Source of the DNA: a virus
IMG/VR virus record: IMGVR_UViG_3300045776_000084
Strand: one strand, 5' to 3'
DNA: 36,037 nucleotides
In this document: in pieces, positions 1 through 36,037 of the stretch
How the letters are laid out: every line of letters begins with the position of its first letter
How positions within the stretch are numbered: the first letter of the stretch is position 1
Position numbers and translations under genes: made by a program
Notes under the pieces: model-generated
Told to the model about the DNA's origin: nothing
What the model saw: only the letters and a program-made list of their open reading frames with translations
The model's database searches: none

Positions 1-393
1 AACAGCTTCGGAGTCAGCAGTATATCGACCGGTGTTGACTACAACGCATACGCTAACGCTCAGGGCTACAACGCATTCAATTACACCGATATGAGTATCG
101 ATACTTCGAGTTTCACGACTTGGCAAGGTTCCTGCGGATGTGACTCTCACGCAGTTTATAACTCTACGAGCTTAAACCTGAGCGCGACCTACGTTCCGAA
201 TACCGGTTCGCCTGTTATCACTTCCGCCAAAAATCTGACCAGCATGTGTACCGGCAATTTGACCGCGCTTTGTAAAGACAAGGCGGGAAATGCGCGTCCA
301 ACCTCTGGGAATTGGGACGCGGGTGCACTTCAGTATGGCAGCGGCACAAGTGGGTGGCATGCCGTACAGTTGAAGGCGGGAAGCTACAAATGA
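1..393 (+). CDS. Hypothetical Cys-containing protein, 5' end outside window. The reading frame is open from nt 1 and the ATG at 91 is internal.
   Basis: Frame 1 has no stop from nt 1 to the stop at 391-393. No recognisable motif. Confidence 0.4.
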   Translation, partial: NSFGVSSISTGVDYNAYANAQGYNAFNYTDMSIDTSSFTTWQGSCGCDSHAVYNSTSLNLSATYVPNTGSPVITSAKNLTSMCTGNLTALCKDKAGNARPTSGNWDAGALQYGSGTSGWHAVQLKAGSYK

Positions 394-438
394 AAATAGG
401 GATCACAAAATCGGAGAAACAATTAACTAGGAGGCTGT

Positions 439-801
439 ATGAAATTTCGCCACATAATCTTAATCACTTTGCTACTTTGCGCTGTATCGGTAGTAGCACA
501 AGCAGCACCACACGATGTGGTTCTTACGTGGACTGAATCGGATACTGCGAGTGGTATAACCTACAATGTATATCGCGGTACTTCCACTGGAAGCTGTACC
601 ACACTTCCTGCGATGACCAAGATTAACACAAGCACTGTAAGTGTGTTGACTTACACCGACACTTCAGTCGTACTCGGAGGTTCGTATTGCTATGCAGTGA
701 CCGCAGTATACAACGGACTTGAGAGTGGTATGTCCGTTGGTGCAGGAGCAAGTATTACCAAAGCTGCGCCTCCCTCAATTAACATTACGATTATACAGTA
801 G
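439..801 (+). CDS. Secreted fibronectin-type-III / Ig-like domain protein
   Basis: Strong RBS (AGGAGG) 7 nt upstream. N-terminal signal peptide (MKFRHIILITLLLCAVSVVAQA). FN3-like motifs (LTWTES...YNVYRG...YCYAVTAVY). Confidence 0.55.
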   Translation: MKFRHIILITLLLCAVSVVAQAAPHDVVLTWTESDTASGITYNVYRGTSTGSCTTLPAMTKINTSTVSVLTYTDTSVVLGGSYCYAVTAVYNGLESGMSVGAGASITKAAPPSINITIIQ

Positions 802-817
802 CTAACGCGACTGTGAG

Positions 818-1198
818 TTGGGGTATTTGGAATATCCAACCCTCTATATAGGAGAACTATACGGAGGGTTGGATATGAATACCAGCACCAAACAGTGGTT
901 AATGAGTGTATTTAGTGAAGACAATGCAAACCCCCCGCAGGGGTCGAGCAGTCGTGCCCTTAGCTTTATTCTAAGCATAGGGAGTTTGGCGATTATTACT
1001 GTACTGTTTGCTCGATTACCTTACCTCCCGGCAGATAAGCTGGCAGCCTTCCTCCCCAGTCTCCCCTACATCATAGGGGGGCTCACTGCTTTCTCAATTT
1101 CACCCTACACGGTCAATAAAGTGTCGGGAATTTGGGATAAAAGTAGTAATTCCCCTACGACCCCACCAGTACCTCCGGCTCCTCCAAGCGGCTCCTAA
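818..1198 (+). CDS. Hypothetical membrane protein with Pro/Thr-rich C-terminus
   Basis: Two hydrophobic segments. C-terminal PTTPPVPPAPP tract. Same strand as the upstream genes. Confidence 0.35.
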   Translation: MGYLEYPTLYIGELYGGLDMNTSTKQWLMSVFSEDNANPPQGSSSRALSFILSIGSLAIITVLFARLPYLPADKLAAFLPSLPYIIGGLTAFSISPYTVNKVSGIWDKSSNSPTTPPVPPAPPSGS

Positions 1199-1587
1199 AA
1201 AAGCCGCTCCACCCTTCTCACTAAAATTCCTCTGTATGGCCAGAGGCCGTTTCTTAGCTTTTGGTTCCTTTTTGTAGAGGGGATACTATGGGATTTCAAA
1301 GTAACAGTACGCTATTAACGGCTCTTTGGCTTTAAGCCGACTGACCCCAACGGCAAAGAATTTTGTGTTAACCTGAACGCCGTTCATTACATTGAAGCAA
1401 CTGCCGACCATAACTCAGTCTGGATTTTCTATCCTGAAACCGGGCGACCCGGTACGCAGGGTCCGTTCCATCTCACAGGTGACGTGGCTCAACAATTTAT
1501 GTCTGACTTAGAGGGATTGTTTACCGGAGATGTCTTATACCAGTCATAGACCCAGACTAAAGTCTGGGAGCATCAAACAACCCATTT

Positions 1588-2043
1588 TTAGCCCTTCTGT
1601 CCCGGTGTTCCGACAGCGGCGGATGTGGTAGCAGTTGCTGGCGGAGTGGTCGGGTCAGTTAGTTCAGCTTTCAGCTCTGTGAGGCTCGTAGTGGGGTCTT
1701 TTTGTTTTGCTGCGGTTATCATAGCGGCGATGTCCGAGAAGGAAGCGGTGCCCTTGTTGATGGCATATGGTGCGGCAATTAGGCCAATGAGCGCGGTTAA
1801 AACTATTGGAAGGTTTGAAAGATACACACTCACCATAGCCACGTCAGTCAAGTGGGTTACGTGGTAGATAATCCGCTGAACGACCCACATAGTAAAAAAT
1901 GAAAACAAGAACATGAGCACCCGGGTGGATGAGGGTTCCCCGCTGGGCTCACTGATAAGCCCCCGCACGAAAGCTAGGGTTCGAGTTGTCCATCTCGTTA
2001 TGACCATCGAAAAGCCCCCCCTGTTAAGGGGGGCGGTATTCAT
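1588..2043 (-). CDS. Small integral membrane protein (3 predicted TM helices, PT-rich tail). The real start may be M13 at 2007, just after a terminator-like hairpin.
   Basis: Hydrophobic helices. ATGA overlap with the stop of the upstream ClpB-like gene. The GC hairpin 2014-2033 lies inside the first 12 codons. Confidence 0.45.
   Translation of the reverse strand: MNTAPLNRGGFSMVITRWTTRTLAFVRGLISEPSGEPSSTRVLMFLFSFFTMWVVQRIIYHVTHLTDVAMVSVYLSNLPIVLTALIGLIAAPYAINKGTASFSDIAAMITAAKQKDPTTSLTELKAELTDPTTPPATATTSAAVGTPGQKG
2014..2033 (-). terminator. GC-rich stem-loop (GCCCCCC-TTAACA-GGGGGGC) followed by TTTT on the minus strand, immediately after the ClpB-like stop
   Basis: Perfect 7-bp G/C stem and 6-nt loop seen directly. 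On the minus strand a T-run follows (plus 2010-2013 AAAA). Confidence 0.35.
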
Positions 2044-4568
2044 TTTTTACTCTCGGTGGGCTTCGGTTTTGGCTTCGTCACGGGGCGCTGGCGTCCCGTG
2101 TAGGAGACGGGCGGCTCATGGTTCAGTCGATCAATTTCACGCTCGGTCAAGCCCTCCTGCAATCGCTTCAGCAAGTTGTTGAGCCCGTGGACATCATCTA
2201 ATTTATTCACTTCATTATAAAGTTCGTTGGCCTTCTTCAGACGGGTCTTCGCTTCGGTGGGGCTGGTGGTCTGAAGCTTCTCCGCCATGACGGGAGCGAG
2301 CGCACCTTGGGTGAGGAGGGTAAACGTCAAGGTACCCGTCTTGTCTATGTCAATTGCAATCGTGTCACCAAGGGTGATTTGCCCACTAGATACAAGATTG
2401 GACAAGGGGGATACCAGCATCCTCTCAATGGTGCGTTTCAGGTGACGAGCCCCATACTTGGGGTCGATCCCCTCTTTTAGGAGCACAGTCTTTACCGCAT
2501 CAGAACAGGTAAAGACGAACTGGGAATTACCCACGCAACTGAGAATCCGCCGCTGCACGATACCCAACTCAATGTCAAGTATCTCCTTCAGGTGCTCCTC
2601 GCGGAGTGTTTTGAAGACCACAACCTTGTCGAGTCGGTTCATGAATTCAGGAGAGAATTTACGCTTCGCCGCCCCCTCTGCTACCCTCTCAATCTTTGTG
2701 TCAAACTGGTCATCTATAGAGCTGTCGGGGCTTCTGAACCCCATGCCGCCCTCTGCCAAACCCTGCATTTGGCTGGCTCCAAGGTTCGAGGTCATGACGA
2801 TAAGACAGCGGCTTAGGTCAACCCGGCGAGTGTCTCCAAGGGTAAGTGTGGCCTTGTCCAGAACCCCGAGCAGGAGGTTCCACAGGGAGTCAGAGGCTTT
2901 TTCGATTTCGTCAAAAAGGAGCAAAGTAATCTGGTGTTCGGGAGTATGCCATTGGTTTAACGCTTCTTGCGTCAGGAGGGGGTGAGTCTCACGGTGGCCC
3001 AGATATCCCGGTGGGCTATTCGACACCACCATGTTCTCTACCACATAAGACGTTTTTTCCTCCACAGAAAAATCATACACAAATCCCTCATACTCAACCT
3101 CATCGACGGCTTTTATACGGCTGTACACATAGTCGTCGTCCACATGAGCCATGCGTTGAATTCCTGAATTCCCCGGATTGAAGATGTTTATACTCTTCCC
3201 ACACATTGGAAGGTTTTGTACAAAAGACTGAATCTGCTCTCCCGCCATATACAAGCGGTAACGGGGAACTGTCTTATACCCTCGTTTGTCTGGTTTTGGT
3301 ACTTGGCGTTGCATTTGTGTAACAAACCCCAAATTATGGATTAGCAGCCGCATCTGACTAGCCAAATTTGGTGAAGAGGTAGAGTAATCAAGACGGCGGC
3401 GAACGGTCTTCCCCCCGTCGCCTAGAATTGCCGTATCAAGGAAATTCCACAGCAAATCAGGGCTCAACTGTAAAAACCACACTGGAAGATGCTTATTCAG
3501 TGTGTGGTCACCAAAGAGGTCGGCCATTAGGCGGCTAACAACCCGAGAATGGTAATGGATGCGGGTAGAGTGGCTCTTTCGCTCTCTAACATGAACCGCC
3601 CCACCAATAAATACCCGCCCCAGAATGTCTCGCACTTCCTGAACACATGGTTGTTCTTGGACTTGGCTACCAAAAGTAAAGTTGATGGTTTTACGAGATT
3701 TAGAATTACCTCCCTCGCTTACATAGAAACCCGCCAAACGAGTGAAGTCCTTATCCACCTTGATAAATCGGCGAATCTTAATCAAGTCCCCAACCCCCCC
3801 TTTACTCCACACATAGTCATCGTCAAAGCAGAGTTTGGGCATTACGGAGGCGTATTCAGCCAAATCAAGGGTGACCTCTGAGGGCTCAAGGTGTTGTCGA
3901 GGGTAGACGACCACATCCCCCTTTCTCAACTCTCCCGCAGGGACATACTGTAAATTTTCAGATTGGTATAAATTACTCAGGTCTCTTCCAGTTCTGGTGC
4001 TCGCTCGTCTCCCTACAAACGGTTGTTTAATCGCCCACACTTTGTGTGGTGAGGTACACACCACCGGGACATTACTGTTACCCACCATCAATCGGGTTAG
4101 TACACCTTTGTACTTATACTGGTGCAGAAAGGTGACAAGATGGGGCTCCCCGTTTTTAGTGATAACCCAGTCTCCCACCTTCACCTGTTCGATTGGTTTT
4201 GTAGTCCCGTCAGACAGGAGAACCCCAGTTCCCGGAATAAAACAGCCAACTAGTTTGGCAATTTCGTGTGAGTGCTGGAACTCAGCACAGTCGATTTTGA
4301 TGAGAGCTTGGGGGTTGTTGAATAGAGTCTCAGCGATAGCTTCAACGACCTTGGTTTTCCCGGTTCCGCTGGGTCCGAGAAACAGCAGGTTGCCGATGGG
4401 GCGTCCCGGTGCATTCAACCCGGCTAAAAACATCTGATAAATTTCGCTGACTTTCTGGATAGCGGCATCCTGACCAACTACTTTACTACGAAGAGTCTTC
4501 TCAAACTCTAAGGAGGCTTTACTCTTGCGGTTAGGGTCTAGCTGTTTAACGGCTCCCGTTGTTGACAT
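2040..4568 (-). CDS. ClpA/ClpB D2-type single-AAA+ ATPase precursor containing an intein (842 aa precursor, about 433 aa after splicing)
   Basis: Walker A GPSGTGKT. After the intein: SPPGYLGH, Walker B LLLFDEIEKA, sensor VMTSNLG, and a ClpB C-terminal domain motif YGARHLKRTIE. The extein junction KLVG|SPPGY matches ClpB RLVG-APPGYVGY. Confidence 0.8.
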   Translation of the reverse strand: MSTTGAVKQLDPNRKSKASLEFEKTLRSKVVGQDAAIQKVSEIYQMFLAGLNAPGRPIGNLLFLGPSGTGKTKVVEAIAETLFNNPQALIKIDCAEFQHSHEIAKLVGCFIPGTGVLLSDGTTKPIEQVKVGDWVITKNGEPHLVTFLHQYKYKGVLTRLMVGNSNVPVVCTSPHKVWAIKQPFVGRRASTRTGRDLSNLYQSENLQYVPAGELRKGDVVVYPRQHLEPSEVTLDLAEYASVMPKLCFDDDYVWSKGGVGDLIKIRRFIKVDKDFTRLAGFYVSEGGNSKSRKTINFTFGSQVQEQPCVQEVRDILGRVFIGGAVHVRERKSHSTRIHYHSRVVSRLMADLFGDHTLNKHLPVWFLQLSPDLLWNFLDTAILGDGGKTVRRRLDYSTSSPNLASQMRLLIHNLGFVTQMQRQVPKPDKRGYKTVPRYRLYMAGEQIQSFVQNLPMCGKSINIFNPGNSGIQRMAHVDDDYVYSRIKAVDEVEYEGFVYDFSVEEKTSYVVENMVVSNSPPGYLGHRETHPLLTQEALNQWHTPEHQITLLLFDEIEKASDSLWNLLLGVLDKATLTLGDTRRVDLSRCLIVMTSNLGASQMQGLAEGGMGFRSPDSSIDDQFDTKIERVAEGAAKRKFSPEFMNRLDKVVVFKTLREEHLKEILDIELGIVQRRILSCVGNSQFVFTCSDAVKTVLLKEGIDPKYGARHLKRTIERMLVSPLSNLVSSGQITLGDTIAIDIDKTGTLTFTLLTQGALAPVMAEKLQTTSPTEAKTRLKKANELYNEVNKLDDVHGLNNLLKRLQEGLTEREIDRLNHEPPVSYTGRQRPVTKPKPKPTESKK
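3018..4244 (-). mobile_element. Intein (409 aa) with LAGLIDADG homing endonuclease, inserted between LVG and SPPGY of the AAA+ ATPase
   Basis: Begins CFIPGTGVLLSDG (block A). Block B TSPHKVW. Two LAGLIDADG-like motifs (LAGFYVSEGG, ILGDGGK). Block F VYDFSVEE. Ends VVSN followed by a +1 Ser. Confidence 0.7.
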
Positions 4569-4677
4569 CCCACACTCCGAAATCAGTCTTACCTATTAAT
4601 ACCAAAGTTCTGTTATAAGTCGGTCAGTCCGCAGTTCACACAGAACTTAGTTTATACGTCCCATAAAAATTTTTCAA

Positions 4678-5496
4678 CTATTTCTCCTGCCACTGGGCGA
4701 TAGCGTACTGCCATAACTGGTGCCCGGTAGGTTCGGGAACGCTATTGCCGAAGAAGAAATCCGCCCATTTCTCCGGGTCTAGTTCTACCCATCCTTCCTT
4801 GTTCTGCTCACGTAAGCCTTTGAGAGCCAGCTCCCACCGCTCATCATGGGGTTTCTCATACCATTCATCCCAATCGGGCTCGTCGGCGTAATCTTCGAGC
4901 ATCCTTGTCGGAGTGAAACCAGCTATGGCCGCATTGGGGAAAGAGTCGCAAACACTGTAGCTAGTCACTACGGGCTCATCGTCGCGGAACAGGAGCAGTT
5001 TGATTACCTCACTATACCCTTGGTCGTACGACCTTACTTTGGAGCGGAAAATACCAGTATCCAGCCCTTCTTGGAAGAGTTCAGCCAGCCACTTTCGATT
5101 CTTCCCCTCCACGTAGGCGTGACACTCACATTGCCCATGGAGGCGTGCGGCCAGCTTCACCACATCGGAGCCAAAAGCCAGAGCGGTATTCAACTGCGAG
5201 GTGAACAGGCTTACAGGCTTCCCTTTGTAAACCAGTGGTGATTCATCAAAGGCTACCCCACAATGCAGGGCGAGGCTCTGAACAAACTCCTTGCTCCCCT
5301 GCCGTTGAGCACAGGGGTGGCTCGGGTTGACAAGGTGCCGCAAGATGGCTGCATTGTCTTCTAAGCCGAAGGAGTCTGTGCTGAGGTGGAGAGACGTTTT
5401 GAAAATGTCGCTGACCATACCCCCGTAGTAGGCACGCTCAGAACCCGACATCCGGGCAGTCTCCTCCGATTGTGAGTGGAAGTAGATGGCACTCAT
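4678..5496 (-). CDS. Hypothetical protein. Start taken at MSAIYF (ATGA overlap with the upstream small ORF). An alternative start MSGSER at 5451 has a GGAGGAG RBS.
   Basis: Long ORF with protein-like composition. No recognisable family. The track's N-terminal 34 codons overlap a small membrane ORF in another frame. Confidence 0.5.
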   Translation of the reverse strand: MSAIYFHSQSEETARMSGSERAYYGGMVSDIFKTSLHLSTDSFGLEDNAAILRHLVNPSHPCAQRQGSKEFVQSLALHCGVAFDESPLVYKGKPVSLFTSQLNTALAFGSDVVKLAARLHGQCECHAYVEGKNRKWLAELFQEGLDTGIFRSKVRSYDQGYSEVIKLLLFRDDEPVVTSYSVCDSFPNAAIAGFTPTRMLEDYADEPDWDEWYEKPHDERWELALKGLREQNKEGWVELDPEKWADFFFGNSVPEPTGHQLWQYAIAQWQEK

Positions 5497-5654
5497 GAGC
5501 CAGACCCGCAGCCGTAGACCAGCAGAAAGTAAATGACATAGAGCCATCCGCAGATGACGTGAAAGATGCACCAGCCCACGCTGTGCCAGTGAACCCAAGA
5601 GATAATCCCGGCAATGACGCTGCCAACCCCAAATCCGCCGCTACTGTTACTCAT
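5493..5654 (-). CDS. Small hydrophobic/membrane peptide (53 aa)
   Basis: Not in the ORF track (under 60 aa). Translates MSNSSGGFGVGSVIAGIISWVHWHSVGWCIFHVICGWLYVIYFLLVYGCGSGS. Its stop overlaps the downstream start (ATGA) and its start overlaps the upstream ORF's stop. Confidence 0.3.
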   Translation of the reverse strand: MSNSSGGFGVGSVIAGIISWVHWHSVGWCIFHVICGWLYVIYFLLVYGCGSGS

Positions 5655-5802
5655 TGGCACCCTCGTTTTCGCTCTCGCTTAGACTTTTACTGCACTGCGC
5701 CATTGTGGAGTCGGCCACCGCTTCTTGCAAAGCGGTACGCCATTGGTCGAGCACCAGTTCTTGGGAGGTCAGGTCTCTGATGATAGTTTCAATGTCAGGC
5801 AT
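5647..5802 (-). CDS. Small acidic protein (51 aa)
   Basis: Translates MPDIETIIRDLTSQELVLDQWRTALQEAVADSTMAQCSKSLSESENEGANE. Stop/start overlap with the next small ORF. Confidence 0.25.
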   Translation of the reverse strand: MPDIETIIRDLTSQELVLDQWRTALQEAVADSTMAQCSKSLSESENEGANE

Positions 5803-5940
5803 TCAATCCCTTTGTATAAGAACAGTATCGCTATTAGAACTCTGAGGAAACAGTAAAACCAGCTTCCGGCGAGAAAAGACTCGAAGGCCAGTTTATTCTA
5901 ATCGCCATTTCTTTATACTACGCTACTTCCAGACGAAATG

Positions 5941-5972
5941 CCACAAAAACAAACCCCGCCATGAGGCGGGGT
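5941..5972 (-). terminator. Rho-independent terminator-like hairpin (CCCCGCC-TCAT-GGCGGGG followed by a T-rich TTTGTTTTTGTGG on the minus strand)
   Basis: Stem 5954-5960 / 5965-5971 seen directly. On the minus strand a T-rich tail follows (plus 5941-5953 CCACAAAAACAAA). Confidence 0.4.
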
Positions 5973-5990
5973 TATGAGGACGGTACCACT

Positions 5991-6095
5991 CTACGCTTCC
6001 GGCGTGGTCTCGGTGGTCGTAGTCTTTGGTCTGTTGACGAAGCGTTCGATTACTAGGAAGGTGATAAAGAAGGCAAGTACCAGAATGATAGTCAT
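5991..6095 (-). CDS. 34-aa single-TM hydrophobic peptide (MTIILVLAFFITFLVIERFVNRPKTTTTETTPEA)
   Basis: AGGAGA RBS 8 nt upstream. A terminator hairpin follows immediately. Not in the track (under 60 aa). Confidence 0.3.
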   Translation of the reverse strand: MTIILVLAFFITFLVIERFVNRPKTTTTETTPEA

Positions 6096-6248
6096 ATGAT
6101 TTTTCTCCTGCCTATACTAAAGCAATCTAATGACCAAACTACAAGCTGTTGATTTTACTGTGCTTTTGTTATTTCACTCATTGATTTTCAATGAAAACGC
6201 AGTATTTTACTATAGCGACCTGCTGTAGTATGCCTTGATTAAAATTTA

Positions 6249-6665
6249 ATGAGGTGTGCAATGTTAAACAAAGGATATGTGTACGTCATCGGAAACCGGG
6301 AGCAGGGGCTGTATAAAATAGGGTCCTCCCGCATTGACCCCCTCTATCGACTAGAACAAATTCAGCCCCACTGTCCATTTGAACTGGAGATGATTGAATT
6401 CTCCCTCGTCAAAAATGCCAAAAGAATCGAACAACGGTTACATGAGTTCTTTGAGTATGATAGGTTACGAATCAACAGTAAATTCACCGATTGGTTTAAA
6501 TTAACTGCTGATAAGGTTAAGAAAATCGGAGCGGGCATACCCAAGGATGAGGTCATAGATGACCCCACCCTCCAGTTAAAAGCAGAGCCAACATCCACCC
6601 CACCTGAGCCTTATTGTAAAGCCTCTGAGTTTCAAGAAGGCTCAGGTCTACTCATTTCAACATAA
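6249..6665 (+). CDS. GIY-YIG superfamily / T5orf172 (MUG113-like) domain protein
   Basis: KGYVYVIGN...LYKIGSS...RLEQI motif near the N-terminus, typical of the T5orf172/GIY-YIG family. The likely real start is MLNKGY at 6261. Confidence 0.5.
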   Translation: MRCAMLNKGYVYVIGNREQGLYKIGSSRIDPLYRLEQIQPHCPFELEMIEFSLVKNAKRIEQRLHEFFEYDRLRINSKFTDWFKLTADKVKKIGAGIPKDEVIDDPTLQLKAEPTSTPPEPYCKASEFQEGSGLLIST

Positions 6666-7317
6666 GGCTATCTATAGTTCGAGTGAGGTTCTCTTTAGCT
6701 TGAGCAGTAAAGGCTGCTGCGAACTCAGTGGTAAAATATAAAGGGTCACGTTCGAGGAACCTGTTGAGGATGGCGGCTCTACCTTTACGGAATGCTTCTT
6801 CCGGTACAAAGGGCTTATACTCCAGCCAGATGTTGTTGCCGTTCCTTTCGAATACCTCCCAAGTTGATCCAAGGCTGGCCAAGTCCATGTCGGTGATGAC
6901 ACTCCCGGCTCCCGTGGTGTAGGTGGTAAGCATAATTTCGGCCATGGCTTCCTCAGCTTGGTTGTAGGTTACCCCCAGTGTCTGGGAGTCTCTCAGAAGC
7001 AGGGCAGCAGACCGTTCTTCGTTGTTCTGAGCCTTCGGGTCGTATTCCGCGTCATGGTAAGCCCATGCGAAGAACTCCACTGCGGTTAGTGATTTGGTGC
7101 ATAGCTCCTCATGGATTTCCAGACCATTAAAAATGTGGCCGAGGTCATGGTAGCGCCGATGGGGCTCGTTGTACTTCCGCACCAGCTTGAACAAAACATC
7201 CTGAATCCCGGCTTTGTCCTTGCCGGGTGCCCGGTCAACAAATTCTTGAAGGAAGTTCATACCTGTATGATACCAAAATACGAAAGGCGAGTCTAGAGCC
7301 GTCGCCAAATTTACCAA
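6652..7317 (-). CDS. Hypothetical protein, possibly an HD-superfamily phosphohydrolase (RRYHDLGHI motif)
   Basis: H-R-R-Y-H-D-L-G-H near the N-terminus, plus later His/Asp residues. The family assignment is from memory only. An alternative start is MNFLQEF at 7260. Confidence 0.4.
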   Translation of the reverse strand: MVNLATALDSPFVFWYHTGMNFLQEFVDRAPGKDKAGIQDVLFKLVRKYNEPHRRYHDLGHIFNGLEIHEELCTKSLTAVEFFAWAYHDAEYDPKAQNNEERSAALLLRDSQTLGVTYNQAEEAMAEIMLTTYTTGAGSVITDMDLASLGSTWEVFERNGNNIWLEYKPFVPEEAFRKGRAAILNRFLERDPLYFTTEFAAAFTAQAKENLTRTIDSLMLK

Positions 7318-7480
7318 ATCTCACATAACAATGACGACTACCGTCCTCTATTTTAGGGCGAGGTTTAATCGCGACTTTGGGACTGTAGAGGAAGTATGGC
7401 CATTACACAAATAAATTGGCGGGGATCGTGGGACAGCACTGACTTTTGTAAAACCAGAAGTGCCCAAACCAAGATTTTCT

Positions 7481-7888
7481 TTACAGGTAGGACGGCGCAA
7501 ATATGTATAAGGCAAGCCAATGCACCACGGATGCACGCTTTCGCCAATCCACAAGGTTTCCTTGCTTTGATGTCTCCACCAAGATTGTGGCTTGCCTATC
7601 TTGTACAGAAGTCTTTTGGAGCGGAGCCCCTTCTGCCGAGTTTCCTACACACAAAGTTCTCGACGGTGCCGCTGTCATTGTGGCGAAAGCTATCCAGTGA
7701 TAGTATTCTCTGACTACAGCTCCAGATTCTTTTGCCTCTATTCCGGTTTCTACCGAACCATACTTGGCCATATCGACCCACTCGCCAGTTTTGTCGTCGA
7801 AGATTTCGAGTTTAGCTATTTCGAGTTTAGCCCCCCAAATGAGTTGTACACGGAGATATTCTTCCGGCCAACGACGGCTTCCCCGCAA
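7481..7888 (-). CDS. Hypothetical protein. Its 5' region overlaps the upstream Zn-finger ORF by about 70 nt across a tandem 15-bp duplication and a G6 run.
   Basis: ORF with protein-like composition. The start is uncertain (MAKYGS at 7771 is an alternative). Confidence 0.35.
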   Translation of the reverse strand: MRGSRRWPEEYLRVQLIWGAKLEIAKLEIFDDKTGEWVDMAKYGSVETGIEAKESGAVVREYYHWIAFATMTAAPSRTLCVGNSAEGAPLQKTSVQDRQATILVETSKQGNLVDWRKRASVVHWLALYIFAPSYL

Positions 7889-8061
7889 ATGAGACAGATT
7901 CGCTGCCCTCGCTGCTTCTTCACTGCCAGTGTACCCTCAACCCGGTGGTCGCAGGCGATTTTTAAGTTACGAAGTAACTCGTAGACCTTGCACAACCGTT
8001 TTCGAGCGGTACCTTCCCGTACTTGAAGTTCTTGGATACGTGCAATCTGAAGTGTGTTCAT
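7816..8061 (-). CDS. Small zinc-finger protein, about 81 aa (C-x-H ... C-x2-C)
   Basis: Start MNTLQIARIQ at 8061 forms a TAATG overlap with the stop of the upstream 93-aa ORF. Cys pairs ACDH...CLICGE. The first 46 codons of the track ORF overlap the upstream gene and are rejected. Confidence 0.4.
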   Translation of the reverse strand: MNTLQIARIQELQVREGTARKRLCKVYELLRNLKIACDHRVEGTLAVKKQRGQRICLICGEAVVGRKNISVYNSFGGLNSK

Positions 8062-8342
8062 TACGCCCTCGCCAGTATGGTCGGATTCGAATGGTATTTC
8101 ATTCGGGATTCCATGCCCCGGTCTTGCTCTTGTGTGAGCACATTGCGGAATTGGGTGTACGCCTGAGAGATAGATGACGGTTTCGGCTGGCCTTGCCATT
8201 CCTGAAGAAACGCCACATATAGCTCGGTGTTTGTTTCATTGAAGCGGTCTAGGGTGTAAAGCCCAGTTTGCCTGAGGAAGTTTTCTCTGGCGTTTAACCA
8301 ATTTCTAATGGCGGTATCGGTGTCTATTGTGTCTATTGTCAT
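8061..8342 (-). CDS. Hypothetical protein (93 aa)
   Basis: ORF translationally coupled to the downstream Zn-finger ORF. Confidence 0.4.
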   Translation of the reverse strand: MTIDTIDTDTAIRNWLNARENFLRQTGLYTLDRFNETNTELYVAFLQEWQGQPKPSSISQAYTQFRNVLTQEQDRGMESRMKYHSNPTILARA

Positions 8343-8361
8343 ACATGCTTAGTGTAGCACA

Positions 8362-8865
8362 CTATCTCTTGTTTTTAGCAACTTTTTTGTGGTCTTGAAG
8401 AAACCTAGCTGAGAAGTGCTTGTCTGGTATGACCTTGGCCAGACGAAGAATCTTCCGCTCGTCGTCGTCCATGTACGCCTTGAATTCCTTGAACGACAAG
8501 TTGGTGGCCTCTTTGGTGCGGAGGTTGTGGAGTTCAATGGGGGTGTTATCCCCCGCGTGTTTCTGGCAGAAGATGAGGACTCCCCAAAGAGCGTCGGAGG
8601 TAGAGCATGTGAACTCGAAAACCCAACTCCTCATACGGATGAGGGGGCCAGAATTCATGATGGTCAACAAGGCTTTCTCGCGCAGACCTTTCGGTCCCCC
8701 GTAGTCATTGGGCATCCCTTTGACCTTGTCCAAAATCTCTTCAGGTATCCCCAACTTCAACGCCGCTTCCCGGTTCTTGGCATCCTTGAGCCAATTGGTG
8801 TGCTCGGTTATCCAAACGAATTCAAAAGTCCTTCCGTTAATCCATGCACCTTCGTTCATTGCCAT
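8362..8865 (-). CDS. Hypothetical protein (167 aa)
   Basis: ORF with protein-like composition in a minus-strand gene array. No recognisable motif. Confidence 0.45.
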   Translation of the reverse strand: MAMNEGAWINGRTFEFVWITEHTNWLKDAKNREAALKLGIPEEILDKVKGMPNDYGGPKGLREKALLTIMNSGPLIRMRSWVFEFTCSTSDALWGVLIFCQKHAGDNTPIELHNLRTKEATNLSFKEFKAYMDDDERKILRLAKVIPDKHFSARFLQDHKKVAKNKR

Positions 8866-8916
8866 TTGCAGAGCCCCCTACTTTTAGTCCTATATCGGAT
8901 GTATTGCTTTAAAAGT

Positions 8917-9279
8917 TTAGCCCCTAACTTCAGAACAGAGCCAGCACTTTCCCTTTGGCAAAAGATTACGCATTGTGTACCAAGTTTGAGCGTGACCCGC
9001 ACAAAGATAATCGTCAATATCAGCGTTAATCCCTGAGTGACCTGATTGTTTTTTACAGGTAAACTCGGCCTTTTCCATGACCCCAGCCCACGTTCTGTGG
9101 TAGGCGATGAGTTGTTCAGCCCCCTCAGACTTGTTGACCATCCAGCGTACCTCTTTATTCAGATGGTAGAGCGAGATGACTTGGAAGATGGCGCTCTCGG
9201 CTACATCGGTAATCTCAGCGTCCGACATATTATCCATGGCGTCTCCGACATCAACAGTGATAGTGGCCTCAATTTTCAT
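8917..9279 (-). CDS. Hypothetical protein (120 aa)
   Basis: ORF in the minus-strand array. An 11-nt overlap with the upstream gene suggests coupling. Confidence 0.4.
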   Translation of the reverse strand: MKIEATITVDVGDAMDNMSDAEITDVAESAIFQVISLYHLNKEVRWMVNKSEGAEQLIAYHRTWAGVMEKAEFTCKKQSGHSGINADIDDYLCAGHAQTWYTMRNLLPKGKCWLCSEVRG

Positions 9280-9610
9280 CAGTCTCCTTGGGTCTGCGGG
9301 AGCAGGTATGCTCTAAATCGGGGTAGCAATCATCCAATCCGTTGGGACAGCCGTCGCAGGGGCTATTCTGAGGATTTAGTTCGGGCAAGGGCTCAACAGG
9401 AGCGTTGTGGATGGCATAGTCAACCCGTCCCCCCGTGTAAGCACAGTTCAGTGCCATCGCTACCTGCTGCTGGTCAGATTCGCTTAGCAGCTCTTTGATG
9501 TAGCTGAATTGAAGTAGGTCGTTAAACAACTCCTTCACAAATGCGTCCCGACGTTTGGCCTCATCAGGTTGGTAGATTACTCGGGCTTTCCAATTTGGTT
9601 CGCTCATCAC
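9269..9610 (-). CDS. Hypothetical protein (113 aa)
   Basis: ORF in the minus-strand array. A 4-nt overlap with the upstream HNH gene. Confidence 0.4.
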   Translation of the reverse strand: MMSEPNWKARVIYQPDEAKRRDAFVKELFNDLLQFSYIKELLSESDQQQVAMALNCAYTGGRVDYAIHNAPVEPLPELNPQNSPCDGCPNGLDDCYPDLEHTCSRRPKETDEN

Positions 9611-10299
9611 AGTGTACCATCGGAAGCGTCGGAAGCGTCACAATCACAGGGGCCGGGTTCTTCGGCAGGAGCGCGGCTGGTGGCACAGTCAGAGGTATGA
9701 GTTTTTTTACCGCTTTGCTTGATGTATTCGGCTGCTTGTTGTTCTCGATTCATACAGTTCCTCATAGCTTCATGGTCTCCGGGTTGACAGCCACCCGATG
9801 TTGTTTTAGCCTGATGACAGTTTGCACAGAGGAGTTGAAGGATATCGGGAAATCCGTTCCGGTATGCCCATGTGTATAAAGAGGTTCCCCCTCTTCCTGT
9901 CTTTTTTGATAAAATTTTACGATGTGCGGCACCGTCATTATTGATATGGTCTAATTGTAAATACTTCTCTACAGTCATTCCACAGCAAGCGCAGCAACCG
10001 CCGTATGCCTCTATGCTGGCCAATCGGTGTATATGGTAGTTTTGTTTCTGTTTTACACCGTGTGACTGCAAACATCTCGCACACATGCTTGAGTTTTCGA
10101 GATGGGGTACCCTACAACAATAACGACACAACCCCTGCTCAATGGCTCGATTCTTTGCGTTGAGGCTGTACCCAAGGTGCTCTTCATGACATTTCTGGCA
10201 CCGAGTCTTTCCTTCCCACCTCTCGCCCCCACATCGTACGCACAACCCTTGCTTTTTGTACTGCTGGTACTTTTTGTTTATCGTTCGTTTACGTGCCAT
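9607..10299 (-). CDS. HNH endonuclease with N-terminal Cys-rich zinc-ribbon repeats
   Basis: Several C-x2-C pairs. HNH core LQLDHINNDG ... LQLLCANCH. Start chosen at the ATG (MARKR) with a GAGGTG RBS 9 nt upstream. The track start at 10311 is a GTG. Confidence 0.65.
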   Translation of the reverse strand: MARKRTINKKYQQYKKQGLCVRCGGERWEGKTRCQKCHEEHLGYSLNAKNRAIEQGLCRYCCRVPHLENSSMCARCLQSHGVKQKQNYHIHRLASIEAYGGCCACCGMTVEKYLQLDHINNDGAAHRKILSKKTGRGGTSLYTWAYRNGFPDILQLLCANCHQAKTTSGGCQPGDHEAMRNCMNREQQAAEYIKQSGKKTHTSDCATSRAPAEEPGPCDCDASDASDGTL

Positions 10300-10334
10300 C
10301 TCTCCACACACCTCTACTAGAGGAGAGACAAAGT

Positions 10335-11348
10335 TTATTTTCTTAAGCCGTTGTACCTAACTACTTGTTCTTTCCAGTGAGTTGATGTCTGAACATGGCC
10401 TTTACGCACCCATTTCCCCACTAAACGTCTAAAATCCCCAAATTGAAAAGCAGCGGCAGGTCGGATAACGAACCCCTCTTGGCGGTTTAAGTCAAGCGAG
10501 GCACTGAGCTGGCTCACGAGGCTATCTGACCACAACCCCCTGTATAAAACCGGGACTACTGGAAGATGGAGCAGGGTCGCATACTCAACGGTATCATCCC
10601 ATGACAGGCATTTCAAATTCTCCCAGATGCCGAAGATGTAGAAGTACCCCTCTAGGTCGGTGTACTCGATGGAGTGTACGGCTGTTACGTTTTCTCCACA
10701 CAAGCGAAGCCCCTCCGGGATATCGTGGGCAATTTCAGCCCAGATTCGTTTTATGAACGTGCGGGAGGGGTGAGGTTCGTAATCAAGAGACCGGGCGTGC
10801 ATATAGTCGTGGTACAAAGTTGTACACTCGCCGTCTAGTTTCTCAGTAGCGATAACCTCCATGCCCTGCCACTGGTCAGTGGAGGCATGGATTTTGTCAT
10901 CGTCAGACGCACCGGGGGAGGTAGCGTAGTGAAATGTACGAGGATATTTTACCCGATTGGTGAATAGATGAAGGAGGGGTGCAAGCATTTTCTGCACTGG
11001 TTCTTCATCAAAAAGTTCTCCACGGAGGCGTAGTCCGCTTGGAAGAATGACGTTGCCCCACTTGTCGTAGCGGTCTTCGGGGCTAAGATGATCTGGTAGC
11101 CGAGGGGTTCCGACGTGAATAGCCGCCCGGATATCGTCGGCTGAGATAGTCGTGTTCTCCGCTCCCACATGACAGTCTGCACAGAGCGTGGCTCCGTTGT
11201 CGAGGTAGTATCCGCCATCGGTGAATAGTTTCCTTTCGATGATGTGGTGGGCAGCGTCTCCCGGCTGGCCGCAGATGACACACTTGTGCCCGTCTCTGGC
11301 GAAGACCCCTTCGCGGAACTCATTACGGGTTAGTAGTGTCGTTTCCAT
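10335..11348 (-). CDS. Fusion of an HNH-type nuclease domain (N-terminal) and an ATP-dependent RNA-ligase-like nucleotidyltransferase (Rnl2/pfam09414-like)
   Basis: N-terminal C-x2-C...HH...N...C-x2-CH (CVICGQPGDAAHHII...NGATLCADCH). Ligase motif I EKLDGE (KxDG without the +5 Arg typical of DNA ligases). Motif III FGIWE. Motif IV EGFVIRP. Motif V GKWVRKGH. Start taken at the ATG METTLL. The track start is a GTG. Confidence 0.55.
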   Translation of the reverse strand: METTLLTRNEFREGVFARDGHKCVICGQPGDAAHHIIERKLFTDGGYYLDNGATLCADCHVGAENTTISADDIRAAIHVGTPRLPDHLSPEDRYDKWGNVILPSGLRLRGELFDEEPVQKMLAPLLHLFTNRVKYPRTFHYATSPGASDDDKIHASTDQWQGMEVIATEKLDGECTTLYHDYMHARSLDYEPHPSRTFIKRIWAEIAHDIPEGLRLCGENVTAVHSIEYTDLEGYFYIFGIWENLKCLSWDDTVEYATLLHLPVVPVLYRGLWSDSLVSQLSASLDLNRQEGFVIRPAAAFQFGDFRRLVGKWVRKGHVQTSTHWKEQVVRYNGLRK

Positions 11349-11485
11349 AGTTTTACCGAATAGTCGGGCAGTAGTCGTGGATGAAAGCACCGCACCTTCG
11401 ACAAAGGATGACTGTGTCCACGGGGTTGTAGGGCTCGTGGGGCTTCCGCCAGAACGTTCTCCAGCATCTCTTGATTATAACCACT

Positions 11486-12421
11486 TTACCACTTCCAACC
11501 GGGGTGGTTCATTCCAAGATGAGCAAAATACTTGAGGTCGCCCATGCTACCCGGAACGCTCACAAAGCTTTGGAACGACGCTGTCTTGGGCTCCTCCTTC
11601 TTCTCGGTCTCCTCTCCCGCAGGTTCAGACTCCTTCGCGGGGGCGTCATCCATGAAGAACTTGCTGGCATCCCCTCGGGTGGGTACCCCATCCTTGTCAT
11701 GCTTATTCTTCAGCCGGGTGATTTCGGAGTAACCCCAACCTTGGCGTTTCAGGCTCGGGTCGGTGTCAGATTCTGGAACCTTGTTCTCGAATTCGTACTT
11801 CGCCTTCATCATCCCTTCGAACGCCTTCTCAATCCCGTTGTCAGTGGTAAGGGTGTTCCACACATCCCCTTGAGGGGTCTCCAGCGTGGTGACGCCGTTG
11901 AGACGAATAATGAATGCGGTCTGTTTGTATTCGCTTCCTAGCCGCACCGCCGCCGCGTGTAAGTCCTGAGGGGACACCGTCTCCGGGTCGCCATTGACGA
12001 AGAACCAAGAACGTTCGGTAGTCTCTACAACTGACCCTTGGTTATTGCCTTCGGTATCTTTAGGGCCTTTCCGTTCTGACCAGTGGCCGAACAACTCAAA
12101 CGCCCCCACCTCAGCCGTACCCAATAGGGTTCTCAGTTTACGGGGCATCTCTTTGAAGTTGGCCTCATTGATCTGATTGACTTCAGCTTGAGTCTCTCCC
12201 TCCTCGGGTAGACGATAGGGGGTGATAATCATAAAGTCCACATTGGACTTGAAATGGGTCAGGAGACGGCTCAAGCCAGCCTTTGCCAACCGAATAGCCC
12301 CCGCTACTTTTAGCTTCAGACGGTCACCAGAACAGTACACAGAATCTTCATCAAACGTGTCCAACAGTTTGGGAATTGGCTTAGCTTGCTTATTACTCAA
12401 AAACTTGGATTCGAATTTCAT
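11486..12421 (-). CDS. Hypothetical protein (311 aa) with an acidic/lysine-rich middle region
   Basis: Long ORF. TAGAGGTG RBS upstream. A promoter-like CAGACA-17 nt-TATAAG lies upstream (12434-12462). Confidence 0.5.
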   Translation of the reverse strand: MKFESKFLSNKQAKPIPKLLDTFDEDSVYCSGDRLKLKVAGAIRLAKAGLSRLLTHFKSNVDFMIITPYRLPEEGETQAEVNQINEANFKEMPRKLRTLLGTAEVGAFELFGHWSERKGPKDTEGNNQGSVVETTERSWFFVNGDPETVSPQDLHAAAVRLGSEYKQTAFIIRLNGVTTLETPQGDVWNTLTTDNGIEKAFEGMMKAKYEFENKVPESDTDPSLKRQGWGYSEITRLKNKHDKDGVPTRGDASKFFMDDAPAKESEPAGEETEKKEEPKTASFQSFVSVPGSMGDLKYFAHLGMNHPGWKW

Positions 12422-12450
12422 GTTGCACCTCTACTTATACACTAGAAATA

Positions 12451-12807
12451 CTATCTTGTCTGAACCGTGATGAGCATGTCACACGACCCCTCATAGTACA
12501 CGAGGATGTAGCGATTCCCGGCTGTCAAACCGTAGCCTGGGAAGCCCCCGTCGCCACTACCTTCGGCGCAAAGACTAAGAGCACGGAGATTGCCTGAATC
12601 CTCACGGATGACTGTGGGGTGAATCCCATAACCACCCTGCATATGGCCGATAGTAATTATCGTGCCAGTGACGACCCTCGTAGGGCGGTTAGGGCCGAGG
12701 GTACAGCCAGTAGTAACCCCGATAAAGAGGGCTATAAAAAGCGTGAAACACACAGGAAATAAGCGCATCAATCTCCTTACCATTTCCAACATACGGTTCT
12801 CCTTCAC
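12451..12807 (-). CDS. Putative lipoprotein (signal peptide plus lipobox GVTTGC)
   Basis: Hydrophobic N-terminus LFPVCFTLFIALFIGVTTGC ending in a lipobox-like sequence and Cys. Possible starts are MLEMV or MRLFP. Confidence 0.45.
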   Translation of the reverse strand: MKENRMLEMVRRLMRLFPVCFTLFIALFIGVTTGCTLGPNRPTRVVTGTIITIGHMQGGYGIHPTVIREDSGNLRALSLCAEGSGDGGFPGYGLTAGNRYILVYYEGSCDMLITVQTR

Positions 12808-12835
12808 GACAATTTTACCACCATGTCTCTGTTCA

Positions 12836-13174
12836 TTACTTCACCGCTCCTTTGGTGCCCACATAGGTCAAGGCTCCCAAGTATGCTTTCCGGTATTCGG
12901 TTGGAACCTTCTGACCACCCCGGTAAAATAGGGTGCAGACCCCGTCTTCATTGTGGCAGGTTTCGGAGATTTCACCGGGGTGCCAGAGTATGCTCTCCCA
13001 ATAGCCTCCACCTGCTGCTTCGATGAAAAGAGGGTAGCCGTCTGCCTCACTGAGGATGGTTCTCTCGGCGGCATGTTCAAAATCGAAGATAATCGCACAG
13101 CCACAGGGTAGCTTAACGTCAACCAATAGCCGGGTGCGGTGGGTAATCTCTGCCATAGGAACCCAGTCTACCAC
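12836..13174 (-). CDS. Hypothetical protein (112 aa)
   Basis: ORF in the minus-strand array downstream of the ligase gene. Confidence 0.35.
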   Translation of the reverse strand: MVDWVPMAEITHRTRLLVDVKLPCGCAIIFDFEHAAERTILSEADGYPLFIEAAGGGYWESILWHPGEISETCHNEDGVCTLFYRGGQKVPTEYRKAYLGALTYVGTKGAVK

Positions 13175-13260
13175 AGGTGCCTTATTTTATGAAATTTTTA
13201 TTCGAGTCCATTTGTGTTTAGTGCAATAGGTGAAGTACCCCTTAAATTTTCCCTCTTTGG

Positions 13261-14046
13261 CTATAGTTGGTCTTTATGCTTAACAAGTTGATTCAACAAA
13301 CAGTCATCGGCTCTTTTGTCGTTTCGTTTACGAAGAAGCACTGGCTGTACAATATGATTGCTTCGCGTGGCGTAAAGATAGCGGACTTCAACTACATCCA
13401 ACTTATTCAATTGGAACTTTCCACGAAGAGACACCCCCGAGACCTCATATAGCCGTCCCCGTTCGTCGTAGACACCAATGCGAACGCTGTTGTGGCCTTC
13501 CGGGCTGGGTCCGATAACCACAGCATCTAAAGTGCGAGTGAACTTCAGCTTGAAGTGATTCCCAGAACGACCCTCACTGTAGGACTTAGCCATGTTTTTG
13601 ATGACCACGCCCTCGGAATGGGACTCCAACAGGGCAATGACCAGCTTAATTTTGGCGGTATCGTCGCGGGTGGTCTTAACCGGGATGATGCGAGGGCTGA
13701 ATCCGTCGAACTCAGCATGATAGCGGGATTCGCGGTACTCGTAGGCATCGTGGATGATGGTCTCATCACCTAAAATTAGGGAATCGAACACGTGGATGGT
13801 GCTCTTTACTAGCTCCACGTCGATGACGAATTGCTCAAGAGGGTGGGAACGAAGGGCGTTGATGAGAACCACGGGGAGGGGTTTTCCACTCTCGCCTTCC
13901 CGGTTCCAGTTACGGATGGTTTTCCCCTGCTTGCAAATCGTCCGCCGTTCTCCGTTGAACTTCTCCTGAAATCCATAGTTGGAGTTATGGATGAACCGCT
14001 CCAACTGCTCTTGCGTGATTTCAGTGAGTAGTTCAGACTTAATCAT
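13261..14046 (-). CDS. Compact ATP-dependent nucleic-acid (probably DNA) ligase of the nucleotidyltransferase superfamily, with a variant motif I K-F-N-G-E-R
   Basis: Motif I EKFNGER. Motif III VIDVELV. Motif IV EGVVIKN. Motif V HFKLKF. A partial OB-like C-terminus. GAGG RBS. Confidence 0.6.
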   Translation of the reverse strand: MIKSELLTEITQEQLERFIHNSNYGFQEKFNGERRTICKQGKTIRNWNREGESGKPLPVVLINALRSHPLEQFVIDVELVKSTIHVFDSLILGDETIIHDAYEYRESRYHAEFDGFSPRIIPVKTTRDDTAKIKLVIALLESHSEGVVIKNMAKSYSEGRSGNHFKLKFTRTLDAVVIGPSPEGHNSVRIGVYDERGRLYEVSGVSLRGKFQLNKLDVVEVRYLYATRSNHIVQPVLLRKRNDKRADDCLLNQLVKHKDQL

Positions 14047-14188
14047 GTCGCCTCAACGGTGTCTCCATCTTTCGCTTAGAGCGTCCAGTGCCGCCACCAG
14101 AAAGCTGACCTTCTCGAACTCATCGAACAGTTTCTCGTACCGGATTTTGTTGAAAAGTGAAGTCAAACTCGGGATTGTCCATATTCAG

Positions 14189-14218
14189 AGTATACGGGGA
14201 GTACCGGGGGTTTGTCTA
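14189..14218 (-). promoter_or_regulatory. Conserved promoter-like element directed leftward (TAGACA – 18 nt – TATACT) upstream of the ligase operon
   Basis: Same motif family as 25530-25558 and 31265-31294 (TAGACAAACCC...CCGTATACT). It sits in a divergent intergenic region 14047-14294. Confidence 0.4.
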
Positions 14219-14294
14219 TTTAATTTCGAAAAAATCTCGACTATCAAATGTTAAGGAGTTTCCCGACTACTTCCCTTATTCTTAAGGGGACTTC

Positions 14295-17200
14295 ATGATG
14301 CAAATTGAAAACTGGCGTGGCCTGTGGAACCTATTGACAACCTATGCGGTCAACGACATCGCGTATTATGAGGGCTCATCCTACTTCGCTTTGGACATCA
14401 ACACCGGGAAAGCCCCAATCCTTGCAAACATAGGGGTTTACTGGTCTCCAGTGGCCTTAGCCGGGGAGCAGGGAATTCAGGGTCAGCAGGGCGTTATAGG
14501 CCCCACTGGAATTCAAGGTGTACCCGGAATTCAAGGGCCAGCAGGGAACCCCGGAATTCAGGGAATTCAAGGAAATCAAGGTGACCGCGGGCCTGAGGGT
14601 TTGCCCGGAATTAAGGGCGATACCGGGAGTCAGGGGATTCAGGGAGTCAAGGGCGACACCGGAATTCAAGGTGTACCCGGGGTTCAGGGAGTCAAGGGCG
14701 ATATTGGCGACACCGGCCAAGGCTTAGTTTGGCGGAACACTTGGGAGGCGATTGCCACCTACAACACCTATGACTGTGTCCCCTATGAGGGAGCATCATA
14801 TATCTGCCTTGCCCCCAACGTCCTGAATGTGTCCCCAGATTCGGATGATTCAAAGTGGGGCTTACTAGCGCAGGGCGGCGGTACAATTGATTGGTCGGAG
14901 ATTAAAGATGTTCCTACCACGGTAGCCGGGTACGGCATCACCGACCTATCCCCCGTGGCAACGTCGGGCTCGTACAACGACCTCAACAACAAGCCAACCT
15001 TAAACTTCGACCCGGCTGGGTCAGCAAGTACGGTACAAGGGAGTCTTACAGCGGAGGTAACAAGAGCGGAGGGGGTTGAGGCTTTGAAGGCTAACACTTC
15101 TAGCCTTGCTCCAGTTGCCTTCTCAGGGGATTACGCTGACCTGAGTGGAACACCCACCCTCGGTACCGCCGCCACTCAGAACAGCTCCGCGTTCGACCCG
15201 GCTGGTACGGCCTCTACAGTTCAAACCAACCTCACCTCGGAAACTTCGCGTGCTCTCGCGGCGGAGGGTCTGCTCGTCCCGAAGACCACAACTATCAATG
15301 GCAAAGCCCTCTCCAGCAACGTGACCTTGGCGATAACTGACTTTGGGGGAACGCTCCCGCACGCTCAATTGCCGACTTTGCTCAGCACCGACATTCCAAG
15401 CATCCCCGAATCACAGGTCACCAACCTCGTCAACGACTTGGCCGCAACCGAAAAGACTGCGAACAAGGGCGCGGTGAACGGCTATGCTGGCTTAGACGCT
15501 AACGGGCAGCTCTATACTTCACAGCTCCCAGCACTTGCTATTGTGAGCACCTCTGTGGTCTCCTCTCAGACTGCGATGCTGGCACTCACAGCTCAGCAAG
15601 GTGACGTAGCTATTCGTGAGGACATCAACGAAACGTTCATCCTTGCTGCGTCTGACCCCACCCTCCTCGCCAACTGGAAGCAAATTCTCACCCCGGCATC
15701 CCCGGTACAGAGTGTCAACGGACAGACAGGAATTGTGAACCTCGCCATCCCGGCAGCTCAGGTCAATAGTGACTGGGCATCGGGGAGCGGTGTAACTCAA
15801 ATTCTCAACAAGCCCACCCTCGGCACCGCCGCAGCTCAGAATTCATCTGCCTTTGATTCCGCTGGCTCTGCTGCGACAGTGCAGACCAACCTCACCTCGG
15901 AAGTCTCTCGTGCAACCACTGCGGAAGGTCTGCTGGTTCCAAAAACAACCACGGTAAATGGTCACGCCCTATCCGCTAATGTCACGGTCTCTGCTTCTGA
16001 TCTTACAACGGGAACCCTGCCTGTTGGTCAACTTCCAACAATCCCATATAGCCAACTTTCGGGCACGCCAACGATTCCTTCTGTACCTCTCACGACCATT
16101 CAAAATAATGGTGTCACGGTCACCCCCGTCTCAGGAACGGTCAATCTCATACCCGGCTCGAACGTCACCTTGACCACCTCAGGTGACTCTATCACCGTTG
16201 CCTCCACGACAACATTCTCCGCCCTGACGGGTTCCACCAACACCACAGCCGCCATGGTGGTGGGTACAGGGTCGTCTATCGCTGCAACTGGTACTGGTAC
16301 CATCACTGCTACCTCCTGCCCAACGGAGACCACCCGCGCTGAGGCTGCTGAAGCTCTCCTGCTACCTATCACCACGGCAGCCAGCACCTATGCTACTCAG
16401 ACCAACCTGACGGCTGAAGTTACTCGTGCAGAGGCGGCTGAGGCACTGCTTGTGGCCAAGACCACAACAATTGCTGGCCACCCACTGTCTGGCAACGTGA
16501 CTGTTGCGTATACTGATCTAACCGGCCTTCCGACTCTTGGAACTGCCGCATCACACGCATCTACAGACTTTGATTCTAGCGGTGCCGCAGCGTCGGTTCA
16601 GACAACTGTAAGCGCATCCATCTCTGCCGAGACAGCGCGGGCTGAAGCTGCCGAAGCTGTCCTTACCACAGCCGTCGCTGGTAAGCAATCTGCCCTCGGG
16701 TACACACCAGAGAATTTGGCCAACAAGGGTGTAGCAAGTGGTTATCCAACCCTTGATAGCACAGCGCACATCCCGATCAATCAACTTCCTGCCTCTGTGC
16801 AGGGAGCAATGTCATACGTTGGTGTGTGGAATGCAGCCACCAACACTCCGGCAATTAGTAGTGGAGTAGGAACTAAGGGTTTCTTCTACAAGGTCAGTGT
16901 TGCTGGCTCGACAACAGTTGATGGCAACTCTATTTGGCACGTTGGCGACATGCTCATCTTTGATGGAGCTGCGTGGGATAAGATTGACAACTATGAAGCT
17001 GTAACATCTGTTGTGGGGCGCACTGGTGCAATCACTCTTAGTGAGGCAGACATCACTGGGTTGGTTGCTGACCTTGGCACACTCACTGCGGGCATCGCCG
17101 GAGAAGTAACCCGTGCGGAAGGCATTGAGGCCACGCTGGCCGCAAACCTCGCAGCGGAAGTTACAAGGGCTGAAGGTGTAGAGAGCACACTTGCCCCGAT

Positions 17201-17984
17201 AGCAGGGCCACTGTTTAATGGCCCTGTTGGTATTGATGTAGCTACTCCAGATCAAGCTCTTACTCTTGCCACTGGTGATGCTGTTGCGTGGATGCAACCG
17301 CAGAGATTTGGGGGTGGCGGTGGTACACTAGAAGGCGGAGATACATCCGATACGGGGCTTTCCAGAACGGATGTTGGAGTTGTGGCGGTTGGTAACGGTC
17401 AACCCGGCGATACTTCTGGGTCGTTGCAGTGTGCTGTAATCCTTGCTGGTAACCTTGCCAACTCGGCAACTACTGACACTACAAACGCAGCAAATATCAC
17501 AAGCGGTGTGCTGCCTCTCGCGCAAGTCCCGGCAATCCCCGTTAGCAAGACCACTGGGTTTGCCACTGTCGCCACAACTGGCACATATAGTAGCCTCACA
17601 GGTCTTCCGGCCATCCCGGTTGTAGGAACTGTCACCCCGGTTGTAGATGGAGCCGCCTCAATAGGCAGCACTGGTAAATGGGCAGACGCTGGACACATTC
17701 ACCCAACTGACACCAGCCGTGTGGCCACCAGTACCACGGTCAATGGTCACACGCTAAGCAGCAATGTGGTTGTTTCCGCTTCCGACCTCACAACTGGCAC
17801 GCTGCCCGTTGCCCAGCTCCCCACGATTCCATACAGCCAACTTTCGGGCTCCCCCACTTTGGGTAACGCCGCACCTTTGAATGTGGGAACCACAAGCGGA
17901 ACTGTGGCGGCTGGGGACGACCCTCGGCTTAACGCTGCGGTATCCACCGCGAGAGCTGTAGCTTTCGCCATTGCCTTCGGTTAA
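14295..17984 (+). CDS. Tail fibre protein (1229 aa) with a collagen-like Gly-X-Y region and repeated fibre modules
   Basis: AAGGGGA RBS. About 29 consecutive G-X-Y triplets (aa 55-145). Repeated modules SGSYNDLNNKPTL, LGTAAAQNSSAFD..TVQTNLTSE..RA..AEGLLVPKTTT.NG.ALS.NVT, and TRAEAAEALL. A C-terminal module shared with the 860-aa fibre. Confidence 0.75.
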   Translation: MMQIENWRGLWNLLTTYAVNDIAYYEGSSYFALDINTGKAPILANIGVYWSPVALAGEQGIQGQQGVIGPTGIQGVPGIQGPAGNPGIQGIQGNQGDRGPEGLPGIKGDTGSQGIQGVKGDTGIQGVPGVQGVKGDIGDTGQGLVWRNTWEAIATYNTYDCVPYEGASYICLAPNVLNVSPDSDDSKWGLLAQGGGTIDWSEIKDVPTTVAGYGITDLSPVATSGSYNDLNNKPTLNFDPAGSASTVQGSLTAEVTRAEGVEALKANTSSLAPVAFSGDYADLSGTPTLGTAATQNSSAFDPAGTASTVQTNLTSETSRALAAEGLLVPKTTTINGKALSSNVTLAITDFGGTLPHAQLPTLLSTDIPSIPESQVTNLVNDLAATEKTANKGAVNGYAGLDANGQLYTSQLPALAIVSTSVVSSQTAMLALTAQQGDVAIREDINETFILAASDPTLLANWKQILTPASPVQSVNGQTGIVNLAIPAAQVNSDWASGSGVTQILNKPTLGTAAAQNSSAFDSAGSAATVQTNLTSEVSRATTAEGLLVPKTTTVNGHALSANVTVSASDLTTGTLPVGQLPTIPYSQLSGTPTIPSVPLTTIQNNGVTVTPVSGTVNLIPGSNVTLTTSGDSITVASTTTFSALTGSTNTTAAMVVGTGSSIAATGTGTITATSCPTETTRAEAAEALLLPITTAASTYATQTNLTAEVTRAEAAEALLVAKTTTIAGHPLSGNVTVAYTDLTGLPTLGTAASHASTDFDSSGAAASVQTTVSASISAETARAEAAEAVLTTAVAGKQSALGYTPENLANKGVASGYPTLDSTAHIPINQLPASVQGAMSYVGVWNAATNTPAISSGVGTKGFFYKVSVAGSTTVDGNSIWHVGDMLIFDGAAWDKIDNYEAVTSVVGRTGAITLSEADITGLVADLGTLTAGIAGEVTRAEGIEATLAANLAAEVTRAEGVESTLAPIAGPLFNGPVGIDVATPDQALTLATGDAVAWMQPQRFGGGGGTLEGGDTSDTGLSRTDVGVVAVGNGQPGDTSGSLQCAVILAGNLANSATTDTTNAANITSGVLPLAQVPAIPVSKTTGFATVATTGTYSSLTGLPAIPVVGTVTPVVDGAASIGSTGKWADAGHIHPTDTSRVATSTTVNGHTLSSNVVVSASDLTTGTLPVAQLPTIPYSQLSGSPTLGNAAPLNVGTTSGTVAAGDDPRLNAAVSTARAVAFAIAFG
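14457..14720 (+). repeat. Collagen-like triplet-repeat coding tract (GIQG/GVKGDTG repeats) inside the tail-fibre gene
   Basis: Period-9/18 nt repetition (GGAATTCAAGG / GGAATTCAGGG variants) encoding Gly-X-Y. It produces a spurious antisense ORF 14457-14720. Confidence 0.7.
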
Positions 17985-18014
17985 GACTTTCGAGCCCTAT
18001 ATAGGAGCATTTTC

Positions 18015-19898
18015 ATGCAAGTAATGGTTGGCAACAACTACGGTTCGTACTCATTTAACGCCACAACAGGTGTCATTACCCTGTCAGGGTTGCCGACTCC
18101 TTTAACTCAAGAGCAGGTGAAGCTGATTATTTGTGCAGCGACCAACACAATCATATTCAACCTAGCCGACCCAACTCAGACAGCCGTTGTCTCAGGGGGT
18201 AACACCATTGCCCTATCATATAACACAACTGGGATGGACGGTCACCCGCTTCAAATTTTCTTAGAGGTACCGGGTACTGAAGCTCAGCAGGGACAGAGCA
18301 ATGAAACCCCGTTGATGACTGTAATCGCGGGGCTGACGCAGGATGTAATCCCCCAGTACCAAGAGATTCCCCTTACATCAGGGGCGACGGCGGTAGTAAC
18401 AAGTGACGCCCACATAACGTCGTCAACGGCGCAAGCCGGGGGTGTTACTCCTTCCCAAACCTTACTGGCCATCGCAGGTCTTACCAATGACCCCACCCCC
18501 CAATATCAAGAGATTCCTCTCGGGCCGGGTGGGAACGCCGTTCTTGTTAATGGCTCCGCTTTCACGCAGCCTATCAGTGGTCAGTATAACGCCGTGCCCC
18601 CTACACTCGGGTCAGGCAGCGTGGGTGTTTTGCAGACTGATGTAAACGGTAACCTAAGAGTCGTCTCTGGTTCTATTGACGGGACAATCCTAGATACGCA
18701 GTCATCTGTTACCTTAGGGGCGGGGGCAACCTACAACGTTGCCGGGTATGGTTTTCTATCCTTTCAATTCAACGGTGCGTGGTCAGGAAACATCAAGATT
18801 GAAGCTAGCAACGATGGTGTGACATGGACTCAGCAGTATGTTCAGTACCTCGGCACAGGGTGGGTCTCGGACGTAATCAACCTTCCGGGTGCCATCGTAC
18901 AAGTCACTGCCGCCAGCATCTACATGCGGTACAACGTTATTAAGTTGAGCGGCACGGCCACCGTTACAGTTGTAGGAAACACTGGTGCCATATCAACCAC
19001 CAGTCTGCTTGGTATGGCATTTGATGCAGCCTCGGGTGTCCAGCTCAACACCAATATCACTAACCTGAATAAGGACACCAGCAACGCTCTGATTTTGAGC
19101 GATGCCCCTGCTCCTATACCCATCTCTGGAGGTATCGGCTCTACTATCATCATAGATACTCAAGGGTACGAGTCTCTGAACATTACAACTCAGGGTTTGG
19201 CTGGGGCTGTTACCACCTCGAATGATAAGGTCACTTGGTCAGCTCTGTCTGGCACTCCTCTAGTGTTGGGAACTCTTGTAACCTCCGTTGCGGCCAACAC
19301 TGGGTATAGCTTCCCCTGTATCGCACGATTCATCCGCTTCGTACTTACCGCCGTAGGTTCCGCTACCGTGTTTCTTCGTAGCACCCCGTGGCAGAGTGCC
19401 TATACCACTACGGTTCCCACCAGCACTGCTAATAACAACTTGAGCCAGATTAACACCACTACAGTGGCATCGGCTGGGGTTGGTGGCATACTCGCAGTGG
19501 GGGGTAACGTCGCCCCTGGTTCAGCTCAGACGGCGTACCCTCTGGTGGTAGGTGGGGTTGACCCTACAAGTGCCACTCGTCGTATCCAGACAGACGCCAC
19601 AGGACGCATCAATGCCAACATGGTGACTACGGATGCTGCCTCCGTTCAAAGAGGCGTGGGCGTCATGCCCCCGGCCACCACCAGTCAGAACGTTGCACCA
19701 TTGGCAGTACAGGAGTTAACCCAATTTGAAGGGCAGTCCTTCGTTGAACTTCTTGGTCAGATTCTTACCGAACTGAGAATTTCCAACCATTACAACTTCA
19801 ACCTGCCGAGTTTGCTGACTACCGGAACTATTAATAGCACGGGCGACGAACCAGCAGCTCTTCGTAATGACCCGAATATTTCTACATTGTTTGGCTAA
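18015..19898 (+). CDS. Phage structural (tail/fibre-associated) protein with an internal duplicated module
   Basis: The duplication is ...AGLT.D..PQYQEIPL..G..AV.... Ser/Thr/Gly/Asn-rich composition typical of tail proteins. It immediately follows the fibre gene. Confidence 0.5.
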   Translation: MQVMVGNNYGSYSFNATTGVITLSGLPTPLTQEQVKLIICAATNTIIFNLADPTQTAVVSGGNTIALSYNTTGMDGHPLQIFLEVPGTEAQQGQSNETPLMTVIAGLTQDVIPQYQEIPLTSGATAVVTSDAHITSSTAQAGGVTPSQTLLAIAGLTNDPTPQYQEIPLGPGGNAVLVNGSAFTQPISGQYNAVPPTLGSGSVGVLQTDVNGNLRVVSGSIDGTILDTQSSVTLGAGATYNVAGYGFLSFQFNGAWSGNIKIEASNDGVTWTQQYVQYLGTGWVSDVINLPGAIVQVTAASIYMRYNVIKLSGTATVTVVGNTGAISTTSLLGMAFDAASGVQLNTNITNLNKDTSNALILSDAPAPIPISGGIGSTIIIDTQGYESLNITTQGLAGAVTTSNDKVTWSALSGTPLVLGTLVTSVAANTGYSFPCIARFIRFVLTAVGSATVFLRSTPWQSAYTTTVPTSTANNNLSQINTTTVASAGVGGILAVGGNVAPGSAQTAYPLVVGGVDPTSATRRIQTDATGRINANMVTTDAASVQRGVGVMPPATTSQNVAPLAVQELTQFEGQSFVELLGQILTELRISNHYNFNLPSLLTTGTINSTGDEPAALRNDPNISTLFG

Positions 19899-19913
19899 TA
19901 AAGGAGATTTTCC

Positions 19914-20627
19914 ATGCAGATTCAGACTCAGGTTGGCCCCATCGCAACCACACAATCTATCGCTCCCGGCTCTATTGCCGCCGTGCGTTCGGGTAACCTT
20001 GGCGATACTATCGTTTCCGAGTTGCACGGAAGATTCTACGAACAGGCATATCGTCTCAACCTGTATTCCGCAGGTATGACGACCCTTACCTCAATTTCCA
20101 ACGCCACCTTCACCACGGCTACTGGCATGTCCGCTACCCTTGGTACCGCAGCTACTGGAACCCCGGTCATCGGCATTTGGAACCCGTCCACCTCCACCAT
20201 CAATGCGGTCATCCTTCAAGCCACTCTCAACGTCACCCTCACCGCCCTCACCGCGACTGGTGCAGGTGGATTTGTTTGGGGTGTGTTTGCTGGTAACGGT
20301 GCCCTCACCTTAGGCAACGCTCCCATCAACCGCAAGACTTTGACGGCTGGTGGCTCACAGTGCAAGAACCTGTCTGGCCTAGCTCTTACGGGTTTGACCA
20401 ACGTCGGTGTTGTCGTTGCCGCATCTACCCTCAACGGGGGGCCTATCTACAACGTCTCCGAAGTGGGCACGGCTGCTGGTTTCCACACGGTAGCTTTGAC
20501 CTCAGTTGAGAACCTTGACGGCTCAATCATCCTGCCCCCGGGCGGTGTGCTTGCTCTCTTTGCGACGACCACCCCGGTGGCCTTGTCCGCAGTCGGCTCC
20601 CTGCTCTGGGAAGAAGTACCTGTGTAA
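19914..20627 (+). CDS. Phage structural protein (Thr/Ala/Gly-rich), possibly a fibre distal component
   Basis: AAGGAGA RBS. The composition resembles neighbouring structural genes. It is followed by a strong terminator. Confidence 0.45.
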   Translation: MQIQTQVGPIATTQSIAPGSIAAVRSGNLGDTIVSELHGRFYEQAYRLNLYSAGMTTLTSISNATFTTATGMSATLGTAATGTPVIGIWNPSTSTINAVILQATLNVTLTALTATGAGGFVWGVFAGNGALTLGNAPINRKTLTAGGSQCKNLSGLALTGLTNVGVVVAASTLNGGPIYNVSEVGTAAGFHTVALTSVENLDGSIILPPGGVLALFATTTPVALSAVGSLLWEEVPV

Positions 20628-20642
20628 CCTCCGCACCGCAAC

Positions 20643-20672
20643 AAAAAGCCCCCAGAGATGGGGGCTTTTTCA
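20643..20672. terminator. Bidirectional rho-independent terminator (AAAAAGCCCCC-AGAGAT-GGGGGCTTTTT) between convergent structural operons
   Basis: A 7-bp GC stem flanked by an A-run upstream and a T-run downstream. It lies between the plus operon end (20627) and the minus operon end (20771). Confidence 0.65.
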
Positions 20673-20770
20673 GCTCTTGATGCTGCCAGACTTATGTCGC
20701 CTCACGAGAACGGTATCTTCGCCTTCGAAACGCCAGCAGAACGGTATCACAATGTCCTCACCAGCAGGTT

Positions 20771-21298
20771 TTAGGTGCAGGTGCAGGTGGTGACATACTT
20801 CGCTCCACCAAGCGTGTAGTAGACAGTGATTTGGTAATCGCCCAAATAGGCTGTGTAAGAAGCTAATGAGGCAGTGTTTGTGATGTCAGTGTACACATAT
20901 AACCCGAACCCCGAGTTATTAATGTCGCTGTACAGCCATGTGGTGCCCCACAAGCTGGTGCTTGTGCCCACCGTGTCGGTGCTCTGTGTTGCAGTCCAAC
21001 TCGTTGACCCAGTTGTTAACGTTGCAGGTACGTTAGTCCCCGCCTTCATCAAGTAAACACTTACCTGATTCACCGTGAGATAGGAGATGTTCTGGATTCT
21101 GCGCTGGTAGCTGGCGACGATACCGTTGATGGTTGCACCTGCGGGGATGGCGAACCCGAATCCCGACCCTTGCAGCGTGGCGATAGTCTCATTACCATGG
21201 GTTATGGACTGAGAAGCCAGTGTGGTGTTCGCCACGTTGTTGGGGTTAGTCCAACTCGATCCAATTCCTGATGTTGCTGTAAGCCCTGAGCTTGGCAT
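20771..21298 (-). CDS. Hypothetical structural protein downstream of the 860-aa fibre (tail-fibre accessory/tip?)
   Basis: Thr/Ser/Asn/Gly-rich. Its start codon overlaps the stop region of the fibre gene. Confidence 0.4.
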   Translation of the reverse strand: MPSSGLTATSGIGSSWTNPNNVANTTLASQSITHGNETIATLQGSGFGFAIPAGATINGIVASYQRRIQNISYLTVNQVSVYLMKAGTNVPATLTTGSTSWTATQSTDTVGTSTSLWGTTWLYSDINNSGFGLYVYTDITNTASLASYTAYLGDYQITVYYTLGGAKYVTTCTCT

Positions 21299-23880
21299 TA
21301 GCGCACCCCGTAGAGGCTGAGAGCAGCACCAGCAGCAGTGGTATCAGCAGATGAAGGAGCGGTCATGGTTAGCACATCGCCAACTGCAAAGCTCACAGGT
21401 GAACTGATGGTGAAGGTTCCCGTTGTTCCTGAGGCTGCTACTGCGATGGTTCCGAAGCTCGTGCCATTCTTTAGGAGCGTGAATGTGCAGGAGCCAGTAG
21501 CTGCTGTCATCAACGTGAAGTATTGGTTCGTGGTGCCGGATGCGATGGTGTACGCGATGCTGGCTTTGTTGTAATACAAGACCTGCGATGCAGTGAAGAT
21601 GCCCGTAGCGAAGCAGGACTTTTCAACTGGCTGCTGTCCAACCGTGGTGATGGTTCCTGAAGCCAGAGATAAGCCAGCACCTACTGTGGTGATAGCTGCG
21701 AGGGCGACACCGTTTATCTGGTGTGCCGTTGTGGCGTTGATGGTGGGTGCGGTAACCACACCCGTTGTATTAGCGGTTGGAAGAGCACCCGATGGTGTAA
21801 CCGACCCGGTGTCAGTCCATGTGGTTGTGCTGTTAAGACTGACGGTTGCCATGTACAACTCAGCACCCGTTGTCCTTCCGTACACCTTGTAGCCTGTCGC
21901 ACCCGGAACAGCCGTCCAGTTCACAGTGACCGTTGAGGTTGAGCCAGTGGTTACCTTGCTGGTTTCGGCTGAAGCCAACGAGGTTCCAACACCATCAACC
22001 GCAACCACTCGGTAATAGTACGTTCCTGCCGACAGAGTGCCACCCGTAGTTGCAGTAGTAAATGCCGCATTAACGGGGGTTGAAAGCTGGCTCACCACTA
22101 CCTCATTAACCGTGGCTTGGTTGGCTAGGACATTCCCACTAACATCAGCGTGGCCGCCTGTGCCAGTAACGCAGAGCTGCCCATTAGCGCCGTTTCCTGA
22201 TACACCAGTAGTGTACCCAAGGCTAGGGTTATAGAAGAGAAGGCTGCCAGTTGCGCTGGATACGCCGTATGTACCAACAGTTGCCGAAGCACAATACAAC
22301 GAGCCATCATAAGCACCAGCGGTCTTGCCGATACTAAGTGCGCCAGATGCCCCGGTGTTCTGGCTAAGGTAGGCACTGTACGTTCCCACAACCAAGAGGT
22401 CGGTGAGTTTCAGTGTGCCACTATAGTCAGATGCAGTTCCGTTGCCTATGGCAAGGATACCCGCTGCTGTGCGGGATAGGCCCGTGTCGCTTGCGCCGAC
22501 CTTCAACACACCGGAGATGGTTGGGCCGGAAAGCGGTGCATACGTTGAAGCTGCAACCGTTGTACTCAACCCTCCTAGATTAGTCAGGGCCGTAGATGCC
22601 GAGGCAACATCACTCAGGTTGTTCGTTGTATTCAGAGGGGTATACCCCAACACCGCCTGACGGCTCGTATCCGATGGGTGAATGTGTCCAGCGTCGGCAA
22701 ACTTACCGATGGAACCAATCGTAGCTGTACCATCCATGACCGGGGTTGTGGTAGCCACGACGGGGACGGTAGGGGTACCTGTCACTTGACCATAAGGTAG
22801 TGATAGTACAGAGAGGGTAGTCAGGGTGCTGTTGGTGGTGGCGGTAACATTAGCCGAGGTACCCGTGGTGTTAGCCGCATTGCTTGGAATATCCCCTGAC
22901 AATAATGTTGGGAGTTGAGCATGGGGTAATGTACCCGACACCTGTGCAATAGGTAGTGTGAATGTACCGATGTCACTGAGATCAGTGGTAGCCAACTGTG
23001 CGGCGGTGAATACTCCAGTGGATGAGTTATAAGAGTTAAGACACGTATGCGCCACGGAAGCAAACGTAGTAGCCAACGTGGTCGTGTTGGGTAATGCACT
23101 TACCATGACAGCGGTGATACCGCTGACCGTGCCTGTGAACGTGGGGCTGGCTTTGGGGGCTAGAAGAGCTTCAGCAGCTTCCGCTCTGGTTGTCTCCGTA
23201 CTCGCAGCACCAGCAGCATCAAATGCGCTGGATGGTTGGAAAGCGGCCGACCCCAATCCTGACGTGGCGATAGTGACTGCATCACCGCTCGTGGTCAGGG
23301 CAATATTGCTTCCCGGAACTAAGTTGATGACACCAGAGGCCGGAGTGACCACCACACCATTGTTTTGAATTGTGGTGATGGGTACGCTGGGAATGGTCGG
23401 CGTCCCGCTCAGGTTAGCGTAAGGAATCGTTGGGAGCTGGGCTACTGGGAGTGTGCCAGTTGTTATATCGCTTGCACTGACGGTAACGTTGGCTGAGAGA
23501 GCGTGACCGTTCACAGTGGTGGTCTTTGCGACTAGGAGACCCTCTGCCGTGGTTGCTCTTGTTACTTCTGAGGTGAGATTGGTCTGTACCGTTGCGGCGG
23601 AGCCAGCAGCGTCAAAGGCCGTGATGTTCTGGGCGGCGGCGGTGCCAAGGGTTGGCTTGTTGTTGAGGTCGTTGTACGAGCCCGACGTTGCCACGGTTGC
23701 AAGGCTAGACCCCCCACCGCCACCAACCGAAATGTCGAGTTTACCGTCAGACCCAAGAAGGGGTACCTTCCCGGCATCGGCTGAACCTTGAGAAATGGTG
23801 ACCGCACCCACGAGTCCCTCAGTTAAGGGGCCTTGTGGATTCGGTTGTAGGAGTTTAAGAATTTTGAAGTCGTCGGCCAT
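21298..23880 (-). CDS. Second tail fibre protein (860 aa), paralogous to the 1229-aa fibre
   Basis: GAGGGT RBS. A Gly run GGGGGSS. Modules SGSYNDLNNKPTLGTAAAQN...TVQTNLTSEVTRATTAEGLLVAKTTTVNGHALSANVTVSASDITTGTLPVAQLPTIPY... are about 85% aa-identical to segments of the plus-strand fibre. Confidence 0.7.
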   Translation of the reverse strand: MADDFKILKLLQPNPQGPLTEGLVGAVTISQGSADAGKVPLLGSDGKLDISVGGGGGSSLATVATSGSYNDLNNKPTLGTAAAQNITAFDAAGSAATVQTNLTSEVTRATTAEGLLVAKTTTVNGHALSANVTVSASDITTGTLPVAQLPTIPYANLSGTPTIPSVPITTIQNNGVVVTPASGVINLVPGSNIALTTSGDAVTIATSGLGSAAFQPSSAFDAAGAASTETTRAEAAEALLAPKASPTFTGTVSGITAVMVSALPNTTTLATTFASVAHTCLNSYNSSTGVFTAAQLATTDLSDIGTFTLPIAQVSGTLPHAQLPTLLSGDIPSNAANTTGTSANVTATTNSTLTTLSVLSLPYGQVTGTPTVPVVATTTPVMDGTATIGSIGKFADAGHIHPSDTSRQAVLGYTPLNTTNNLSDVASASTALTNLGGLSTTVAASTYAPLSGPTISGVLKVGASDTGLSRTAAGILAIGNGTASDYSGTLKLTDLLVVGTYSAYLSQNTGASGALSIGKTAGAYDGSLYCASATVGTYGVSSATGSLLFYNPSLGYTTGVSGNGANGQLCVTGTGGHADVSGNVLANQATVNEVVVSQLSTPVNAAFTTATTGGTLSAGTYYYRVVAVDGVGTSLASAETSKVTTGSTSTVTVNWTAVPGATGYKVYGRTTGAELYMATVSLNSTTTWTDTGSVTPSGALPTANTTGVVTAPTINATTAHQINGVALAAITTVGAGLSLASGTITTVGQQPVEKSCFATGIFTASQVLYYNKASIAYTIASGTTNQYFTLMTAATGSCTFTLLKNGTSFGTIAVAASGTTGTFTISSPVSFAVGDVLTMTAPSSADTTAAGAALSLYGVR

Positions 23881-23932
23881 TGTACCCTCAATTAAGAGGG
23901 TGATAGCCTTATTTTTTAGGACTTATCCGGCC

Positions 23933-24130
23933 TTACTCATCGCCAGCATAGGAGACGATGTCACCGGGCTGAAAGTCGAAGCCCATGACTCCTGGGTGAC
24001 GTTGCCCGATCCTCCCGGACACAAACCGGGCGACGACGAGGTCTCTGACGGATGAGAGCGAGCTGGTGAGGCACAACAGGAGAACCCTCCCCTCCTCCGG
24101 TGGTACTGTTGCTGGTGTCCACTGTTTCAT
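23933..24130 (-). CDS. Small hypothetical protein (about 65 aa, start MKQWTPAT)
   Basis: The ORF 23933-24316 in the track is trimmed to the internal ATG that does not overlap the upstream gene. Weak RBS. Confidence 0.2.
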   Translation of the reverse strand: MKQWTPATVPPEEGRVLLLCLTSSLSSVRDLVVARFVSGRIGQRHPGVMGFDFQPGDIVSYAGDE

Positions 24131-24185
24131 CGTATTTTTCCATGGGGGGCGTCTTTGACTTTGACAGCTACATTTGCCACGCCCA

Positions 24186-24773
24186 TCAGTACGTACCCCA
24201 GTAGGTTCTACCCGGCAAGTAAGGTGCCCATGCGGAGTCGAACTCACAGTTGGAGGGCGCGGCGGCGAACAGAGGGGCGACAACCTCAGCCTTCCACCCG
24301 GCCAAGCCGCAGCCAATCTGCGTCATCTGATAGGTCTTCTCTGGGTGCCGCTTTGCCCACATGATGAAGCAGTCGATGTAGAAGCGGAGGGTTTCCAGAG
24401 CGATTTCGTACCCCGGTGAGTTGGCGGGTTTCGCACAGGTCGGGATGGCGAAGGTGTTCCCTTGAGGGCCGAACCCCTGATTCATCCTCGCGCCGTGAGT
24501 TACACGGGCGACCTTGGCAGCTCCGCCACCGTGGATACCCAGTTCATTGCTTCCGAAGACGAACACCTTAGGCTCGGGTACCACTATGTCCATGGCGTTA
24601 AGGGCGTCATCCCATGCTTGAACTTCACAAGCAGCTACTCCCGGAATGCCCCACACCCAACCGAGGGAGTTCCCAGCTTCATCCAGAATTACCAGCCGGG
24701 AACCGGGGCTCAGGGTTTCGGCGTACAGGTAAGCACTCGGAACCGCCTCCAAAACTTTGGTTTTGCTGTCCAT
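24186..24773 (-). CDS. Rossmann-like protein with a G-S-N..G-x-H-G-G-G-A-A motif (possibly a SLOG/LOG/DprA-like nucleotide-processing fold)
   Basis: VFVFGSNELGIHGGGAAKVA glycine-rich loop. Start taken at MDSKTK with an AGGAGA RBS. The first 30 codons of the track ORF are rejected. The family is uncertain. Confidence 0.4.
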   Translation of the reverse strand: MDSKTKVLEAVPSAYLYAETLSPGSRLVILDEAGNSLGWVWGIPGVAACEVQAWDDALNAMDIVVPEPKVFVFGSNELGIHGGGAAKVARVTHGARMNQGFGPQGNTFAIPTCAKPANSPGYEIALETLRFYIDCFIMWAKRHPEKTYQMTQIGCGLAGWKAEVVAPLFAAAPSNCEFDSAWAPYLPGRTYWGTY

Positions 24774-24783
24774 CTCTCGTCTC

Positions 24784-25509
24784 CTAAAAGGGCACCACGT
24801 CATGCGGATTGAAGCCACGGGCAGCGGTAGCAGCCGCACGGTCTGTGGCGGCTTGAGCCTCACGCTTGGCCTTCTCGTCGGCGTACTGACGGGCGGCTAT
24901 GATGCGTGCAGCAGCCTGTTCAGCCTTCTTGGCTATATCGGCGGTGAACTGGTCGCAGATACGGGTGTAGTCGGCAGTCGCACGGGTGTAAAACTTGGCG
25001 TAGCTGACTTGATTTTTGTACTCAGGGACGCCCTTCTTAATGGACTCACCCATTACCCACAGTTCGCGGGGGAGCCACATCGCCCAAGTGTTAGCGGCAC
25101 GCCAGTCTTCAATCAGCTTGGTGGCACGGGCAACAGCCGCCTCGTAAGCGGGACGGGCTTCATTGGCTTCAGCGGTGCGCTTGGCAGTGTTCTGGGCAAT
25201 CTTCTCGTCAGCCAGACGCCGCTCCAGCTTATCCACCGCAGCTTGCAGCTTGGCGAACAGCTCGGGATTGTAGCTCTGGAAGTGATTGATGCATTCAGAG
25301 CCCACAGGGGCGGACTCTCCGGTCTCGGGATTGTAGATGAGGAATACGTAACGGATGGGGTGGTCGCAAGTGCATTTTCCAGAAGGACGACCAAGGTCAA
25401 TGCACTCACCACGATACTCATACTTTGAAGGGTCACCCAGACGCTGGACAAACTTGGCTACGATGCCGAGGAAAGATAAAGTATTCCCAAGTTTGCTCGT
25501 GTCTGCCAT
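24784..25509 (-). CDS. Hypothetical protein with an N-terminal Cys/His cluster and a C-terminal Ala/Lys/Glu-rich helical region
   Basis: GECIDLGRPSGKCTCDHP...GSECINHF. GGAGGG RBS. A conserved promoter lies immediately upstream. Confidence 0.5.
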   Translation of the reverse strand: MADTSKLGNTLSFLGIVAKFVQRLGDPSKYEYRGECIDLGRPSGKCTCDHPIRYVFLIYNPETGESAPVGSECINHFQSYNPELFAKLQAAVDKLERRLADEKIAQNTAKRTAEANEARPAYEAAVARATKLIEDWRAANTWAMWLPRELWVMGESIKKGVPEYKNQVSYAKFYTRATADYTRICDQFTADIAKKAEQAAARIIAARQYADEKAKREAQAATDRAAATAARGFNPHDVVPF

Positions 25510-25529
25510 TAGTGTTTCCCTCCATTTAC

Positions 25530-25558
25530 AGTATACCGGGACTCACCGGGTTTGTCTA
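25530..25558 (-). promoter_or_regulatory. Conserved sigma70-like promoter (TAGACA – 17 nt – TATACT, then GTAAATGGAGGG RBS) upstream of gene 24784-25509
   Basis: Near-consensus -35/-10 with a 17-nt spacer read directly. Nearly identical to the element at 31265-31294. Confidence 0.5.
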
Positions 25559-25593
25559 ACATTAATTTTCAAACGCGGAGCAATGAACGCCAT

Positions 25594-25830
25594 TTATGAG
25601 TCATTGTATTTTTTCCAGAGGACAACCTTGAGTTTGCCATCATATGACCATACATCAAGAAAAAAGAAAAACGCACCGAAAAGGCTAAGGACAGGGATGA
25701 GAGATAGGAAAACAAACCGGAGAGCGTCAGCCAAAGTCACATCCCTGCCATACCGGCCATACCGCCATGCTTTCTGATACAAATAAAATGCGATCACCGC
25801 TTCCAAAAGCCACCACCAAAATATCGCCAT
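25594..25830 (-). CDS. Small membrane protein (78 aa, 2 TM)
   Basis: MAIFWWWLLEAVIAFYLY... and LSLIPVLSLFGAFFFF hydrophobic helices. Confidence 0.4.
   Translation of the reverse strand: MAIFWWWLLEAVIAFYLYQKAWRYGRYGRDVTLADALRFVFLSLIPVLSLFGAFFFFLDVWSYDGKLKVVLWKKYNDS

Positions 25831-36037: not shown

Follow-up and report, generated by a model that had tools for sequence, protein, structure and literature searches.

A probable class 1 intein in the pore-1 loop of a phage-borne, stand-alone Clp/Hsp100 D2-type AAA+ unfoldase

The locus

The stretch of DNA considered here (IMG/VR record IMGVR_UViG_3300045776_000084, 36,037 nucleotides, referred to below as the window) carries genes for RIIA, RIIB, Ku, an HNH-RNA ligase fusion, a DNA ligase and collagen-like fibre proteins, a set that points to a phage origin. 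Comparison of positions 1-25000 with the INPHARED phages using megablast gave no match, while a tRNA search found none and no DNA inverted repeat of 60 nt or more was seen between two fibre genes.

The gene of principal interest, whose features are collected in Table 1, has a GGAG sequence 6 nt upstream of its ATG and encodes a precursor made up of a 108-residue N-extein, a 409-residue intein and a 325-residue C-extein; the conceptually spliced product has 433 residues. These limits, with a Cys directly following KLVG and with VVSN directly preceding SPPGYLGH, are the same as those given in a preliminary description made from the sequence. Beyond the motifs listed, the C-extein comprises a D2-small domain and then a tail of about 90 residues that is common only to the window and to one homologue, P0001. 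An identical precursor protein is encoded on eight contigs from at least five samples and is therefore no assembly artefact; the five copies compared at the DNA level (L001-L005) are nucleotide-identical to the window and carry no population information. The ATG of the following open reading frame overlaps the stop codon of the ATPase gene (ATGA), so that the two are probably co-translated.

Table 1 Features of the ATPase gene, its intein and the adjoining open reading frame (positions in the window; residue numbers refer to the precursor unless marked as intein numbering).
Feature	Position	Strand	Remarks
Precursor open reading frame	2040..4568	(-)	842 aa + stop
N-extein, aa 1-108	4245..4568	(-)	last residues KLVG
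Walker A, GPSGTGKT (N-extein)	4353-4376	(-)	
KLVG, N-side of pore-1 loop (end of N-extein)	4245-4256	(-)	
Intein, aa 109-517, predicted class 1	3018..4244	(-)	409 aa; predicted LAGLIDADG homing endonuclease embedded
Block A, CFIPGTGVLLSDG	4206..4244	(-)	Cys1 nucleophile; C1 in 28/28 same-site inteins
Block B, T64-S-P-H67	4044..4055	(-)	Thr B:7 and His B:10, both 28/28
LAGLIDADG motif 1, LAGFYVSEGG	3708..3737	(-)	intein 170-179; acidic residue E177
LAGLIDADG motif 2, FLDTAILGDGG	3411..3443	(-)	intein 268-278; acidic residue D276
Blocks F and G, VYDFSVEEKTSYVV-ENMVVSN	3018..3080	(-)	Asp F:4 = D391; Ser408 penultimate, Asn409 terminal
C-extein, aa 518-842	2043..3017	(-)	first residue Ser+1
SPPGYLGH, part of pore-1 loop (C-extein)	2994-3017	(-)	
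Walker B, LLLFDEIEKA (C-extein)	2895-2924	(-)	
Sensor-1, MTSN (C-extein)	2784-2795	(-)	aa 592-595
PhiGF loop, GGMGF (C-extein)	2736-2750	(-)	
Arg-finger region, PEFMNRLD (C-extein)	2628-2651	(-)	
Sensor-2, GARHLKR (C-extein)	2433-2453	(-)	aa 706-712
Downstream open reading frame	1588..2043	(-)	151 aa; membrane-protein look by eye; no family match

Continuity of the extein and identity of the host ATPase

Conceptual splicing, which the preliminary description had proposed as a check, turns a broken domain into a continuous one. On the precursor the Pfam profile AAA_2 matches as two separate stretches (98.9 bits), while on the spliced product it matches as a single stretch covering profile positions 1-165 of 166 (118.5 bits), and the Pfam domain ClpB_D2-small is matched there as well (61.3 bits). 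The score of the NCBIfam ClpB model TIGR03346 likewise rises from 232 to 258 bits, again as one stretch, and the spliced sequence aligns with ClpB (1qvr) and ClpC (6em9) with no gap across the junction. That junction corresponds to G638/A639 of Thermus thermophilus ClpB, four residues ahead of the tyrosine of the GYVG motif, and it is thus the pore-1 loop of D2 (a loop of the GYVG family; PMC8666677) that is interrupted, and not the “sensor region” as originally labelled; sensor-1 and sensor-2 lie far downstream.

All the features of a Clp/Hsp100 D2 module (HCLR clade) are present, namely Walker A and B, sensor-1, Arg finger, sensor-2, a GYVG-type pore-1 loop and the D2-small domain. Since TIGR03346 matches only over its positions 555-851 (258 bits, where the cut-off is 1232), the protein has no N-domain, D1 or M-domain, in agreement with the preliminary description as regards the first two; the Pfam domains Clp_N and AAA_lid_9 are also absent, and the scores fall far under the NCBIfam cut-offs for ClpA, ClpB, ClpK, ClpG and ClpV. 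Membership of the Hsp100 disaggregases of ClpB type was accordingly rejected, the N-domain, D1 and the coiled-coil M-domain all being missing. An anti-phage defence ATPase was also considered and rejected, as the PADLOC matches (PDC-M37B, DolB) are partial and cover only the AAA core (residues 15-192).

The further suggestion that a stand-alone D2 ATPase is uncommon in such an element does not survive a wider search. PHROG 4871 (“ATP-dependent protease”) matches the protein at 1.6e-84, and a homologue search in which at least 8000 candidates were scored found intein-free proteins of about 385 residues at 65-73 % identity, some on contigs of up to 2.4 Mb. Stand-alone D2 ATPases number thousands in contigs labelled Terriglobales, and intein-free relatives occur on 11 viral contigs of IMG/VR.

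As to function, (M/L/I)GF is present in 119 of the 120 homologues listed, and the GGMGF loop aligns to within two residues of the AGF of Staphylococcus aureus ClpC (671-673), at a point where T. thermophilus ClpB has a deletion. A PhiGF-type tripeptide on unfoldases that partner ClpP docks into the H-sites of ClpP (PMC12521514), and the conservation of this loop suggests that the extein may do so too, a reading that depends on one tripeptide in a flexible loop. Neither in the window nor at the bacterial locus L122 is there a clpP gene beside that of the ATPase. The mature protein is probably, judging from these motifs, a ClpX-like single-ring unfoldase that would dock on ClpP through the conserved M-G-F loop, and not a disaggregase of the ClpB type.

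Anatomy and fold of the intein

Blocks A, B, F and G and two LAGLIDADG motifs, all reported previously, could each be located, and the profile search that had been proposed as a further check places Hom_end_hint at the N-terminus of the excised insertion, LAGLIDADG_3 in the middle (1.2e-10) and Intein_splicing at the C-terminus, the two Hint profiles scoring above their Pfam cut-offs. Of the 28 same-site inteins compared, every one has Cys1, Thr B:7, His B:10, Asp F:4 and Asn G:7, and the two acidic residues of the LAGLIDADG motifs are conserved in 24 of 26 and 26 of 26. The stretch VYDFSV (intein residues 389-394) belongs to block F, in which the usual His is missing; position F:13 is Ser across the same-site family. 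The junction itself reads N409/S, and the Ser at +1 is native to the host protein in all 120 listed intein-free homologues.

An AlphaFold2 model of the intein, calculated from a four-sequence alignment, is of moderate quality (pLDDT 66, pTM 0.61), with the endonuclease core at pLDDT 75-92 and the last 50 residues, including blocks F and G, below 50. Using Foldseek it matches PI-PkoII (5e-18), the Tli VMA intein (5e-17) and PI-SceI (2e-15), followed by I-DmoI, the matches to the Hint fold ranging to 1e-11; PI-PkoII is also matched in the PDB at the sequence level (7e-16). The core superimposes on I-DmoI with a target-normalised TM-score of 0.6-0.7 (E about 1e-5) and has the alpha-beta-beta-alpha-beta-beta-alpha fold.

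That the insertion might be something other than an intein, such as an in-frame free-standing homing endonuclease, a BIL/Hint domain or an intein of class 2 or 3, is scarcely credible given this evidence. The Ser at G:6 is indeed also a hallmark of the class 2 (KlbA) inteins (PMC4031507), but it is the only part of the class 2 signature that is shared, residue 1 being Cys rather than Ala and the +1 residue Ser rather than Cys; for class 3, F:4 is Asp391 and G:5 is Val, in place of the triplet Trp(B:12)-Cys(F:4)-Thr(G:5). The boundaries, moreover, give back the native host sequence exactly, and the two Hint halves flank the endonuclease as they do in PI-SceI and PI-PkoII. Profile matches, continuity of the extein, intein-less alleles, fold and catalytic residues thus agree with the original proposal of a LAGLIDADG-type intein in a single-AAA+, ClpB-D2-like ATPase, and we put at roughly 85 % the probability that the gene encodes the phage form of a Clp/Hsp100 D2-type AAA+ unfoldase, stand-alone and with a single ring, and that a class 1 intein lies in its pore-1 loop.

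Occupied and empty alleles

The uninterrupted form of the site is well represented. Each of the 120 intein-free homologues listed has K-L-x-G-S-P-P-G-Y at this point, and at 13 DNA loci, 11 of them viral and 2 bacterial, the coding sequence for HSHEIAKL(I/V)G|SPPGYLGHRE runs on without a break; the bacterial chromosomal homologues are 68-70 % identical and have an identical junction peptide. Occupied alleles are also numerous. A word-indexed search with the intein alone returned three relatives and at first hinted at extreme rarity, an impression corrected by an exhaustive HMMER search (4767 matches), in which at least 26 of the best 150 cluster representatives hold a relative at the identical junction, over and above P0121, P0122/L006 and L019/L020. 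Their hosts include full two-ring Clp proteins, and two of the inteins are mini-inteins with no endonuclease.

The inteins that occupy this pore-loop site in Clp D2 clearly form a single allelic family, and the intein of the window is an ordinary, non-unique member of this large and so far unnamed set. No same-site relative is annotated as an intein, an intein scan of viral contigs gave no match, and in 185,579 species genomes no close relative of the intein was found, the best being 30 % identical. The full-text literature that was searched describes no natural intein in a Clp ATPase, or at this site. Annotation pipelines wrongly label these intein-bearing proteins “DNA polymerase III delta prime”.

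Splicing with a penultimate serine

If the intein splices, it would presumably do so by the four standard steps: formation of a thioester at Cys1, attack by Ser+1 to give a branched ester, cyclisation of Asn409, which here would proceed without the usual penultimate His, and an O-to-N shift. From a precursor of about 94 kDa this would yield the 433-residue ATPase, its GYLG pore loop restored, together with a free intein of about 46 kDa. Before splicing the precursor is presumably inactive, as 409 residues intervene four positions ahead of the pore-loop Tyr.

The preliminary description noted that the penultimate residue is Ser rather than His, which is correct, and cautioned that splicing was on this account not guaranteed. 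The caution was fair, yet the comparative evidence leans towards a predicted competence. Position G:6 is His in 23, Ser in four and Lys in one of the same-site inteins; S-N is retained in the window, L006, P0125 and P0134, and also in the endonuclease-less mini-intein P0282, and the penultimate Ser is a derived character of one subclade. In class 1 inteins of phages the G:6 His is often exchanged for Gly, Lys or Ser without loss of splicing (PMC5050341), and KlbA-type inteins all have Ser there (PMC4031507).

It is nevertheless necessary to consider that the intein might be unable to splice at all, the gene then being a disrupted and non-functional ATPase. His is absent both at G:6 and from block F, and according to work cited in PMC5050341 some inteins with a non-His G:6 splice poorly until His is restored. 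Against this, the AAA+ motifs of the extein are all intact and purifying selection acts on it (see below), S-N is conserved over five diverged alleles, the precedents just mentioned exist for Ser, Gly and Lys, and the P0282 mini-intein allele is found on 45 contigs, where it can persist only if the host gene still works, so that its retention of S-N argues for competence; a dead intein is on balance very unlikely. The absence of both His residues could instead mean that splicing is slow or condition-dependent. A stronger form of this idea, that splicing responds to redox, temperature or time as a post-translational switch delaying activation of the unfoldase, with the His-to-Ser change tuning its rate, would fit with an inactive precursor, with conservation of the S-N subclade, and with the effect of the penultimate residue on precursor accumulation in mycobacteriophage inteins, for which a modulatory role was proposed (PMC5050341). 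However, the sequence gives no hint of a sensor (there is no extra active-site Cys pair, and the +1 residue is Ser), similar phage-like contigs have, at this very site, sister alleles that end in the canonical H-N, and location in a conserved motif is already accounted for by the choice of targets by homing endonucleases (PMC4760082); we consider such a switch unlikely.

Homing, selection and inheritance

Assignment to the LAGLIDADG family relies on two motif helices, each ending in an acidic residue, and on the core fold described above, together with intein-less alleles that have a conserved junction (the 13 loci and 120 proteins described above). The double-motif endonuclease of the freed intein would be expected to cut this highly conserved DNA site where it lacks an intein, whether in related phages infecting the same cell or in bacterial alleles of homologous genes, and repair of the cut allele would then copy the intein in. 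Both splicing and homing are inferred here from sequence, and endonuclease activity is likewise predicted. Homing would explain the patchy distribution of the intein, the window being positive while P0001, the closest of the empty alleles at 73 % extein identity, has none and L020, at 48 %, is again positive.

Intein and extein are both under purifying selection: all alleles are open reading frames, and dN is 0.28-0.44 for the intein and 0.37-0.54 for the C-extein, with dS saturated, so that dN/dS is rough and can only be bounded. Identities between alleles are similar for intein and extein (53 vs 48 %, 61 vs 59 %), a pattern equally compatible with long vertical residence and with active homing. 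It is quite possible, though rather short of probable, that the intein splices while its endonuclease is dead or dying, leaving a fixed and immobile vertical passenger late in the homing cycle. Besides this apparent co-divergence, it has in its favour that the endonuclease domain is already deleted in two relatives at the site (P0282/P0154 and P0201), and that the identical allele recurs in five samples with zero variation. What stands against it is that E177 and D276 are both intact, that no part of the intein is better conserved, or modelled with more confidence, than the endonuclease core, that dN is no higher for the intein than for the extein, and that the empty P0001 allele makes occupancy patchy among close phage relatives.

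A combined proposal, that the intein is no mere parasite but, through its place in the pore-1 loop and the His-to-Ser change peculiar to its subclade, sets the rate or conditions under which a ClpP-docking, single-ring unfoldase of the phage is activated in infection, and that its endonuclease may also target the intein-free homologue on the host chromosome and so carry the intein from phages to Terriglobales-like genomes or back, can be put forward only as an unlikely conjecture.

Significance and comparison with known systems

The finding does not overturn current understanding, but adds a clean and well-bounded intein, predicted as such from sequence, in the pore loop with which the D2 ring of an Hsp100/Clp ATPase translocates its substrate, at an insertion site that recurs in at least 26 sequence clusters and in both single-ring and two-ring Clp ATPases. 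Inteins are biased towards the functional motifs of ATPases, and the pore-loop site both fits and extends this bias. As H-N sisters share the site, the S-N subclade offers a natural test case for Asn cyclisation without a helper, and a pore-loop-gating intein could serve as a splicing-dependent on-switch for unfoldases.

The nearest comparisons are with the same-site metagenome inteins (L020, P0125-P0149, P0203, P0282), which have the identical K-L-x-G/C...N/S-P-P-G-Y insertion and the same catalytic residues at 32-61 % identity. Most of these end in H-N, whereas the intein of the window ends in S-N. The host may be anything from a stand-alone D2 to a full Clp_N-D1-D2 protein, Walker A is in some cases interrupted by another intein, and the endonuclease is missing from two. 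In the PDB the closest matches by sequence and by fold are PI-PkoII (Thermococcus kodakarensis Pol intein-2, 2cw7), PI-SceI and Tli VMA. These likewise have a Hint domain split around a double-motif LAGLIDADG endonuclease, and PI-PkoII resembles the window intein also in having no His in the aligned stretch of block F (EDNENFLV vs EEKTSYVV). They differ in their hosts (DNA polymerase or V-ATPase), in being only about 15 % identical over the structural alignment, and in having a penultimate His in place of Ser.

For the extein, the D2 ring of ClpC/ClpA and ClpX are alike in AAA_2 and D2-small fold, GYVG-type pore-1 loop and PhiGF tripeptide. ClpX shares its single ring; the extein differs in having no N-domain, D1 or M-domain. 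Mycobacteriophage class 1 inteins, such as that of the Bethlehem gp51 RDF, are similarly phage-borne, begin with Cys1 and have the G:6 His replaced by Gly, Lys or Ser, and their splicing has been demonstrated (PMC5050341), whereas that of the window intein is predicted; hosts and insertion sites differ, and the likeness drawn here is one of features. Finally, the ClpP intein of Chlamydomonas eugametos, the only Clp-system intein named in the searched literature, is mentioned in PMC4760082 and PMC5050341 as having a non-His penultimate residue, but according to these mentions it lies in the ClpP peptidase, is chloroplast-encoded and occupies an unrelated insertion site.

The insertion as an intein

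The insertion that interrupts the ATPase gene has the borders proposed in the preliminary description, with KLVG preceding an initial CFIPGT and a final VVSN followed by SPPGYLGH; conceptual splicing joins CACTCACACGAAATTGCCAAACTAGTTGGC directly to AGCCCACCGGGATATCTGGGCCACCGTGAG. Because the identical protein is borne by 8 contigs from at least 5 samples (JGI 3300029953, 3300029955, 3300029914 and 3300045778; ENA ERZ27249459), and the fetched copies (5/5) are nucleotide-identical to the window gene, an artefact of assembly or a frameshift is excluded; a 36,037-bp contig is the window in full.

That the insertion is an intein, as had been claimed, is borne out both by what its removal does to the remainder and by the profiles that it matches by itself. 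Using Pfam, the unspliced protein gives an AAA_2 match broken into two stretches (98.9 bits), while the spliced protein gives one match (118.5 bits; positions 1-165 of the 166 in the profile) with ClpB_D2-small after it. The score against the NCBIfam ClpB model TIGR03346 likewise rises from 232 to 258 bits, in one stretch (model positions 555-851), and alignments of the spliced protein to the T. thermophilus ClpB and S. aureus ClpC structures are ungapped at the junction (E ~1e-61). The excised piece alone matches Hom_end_hint (N-terminal), LAGLIDADG_3 (central) and Intein_splicing (C-terminal) in Pfam, as well as the intein parts of a number of NCBIfam models labelled “intein-containing”, and its PDB sequence matches include PI-PkoII and PI-SceI. 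An AlphaFold model of the intein built from four sequences is of moderate quality (pLDDT 66, pTM 0.61; 75-92 pLDDT in the endonuclease core, poor over the final ~50 residues), and its best PDB fold matches are the endonuclease-bearing inteins PI-PkoII (5e-18), Tli VMA (5e-17) and PI-SceI (2e-15), followed by I-DmoI, which by contrast is a free-standing LAGLIDADG enzyme. Membership of class 2 is ruled out by Cys rather than Ala at position 1, and of class 3 by Asp rather than Cys at F:4; this is a class 1 intein with a LAGLIDADG endonuclease, lodged in a motif of a phage ATPase and standard in kind.

Insertion site and its alleles

The site itself had been placed in the sensor region of the ATPase, which needs correction: the junction falls in the GYVG pore-1 loop, and sensor-1 (MTSN) and sensor-2 (GARHLKR) lie respectively 75 and 189 residues beyond it. 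In T. thermophilus ClpB it aligns between G638 and A639 (LIG before, APPGYVGY after), four residues ahead of the GYVG tyrosine. Pore-1 loops of the “GYVG” family characterize D2 rings as well as unfoldases with a single ring, and the Tyr of these loops touches the substrate during translocation (PMC8666677). Inteins are known to favour functional motifs within ATPase domains (PMC4760082), and the position fits this.

The intein-free homologues P0001 (the nearest), P0004 and P0061 read HEIAKLIGSPPGYLGHRETHP at the junction; HSHEIAKL(I/V)G runs uninterrupted into SPPGYLGHRE in 13 DNA loci (11 IMG/VR viral contigs and 2 bacterial), and Ser occupies the +1 position in 120/120 homologues among the matches listed. 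Since these empty alleles read through the junction and Ser+1 is native, splicing would restore the native protein exactly. For Ser+1 the window (3015-3017) and L006, both of which carry inteins of the clade ending in S-N, use AGC, as against TCN in the intein-bearing locus L020 and in 13/13 empty alleles. The two kinds of codon are two steps apart, and the difference follows the intein subclade.

A word-indexed search had given the impression of a rare one-off, but this was overturned when an exhaustive HMMER search covered 1.84 billion representatives: at least 26 of the best 150 clusters have an intein at the same point. Given these, together with the inteins at this point in P0121 (an N-terminal fragment; 59 % identical to that of the window), P0122/L006 (61 %; frame open up to the contig edge) and L019/L020 (53 %; on a 140-kb phage-like contig), the pore-loop junction is a site of repeated insertion that has its own allelic family of inteins. 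Among the hosts of this family are complete two-ring proteins of Clp_N-D1-D2 layout (P0137, P0143) as well as D2 proteins that either stand alone or bear a long N-terminal region. In three proteins (P0129, P0141, P0147) the Walker A P-loop of that D2 domain holds an additional intein, preceded by GVGK, ending HN and followed by T, while the next-nearest intein relatives lie inside DnaE (P0151, P0155, P0156). In a radical-SAM-like protein (P0123), a CX3CX2C motif is interrupted by a remote relative of the intein (26 % identity), which too ends S-N, with Cys coming next.

Splicing and homing

The preliminary description was right that the penultimate residue (G:6) is Ser and not His, and its caution as to splicing is reasonable, but comparison with relatives favours competence. 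Cys1, Thr B:7, His B:10, Asp F:4 and the terminal Asn are found without exception in 28 inteins at this site, and class 1 splicing nucleophiles and assisting residues include these (PMC4031507). At the penultimate position 23 of them have His, 4 have Ser and 1 has Lys, and none of the 28 has a block-F His able to substitute. The S-N ending marks a subclade (window, L006, P0125, P0134, P0154/P0282); L020 keeps H-N. Published precedents exist: phage class 1 inteins often have Gly, Lys or Ser here and still splice completely (PMC5050341), and Ser is found at G:6 in all KlbA inteins (PMC4031507). Moreover, P0282 is a 182-aa mini-intein without endonuclease, also ending S-N, that is present on 45 contigs; as it cannot spread by homing, its persistence would require continued production of the host protein. 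Intein dN (0.28-0.44) is not above that of the C-extein (0.37-0.54), dS being saturated, and the AAA+ motifs of the extein are all intact. On these grounds the window intein is probably splicing-competent, with a probability of roughly three in four.

Current activity of the endonuclease is a more evenly poised matter. The LAGLIDADG acidic residues are conserved in 24/26 and 26/26 full-length same-site copies, and occupancy is patchy, the window being occupied, the 73 %-identical P0001 empty and the 48 %-identical L020 occupied, which is the pattern predicted by the homing cycle. However, intein and extein identities between alleles are similar (53/48 % and 61/59 %), and this, with the loss of the endonuclease within the family, fits long vertical residence no less well than it fits homing that still goes on; the odds of present activity are accordingly set lower than those of splicing, at about even.

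At a distance of 1.7 kb from the gene with the intein there is a putative free-standing endonuclease gene (T5orf172/MUG113, GIY-YIG-like). By eye, similar small genes flank the intein-bearing ATPase of L020 (2805-3488 and 7012-7704), and L020 and the window have a phosphohydrolase neighbour in common. Mobile endonucleases may have a hotspot around the ATPase gene.

Genomic context

The window is phage DNA, and its genes include those in the table as well as a phosphohydrolase.

Features of the window
Feature	Coordinates	Strand	Remarks
Precursor ORF	2040-4568	-	842 aa, ATG start, single long ORF
Intein	3018-4244	-	409 aa, precursor aa 109-517
Exteins		-	N-part 108 aa, C-part 325 aa; 433 aa once spliced (conceptual)
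ORF with hydrophobic stretch and Pro/Thr-rich tail (by eye)	818-1198	+
Membrane protein-like ORF	1588-2043	-	151 aa
Putative endonuclease	6249-6665	+	T5orf172/MUG113
HNH-RNA ligase fusion	10335-11390	-	HNH motif N-terminal; phrog_24030, 3.7e-112
Small ATP-dependent DNA ligase	13261-14046	-
Large fibre-like protein	14295-17984	+	collagen-like G-x-y repeats; direct repeats at 14472-14689
Large fibre-like protein	21298-23880	-	long protein modules in common with preceding
Major vault protein-like	25888-28347	-	819 aa; MVP_shoulder 3.5e-26, Vault_3 repeats
R2K-clade ATP-grasp domain protein	29005-29913	-	R2K_3, 6e-18
Ku-like DNA-end-binding protein	30254-31240	-	Pfam Ku 1.7e-20
RIIB homologue, adjoining RIIA	31719-32951	-	phrog_609, 2e-56
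RIIA homologue	32944-35370	-	phrog_612, 1e-98
ORF at contig end	35427-36029	-	200 aa; UvrB C-terminal helicase/UVR likeness by eye

The ATG of the membrane protein-like ORF (so judged by eye) overlaps the ATPase stop codon (ATGA), which suggests translational coupling; the hydrophobic stretch and Pro/Thr-rich tail of the 818-1198 ORF resemble it by eye. The Ku-like protein and the DNA ligase could form a phage-borne end-joining pair. The vault-like protein has no PHROG match, no DNA inverted repeat of at least 60 nt was found between the two fibre genes, and the RIIA homologue has, by eye, a DnaJ-like CxxC...CxxC zinc-finger stretch (CKQCHGVG...CPDCDGTG).

Novelty, and the nature of the host ATPase

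In the full-text literature searched, no natural intein in a Clp/Hsp100 ATPase is reported, the sole Clp-system intein mentioned being that of chloroplast ClpP; the newness is modest, and “undescribed site” is provisional, InBase and a survey's supplementary tables lying outside that search. Members looked up are metagenome-only and auto-named “DNA polymerase III delta prime subunit”, “ClpA” or “hypothetical”; the first of these names, which the window protein shares with several relatives at the site, is wrong, and the interruption of the AAA+ domain is probably to blame. A role for the S-N intein as a switch that sets the pace of a phage unfoldase, or as an allele shuttle between phage and host, is improbable.

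Stand-alone D2 ATPases had been thought uncommon in phage-like elements, a view that does not survive the wider search: intein-free relatives occur on the 11 IMG/VR contigs, PHROG 4871 (“ATP-dependent protease”) matches at 1.6e-84, and the ~385-aa stand-alone D2 proteins form a very large family (at least 8000 scored candidates, 65-73 % identity). Many are labelled Terriglobales, and the contigs that carry some of them reach 2.4 Mb, the surroundings being ordinary chromosome; closeness to the Terriglobales proteins hints at an acidobacterial host.

The extein is not a ClpB, being without N-domain, M-domain and D1 and far under all NCBIfam cut-offs. PADLOC gave partial AAA-core matches only, and neither the window nor the bacterial locus has a clpP gene adjoining the ATPase. 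However, the loop from sensor-1 to the Arg-finger helix contains G-G-M-G-F, with (M/L/I)-G-F in 119/120 homologues among the matches listed; in alignment the M-G-F falls within two residues of the A-G-F (671-673) of S. aureus ClpC, at a point where T. thermophilus ClpB has a deletion. The ClpC motif docks into hydrophobic pockets of ClpP, and its mutation abolishes ClpP binding (PMC12521514). Because the conserved loop matches this motif, the mature protein may tentatively be regarded as a single-ring, ClpP-partner unfoldase and not a disaggregase, at slightly under even odds. It would then resemble ClpX in architecture and ClpC-D2 in descent.

Follow-up and report, generated by a model that had tools for sequence, protein, structure and literature searches.

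The RNA ligases Rnl2 and Rnl5 each need an accessory domain for nick sensing, and enzymes with an HNH nuclease domain are overwhelmingly DNases. The joining of an HNH domain to an Rnl2-family ligase in a single polypeptide, together with its RNA-repair context, has previously been noted by Iyer et al. (2021; PMC7824862), and a passage of that paper traces the fusion to Burroughs and Aravind (2016). In the archaeal virus HGTV-1, gene 233 has carried the annotation 'RNA ligase, HNH endonuclease domain' since 2013. This family has been described only computationally, and we found no biochemical study of it in the literature searched. Munir et al. (2018; PMC6097658) showed that a ligase encoded in the HD-Pnk operon of Runella slithyformis self-adenylylates and leaves standard 3'-OH/5'-PO4 substrates unsealed. 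For the genes of T4-type homing endonucleases, a hairpin that sequesters the Shine-Dalgarno sequence is a known regulatory device (PMC2988022).

The 36,037-nucleotide stretch of DNA analyzed here, hereafter called the window, is part of the genome of a huge (jumbo) phage. An earlier note, made from the letters alone, had pointed out two adjacent minus-strand genes that both carry HNH cores, and the two open reading frames, here called gene A and gene B, are indeed co-oriented, with an HNH domain supported in each. Taken together, our observations are probably best explained by two separate stories, with gene B belonging to a repair-type family of HNH-ligase proteins and gene A representing a homing endonuclease that parasitizes the ligase gene.

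Architecture and distribution of the HNH-ligase fusion

Gene B comprises the following parts:

10335..11348, minus strand: gene B, HNH-RNA ligase fusion protein, 337 aa plus stop (open reading frame, Pfam, PHROG)
11145..11348, minus strand: HNH (beta-beta-alpha-metal) nuclease domain, aa 1-68, with C23-x2-C26, H34-H35, N51, C56-x2-C59-H60 and E64
10959..11144, minus strand: conserved nuclease-ligase linker, aa 69-130 (conservation; pLDDT 87-95), with the invariant residues P85, D95, W97, R107 and G110
10338..10958, minus strand: minimal ATP-dependent ligase nucleotidyltransferase core, aa 131-337, with KYPRT (134-138), motif I K170-LDGE, E219-N220, E291-G292 and K312/R315

The protein is thus one residue shorter than previously stated (338 aa), whereas its proposed composition, an HNH domain fused to a PF09414 ligase, is borne out by profile searches. 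Its N-terminus matches PF01844 (HNH) above the Pfam threshold (1.2e-6), and its ligase part covers positions 2-171 of the 171 positions of PF09414 (1.8e-28; 100.2 bits at a cut-off of 27). Moreover, phrog_24030 aligns end to end across both domains, with aa 5-337 falling on profile positions 3-342 of 342 (3.2e-112). Apart from its profile match, the HNH module displays the His-Asn-His triad, the flanking CxxC zinc ligands and the beta-beta-alpha fold, and its nearest structural matches, McrA, the HNH protein of phage GVE2 and IscB, all cut DNA. A structure search superimposes the nucleotidyltransferase fold on solved RNA ligases, with T4 Rnl2, NgrRnl and REL1 as the closest, and in the model the chain stops about 20 aa past motif V and shows no extra C-terminal domain.

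Residue conservation was assessed in an alignment of 141 sequences with 30-63% identity, including the protein of the archaeal virus HGTV-1 (30%). The zinc-binding and catalytic residues of the HNH domain (H34/H35, N51, H60, E64) are invariant throughout, while K170, E219-N220, E291, G292, K312 and R315 are kept in at least 140 of the 141 homologs. The ligase motifs read K170-L-D-G-E174, E291-G-F-V-I-R-P297 and K312-W-V-R-K316. The KLDGE and EGFVIRP signatures quoted in the earlier note are therefore present, but the second lysine assigned to motif V, K316, is conserved in only 73 of 141 sequences, so that the conserved pair is K312/R315 rather than a K-x-x-x-K motif. The linker tolerates an insert of about 185 aa in one homolog (P0222). 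An identical protein is encoded on 11 contigs, four displayed occurrences of which stem from different JGI samples, and the fusion is a genuine in-frame architecture rather than an assembly artefact.

The fusion had been considered unusual, a view that does not hold, because the architecture is already present in the literature, in the annotation of HGTV-1 and in the PHROG 24030 family. A database search with gene B returned 1890 matches, the best 120 of which are all about 335-350 aa long, and its N-terminal module occurs in at least 344 clusters defined at 50% identity, always at the N-terminus. The full-length fusion was found in at least 17 phage records at 97-99% query coverage, with genome sizes of 144-485 kb (>200 kb in 16 of the 17), among them the cultured and finished genomes of SCTP-2, CcrBL9, RsoM2USA, ME3 and HGTV-1. 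Gene B is hence a further member of a large, already catalogued jumbo-phage family, and the fusion itself is not new.

Versions of the ligase without the HNH domain also exist, for instance in phages XacN1, Phosso and Atu_ph07. The comparison of split and fused forms suggested in the earlier note accordingly does reveal phages with the ligase by itself, but a tblastn search with aa 1-130 of gene B detected no separate HNH gene adjoining the ligase genes of these three phages. The surroundings of the fused gene vary widely. The window has the ligase gene alone in common with SCTP-2, CcrBL9, ME3 and a relative with a 63%-identical protein (L008), and a pooled analysis of 20 fused loci identified no recurrent partner, with no Pfam family represented in more than 2 of 72 neighbor proteins.

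The ligase core and its likely role in break repair

In about 60 bacterial loci, the ligase core occurs by itself, at roughly 50% identity to the core of gene B, and in 41 of them a protein with kinase (AAA_33) and HD domains is encoded adjacent to the ligase or fused to it. These bacterial stand-alone ligases lack the HNH domain and the linker and start at a K/R-Y-P-R-T motif. Matches in Streptomyces and Deinococcus that appeared to begin at residue 59 in tblastn searches were rejected as spurious products of high GC content, the real starts reading M-R-x-H-Y-P-R-T. What is new here is the identification, by sequence comparison, of the gene B core as the stand-alone ligase that bacteria encode beside, or fused with, HD-Pnk. 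The gene arrangement further suggests that it may share a clade with the Runella-type HD-Pnk-operon ligases. The phage family is thereby tied to a small bacterial partner ligase of HD-Pnk whose clade is a substrate orphan. A second way to learn what this clade seals is provided by the phage fusions, whose nuclease site is invariant.

Some phage fusions also lie beside end-processing or sealing genes, including those for a T4-type Pnkp (L008), HD-Pnk (L029), RtcB (L025) and a second PF09414 ligase (L030). This setting, together with the HD-Pnk association of the bacterial cores, supports a function in break repair and lends plausibility to the repair or counter-defence role previously proposed. 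The Pth2 gene that had been cited in this connection is present (28478..28906) but lies 17 kb away, and a link between the two is not supported. Within the window, there is no recognizable Pnkp, HD-Pnk or RtcB and no tRNA gene, and the 311-aa open reading frame upstream of gene B (11486..12421), which occupies the position of Pnkp in L008, has neither a Pfam or PHROG match nor a P-loop. Among the other genes of the window are those for Ku and a separate minimal ATP-dependent DNA ligase (13261..14046).

From these domain identities, the conserved residues and the genomic associations, we infer the following enzymology and substrate. The most likely function of gene B is to seal the ends in a break-repair pathway, in which K170 would be adenylylated and pass its AMP to a 5'-phosphate end, which would then be attacked by a 3'-OH group. 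Its substrate in phages would most plausibly be RNA cleaved by host nucleases, with end-healing supplied in trans by enzymes of the Pnkp, HD-Pnk or RtcB type. The HNH domain is expected to leave 3'-OH/5'-PO4 ends, exactly those required by the ligase, and may either create or trim ends on the same substrate or attack competitor DNA, as proposed by Iyer et al.

It is conceivable, although we consider it rather unlikely, that the fusion protein instead takes DNA as its substrate, either pure or with ribonucleotides embedded in it or at its ends, to nick and reseal it or to repair nicks during genome processing or damage repair. Such a role would suit the prevalence of DNases among HNH enzymes, the DNA-cutting activity of the nearest structural matches and the failure of the Runella ligase to seal any standard substrate (PMC6097658), as well as the presence of Ku and a minimal DNA ligase in the same window. 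In addition, HD-Pnk is described in the literature as a DNA/RNA end-healing enzyme, and the Deinococcus protein is reported to contribute to resistance against ionizing radiation and mitomycin C, a link to DNA damage that makes DNA a possible substrate of gene B. However, the core adopts the PF09414 RNA-ligase fold nearest to T4 Rnl2, NgrRnl and REL1 and lacks the OB domain of DNA ligases, the neighbors at some loci (RtcB, T4-type Pnkp, a second RNA ligase) are RNA-repair proteins, and a separate ATP-dependent DNA ligase is already present in the window. Repair of cleaved RNA thus appears to be the better account.

Gene A and its association with the ligase gene

Gene A and the sequence preceding it are organized as follows:

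9607..10299, minus strand: gene A, free-standing zinc-ribbon HNH endonuclease, probable homing endonuclease, 230 aa plus stop
10066..10242, minus strand: two CxxC...CxxC zinc ribbons, aa 20-78
9772..10005, minus strand: HNH core, aa 99-176, with C103/C105/C106, KYLQLD117-H118, LLC158-x2-C161-H162-QAKT and C171...D175-H176
9610..9771, minus strand: lineage-specific acidic/Pro-rich tail, aa 177-230, low confidence (alignment, model)
10299..10328, minus strand: hairpin in the gene A mRNA (inverted repeats, MFE structures), whose loop holds the palindrome CCTCTAnTAGAGG (10311-10323)

An alternative GTG start would extend the gene to 9607..10311 (234 aa), but the ATG start (MARKRT, 230 aa) is more likely, since it agrees with the JGI call and the N-termini of the homologs. 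The multiple zinc ribbons ascribed to the protein amount to two. Its HNH core matches a PHROG HNH profile (4e-5) and possesses the expected catalytic residues and fold, while the tail is missing from most homologs, which measure 170-190 aa, and is modelled with a pLDDT of only about 53-58 for aa 201-230. The family is small, with about 80 homologous proteins. In a BLASTP comparison, the HNH domains of gene A and gene B resembled each other in the CxxCH motif only. The two genes had been described as tandem nucleases, but their HNH domains are thus unrelated beyond this motif, and gene A behaves as a homing endonuclease, so that 'tandem HNH nucleases' should not be taken as the annotation of one system.

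This behavior emerges from the genomic contexts of the gene A family. In a small sample of about 12 contexts, 9 place it beside or within the same ligase family (the window, L093/L105, L096/97, L098, L099/100/102, L103, L106, L107 and L109), and all four orientations relative to the ligase gene are represented, namely co-oriented downstream, convergent (L093), upstream and divergent (L103). The gene A homologs of L098 and L107 lie directly upstream of a ligase-only gene and overlap it, whereas that of L099 follows at a distance of 35 nt. At L106, the gene A copy contains an in-frame stop and thus represents a pseudogene. On one side of it lies what is left of the 5' part of a decayed HNH-Rnl gene, which breaks off at KYPRT, and on the other an intact ligase core with KYPRT as its start; the same site has also received a GIY-YIG endonuclease gene. 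At L109, a gene A copy is fused to the final 46 codons of a destroyed ligase gene, and at L094 it stands alone, with no RNA ligase of the gene B family nearby. Gene A is present on all displayed window contigs that run past the ligase gene (L001-L003), but no homolog was found in the closest relatives (P0002, P0006, P0009) or in any of 88 independently retrieved ligase loci, cultured phages included. LAGLIDADG inteins likewise occur in this ligase gene, directly after motif I.

The linkage to the ligase gene, the varied orientation, the decay and the absence from the 88 other loci point to homing. Based on these sequence comparisons, gene A has the appearance of a selfish homing endonuclease directed at the ligase gene. 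Its insertion would occur in any orientation, either inside this gene, immediately 3' of it or immediately 5' of the ligase core, and would be followed by decay over time; its translation would be kept low by a hairpin in which the Shine-Dalgarno sequence is hidden. In the literature searched, we found no report of an RNA ligase as a homing target. The gene A family thus appears to be specialized on an RNA-ligase gene, with genes in pieces and decay intermediates, and illustrates in nature the remodelling of phage repair genes by mobile endonucleases and, possibly, the origin of nuclease-enzyme fusions.

Four of the ligase-linked contexts pair the gene A family with a ligase-only gene and could also be read as a split nuclease-ligase system. 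In that case, gene A would be a functional partner of the ligase that acts in trans, forming a two-component cut-and-seal system as the counterpart of the fused HNH-Rnl protein. We regard such a partnership as unlikely. The tight linkage of the two families, the operon-like overlaps in L098 and L107, the short spacing in L099 and the association of one ligase family with two independent kinds of HNH protein are in its favor. It is, however, difficult to reconcile with convergent and divergent layouts, with a pseudogene beside an intact ligase (L106) and an intact copy beside a destroyed one (L109), with the solitary copy of L094 and with the lack of gene A homologs at all 88 independently sampled ligase loci. 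Moreover, the ligases of the window and of L096 already carry an HNH domain of their own, and other mobile endonucleases, both GIY-YIG enzymes and LAGLIDADG inteins, strike the same gene.

The hairpin in front of gene A fits the homing interpretation. Its 5' arm (UCUCUCC, 10328-10322) faces a 3' arm (GGAGAGA, 10305-10299) that includes both the Shine-Dalgarno sequence and the first base of the gene A AUG. In the window, the folding of the hairpin is unremarkable (z about -0.2 to -1), but homologous and much stronger Shine-Dalgarno-sequestering hairpins precede the gene A homologs of L096, L098, L099, L107 and L093 (z -3.3 to -5.8). The palindrome that had been placed at 10308-10320 actually lies at 10311-10323. 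It is unique as a sequence and was highlighted as a feature of the gene junction, and it does overlap the hairpin conserved in relatives; as a signal in its own right, however, it was rejected, because palindromes of the 6+1+6 class occur in the window at chance frequency (11 versus 8.8 expected) and its thermodynamics are ordinary. A scan of the junction between the two genes revealed no terminator or promoter. The palindrome is therefore part of a weak, window-specific version of the Shine-Dalgarno-sequestering hairpin of the gene A family.

The HNH module and comparison with known systems

Two further proposals, neither of which we would expect to hold, concern the HNH module of gene B. According to the first, a speculative one, this module would process the ends in an enzyme that heals and seals by itself and, in phages, replace the HD-Pnk partner of the bacterial ligases. 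It could cut the P-O3' bond of a 2',3'-cyclic phosphate or clip a damaged terminal nucleotide and, in this way, make the ends needed by an otherwise substrate-orphan ligase clade. As a corollary, the fused HNH domain might have been captured as a homing endonuclease at the KYPRT boundary and then domesticated, an idea suggested by the fact that endonucleases of the gene A type are still inserting at this boundary (L098, L106, L107).

The second proposal, likewise improbable, holds that the module is no longer a nuclease but serves the minimal ligase as a zinc-stabilized clamp or nucleic-acid-binding module, comparable to the N-terminal OB domain of Rnl5 or the C-terminal domain of Rnl2. The ligase core has no accessory domain of its own, the layout is Rnl5-like in that a module of about 130 aa at the N-terminus precedes a nucleotidyltransferase with its lysine at position 170, and the linker is as strongly conserved as the HNH domain. 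Nevertheless, the zinc cysteines, the general-base histidine (H34/H35), N51, H60 and E64 are invariant in 141 sequences, which is more than a purely structural role would require, and the bacterial ligase-only homologs manage without the module. A misassembly or frameshift that joined two genes, the error against which the earlier note had warned, can be dismissed outright, because, even though ligase-only versions exist (XacN1, Phosso, Atu_ph07), nothing was found in its support, and the identical 337-aa protein on 11 contigs, the more than 140 aligned full-length homologs, the full-length versions in finished cultured phage genomes and the conserved, confidently modelled linker exclude it.

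Compared with the prototypes of PF09414, T4 Rnl2 and kinetoplastid REL1, gene B is only about 20% identical, and it gave no HMMER match to solved ligases. It lacks the all-helical C-terminal domain that T4 Rnl2 uses in nicked-duplex sealing and, unlike both prototypes, has a distinctive N-terminal KYPRTxH...SPG...DDR segment and an HNH domain at its N-terminus. Where the Rnl5 enzymes of Deinococcus (DraRnl) and Naegleria (NgrRnl) carry an OB-like N-terminal module, gene B has the HNH domain and the linker, and a PDB search with its family profile (E<=10) retrieved no NgrRnl chain. The HD-Pnk-operon ligase of R. slithyformis (Munir et al., 2018) shows the same gene arrangement as the bacterial homologs of the gene B core, whose genes directly adjoin, overlap or are fused to those of the kinase and HD proteins; these bacterial ligases lack the HNH domain and linker of gene B, whereas the window lacks an adjacent HD-Pnk. 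By contrast, the jumbo-phage fusions of PHROG 24030 resemble gene B in architecture, length and residues, with no structural difference. Their representatives in Salicola phage SCTP-2, Caulobacter phage CcrBL9, Ralstonia phage RsoM2USA and Acinetobacter phage ME3 are 40-52% identical to it, and that of HGTV-1 is 30% identical.

Gene A, in turn, is comparable to the T4-like free-standing HNH homing endonucleases (mobE, I-TevIII-type). It belongs to another sequence family and lacks NUMOD/IENR modules, but like them it is a small HNH protein, with extra zinc modules of the DNA-binding type, that occurs sporadically and stays linked to a single conserved host gene. As in these systems, a hairpin burying the Shine-Dalgarno sequence precedes the gene (Edgell et al., 2010; PMC2988022), and the splitting of the ligase by a gene A relative at L106 is reminiscent of mobE, which splits nrdA in phage Aeh1.

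The HNH–ligase fusion and its source phage

Two genes lie in the same orientation, both called from an ATG start:

10335..11348, minus strand: gene B, the HNH–RNA ligase fusion (HNH-Rnl) gene, 337 aa, start METTLL
9607..10299, minus strand: gene A, its downstream zinc-ribbon HNH neighbour, 230 aa, start MARKRT

A GTG start four codons upstream would give a gene A product of 234 aa, but the JGI call and the N-termini of its homologues appear to favour the ATG. The earlier note had described the same two reading frames, one of them a nuclease–ligase fusion, and this observation stands, apart from small corrections to the length of gene B (given as 338 aa), to the role of K316 and to the position of a palindrome at the gene junction. 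In the Pfam check it had proposed, both gene B domains scored above their gathering thresholds, with HNH (PF01844, 1.2e-6) at aa 23-62 and RNA_ligase (PF09414, 1.8e-28) at aa 164-314. An alignment of 141 full-length homologues, including that of the archaeal virus HGTV-1 (30% identity), revealed essentially invariant zinc ligands (C23, C26 and C56, with Cys or His at the fourth position, C59), HNH catalytic residues (H34, H35, N51, H60 and E64) and ligase residues (K170 of motif I, E219-N220, E291-G292, K312 and R315). The previously noted motifs are therefore real, with one correction to the proposed K-x-x-K: K316 varies, and the two residues conserved in motif V are K312 and R315. Absence of the Arg after KxDG is usual in RNA ligases. 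Gene B retains two intact catalytic centres, both subject to strong purifying selection.

The fusion had been considered unusual, a view that fails because the architecture is widespread and on record in earlier work. Over its entire length, gene B aligns with PHROG 24030 ('RNA ligase', 3.2e-112), and tblastn recovered fusions of full length from 17 phage records. Carriers include the phages Salicola SCTP-2, Caulobacter CcrBL9, CcrSC, C1 and relatives, Ralstonia RsoM2USA and Acinetobacter ME3, as well as HGTV-1 and metagenomic huge phages. A large protein database contains 1890 matches, the best 120 of which all measure about 335-350 aa at 96-100% coverage, and the N-terminal 130 aa alone retrieve at least 344 clusters at 50% identity (E<=1e-10), with the module N-terminal in all of them. 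HGTV-1 gene 233 is annotated as 'RNA ligase; HNH endonuclease domain', and Iyer et al. (PMC7824862) described the fusion, proposing that the nuclease hits competitor DNA while the ligase mends RNA; our literature search found no experimental study of it. Gene B is thus an ordinary member of a common, known family. An assembly error is excluded as the origin of the fusion, given that the identical protein is encoded on 11 metagenome contigs and the architecture recurs in the 17 phage records. Each of the four displayed gene B places belongs to a different JGI sample; in all three displayed contigs that run past gene B, gene A is called immediately 3' of it.

The window is a piece of a huge phage genome. 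It encodes a collagen-like tail fibre, and the best phage matches of gene B all lie in genomes of 144-735 kb. In one of these metagenomic phages, LR756500, the HNH-ligase gene is located 2 kb from a gene for a vault-like protein, an odd component for a phage that is also encoded here:

25888-28347, minus strand: 819-aa vault-like protein with MVP shoulder and vault-repeat domains (PF11978, 3.5e-26)

Its homologues (41% identity) were found only in three metagenomic huge phages, the pair LR756500 and LR756501 with genomes of 462-735 kb, and LR756503.

The ligase core and end-healing enzymes

The ligase core of gene B is evolutionarily linked to end-healing enzymes. When prokaryotes were scanned at one genome per species, 578 related loci emerged, of which the best 80 were examined. 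About 20 of these encode the full fusion, mostly on phage-sized MAG contigs, with three in isolates. About 60, in genomes of Paenibacillus, Brevibacillus, Lysinibacillus, Streptomyces, Deinococcus and others, encode the core alone, at approximately 50% identity to aa 131-337 of gene B. The bacterial core-only proteins begin exactly at M-R-x-H/Y-Y-P-R-T, the equivalent of K134-Y-P-R-T in gene B, so that residues 1-130 represent a phage-type addition. Neighbour clustering placed a kinase (AAA_33)+HD protein directly next to the ligase in 41 ligase-only loci, in both domain orders and frequently with overlapping reading frames. In four Streptomyces and Planomonospora chromosomes (L066, L070, L091 and L092), core and polynucleotide kinase share one polypeptide of 558-695 aa; elsewhere in bacteria, each has its own gene next to that of the other, and both orders occur. 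A SUFU-like protein (PF05076) is encoded downstream of the Pnk-HD/ligase pair at 14 loci and a DUF6138 protein at 8 (e.g., L033 7784-10580 and similar Paenibacillus loci); both may be extra members of this cassette.

The same arrangement is seen in the HD-Pnk end-healing operon of Runella slithyformis studied in Shuman's laboratory, whose neighbouring ligase forms ligase-AMP and sealed no standard 3'-OH/5'-PO4 substrate, its natural substrate being unknown according to the authors (PMC6097658). From gene order alone, we infer that the bacterial core ligases belong to the clade of the Runella enzyme. The connection of the phage HNH-ligase family to this HD-Pnk-associated clade is modestly new.

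Among phage-type fusions, a T4-type Pnkp gene precedes the one at L008 (63% identity to gene B), RtcB that at L025 and a second PF09414 ligase that at L030, while HD-Pnk follows at L029; the pooled 72 neighbours of 20 fused loci included no recurrent partner. The previously suggested role in repair or counter-defence is plausible in light of the core's ties to healing enzymes, although no such enzyme was recognised in the window, which also lacks tRNA genes. Three other genes of the window are listed here:

11486-12421, minus strand: 311-aa ORF directly upstream of gene B, in the slot occupied by Pnkp in L008, its closest relative; no domain found in Pfam or PHROGs
6652-7317, minus strand: 221-aa protein with HD-like motifs YHDLGH ... 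YHDAEYD (PHROG 'phosphohydrolase', 4.7e-25; no Pfam or PDB sequence match), which could be a putative end-processing enzyme
28478-28906, minus strand: Pth2 (PF01981, 1.1e-5, above threshold), present as first reported, 17 kb from the ligase gene

Gene A and mobile endonucleases at the ligase gene

Gene A gives a weaker Pfam HNH match (E=0.11). The HNH assignment is nevertheless supported by matches to PHROG HNH families, by tblastn matches to actinophage and cyanophage proteins annotated as HNH endonucleases, and by an alignment of 32 homologues in which D117-H118, C158-x2-C161-H162 and two CxxC...CxxC zinc ribbons are invariant, bearing out the multiple ribbons seen earlier. The approximately 80 homologues mostly comprise 170-190 aa; the copy in the window has an additional, poorly modelled 55-aa tail.

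Genomic contexts of gene A and its homologues (L numbers, individual loci)
Window, L096/L097: co-oriented, immediately 3' of HNH-Rnl gene
L099/L100/L102: immediately 3' of ligase-only gene
L093/L105: convergent, overlapping 3' end of HNH-Rnl gene
L098, L107: immediately 5' of ligase-only gene, overlapping
L103: divergent from ligase-only gene
L109: fused in frame to final 46 codons of otherwise deleted ligase
L106: in-frame stop; between decayed HNH-Rnl 5' remnant (aa 73-138, ending at KYPRT, with a stop) and intact ligase core starting at KYPRT
L094/L095/L101: no RNA ligase of the gene B family nearby
L104 (contig edge), L108 (32% identity): no ligase; both uninformative

The association with the ligase is strong yet runs in one direction only, because most of these contexts are ligase-linked whereas 88 ligase loci collected without reference to gene A include no homologue of it. 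The apparent matches in that search all traced back to P0143, the L109 protein, and its ligase remnant. Gene A is also absent beside the closest relatives of gene B. Its adjacency to the ligase is thus neither a coincidence nor an operon. With its variable position and orientation, split genes and decaying copies, gene A seems to behave as a free-standing homing endonuclease that targets the ligase gene, a relationship resembling that of mobE to nrd in T-even phages (PMC2988022). A functional two-component system would fit the four contexts that pair gene A with a ligase devoid of its own HNH domain, but it is improbable. Of the two nucleases called tandem in the earlier note, the one encoded by gene A is more probably a selfish element than part of the system, and the two HNH domains have nothing in common beyond the CxxCH motif. 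Also modestly new is this probable homing-endonuclease family, which appears to specialise on HNH-Rnl-type ligases.

The HNH-Rnl gene is a hot spot for mobile endonucleases. Four homologues of about 700 aa (P0210, P0218, P0273 and P0324) carry an intein with a LAGLIDADG homing endonuclease immediately after motif I, with junctions KMDGE|C...HN|C and a +1 cysteine corresponding to gene B C175; P0284 (530 aa) shows an intein match and no LAGLIDADG match. Further elements of this type are:

L106 2457-3149, plus strand: GIY-YIG/NUMOD-type homing endonuclease gene, inserted just upstream beside the decayed HNH-Rnl 5' remnant and sharing its hot spot with the decayed gene A homologue
6249-6665, plus strand (opposite to its neighbours): 138-aa T5orf172/MUG113 (GIY-YIG-like) protein (PF13455, 9e-14), probably another mobile endonuclease in the region
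2040-4568, minus strand: 842-aa ClpB/AAA_2-type ATPase with an apparent intein (precomputed Pfam Hom_end_hint, Intein_splicing); counterparts in related contigs have 405-420 aa and no intein

The junction palindrome, CCTCTA-C-TAGAGG, is present at 10311-10323, three bases from its reported position (10308-10320). It is unremarkable in itself, because the window contains 11 perfect 6+1+6 palindromes against 8.8 expected. On the gene A mRNA, it lies within the loop of a 7-bp stem (UCUCUCC / GGAGAGA) whose 3' arm comprises the Shine-Dalgarno sequence and the first base of the AUG, in a fold no better than that of shuffled sequence (z -0.2 to -1). At the equivalent site, five homologues have a strong hairpin (z -3.3 in L096, -5.8 in L098, -5.3 in L099, -4.4 in L107 and -3.3 in L093), with dissimilar stem sequences and with the Shine-Dalgarno sequence, 2-10 nt upstream of the AUG, in the 3' arm. 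Such hairpins sequestering the ribosome-binding site are a documented control of I-TevI, I-TevII, I-TevIII, segB and mobE (PMC2988022), and the palindrome most likely belongs to a degenerate copy of such an element.

Possible function of gene B

Gene B most likely seals the ends in a phage pathway for break repair, acting most probably on RNA damaged by host nucleases. K170 would become adenylylated, AMP would pass to a 5'-phosphate, and a 3'-OH would then attack. Cleavage by HNH enzymes yields 3'-OH and 5'-phosphate termini, which are what this ligase needs, so the HNH domain could make or trim ends on a shared substrate; alternatively, it might serve as a separate offensive DNase. DNA or a hybrid as the substrate is a serious rival to RNA. 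The window encodes a Ku homologue and a minimal DNA ligase, suggesting that the phage has end-joining capacity. In two relatives, the P0009 contig and L106, synteny links this small ligase to the HNH-Rnl gene. Two other genes of the window are listed after this pair:

30254-31240, minus strand: Ku homologue (PF02735, 1.7e-20)
13261-14046, minus strand: 261-aa minimal ATP-dependent DNA ligase (PF01068, 1.9e-9)
35427-36029, minus strand: UvrB-like C-terminal part (Helicase_C, UvrB and UVR motifs), running past the window end
29005-29913, minus strand: 302-aa protein with R2K-clade ATP-grasp domain (PF14243, 6e-18)

A purely structural HNH domain is unlikely because its catalytic residues are invariant.

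The family profile of gene B has no sequence match among solved ligases. Its chain ends about 20 residues past motif V, so that the C-terminal domain known from T4 Rnl2 is missing. The order of its parts, an accessory module of about 130 aa followed by a nucleotidyltransferase domain with its lysine at position 170, is similar to that of Rnl5, although in gene B an HNH nuclease takes the place of the OB fold.

Follow-up and report, generated by a model that had tools for sequence, protein, structure and literature searches.

A 261-residue phage ATP-dependent DNA ligase with asparagine in motif I, and its genomic linkage to a phage Ku gene

The canonical motif I of ATP-dependent DNA ligases reads KxDGxR. 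In the stretch of viral DNA analysed here (36,037 nucleotides, called the window in what follows), an open reading frame of 261 amino acids, with an ATG start, reads K29-F-N31-G instead: the aspartate expected two positions after the nucleophilic lysine is an asparagine. What does such a protein join, is it still active, and with which partner would it work? The preliminary description of the locus held that its substrate, DNA, RNA or both, was genuinely ambiguous. Public pipelines, JGI's included, already annotate it as an ATP-dependent DNA ligase.

The window covers part of the genome of a large uncultured phage. Its genes include rIIA, rIIB, a collagen-repeat tail fibre, an intein-containing Clp-like AAA+ protein and a vault-protein-like gene. 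When 12 kb of the window were compared by megablast with 50,697 phage genomes, no match came up, so the phage has no close cultured relative. Table 1 gives the positions of the features discussed below. The ligase frame is on the minus strand, a detail absent from the preliminary description, and an oppositely oriented tail-fibre module (14295-20627) breaks synteny directly upstream of it.

Table 1. Positions, in the window, of the ligase gene, its motifs and the associated features
Feature	Position	Strand	Remarks
CDS, predicted minimal ATP-dependent DNA ligase, 261 aa, stop codon included	13261..14046	-	PF01068, AF2, PDB matches
Nucleotidyltransferase (adenylylation) domain, residues 1-170	13537..14046	-	AF2 secondary structure, motif positions, alignment to PF01068 and solved ligases
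OB-fold domain including motif VI, residues 171-261	13264..13536	-	
Motif I, EKFNGER, residues 28-34	13945..13965	-	Lys29 nucleophile (13960-13962), Asn31 (13954-13956)
Motif Ia, WNREGE, residues 47-52	13891..13908	-	N48 and G51 almost or fully invariant
Motif III, VIDVELV, residues 74-80 (D76, E78)	13807..13827	-	E78 invariant
Motif IIIa, IHVFDSL, residues 84-90 (F87, D88)	13777..13797	-	D88 invariant
Motif IV, EGVVIKN, residues 145-151	13594..13614	-	E145 and G146 invariant
Motif V, HFKLK, residues 164-168 (K166, K168)	13543..13557	-	K168 invariant
Motif VI, LRKRNDK, residues 238-244 (R241, D243, K244), in the OB domain	13315..13335	-	
Promoter-like element TAGACA-18-TATACT, ligase copy	14186..14218	-	Repeated family; predicted promoter only
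RNA ligase ORF, HNH domain fused to PF09414	10338-11390		PF09414 100 bits; motif I K-L-D-G
Ku homolog, 328 aa, inferred partner of the ligase	30254..31240	-	PF02735 74 bits; PHROG 4873 'Ku-like DNA end binding'
Promoter-like element preceding the Ku gene	31262..31294	-	Same promoter family as the ligase copy

All four motif strings quoted in the preliminary description, for motifs I, III, IV and V, are found in the frame. Motifs Ia, IIIa and VI, missing from its list, are present as well.

Profile comparisons place the protein on the side of the DNA ligases. In a Pfam scan, the model PF01068 scores 38.0 bits against a gathering cut-off of 26.2 (E 1.9e-9), the RNA-ligase model PF09414 reaches 12.5 bits, below its cut-off of 27, and no match is reported for the RNA-ligase model PF09511; the choice between these DNA- and RNA-ligase families, for which the preliminary description had proposed HHpred, here falls to DNA. 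The PHROGs assignment is 'ATP-dependent DNA ligase'. The best NCBIfam similarities are to ligases of the LigC and LigD types, all well under the equivalog cut-offs: 36.5 against 227.75 for TIGR02779, 32.3 against 373.2 for TIGR02776, and 50.6 against 296 for PRK08224. With the NCBIfam model of Lig E type, PRK09125, the score is 22.6 against 200. The protein is related to the LigD and LigC equivalogs but lies outside them, and outside the Lig E and RNA-ligase families as well.

Since a single-sequence phmmer search of the PDB gave only marginal matches (T4 ligase, E 0.29), a profile of the whole ligase family was used for the comparison with solved structures. Against all PDB sequences this profile has 37 matches, and all 37 are DNA ligases. 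In the profile alignment, Lys29 falls on the motif I lysine of the sequence EIKYDG in Thermococcus and Pyrococcus ligases (3rr5, 9df9, 2cfm), and the conserved residues R241-x-D243-K244 fall on motif VI, PRYVALREDK, of archaeal DNA ligases. The assignment to the ligase and capping-enzyme superfamily, which would have been lost with a best profile match elsewhere or with no alignable nucleophile, therefore survives: the top matches are ligases, and the lysine is in its place.

Structure prediction points the same way. An AF2 model built with 35 homologs (pLDDT 95.3, pTM 0.86) consists of a nucleotidyltransferase domain and, after it, an OB domain that is all-beta over residues 171-240; the OB domain that the preliminary description suggested looking for is thus present in the model, and it carries motif VI. 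With this model as query, the top Foldseek matches in the PDB are only DNA ligases, at E values of about 1e-15 and with TMq up to 0.78 for DNA-bound Lig1 and Lig3; full-length structural alignments to the nucleotidyltransferase and OB domains of Lig1, Lig3 and T4 ligase cover 241-243 residues. A search of a viral structure library also returned DNA ligases, at identities of at most 21%. As judged from sequence and model, the protein is a two-domain member of the covalent nucleotidyltransferase, or ligase, superfamily, and it has the defining features of an ATP-dependent DNA ligase except the motif I aspartate.

The size of 261 residues had been singled out as minimal. The two-domain minimal architecture is confirmed, and the length is at the low end for DNA ligases, yet it has precedents: PDB chains of Lig E have 249-256 residues, and that of the Chlorella virus ligase has 293. 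Both Lig E (about 250-260 residues when mature) and the ligase of Chlorella virus PBCV-1 (298 residues) are two-domain minimal ATP-dependent DNA ligases. The present protein shares only 15-19% identity with them and has KxNG where they have KxDG, and its gene is carried by a phage, in linkage with Ku. Unlike the periplasmic Lig E, it has no obvious signal peptide in its N-terminus MIKSELLTEITQEQ, judged by eye; read directly, the N-terminal sequence MIKSELLTEITQEQLERF is hydrophilic.

How exceptional is the asparagine? A search by indexed words gave 46 homologs of 226-371 residues, and a profile run exhaustively against 1.84 billion representatives gave 2,049 clusters at E ≤ 1e-30. Position 31 was tabulated in 191 sequences of the ligase family, and it is Asp in 128 and Asn in 63. 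Every member of the protein's own clade, 55 out of 55, has KxNG; the replacement of the aspartate noted in the preliminary description is borne out. The remaining 8 Asn sequences correspond to 7 separate occurrences in the tree, amid Asp-type relatives, and include forms of roughly 360 residues with an N-terminal extension. On a neighbour-joining tree, Fitch parsimony requires at least 9 changes between D and N at this position. The motif I aspartate had been called near-invariant, which does not hold for the present family, where position 31 behaves as a variable and not a defining residue.

The codon of Asn31 is AAC, a single transition away from the Asp codon GAC, and a sequencing error was therefore considered. 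It was ruled out: the identical 261-residue protein occurs on 14 public contigs, of which the present window is the longest, and asparagine is fixed throughout the 55 clade members. For the same two reasons, the asparagine cannot be put down to chance.

The rest of the active site is kept. Across the 191 family sequences K29 is invariant, and conservation at G32 and R34 is 95% or more. Within the Asn clade, twelve residues (K29, G32, R34, N48, D76, E78, D88, E145, G146, K168, R241 and D243) are at least 95% conserved; over the motifs as a whole, conservation is complete or at least 90% at N48/G51, D76/E78, D88, E145/G146 and K168. The family alignment contains no second-site residue that co-varies with Asn31 and is common to the independent Asn lineages. 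Because the catalytic residues are kept and nothing co-varies with the asparagine, the pattern is that expected if the enzyme is active and D and N can stand in for each other, and not that of a pseudo-enzyme or of a redesigned active site. Conservation is also what suggests that the Asn form may be fully active; a search of the literature found no D29N or other Asp-to-Asn data for any DNA ligase.

Published structures suggest why asparagine could serve. In the pre-step-3 complex of the Prochlorococcus ligase, the aspartate of motif I (D169) makes no direct contact with the catalytic manganese. Asn150 in the KxNG motif of fungal Trl1 makes an equivalent, water-mediated contact with the metal (PMC6379707), as does the motif I asparagine of MthRnl (PMC11040149), and this asparagine is dispensable both in MthRnl and in yeast Trl1 (PMC4797309). 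By analogy, Asn31 would be an outer-sphere ligand, its carboxamide contacting the catalytic metal through a bound water in place of the aspartate. The carboxamide could make this contact because the side chain of the aspartate reaches the metal only through water; and because asparagine would keep the water-mediated contact, Asn31 is better read as tolerated than as diagnostic of a new substrate.

We now turn to the genomic neighbourhood, and to a possible partner. A single-sequence scan of viral contigs with Ku gave no match, and a local approach was used instead: 30 ligase-bearing loci (L numbers below) were fetched and searched locally with the proteins of the window, using tblastn. In 10 of the 30 loci a Ku gene is found within 10 kb of the ligase. 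It is immediately upstream, on the same strand, in L011, L012, L013, L015, L018 and L028, and also in the later-fetched L032 and L033. In the P0052 lineage, which is found on 68 contigs and whose motif I is the canonical K-H-D-G, precomputed gene calls place the end of Ku (PF02735, 335 residues) 10 bp ahead of the ligase start; the two genes form an operon.

The position of this lineage in the tree matters. With the D/N column excluded, 59 of 60 bootstrap neighbour-joining trees place P0052 within the Asn clade, and an earlier run was consistent with this. The canonical Asp enzyme whose gene shares an operon with Ku is therefore an ortholog arising from within the Asn group.

In the Asn-type phages themselves, Ku is never immediately next to the ligase, and the two genes are 2.4-16 kb apart. 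The distance is 2.4 kb in L010, where they belong to a collinear block rIIA-rIIB-Ku-...-ligase-x-RNA ligase; it is 5.7 kb in L016 and L017, 8.7 kb in L008, 14.4 kb in the P0015 and P0209 contigs, and 16 kb in the present window. Altogether, Ku is on the contig of the ligase in five distinct Asn-type lineages. In one Asn subclade (L001, L002, L005, L009 and L014) it was not found within the available 10-kb flanks. The flanks of L001 and L005 reach no further than the vault-like gene, about 2 kb past which Ku is found in the window. A further locus, L034, centred on the vault-like protein, was considered for placing Ku in the subclade of L001, L002 and L005, and turned out to belong to a different phage. 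The only relatives of the window's Ku in cultured phages are the Ku proteins of cluster J (Omega-like) mycobacteriophages, at 27-28% identity.

The ligase and Ku genes of the window are also preceded by members of one family of predicted promoters. The pattern TAGACAAA-N14-CCCGGTATACTGTAAA has 4 minus-strand copies upstream of genes in the window, against 0.12 expected by chance, and these four TAGACAAA...CCCGGTATACT elements precede the ligase, Ku, rIIA and the ORF at 24784-25509. The copy of the ligase, CCCCGTATACTCTG, is the least canonical of the four, and its -10 box ends 143 nucleotides 5' of the ATG. The preliminary description had the ligase directly downstream of a conserved promoter: the promoter family is real, while 'directly' was loose. 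A common promoter type indicates at most that ligase and Ku share an expression class, to which rIIA also belongs.

These observations can be combined in a model. We consider it very likely that the protein is an active DNA ligase, and probable, with rather less assurance, that this enzyme, minimal and ATP-dependent, uses Asn31 as an outer-sphere metal ligand and seals ends as the partner of the phage Ku in an NHEJ-like joining reaction. ATP would adenylylate Lys29, the AMP would be passed on to a 5'-phosphate of DNA, and attack by the 3'-OH would seal the strand. The enzyme, which has neither a DNA-binding domain nor a latch, would seal ends for the phage Ku, the promoter family being common to the two genes. 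Such a two-component, phage-autonomous end joining could circularise the incoming linear genome, mend double-strand breaks made by host nucleases, or both. Of the elements of this model, the gene with its motifs, its fold and family, the asparagine throughout the clade and the linkage to Ku on the genome are observed, whereas catalysis, DNA as the substrate, the water bridge at Asn31, joint action with Ku and the biological purpose are inferred.

Other readings must be weighed against this one, and the motif I asparagine itself suggests two of them. Might the absence of the aspartate mean a catalytically crippled protein, that is, a factor that binds AMP or DNA ends, or an enzyme defective in step 2? 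Changing this aspartate to alanine does nearly abolish nick sealing in the Chlorella virus ligase and in human LigIV (PMC6035275, PMC4797309). Asparagine, unlike alanine, keeps a hydrogen-bonding oxygen, and it plays the same role in active RNA ligases; moreover, every other catalytic residue (the nucleophilic lysine, the two lysines of motif V and motif VI among them) is kept at 95% or more, across a clade whose sampled members go down to 41% identity with the present protein. We therefore hold a crippled ligase to be extremely unlikely; a pseudo-enzyme, in which such conservation would be unexpected, was rejected. It is a little less improbable, though still very unlikely, that the protein is a functional ligase of RNA or of RNA-DNA hybrids, whose KxNG would mark a shift of substrate and which would act in RNA repair together with the phosphohydrolases and the PF09414 RNA ligase close by. 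The RNA ligases Trl1 and MthRnl do have KxNG as their motif I, and here the literature agrees with the preliminary description (PMC6379707, PMC4797309). A PF09414 RNA ligase is found 0.6-7.1 kb downstream of the Asn-type ligase in 7 related loci as well as in the window, where it is about 2 kb away, and these RNA ligases are accompanied by phosphohydrolase or His_Phos_1 genes; the KxDG lineage with the Ku operon has no RNA ligase within 10 kb. LigD prefers nicks with a 3'-ribonucleotide. Some enzymes of the DNA-ligase fold take ribonucleotide-containing substrates, as in a report on RNA-splinted DNA ligation (PMC3919565). However, the PF09414 frame of the window is bona fide, and the phage therefore already owns an RNA ligase; as this RNA ligase carries KLDG, asparagine is no flag of an RNA ligase in this genome. 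The profiles, the PDB profile search and the two fold searches all lead to DNA ligases, with RNA ligases below threshold, and the closest structural neighbours are DNA ligases and not RNA ligases with their family-specific accessory domains. The OB domain with motif VI is an arrangement of DNA ligases and capping enzymes. Adding the KxDG ortholog that is operonic with Ku, and the presence of Asn-type genes on Ku contigs, the substrate can hardly be called genuinely ambiguous any longer.

A more serious contender, which we still rate as unlikely, accepts a DNA ligase and does without the partner: the enzyme would be the general-purpose ligase of the phage, sealing Okazaki fragments and the nicks of recombination and repair, and the presence of Ku in the early-gene block would be incidental. 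Many large phages have exactly one replication ligase, ATP- or NAD-dependent (PMC7824862). The 36 kb of the window showed no second DNA ligase, and if the present one is the only DNA ligase of the phage, a role in replication or recombination is at least as likely. Unrelated genes separate ligase and Ku over the 2.4-16 kb of the Asn-type phages, and there is no Ku within 10-12 kb in the distant KxDG relatives (L019-L030, though L028 is elsewhere listed with Ku), nor over the same distance in the Tunturiibacter phage Tunturi_5, whose ligase sits amid genes of nucleotide metabolism and replication. The equivalog cut-offs of NHEJ ligases, missed by far, also speak against a partner of Ku. On the other side, an incidental Ku fits poorly with the 10-bp operon seen on the 68 contigs of the nested lineage, with the recurrence of Ku on the contigs of five distinct Asn-type lineages, and with the promoter family common to ligase and Ku. 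The two roles, general ligase and partner of Ku, are not mutually exclusive.

The partnership with Ku can be set beside known systems. With the bacterial pairs of Ku and LigD or LigC, the present ligase shares the genomic association with a Ku gene. It differs from LigD in consisting of nucleotidyltransferase and OB domains only, without the polymerase (AEP) or phosphoesterase modules, neither of which was found in the ligase or in the window frames scanned; and it differs from bacterial NHEJ ligases in general in being phage-encoded, in having the motif I asparagine and in missing the equivalog cut-offs. The mycobacteriophages Omega and Corndog are closer in purpose. As described in the literature (Pitcher et al. 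2006, via PMC7719229 and PMC4351075), their Ku recruits the LigD of the host to circularise the genome. Both they and the present phage encode Ku homologs, and the purpose proposed is alike, namely the joining of phage-genome ends; but Omega and Corndog are described as needing host LigD, whereas the present phage carries its own ligase, and Ku and ligase are operonic in a nested sister lineage of the present family. As for Trl1 (Rnl6) and the Rnl3 of M. thermoautotrophicum, the likeness is the asparagine at the same position of motif I, which in those enzymes makes a water-mediated metal contact and is dispensable.

In the literature searched, including a comparative review of jumbo phages, we found no description of a phage Ku paired with a minimal ligase. 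What is new here is modest but real: a natural, clade-wide lineage of KxNG DNA ligases with D/N ortholog pairs, and the association of a phage-borne Ku with a minimal ligase. None of this alters the basic classification, which is that of an ATP-dependent DNA ligase. The natural D/N pairs, about 45% identical and free of compensating changes, would allow the role of the acidic residue of motif I to be tested, and they bear on its contribution to DNA adenylylation and sealing. A ligase of its own would free the end joining of the phage from the host, a point that bears on how the genome is circularised and on survival of defences based on nucleases.

One may tentatively go further, and suppose a whole clade of large uncultured phages that carries a self-sufficient end-joining kit of Ku and a 261-residue ligase, the latter, with its supposedly essential aspartate repeatedly replaced in nature, being the first natural KxNG DNA ligase and having an altered chemistry due to its asparagine; we regard this as possible but doubtful. 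The kit would then have no polymerase, nuclease or DNA-binding module. If the supposition is true, the altered chemistry could mean a different metal dependence, a slow adenylyl transfer that makes sealing dependent on Ku, or a tolerance of ribonucleotide ends, and the kit would be a counter-defence with which the phage closes the double-strand breaks left by restriction enzymes or CRISPR nucleases. In biotechnology, the 261-residue ligase and its cognate Ku could serve as a compact end-joining module.

The organisation of genes around the ligase points to a rearrangement, or the insertion of a module, at the junction between the ligase and a set of tail-fibre genes, because this set breaks two arrangements seen in related phage loci. 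In L010, a locus with an Asn-type ligase, the genes are collinear in the order rIIA-rIIB-Ku-...-ligase-Rnl, and in the contigs L001 and L002 a TPR gene is adjacent to the ligase; in the window, the tail-fibre module interrupts both. It comprises a fibre of 1229 amino acids, with collagen-like G-x-y repeats and internal repeats of 125-173 nucleotides, and two further ORFs of 627 and 237 amino acids. The coordinates of this module and of the other features are collected in the table below.

Features of the window around the ligase, with strand and distinguishing evidence
Feature	Position	Strand	Remarks
Clp/ClpB-D2-like AAA+ ATPase with intein	2040-4568	-	PHROG 'ATP-dependent protease'
T5orf172/MUG113-domain ORF	6249-6665	+	strand opposite to neighbours
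HNH ORF	9607-10311		
HNH + RNA ligase domain fusion	10335-11390	-	PF01844, N-terminal; PF09414, 100 bits
Ligase residue C249	13300-13302	-	five residues past motif VI (RxDKxxxxC)
Ligase leader, 143 nt	14047-14189	-	from promoter-like -10 box to ligase ATG
37-aa TTG-start ORF in leader	14053-14166	-	ends 6 nt ahead of ligase ATG
20-aa ORF in leader	14120-14182	-	ATG 6 nt past -10 box
Tail-fibre module	14295-20627	+	starts right upstream of ligase; flanking genes on minus strand
Repeated promoter-like element	14186-14218, 25527-25555, 31262-31294, 35372-35404	all -	
Vault-like protein, 819 aa	25888-28347	-	PF11978 (92 bits) and PF17795, shoulder and repeat domains of Major Vault Protein
PTH2-like peptidyl-tRNA hydrolase	28478-28906	-	PF01981, 26 bits
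ATP-grasp protein, R2K clade	29005-29913	-	PF14243, 66 bits
UvrB homolog, C-terminal part	35427-36029, towards window end	-	Helicase_C, UvrB and UVR domains

The promoter-like element, TAGACAAA-N14-CCCGGTATACTGTAAA, has four copies in the window where 0.12 are expected, and three of the four are followed, within about 25-30 nucleotides downstream, by GGAG and then ATG. Alignment suggests that rIIA would start at an ATG about 20 nucleotides downstream of the TTG given by the ORF finder. The leader that separates the ligase from its own copy of the element holds nothing but very short ORFs, the two listed in the table.

Residue C249 of the ligase occurs in every one of the 128 Asp-type sequences and in 96% of the Asn clade, and its conservation is therefore on par with that of the catalytic residues. 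Many Asp-type relatives carry an N-terminal extension of about 100 amino acids. Ligase relatives of about 360 amino acids exist outside the window, for example the proteins P0046 and P0064; in P0046 the extension carries the annotation WGR domain (PF05406).

Genes encoding vault-like proteins are unusual for a phage. The one found here is kept near Ku and the ligase in the related contigs L001, L002, L005 and L035. Between it and Ku, the window has the ATP-grasp and PTH2-like genes, and in loci L006-L009 an ATP-grasp gene lies about 450 bp upstream of an Asn-type ligase. Directly upstream of rIIA-rIIB-Ku is the UvrB homolog, a phage-encoded component of nucleotide-excision repair that adjoins the Ku block.

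The RNA ligase of the window is fused to an HNH endonuclease domain; it has the canonical motif I KLDG, together with the motifs EGFVIR and GKWVRK. Its homologs lie 0.6-7.1 kb downstream of an Asn-type ligase in L001, L002, L003, L005, L009, L010 and L014, and fusions of Rnl with endonucleases are mentioned in PMC7824862. The T5orf172/MUG113 ORF is probably a GIY-YIG-like homing endonuclease. This ORF, the separate HNH ORF and the intein that splits the AAA+ ATPase suggest that selfish endonucleases are abundant in the region. The intein contains a LAGLIDADG homing-endonuclease domain (PF14528, PF14890 and Hint modules), and the homolog of the ATPase in L001 has Hom_end/LAGLIDADG domains too.

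Follow-up and report, generated by a model that had tools for sequence, protein, structure and literature searches.

The window, by which we mean the whole stretch of 36,037 nucleotides analysed here (IMG/VR record IMGVR_UViG_3300045776_000084), is a fragment of a huge-phage-like genome from peat metagenomes. It belongs to an uncultivated giant phage and represents 36 kb of a genome that is probably larger than 300 kb. Contigs that were essentially identical where compared (>99.8% for L039 and L040) were found in several peat and bog metagenomes, and a nucleotide search with 8 kb of the window against cultured and deposited phages gave no match. The minus strand encodes a C-terminal fragment of UvrB, an rIIA-like protein (32944–35352, 802 aa from its own ATG) followed by rIIB (31719–32951), Ku (30254–31240; PF02735, E=1.7e-20), an R2K ATP-grasp protein, a PTH2-like hydrolase, an 819-aa major-vault-protein-like protein, a 241-aa protein of unassigned function (24784–25509), an ATP-dependent DNA ligase (13261–14046; PF01068, E=1.9e-9), an RNA ligase with an HNH domain and a ClpB-like ATPase with an intein. 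Collagen-repeat, tail-fibre-like genes (14295–23880) lie between these minus-strand metabolism genes. The two rII genes were assigned from tblastn matches to genes annotated as rIIA and rIIB in T4-like and jumbo phages, and rIIB also by PF26926; rIIA is 24–32% identical, the phage being only distantly related to T4. Proteins about 40% identical to the vault-like one occur in three 'uncultured phage' records of 462–735 kb (LR756500, LR756501 and LR756503). The window contains no tRNA gene.

The pattern TAGACAA-N(6-16)-GTATACT matched the window exactly three times, always on the minus strand (14189–14218, 25530–25558 and 31265–31294), and no match to it was found in any of 100 dinucleotide-preserving shuffles. 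The initial annotation, which reported a family of near-identical promoter-like elements before minus-strand genes, is therefore confirmed on this point. When one mismatch was allowed a fourth site was added at 35375–35404, which reads TAGCCAAAAAGGTGTCAACCCCGGTATACT (TAGCCA-18-TATACT) and has the core CCCCGGTATACTGT in common with the others. This copy, upstream of rIIA, had been described as partial and placed at 35372–35386; as it differs from the full pattern by a single mismatch, it is a complete one. All four copies are sense-oriented, are intergenic or at gene ends, and lie just 5' of rIIA, Ku, the 241-aa gene and the ligase operon. The element is absent from the tail-fibre-like genes, as judged by a profile search of the window.

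The element before the 241-aa gene (25525–25578, minus strand) has its −10 hexamer TATACT at 25530–25535 and its −35 box TAGACA at 25553–25558; these are separated by a 17-nt spacer ending in CCGG and preceded by the A/T-rich tract GAAAATTAATGT. It matches the pattern exactly and scores 24.8 bits with profile R1. The three other elements, also on the minus strand, have an 18-nt spacer. Before Ku (31260–31319, 34.1 bits), TATACT is at 31265–31270 and TAGACA at 31289–31294, where the −35 box overlaps the stop codon of a 106-aa ORF (31292–31612); the sequence upstream is GCTAAAATTG. Before rIIA (35371–35429, 35.9 bits), TATACT (35375–35380) is combined with TAGCCA (35399–35404) and with the upstream A-tracts AAAAAAAATCTCTAAAACAA. 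Upstream of the DNA ligase operon (14184–14242, 33 bits), TATACT is at 14189–14194, TAGACA at 14213–14218, and the A/T-rich tract is ATTTTTTCGAAATTAAA. The spacing of 17–18 nt first reported for the TAGACA and TATACT hexamers is thus that of all four sites, with TAGCCA in place of TAGACA at rIIA.

A generic scan for sigma-70-type sites in positions 20000–36037 yielded seven matches for 7.3 expected by chance, a result which by itself would fit a chance likeness or a non-functional dispersed repeat. The family sites were the three best in that scan (10, 10 and 9 of 12 positions), with 5/6 in each hexamer for the two TAGACA sites and 4/6 in the −35 hexamer of the rIIA site. As the total number of generic matches is at chance level, the family is set apart by additional shared sequence and not by its hexamers alone. 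A repeat finder independently recovered the family as D5 and D10, spanning 29–41 nt, and profile matches span 53–60 nt. The likeness among copies is limited to about 60–75 nt, which argues against a larger dispersed repeat unrelated to gene starts. A repeat of about 30 bp had been proposed; the repeat is real, but its extent is wider, from about −56, in the A/T-rich tract, to the Shine-Dalgarno sequence.

The element is about 60 nt long and consists of an A/T-rich, UP-like tract, a −35 box (TAGACA or TAGCCA), a spacer of 17 or 18 nt ending in C-S-G, and the −10 hexamer TATACT. In the aligned window copies AA directly follows the −35 box, the spacer is C-rich and ends in CCGG or CCCG, and the sequence downstream has the form GTRA..GGAG..AAAC up to the start codon. 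The −10 hexamer is TATACT in the four window sites, and either TATACT or TATATT in all 17 sites of a close group that includes sites from relatives. In these 17 sites the −35 box is T-R-G-M-Y-A followed by AA, the −10 is TATAYT, G is present at −13 without exception, and the tract from −56 to −38 is 76% A+T, compared with 42–50% in its flanks. Shared positions outside the hexamers also include C at −8. Positions −15 to −13 are C-S-G (CGG or CCG), and not TGn. Compared with TTGACA, the −35 boxes of the window match at 5/6 (TAGACA, three sites) or 4/6 positions (TAGCCA, one site).

Relatives of the phage were found with the family defined by the 241-aa protein (P0001–P0016), which had no match in a cultured-phage collection. 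It is present in 16 relatives at 31–100% identity (82% for P0002). The contigs concerned reach 328, 340 and 435 kb, and the order of genes is kept: 5'-3' exonuclease ... DUF5715 - rIIA - rIIB - Ku ... 241-aa family ... DNA ligase - RNA ligase ... ClpB. For reference, Tunturi 5 is a 309-kb jumbo phage of Acidobacteriota (PMC11924767). The same promoter architecture was observed at orthologous places in relatives with 39–71% protein identity, on contigs of up to 463 kb. It precedes the 241-aa family gene in L014 (71% identity), L021 (54%) and L015/L027 (50%), Ku in L027 (3816–3879) and the DNA ligase gene in L015 (15792–15855), as well as further small genes in the closer relatives. More distant relatives (L018, L023, L024 and L025, 39–46% identity) carry the variant TAGCYG/TACCYG-18-(C)CG-TAG(A/T)(A/T)T, in which the −10 hexamer may also be written TAG(A/T)(A/T/C)T. 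This variant lies, across the four genomes, before rIIA, Ku, 241-aa family and ligase genes: before rIIA and the 241-aa family gene in all four, before Ku in L023, L024 and L025, and before the ligase gene in L024 and L025. A degenerate regular expression matched four times in L023 and six times each in L024 and L025, always on the coding strand, compared with 0.2–0.4 matches in shuffles.

Profile R2, which uses sequence alone and was made from eight sites of relatives with no window sequence among them, ranked the four window sites first to fourth (Ku, E=5e-6; rIIA, E=8e-6; ligase operon, E=4e-5; 241-aa gene, E=0.075), and the next match had E=0.93. The window sites can therefore be predicted from other genomes, and the proposal of an element-specific promoter class is borne out by the four sense copies, by the orthologous sites and by this ranking. 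Given that no shuffle reached a single match to the specific pattern, that R2, built from relatives only, ranked the window sites first, and that the matches in relatives fall on coding strands, with every site sense-oriented and placed before genes, a chance likeness or a non-functional repeat is effectively refuted. In a strict-pattern scan of metagenomes, peat contigs other than the window yielded three additional members. One precedes a gene for a CCA-adding-enzyme-like protein (by a look at its sequence), another a 78-aa ORF and the third an ORF of roughly 145 aa; a 463-kb contig carries two more members. The window lineage has at least seven known distinct copies. When genomes in IMG/VR and GTDB were scanned for the pattern, the only matches were isolated and chance-like, with no UP-like tract (R1 score of 13 bits or less). 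LR756500, LR756501 and L013 are A/T-rich and do not contain the motif.

Additional candidates in the window were considered. The sequence CAGACAAG-17-TATAAG at 12434–12462 (minus strand), which had been listed as a related copy, was missing from the matches of both R1 and R2 at E<=10 with filters off; it has no UP-like tract, no CSG and no terminal T in its −10 hexamer, and was rejected as a family member. Two minus-strand sites may be weak members, both with low confidence, and were reported by neither profile. The first (30156–30184, TGGCCG-17-TATCCT with G at −13) lies upstream of an 81-aa gene (29883–30128), and the evidence for it comes from the degenerate clade-wide regular expression, which matched six times in the window compared with 0.44 times in shuffles. 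The second (7267–7295, TAGACT-17-TATCAT) is followed after 6 nt by the ATG of a gene that ends at 6652, which is a leaderless-type arrangement.

The sequence between the −10 hexamer and the start codon is short at three of the four sites. A leader with a Shine-Dalgarno sequence, GTAAATGGAGGGAAACACTA, precedes the 241-aa gene (25510–25529, minus strand), and likeness extends here from the −10 hexamer through the ribosome-binding site (D5). Equivalent GGAG-containing leaders are present on the same strand before Ku (31241–31264) and rIIA (35353–35374). The distance from TATACT to ATG is 22 nt for rIIA, 24 nt for Ku and 20 nt for the 241-aa gene. The expectation that a GGAG and a start codon follow about 12 nt after the −10 hexamer holds for these three sites and fails for the ligase operon, where the ATG, at 14046, is 142 nt downstream. 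The ligase leader (14047–14188, minus strand) has no GGAG close to the −10 hexamer and may hold a small ORF of about 37–39 codons with a TTG start; its predicted fold is no more stable than that of shuffled sequences (z=+1.2), which makes a structured RNA unlikely. Leaders with GGAG and a start codon 15–24 nt after the −10 hexamer are found in the window, in L014, in L021 and at one of two L047 sites. In L015 and L027 the ATG is only 6–8 nt after the −10 hexamer, which implies leaderless mRNAs.

Two intrinsic terminators were predicted on the minus strand of the window. The first (31645–31682) follows rIIB, is made of a 12-bp G+C stem and then UUUAUUUU (−28.5 kcal/mol, z=−3.9), and on this prediction is the end of the rIIA-rIIB unit. 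The second (25839–25870) follows the vault-like gene, with a 10-bp stem and then UUUUUCU (−20.2 kcal/mol, z=−3.1), and lies upstream of a 78-aa ORF and of the promoter at 25530. A weaker terminator-like hairpin after Ku (30218–30246, minus strand) has a poor U-tract and is not significant (z=−1.2). The terminators after rIIB and after the vault-like gene close the units upstream, which counts in favour of the promoter reading.

We think it probable that the four elements are strong sigma-70-type promoters of prereplicative (early/middle) genes, most likely read early in infection by the host RNA polymerase with its housekeeping sigma. This reading is based on the geometry recognised by the sigma-70 holoenzyme and on two analogues, the early promoters of T4 and the promoters of PA5oct. 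Each element would drive a short minus-strand unit, namely rIIA-rIIB, Ku, the 241-aa gene together with the genes that follow it, and the DNA ligase operon. UP elements are A/T-rich tracts at −40 to −60 that are optional in sigma-70 promoters (PMC2613000, PMC2988021). In the mechanism that we propose, the alpha C-terminal domains of a bacterial-type RNA polymerase would bind the A/T-rich tract, from about −56 to −38, sigma region 4 would bind TAGACA or TAGCCA, and sigma regions 2 and 3 would bind (C)SG-TATACT. Transcription would then start about 7 nt after the −10 hexamer, giving a leader of about 13–17 nt that would begin near the strong GGAG ribosome-binding site. The extra shared positions (AA after the −35 box, G at −13, C at −8 and the leader) are additional consensus of the kind seen when a phage optimises one class of promoter. 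The analysis shows the elements themselves, their statistics, their placement and their conservation, and we infer the binding polymerase and sigma, the start site and the timing; none of the retrieved contigs begins at the predicted transcription start. The genes served are of the prereplicative type (rIIA/B, Ku, ligase), and temporal regulation of the element, as first suggested, is plausible.

Promoters that phages of the phiKZ/AR9 type provide for their own multisubunit RNA polymerases are short motifs, rich in A/T, that lie at the start site and have neither a −35 box nor an UP element. The present family resembles them in being a conserved promoter motif specific to a jumbo phage, but differs in its bipartite geometry, and the spacing of 17–18 nt indicates a bacterial sigma-70-type holoenzyme rather than a phage multisubunit enzyme. 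Other types of promoter were considered and rejected. The TGGC in the boxes of relatives raised the question of sigma-54 promoters, whose −24 and −12 elements are spaced by 4–5 nt; the downstream element is here 18 nt away. RpoS-type promoters have a −10 of the form CTATACT, and the hexamer is identical, but position −13 is G and not C.

The closest described analogue is the class of T4 early promoters, which are UP/−35/TGn/−10 'uber' promoters with additional consensus regions, used by the host sigma-70 RNA polymerase (PMC2988021). As in T4, many near-identical copies occur in one large genome of the lytic type, UP-like A/T tracts are combined with a −35 box, a spacing of 17–18 nt and a strong −10 hexamer, extra positions outside the hexamers are conserved, and the genes served are prereplicative. 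Unlike T4, the present elements have C-S-G in place of TGn, with an invariant G at −13, their −35 box is TAGACA or TAGCCA, and their −10 hexamer is TATACT and not TATAAT. The jumbo phage PA5oct relies on the polymerase of its host, and its 32 promoters of the form TTGAC/TATAATA, highly conserved and located around transcript starts, are paired with stem-loop terminators (PMC7318152). It shares with the window distantly related rIIA and rIIB genes, a family of conserved intergenic −35/−10 motifs, stem-loop terminators and, on the reading preferred here, the use of the host enzyme. The motif sequences differ, and the PA5oct sites are backed by RNA-seq, whereas those of the window come from the DNA sequence only. 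The two phages are also not close in sequence: they show no nucleotide match, and cultured phages do not have the 241-aa family.

We also considered that the unit might be mainly a regulatory or recombination cassette, either with an operator for a phage repressor or activator in the spacer or as a PeSL-like terminator-promoter module that drives modular gene shuffling, promoter activity being secondary. In T4-like phages, PeSL cassettes are repeated early-promoter modules at the boundaries of gene cassettes, and shuffling mediated by them predicts variable small ORFs at junctions (PMC2839356, PMC4122927). Several observations made in relatives would fit such a module. A terminator hairpin directly abuts the promoter of Ku in L023, L025 and L027 and that of the ligase gene in L024, and the ORF at one junction, between rIIB and Ku, varies as predicted: it encodes 106 aa in the window, a GerE-type protein in L027 and 31 aa in L024, and no ORF is present in L023 and L025. 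In the window itself, the 30 nt or so that precede each of the four promoters contain no hairpin; the window terminators are 300–360 nt upstream, with a small ORF in between, which is a difference from the PeSL arrangement.

The operator version of this proposal concerns the spacer, in which the initial annotation had placed a factor-binding site (GC-rich CCCGG/CCGG). The window spacers have GGT(A/G) in common, at a distance of roughly one helical turn 5' of GGTATACT, as an operator might. The mid-spacer is, however, not kept outside the window lineage, to which its CCGG is confined; it is CTGACTGCTGCT in L015 and CCATCCCCATT in L021. All that relatives keep of the spacer is its initial AA and its three final positions (C-S-G), so a factor site in the mid-spacer is unsupported. 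The conserved end of the spacer would be better explained by a contact of the extended −10 type than by a separate operator, and the most strongly conserved positions of the whole element are those contacted by RNA polymerase. A GTATAC palindrome was also considered as a binding site for a dimer and was rejected, as L021 has GTATAT. On these grounds we regard a primarily regulatory or recombinational role as quite improbable, and retain the reading of the four elements as sigma-70-type promoters.

Some features count against recognition by an unmodified host sigma. First, the −35 box differs from TTGACA in a way peculiar to the clade, position 2 being A or G and never T; the boxes TGGCYA and TAGCYG of relatives match TTGACA at only 3–4 of 6 positions, with the same spacing. 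Second, an invariant G at −13 replaces the usual TGn. Third, the distant relatives L023–L025 have no A/T-rich tract upstream. The −35 departure and the G at −13 are kept across relatives with 45–57% G+C, and this could instead point to a phage-encoded specificity factor. The elements would then be promoters of the middle type, read either by the host core enzyme with a phage sigma or by a host sigma remodelled by a phage activator bound to the TRGMYRAA box, much as MotA and AsiA appropriate sigma in T4.

Middle promoters of T4 have a MotA box, TGCTTtA, which is centred at −30, is 11–13 bp from the −10 hexamer and replaces the −35 box; in T4, rIIA and rIIB both have such promoters (PMC2988021). 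The elements of the window are similar in that a clade-specific box (TAGACA, TAGCCA, TGGCYA or TAGCYG) replaces or modifies the −35 hexamer before rII genes, while a sigma-70-type −10 hexamer is kept, of which TA..-T is all that is conserved across the clade. They differ in that the box has no likeness to TGCTTtA and lies at −36 to −31, at the canonical distance of 17–18 nt from the −10 hexamer and not at that of a MotA box. In addition, the box of the window matches TTGACA at 5/6 positions, and the near-consensus UP-like tracts and strong −10 hexamers fit strong promoters that are independent of any factor.

A second and more canonical promoter, TTGCAC-17-TATTGT, precedes the vault-like gene and is kept in the window and in L027 (TTGMAC-17-TAYWGT). 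The conservation of this separate type hints at more than one class of promoter and counts in favour of the factor-dependent reading. Relatives also encode candidates for such a factor. Near Ku they have a 183-aa protein with an N-terminal region of unassigned function and, of sigma-70, region 4 only, in which the recognition helix is altered (APSRITQIS for TRERIRQIE), and a GerE-type HTH protein is encoded in the same region. Neither protein is present at the syntenic positions of the window, and a Pfam scan of 20 window proteins detected no sigma, AsiA-like or MotA-like family. A phage sigma factor proper was rejected as a candidate, since the only sigma-like protein in relatives consists of region 4 alone and is absent from the corresponding place in the window.

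Given the spacing, the UP-like tracts and the lack of both proteins at the syntenic positions of the window, we regard a requirement for a phage-encoded factor as unlikely. The more specific proposal, that the TRGMYRAA box and the G at −13 are read by way of a phage-encoded specificity protein (sigma-region-4-like or HTH) and are not tuned to the host sigma, is in our opinion doubtful. If it were true, uncultivated huge phages would have a new takeover system of the sigma-appropriation type, and the same promoter would drive leaderless mRNAs in L015/L027 and Shine-Dalgarno-led mRNAs in the window lineage.

In conclusion, the family is an ordinary one in kind, because related giant phages keep the same promoter before the same genes; it had not been described before for this group of phages, and no description of the promoters of this clade was found in the literature searched. 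Conserved promoter families are well known in large phages, and the understanding of how phage promoters work is unchanged by this one. Its value lies in the phages that carry it. For a clade of uncultivated 300–460 kb phages of peat and soil that has no cultured relative, the element provides the first usable map of transcription units. The search profile predicts promoters across genomes and aids the annotation of gene starts, including leaderless ones, and the element helps to separate prereplicative from structural modules. It also shows where to look for the host polymerase, or for any phage factor, involved in reading these genes.

In the 328-kb relative (contigs L015 and L027), all five sites of the promoter family (TAGACA or TAGCCA and TATACT in the window) have an ATG 6-8 nt 3' of the -10 hexamer (L015 7245-7263, 9985-10003, 13695-13715 and 15840-15858; L027 3864-3882). 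This arrangement implies that mRNAs initiated at these five sites would be leaderless, whereas the lineage of the window uses leaders with GGAG. Two weaker candidates on the minus strand of the window were matched solely by the degenerate pattern that covers the variants of the whole clade. These are TGGCCG-17-TATCCT, 5' of an 81-aa gene (30156-30184), and TAGACT-17-TATCAT (7267-7295), which has an ATG 6 nt downstream, a start of leaderless type for the gene ending at 6652. In the 142-nt leader that separates the ligase-operon promoter from the ligase ATG, there is a possible ORF of 37-39 codons with a TTG start (...KIRYEKLFDEFEKVSFLVAALDALSERWRHR; 14050-14166, minus strand), which was not called by the gene finder on the identical contig L007.

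In three distant relatives the terminal 3' part of the rIIA coding region contains a match to the promoter pattern, some 100 nt 5' of rIIB (L023 6142-6171, L024 6178-6207 and L025 5509-5538). The match may represent a promoter for rIIB within rIIA, an arrangement known from T4, or simply coding sequence that has been conserved; no equivalent was found in the window. The gene located 5' of rIIA in the window (35427-36029, minus strand; L008 1-83) is just a C-terminal fragment of UvrB, with helicase C, UvrB and UVR domains and a product of about 217 aa according to gene calls on identical contigs. The gene for a ClpB-like AAA+ ATPase (2040-4568, minus strand) is split by an intein, which contains a homing-endonuclease domain of the LAGLIDADG type.

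The vault-like gene at 25888-28347 (minus strand) has its own promoter-like site, more canonical than the promoter family and of another type: TTGCAC-17-TATTGT at about 28395-28440 (minus strand) in the window and TTGAAC-17-TACAGT at about 9540-9590 in L027, the site being conserved between the two phages. The 819-aa product of the gene has the shoulder and repeat domains of the major vault protein (PF11978, E=3.5e-26), is kept across this huge-phage clade and is about 40% identical to proteins of the uncultured phage records LR756500, LR756501 and LR756503 (462-735 kb). A conserved motif distinct from the promoter family, CTTAA-N(0-4)-GAGGG, lies within a short inverted repeat directly 5' of the start codons of large tail-fibre-like genes, at 14266-14294 (plus strand) and 23881-23905 (minus strand) in the window, and at about 15450-15477 in L024 and 15085-15110 in L018. 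Two instances read CCCTTATTCTTAAGGGGACTTC-ATG and CACCCTCTTAATTGAGGGTACA-ATG. In this hairpin the Shine-Dalgarno sequence makes up the 3' arm, and the motif may act as a late-gene promoter or as a translational operator.

Just 3' of Ku, related huge phages encode a 183-aa protein (P0017, L027 4987-5538, and its homologue P0018) which has sigma-70 region 4 only (PF04545); it lacks region 2, and its N-terminal part has no assigned function. In the helix that recognises the -35 box, P0017 has APSRITQIS, and P0018 has kept the canonical TRERIRQIE. No gene for such a protein is present at the corresponding place in the window, just after Ku.

At the terminator-promoter junction between rIIB and Ku, small ORFs differ from phage to phage: a 106-aa, zinc-ribbon-like ORF in the window (31292-31612), a GerE-type HTH gene in L027 (3347-3691), a 31-aa ORF in L024 (7763-7858), and none in L023 or L025. 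That unlike small ORFs fill one and the same junction across phages suggests cassette turnover at promoter junctions.
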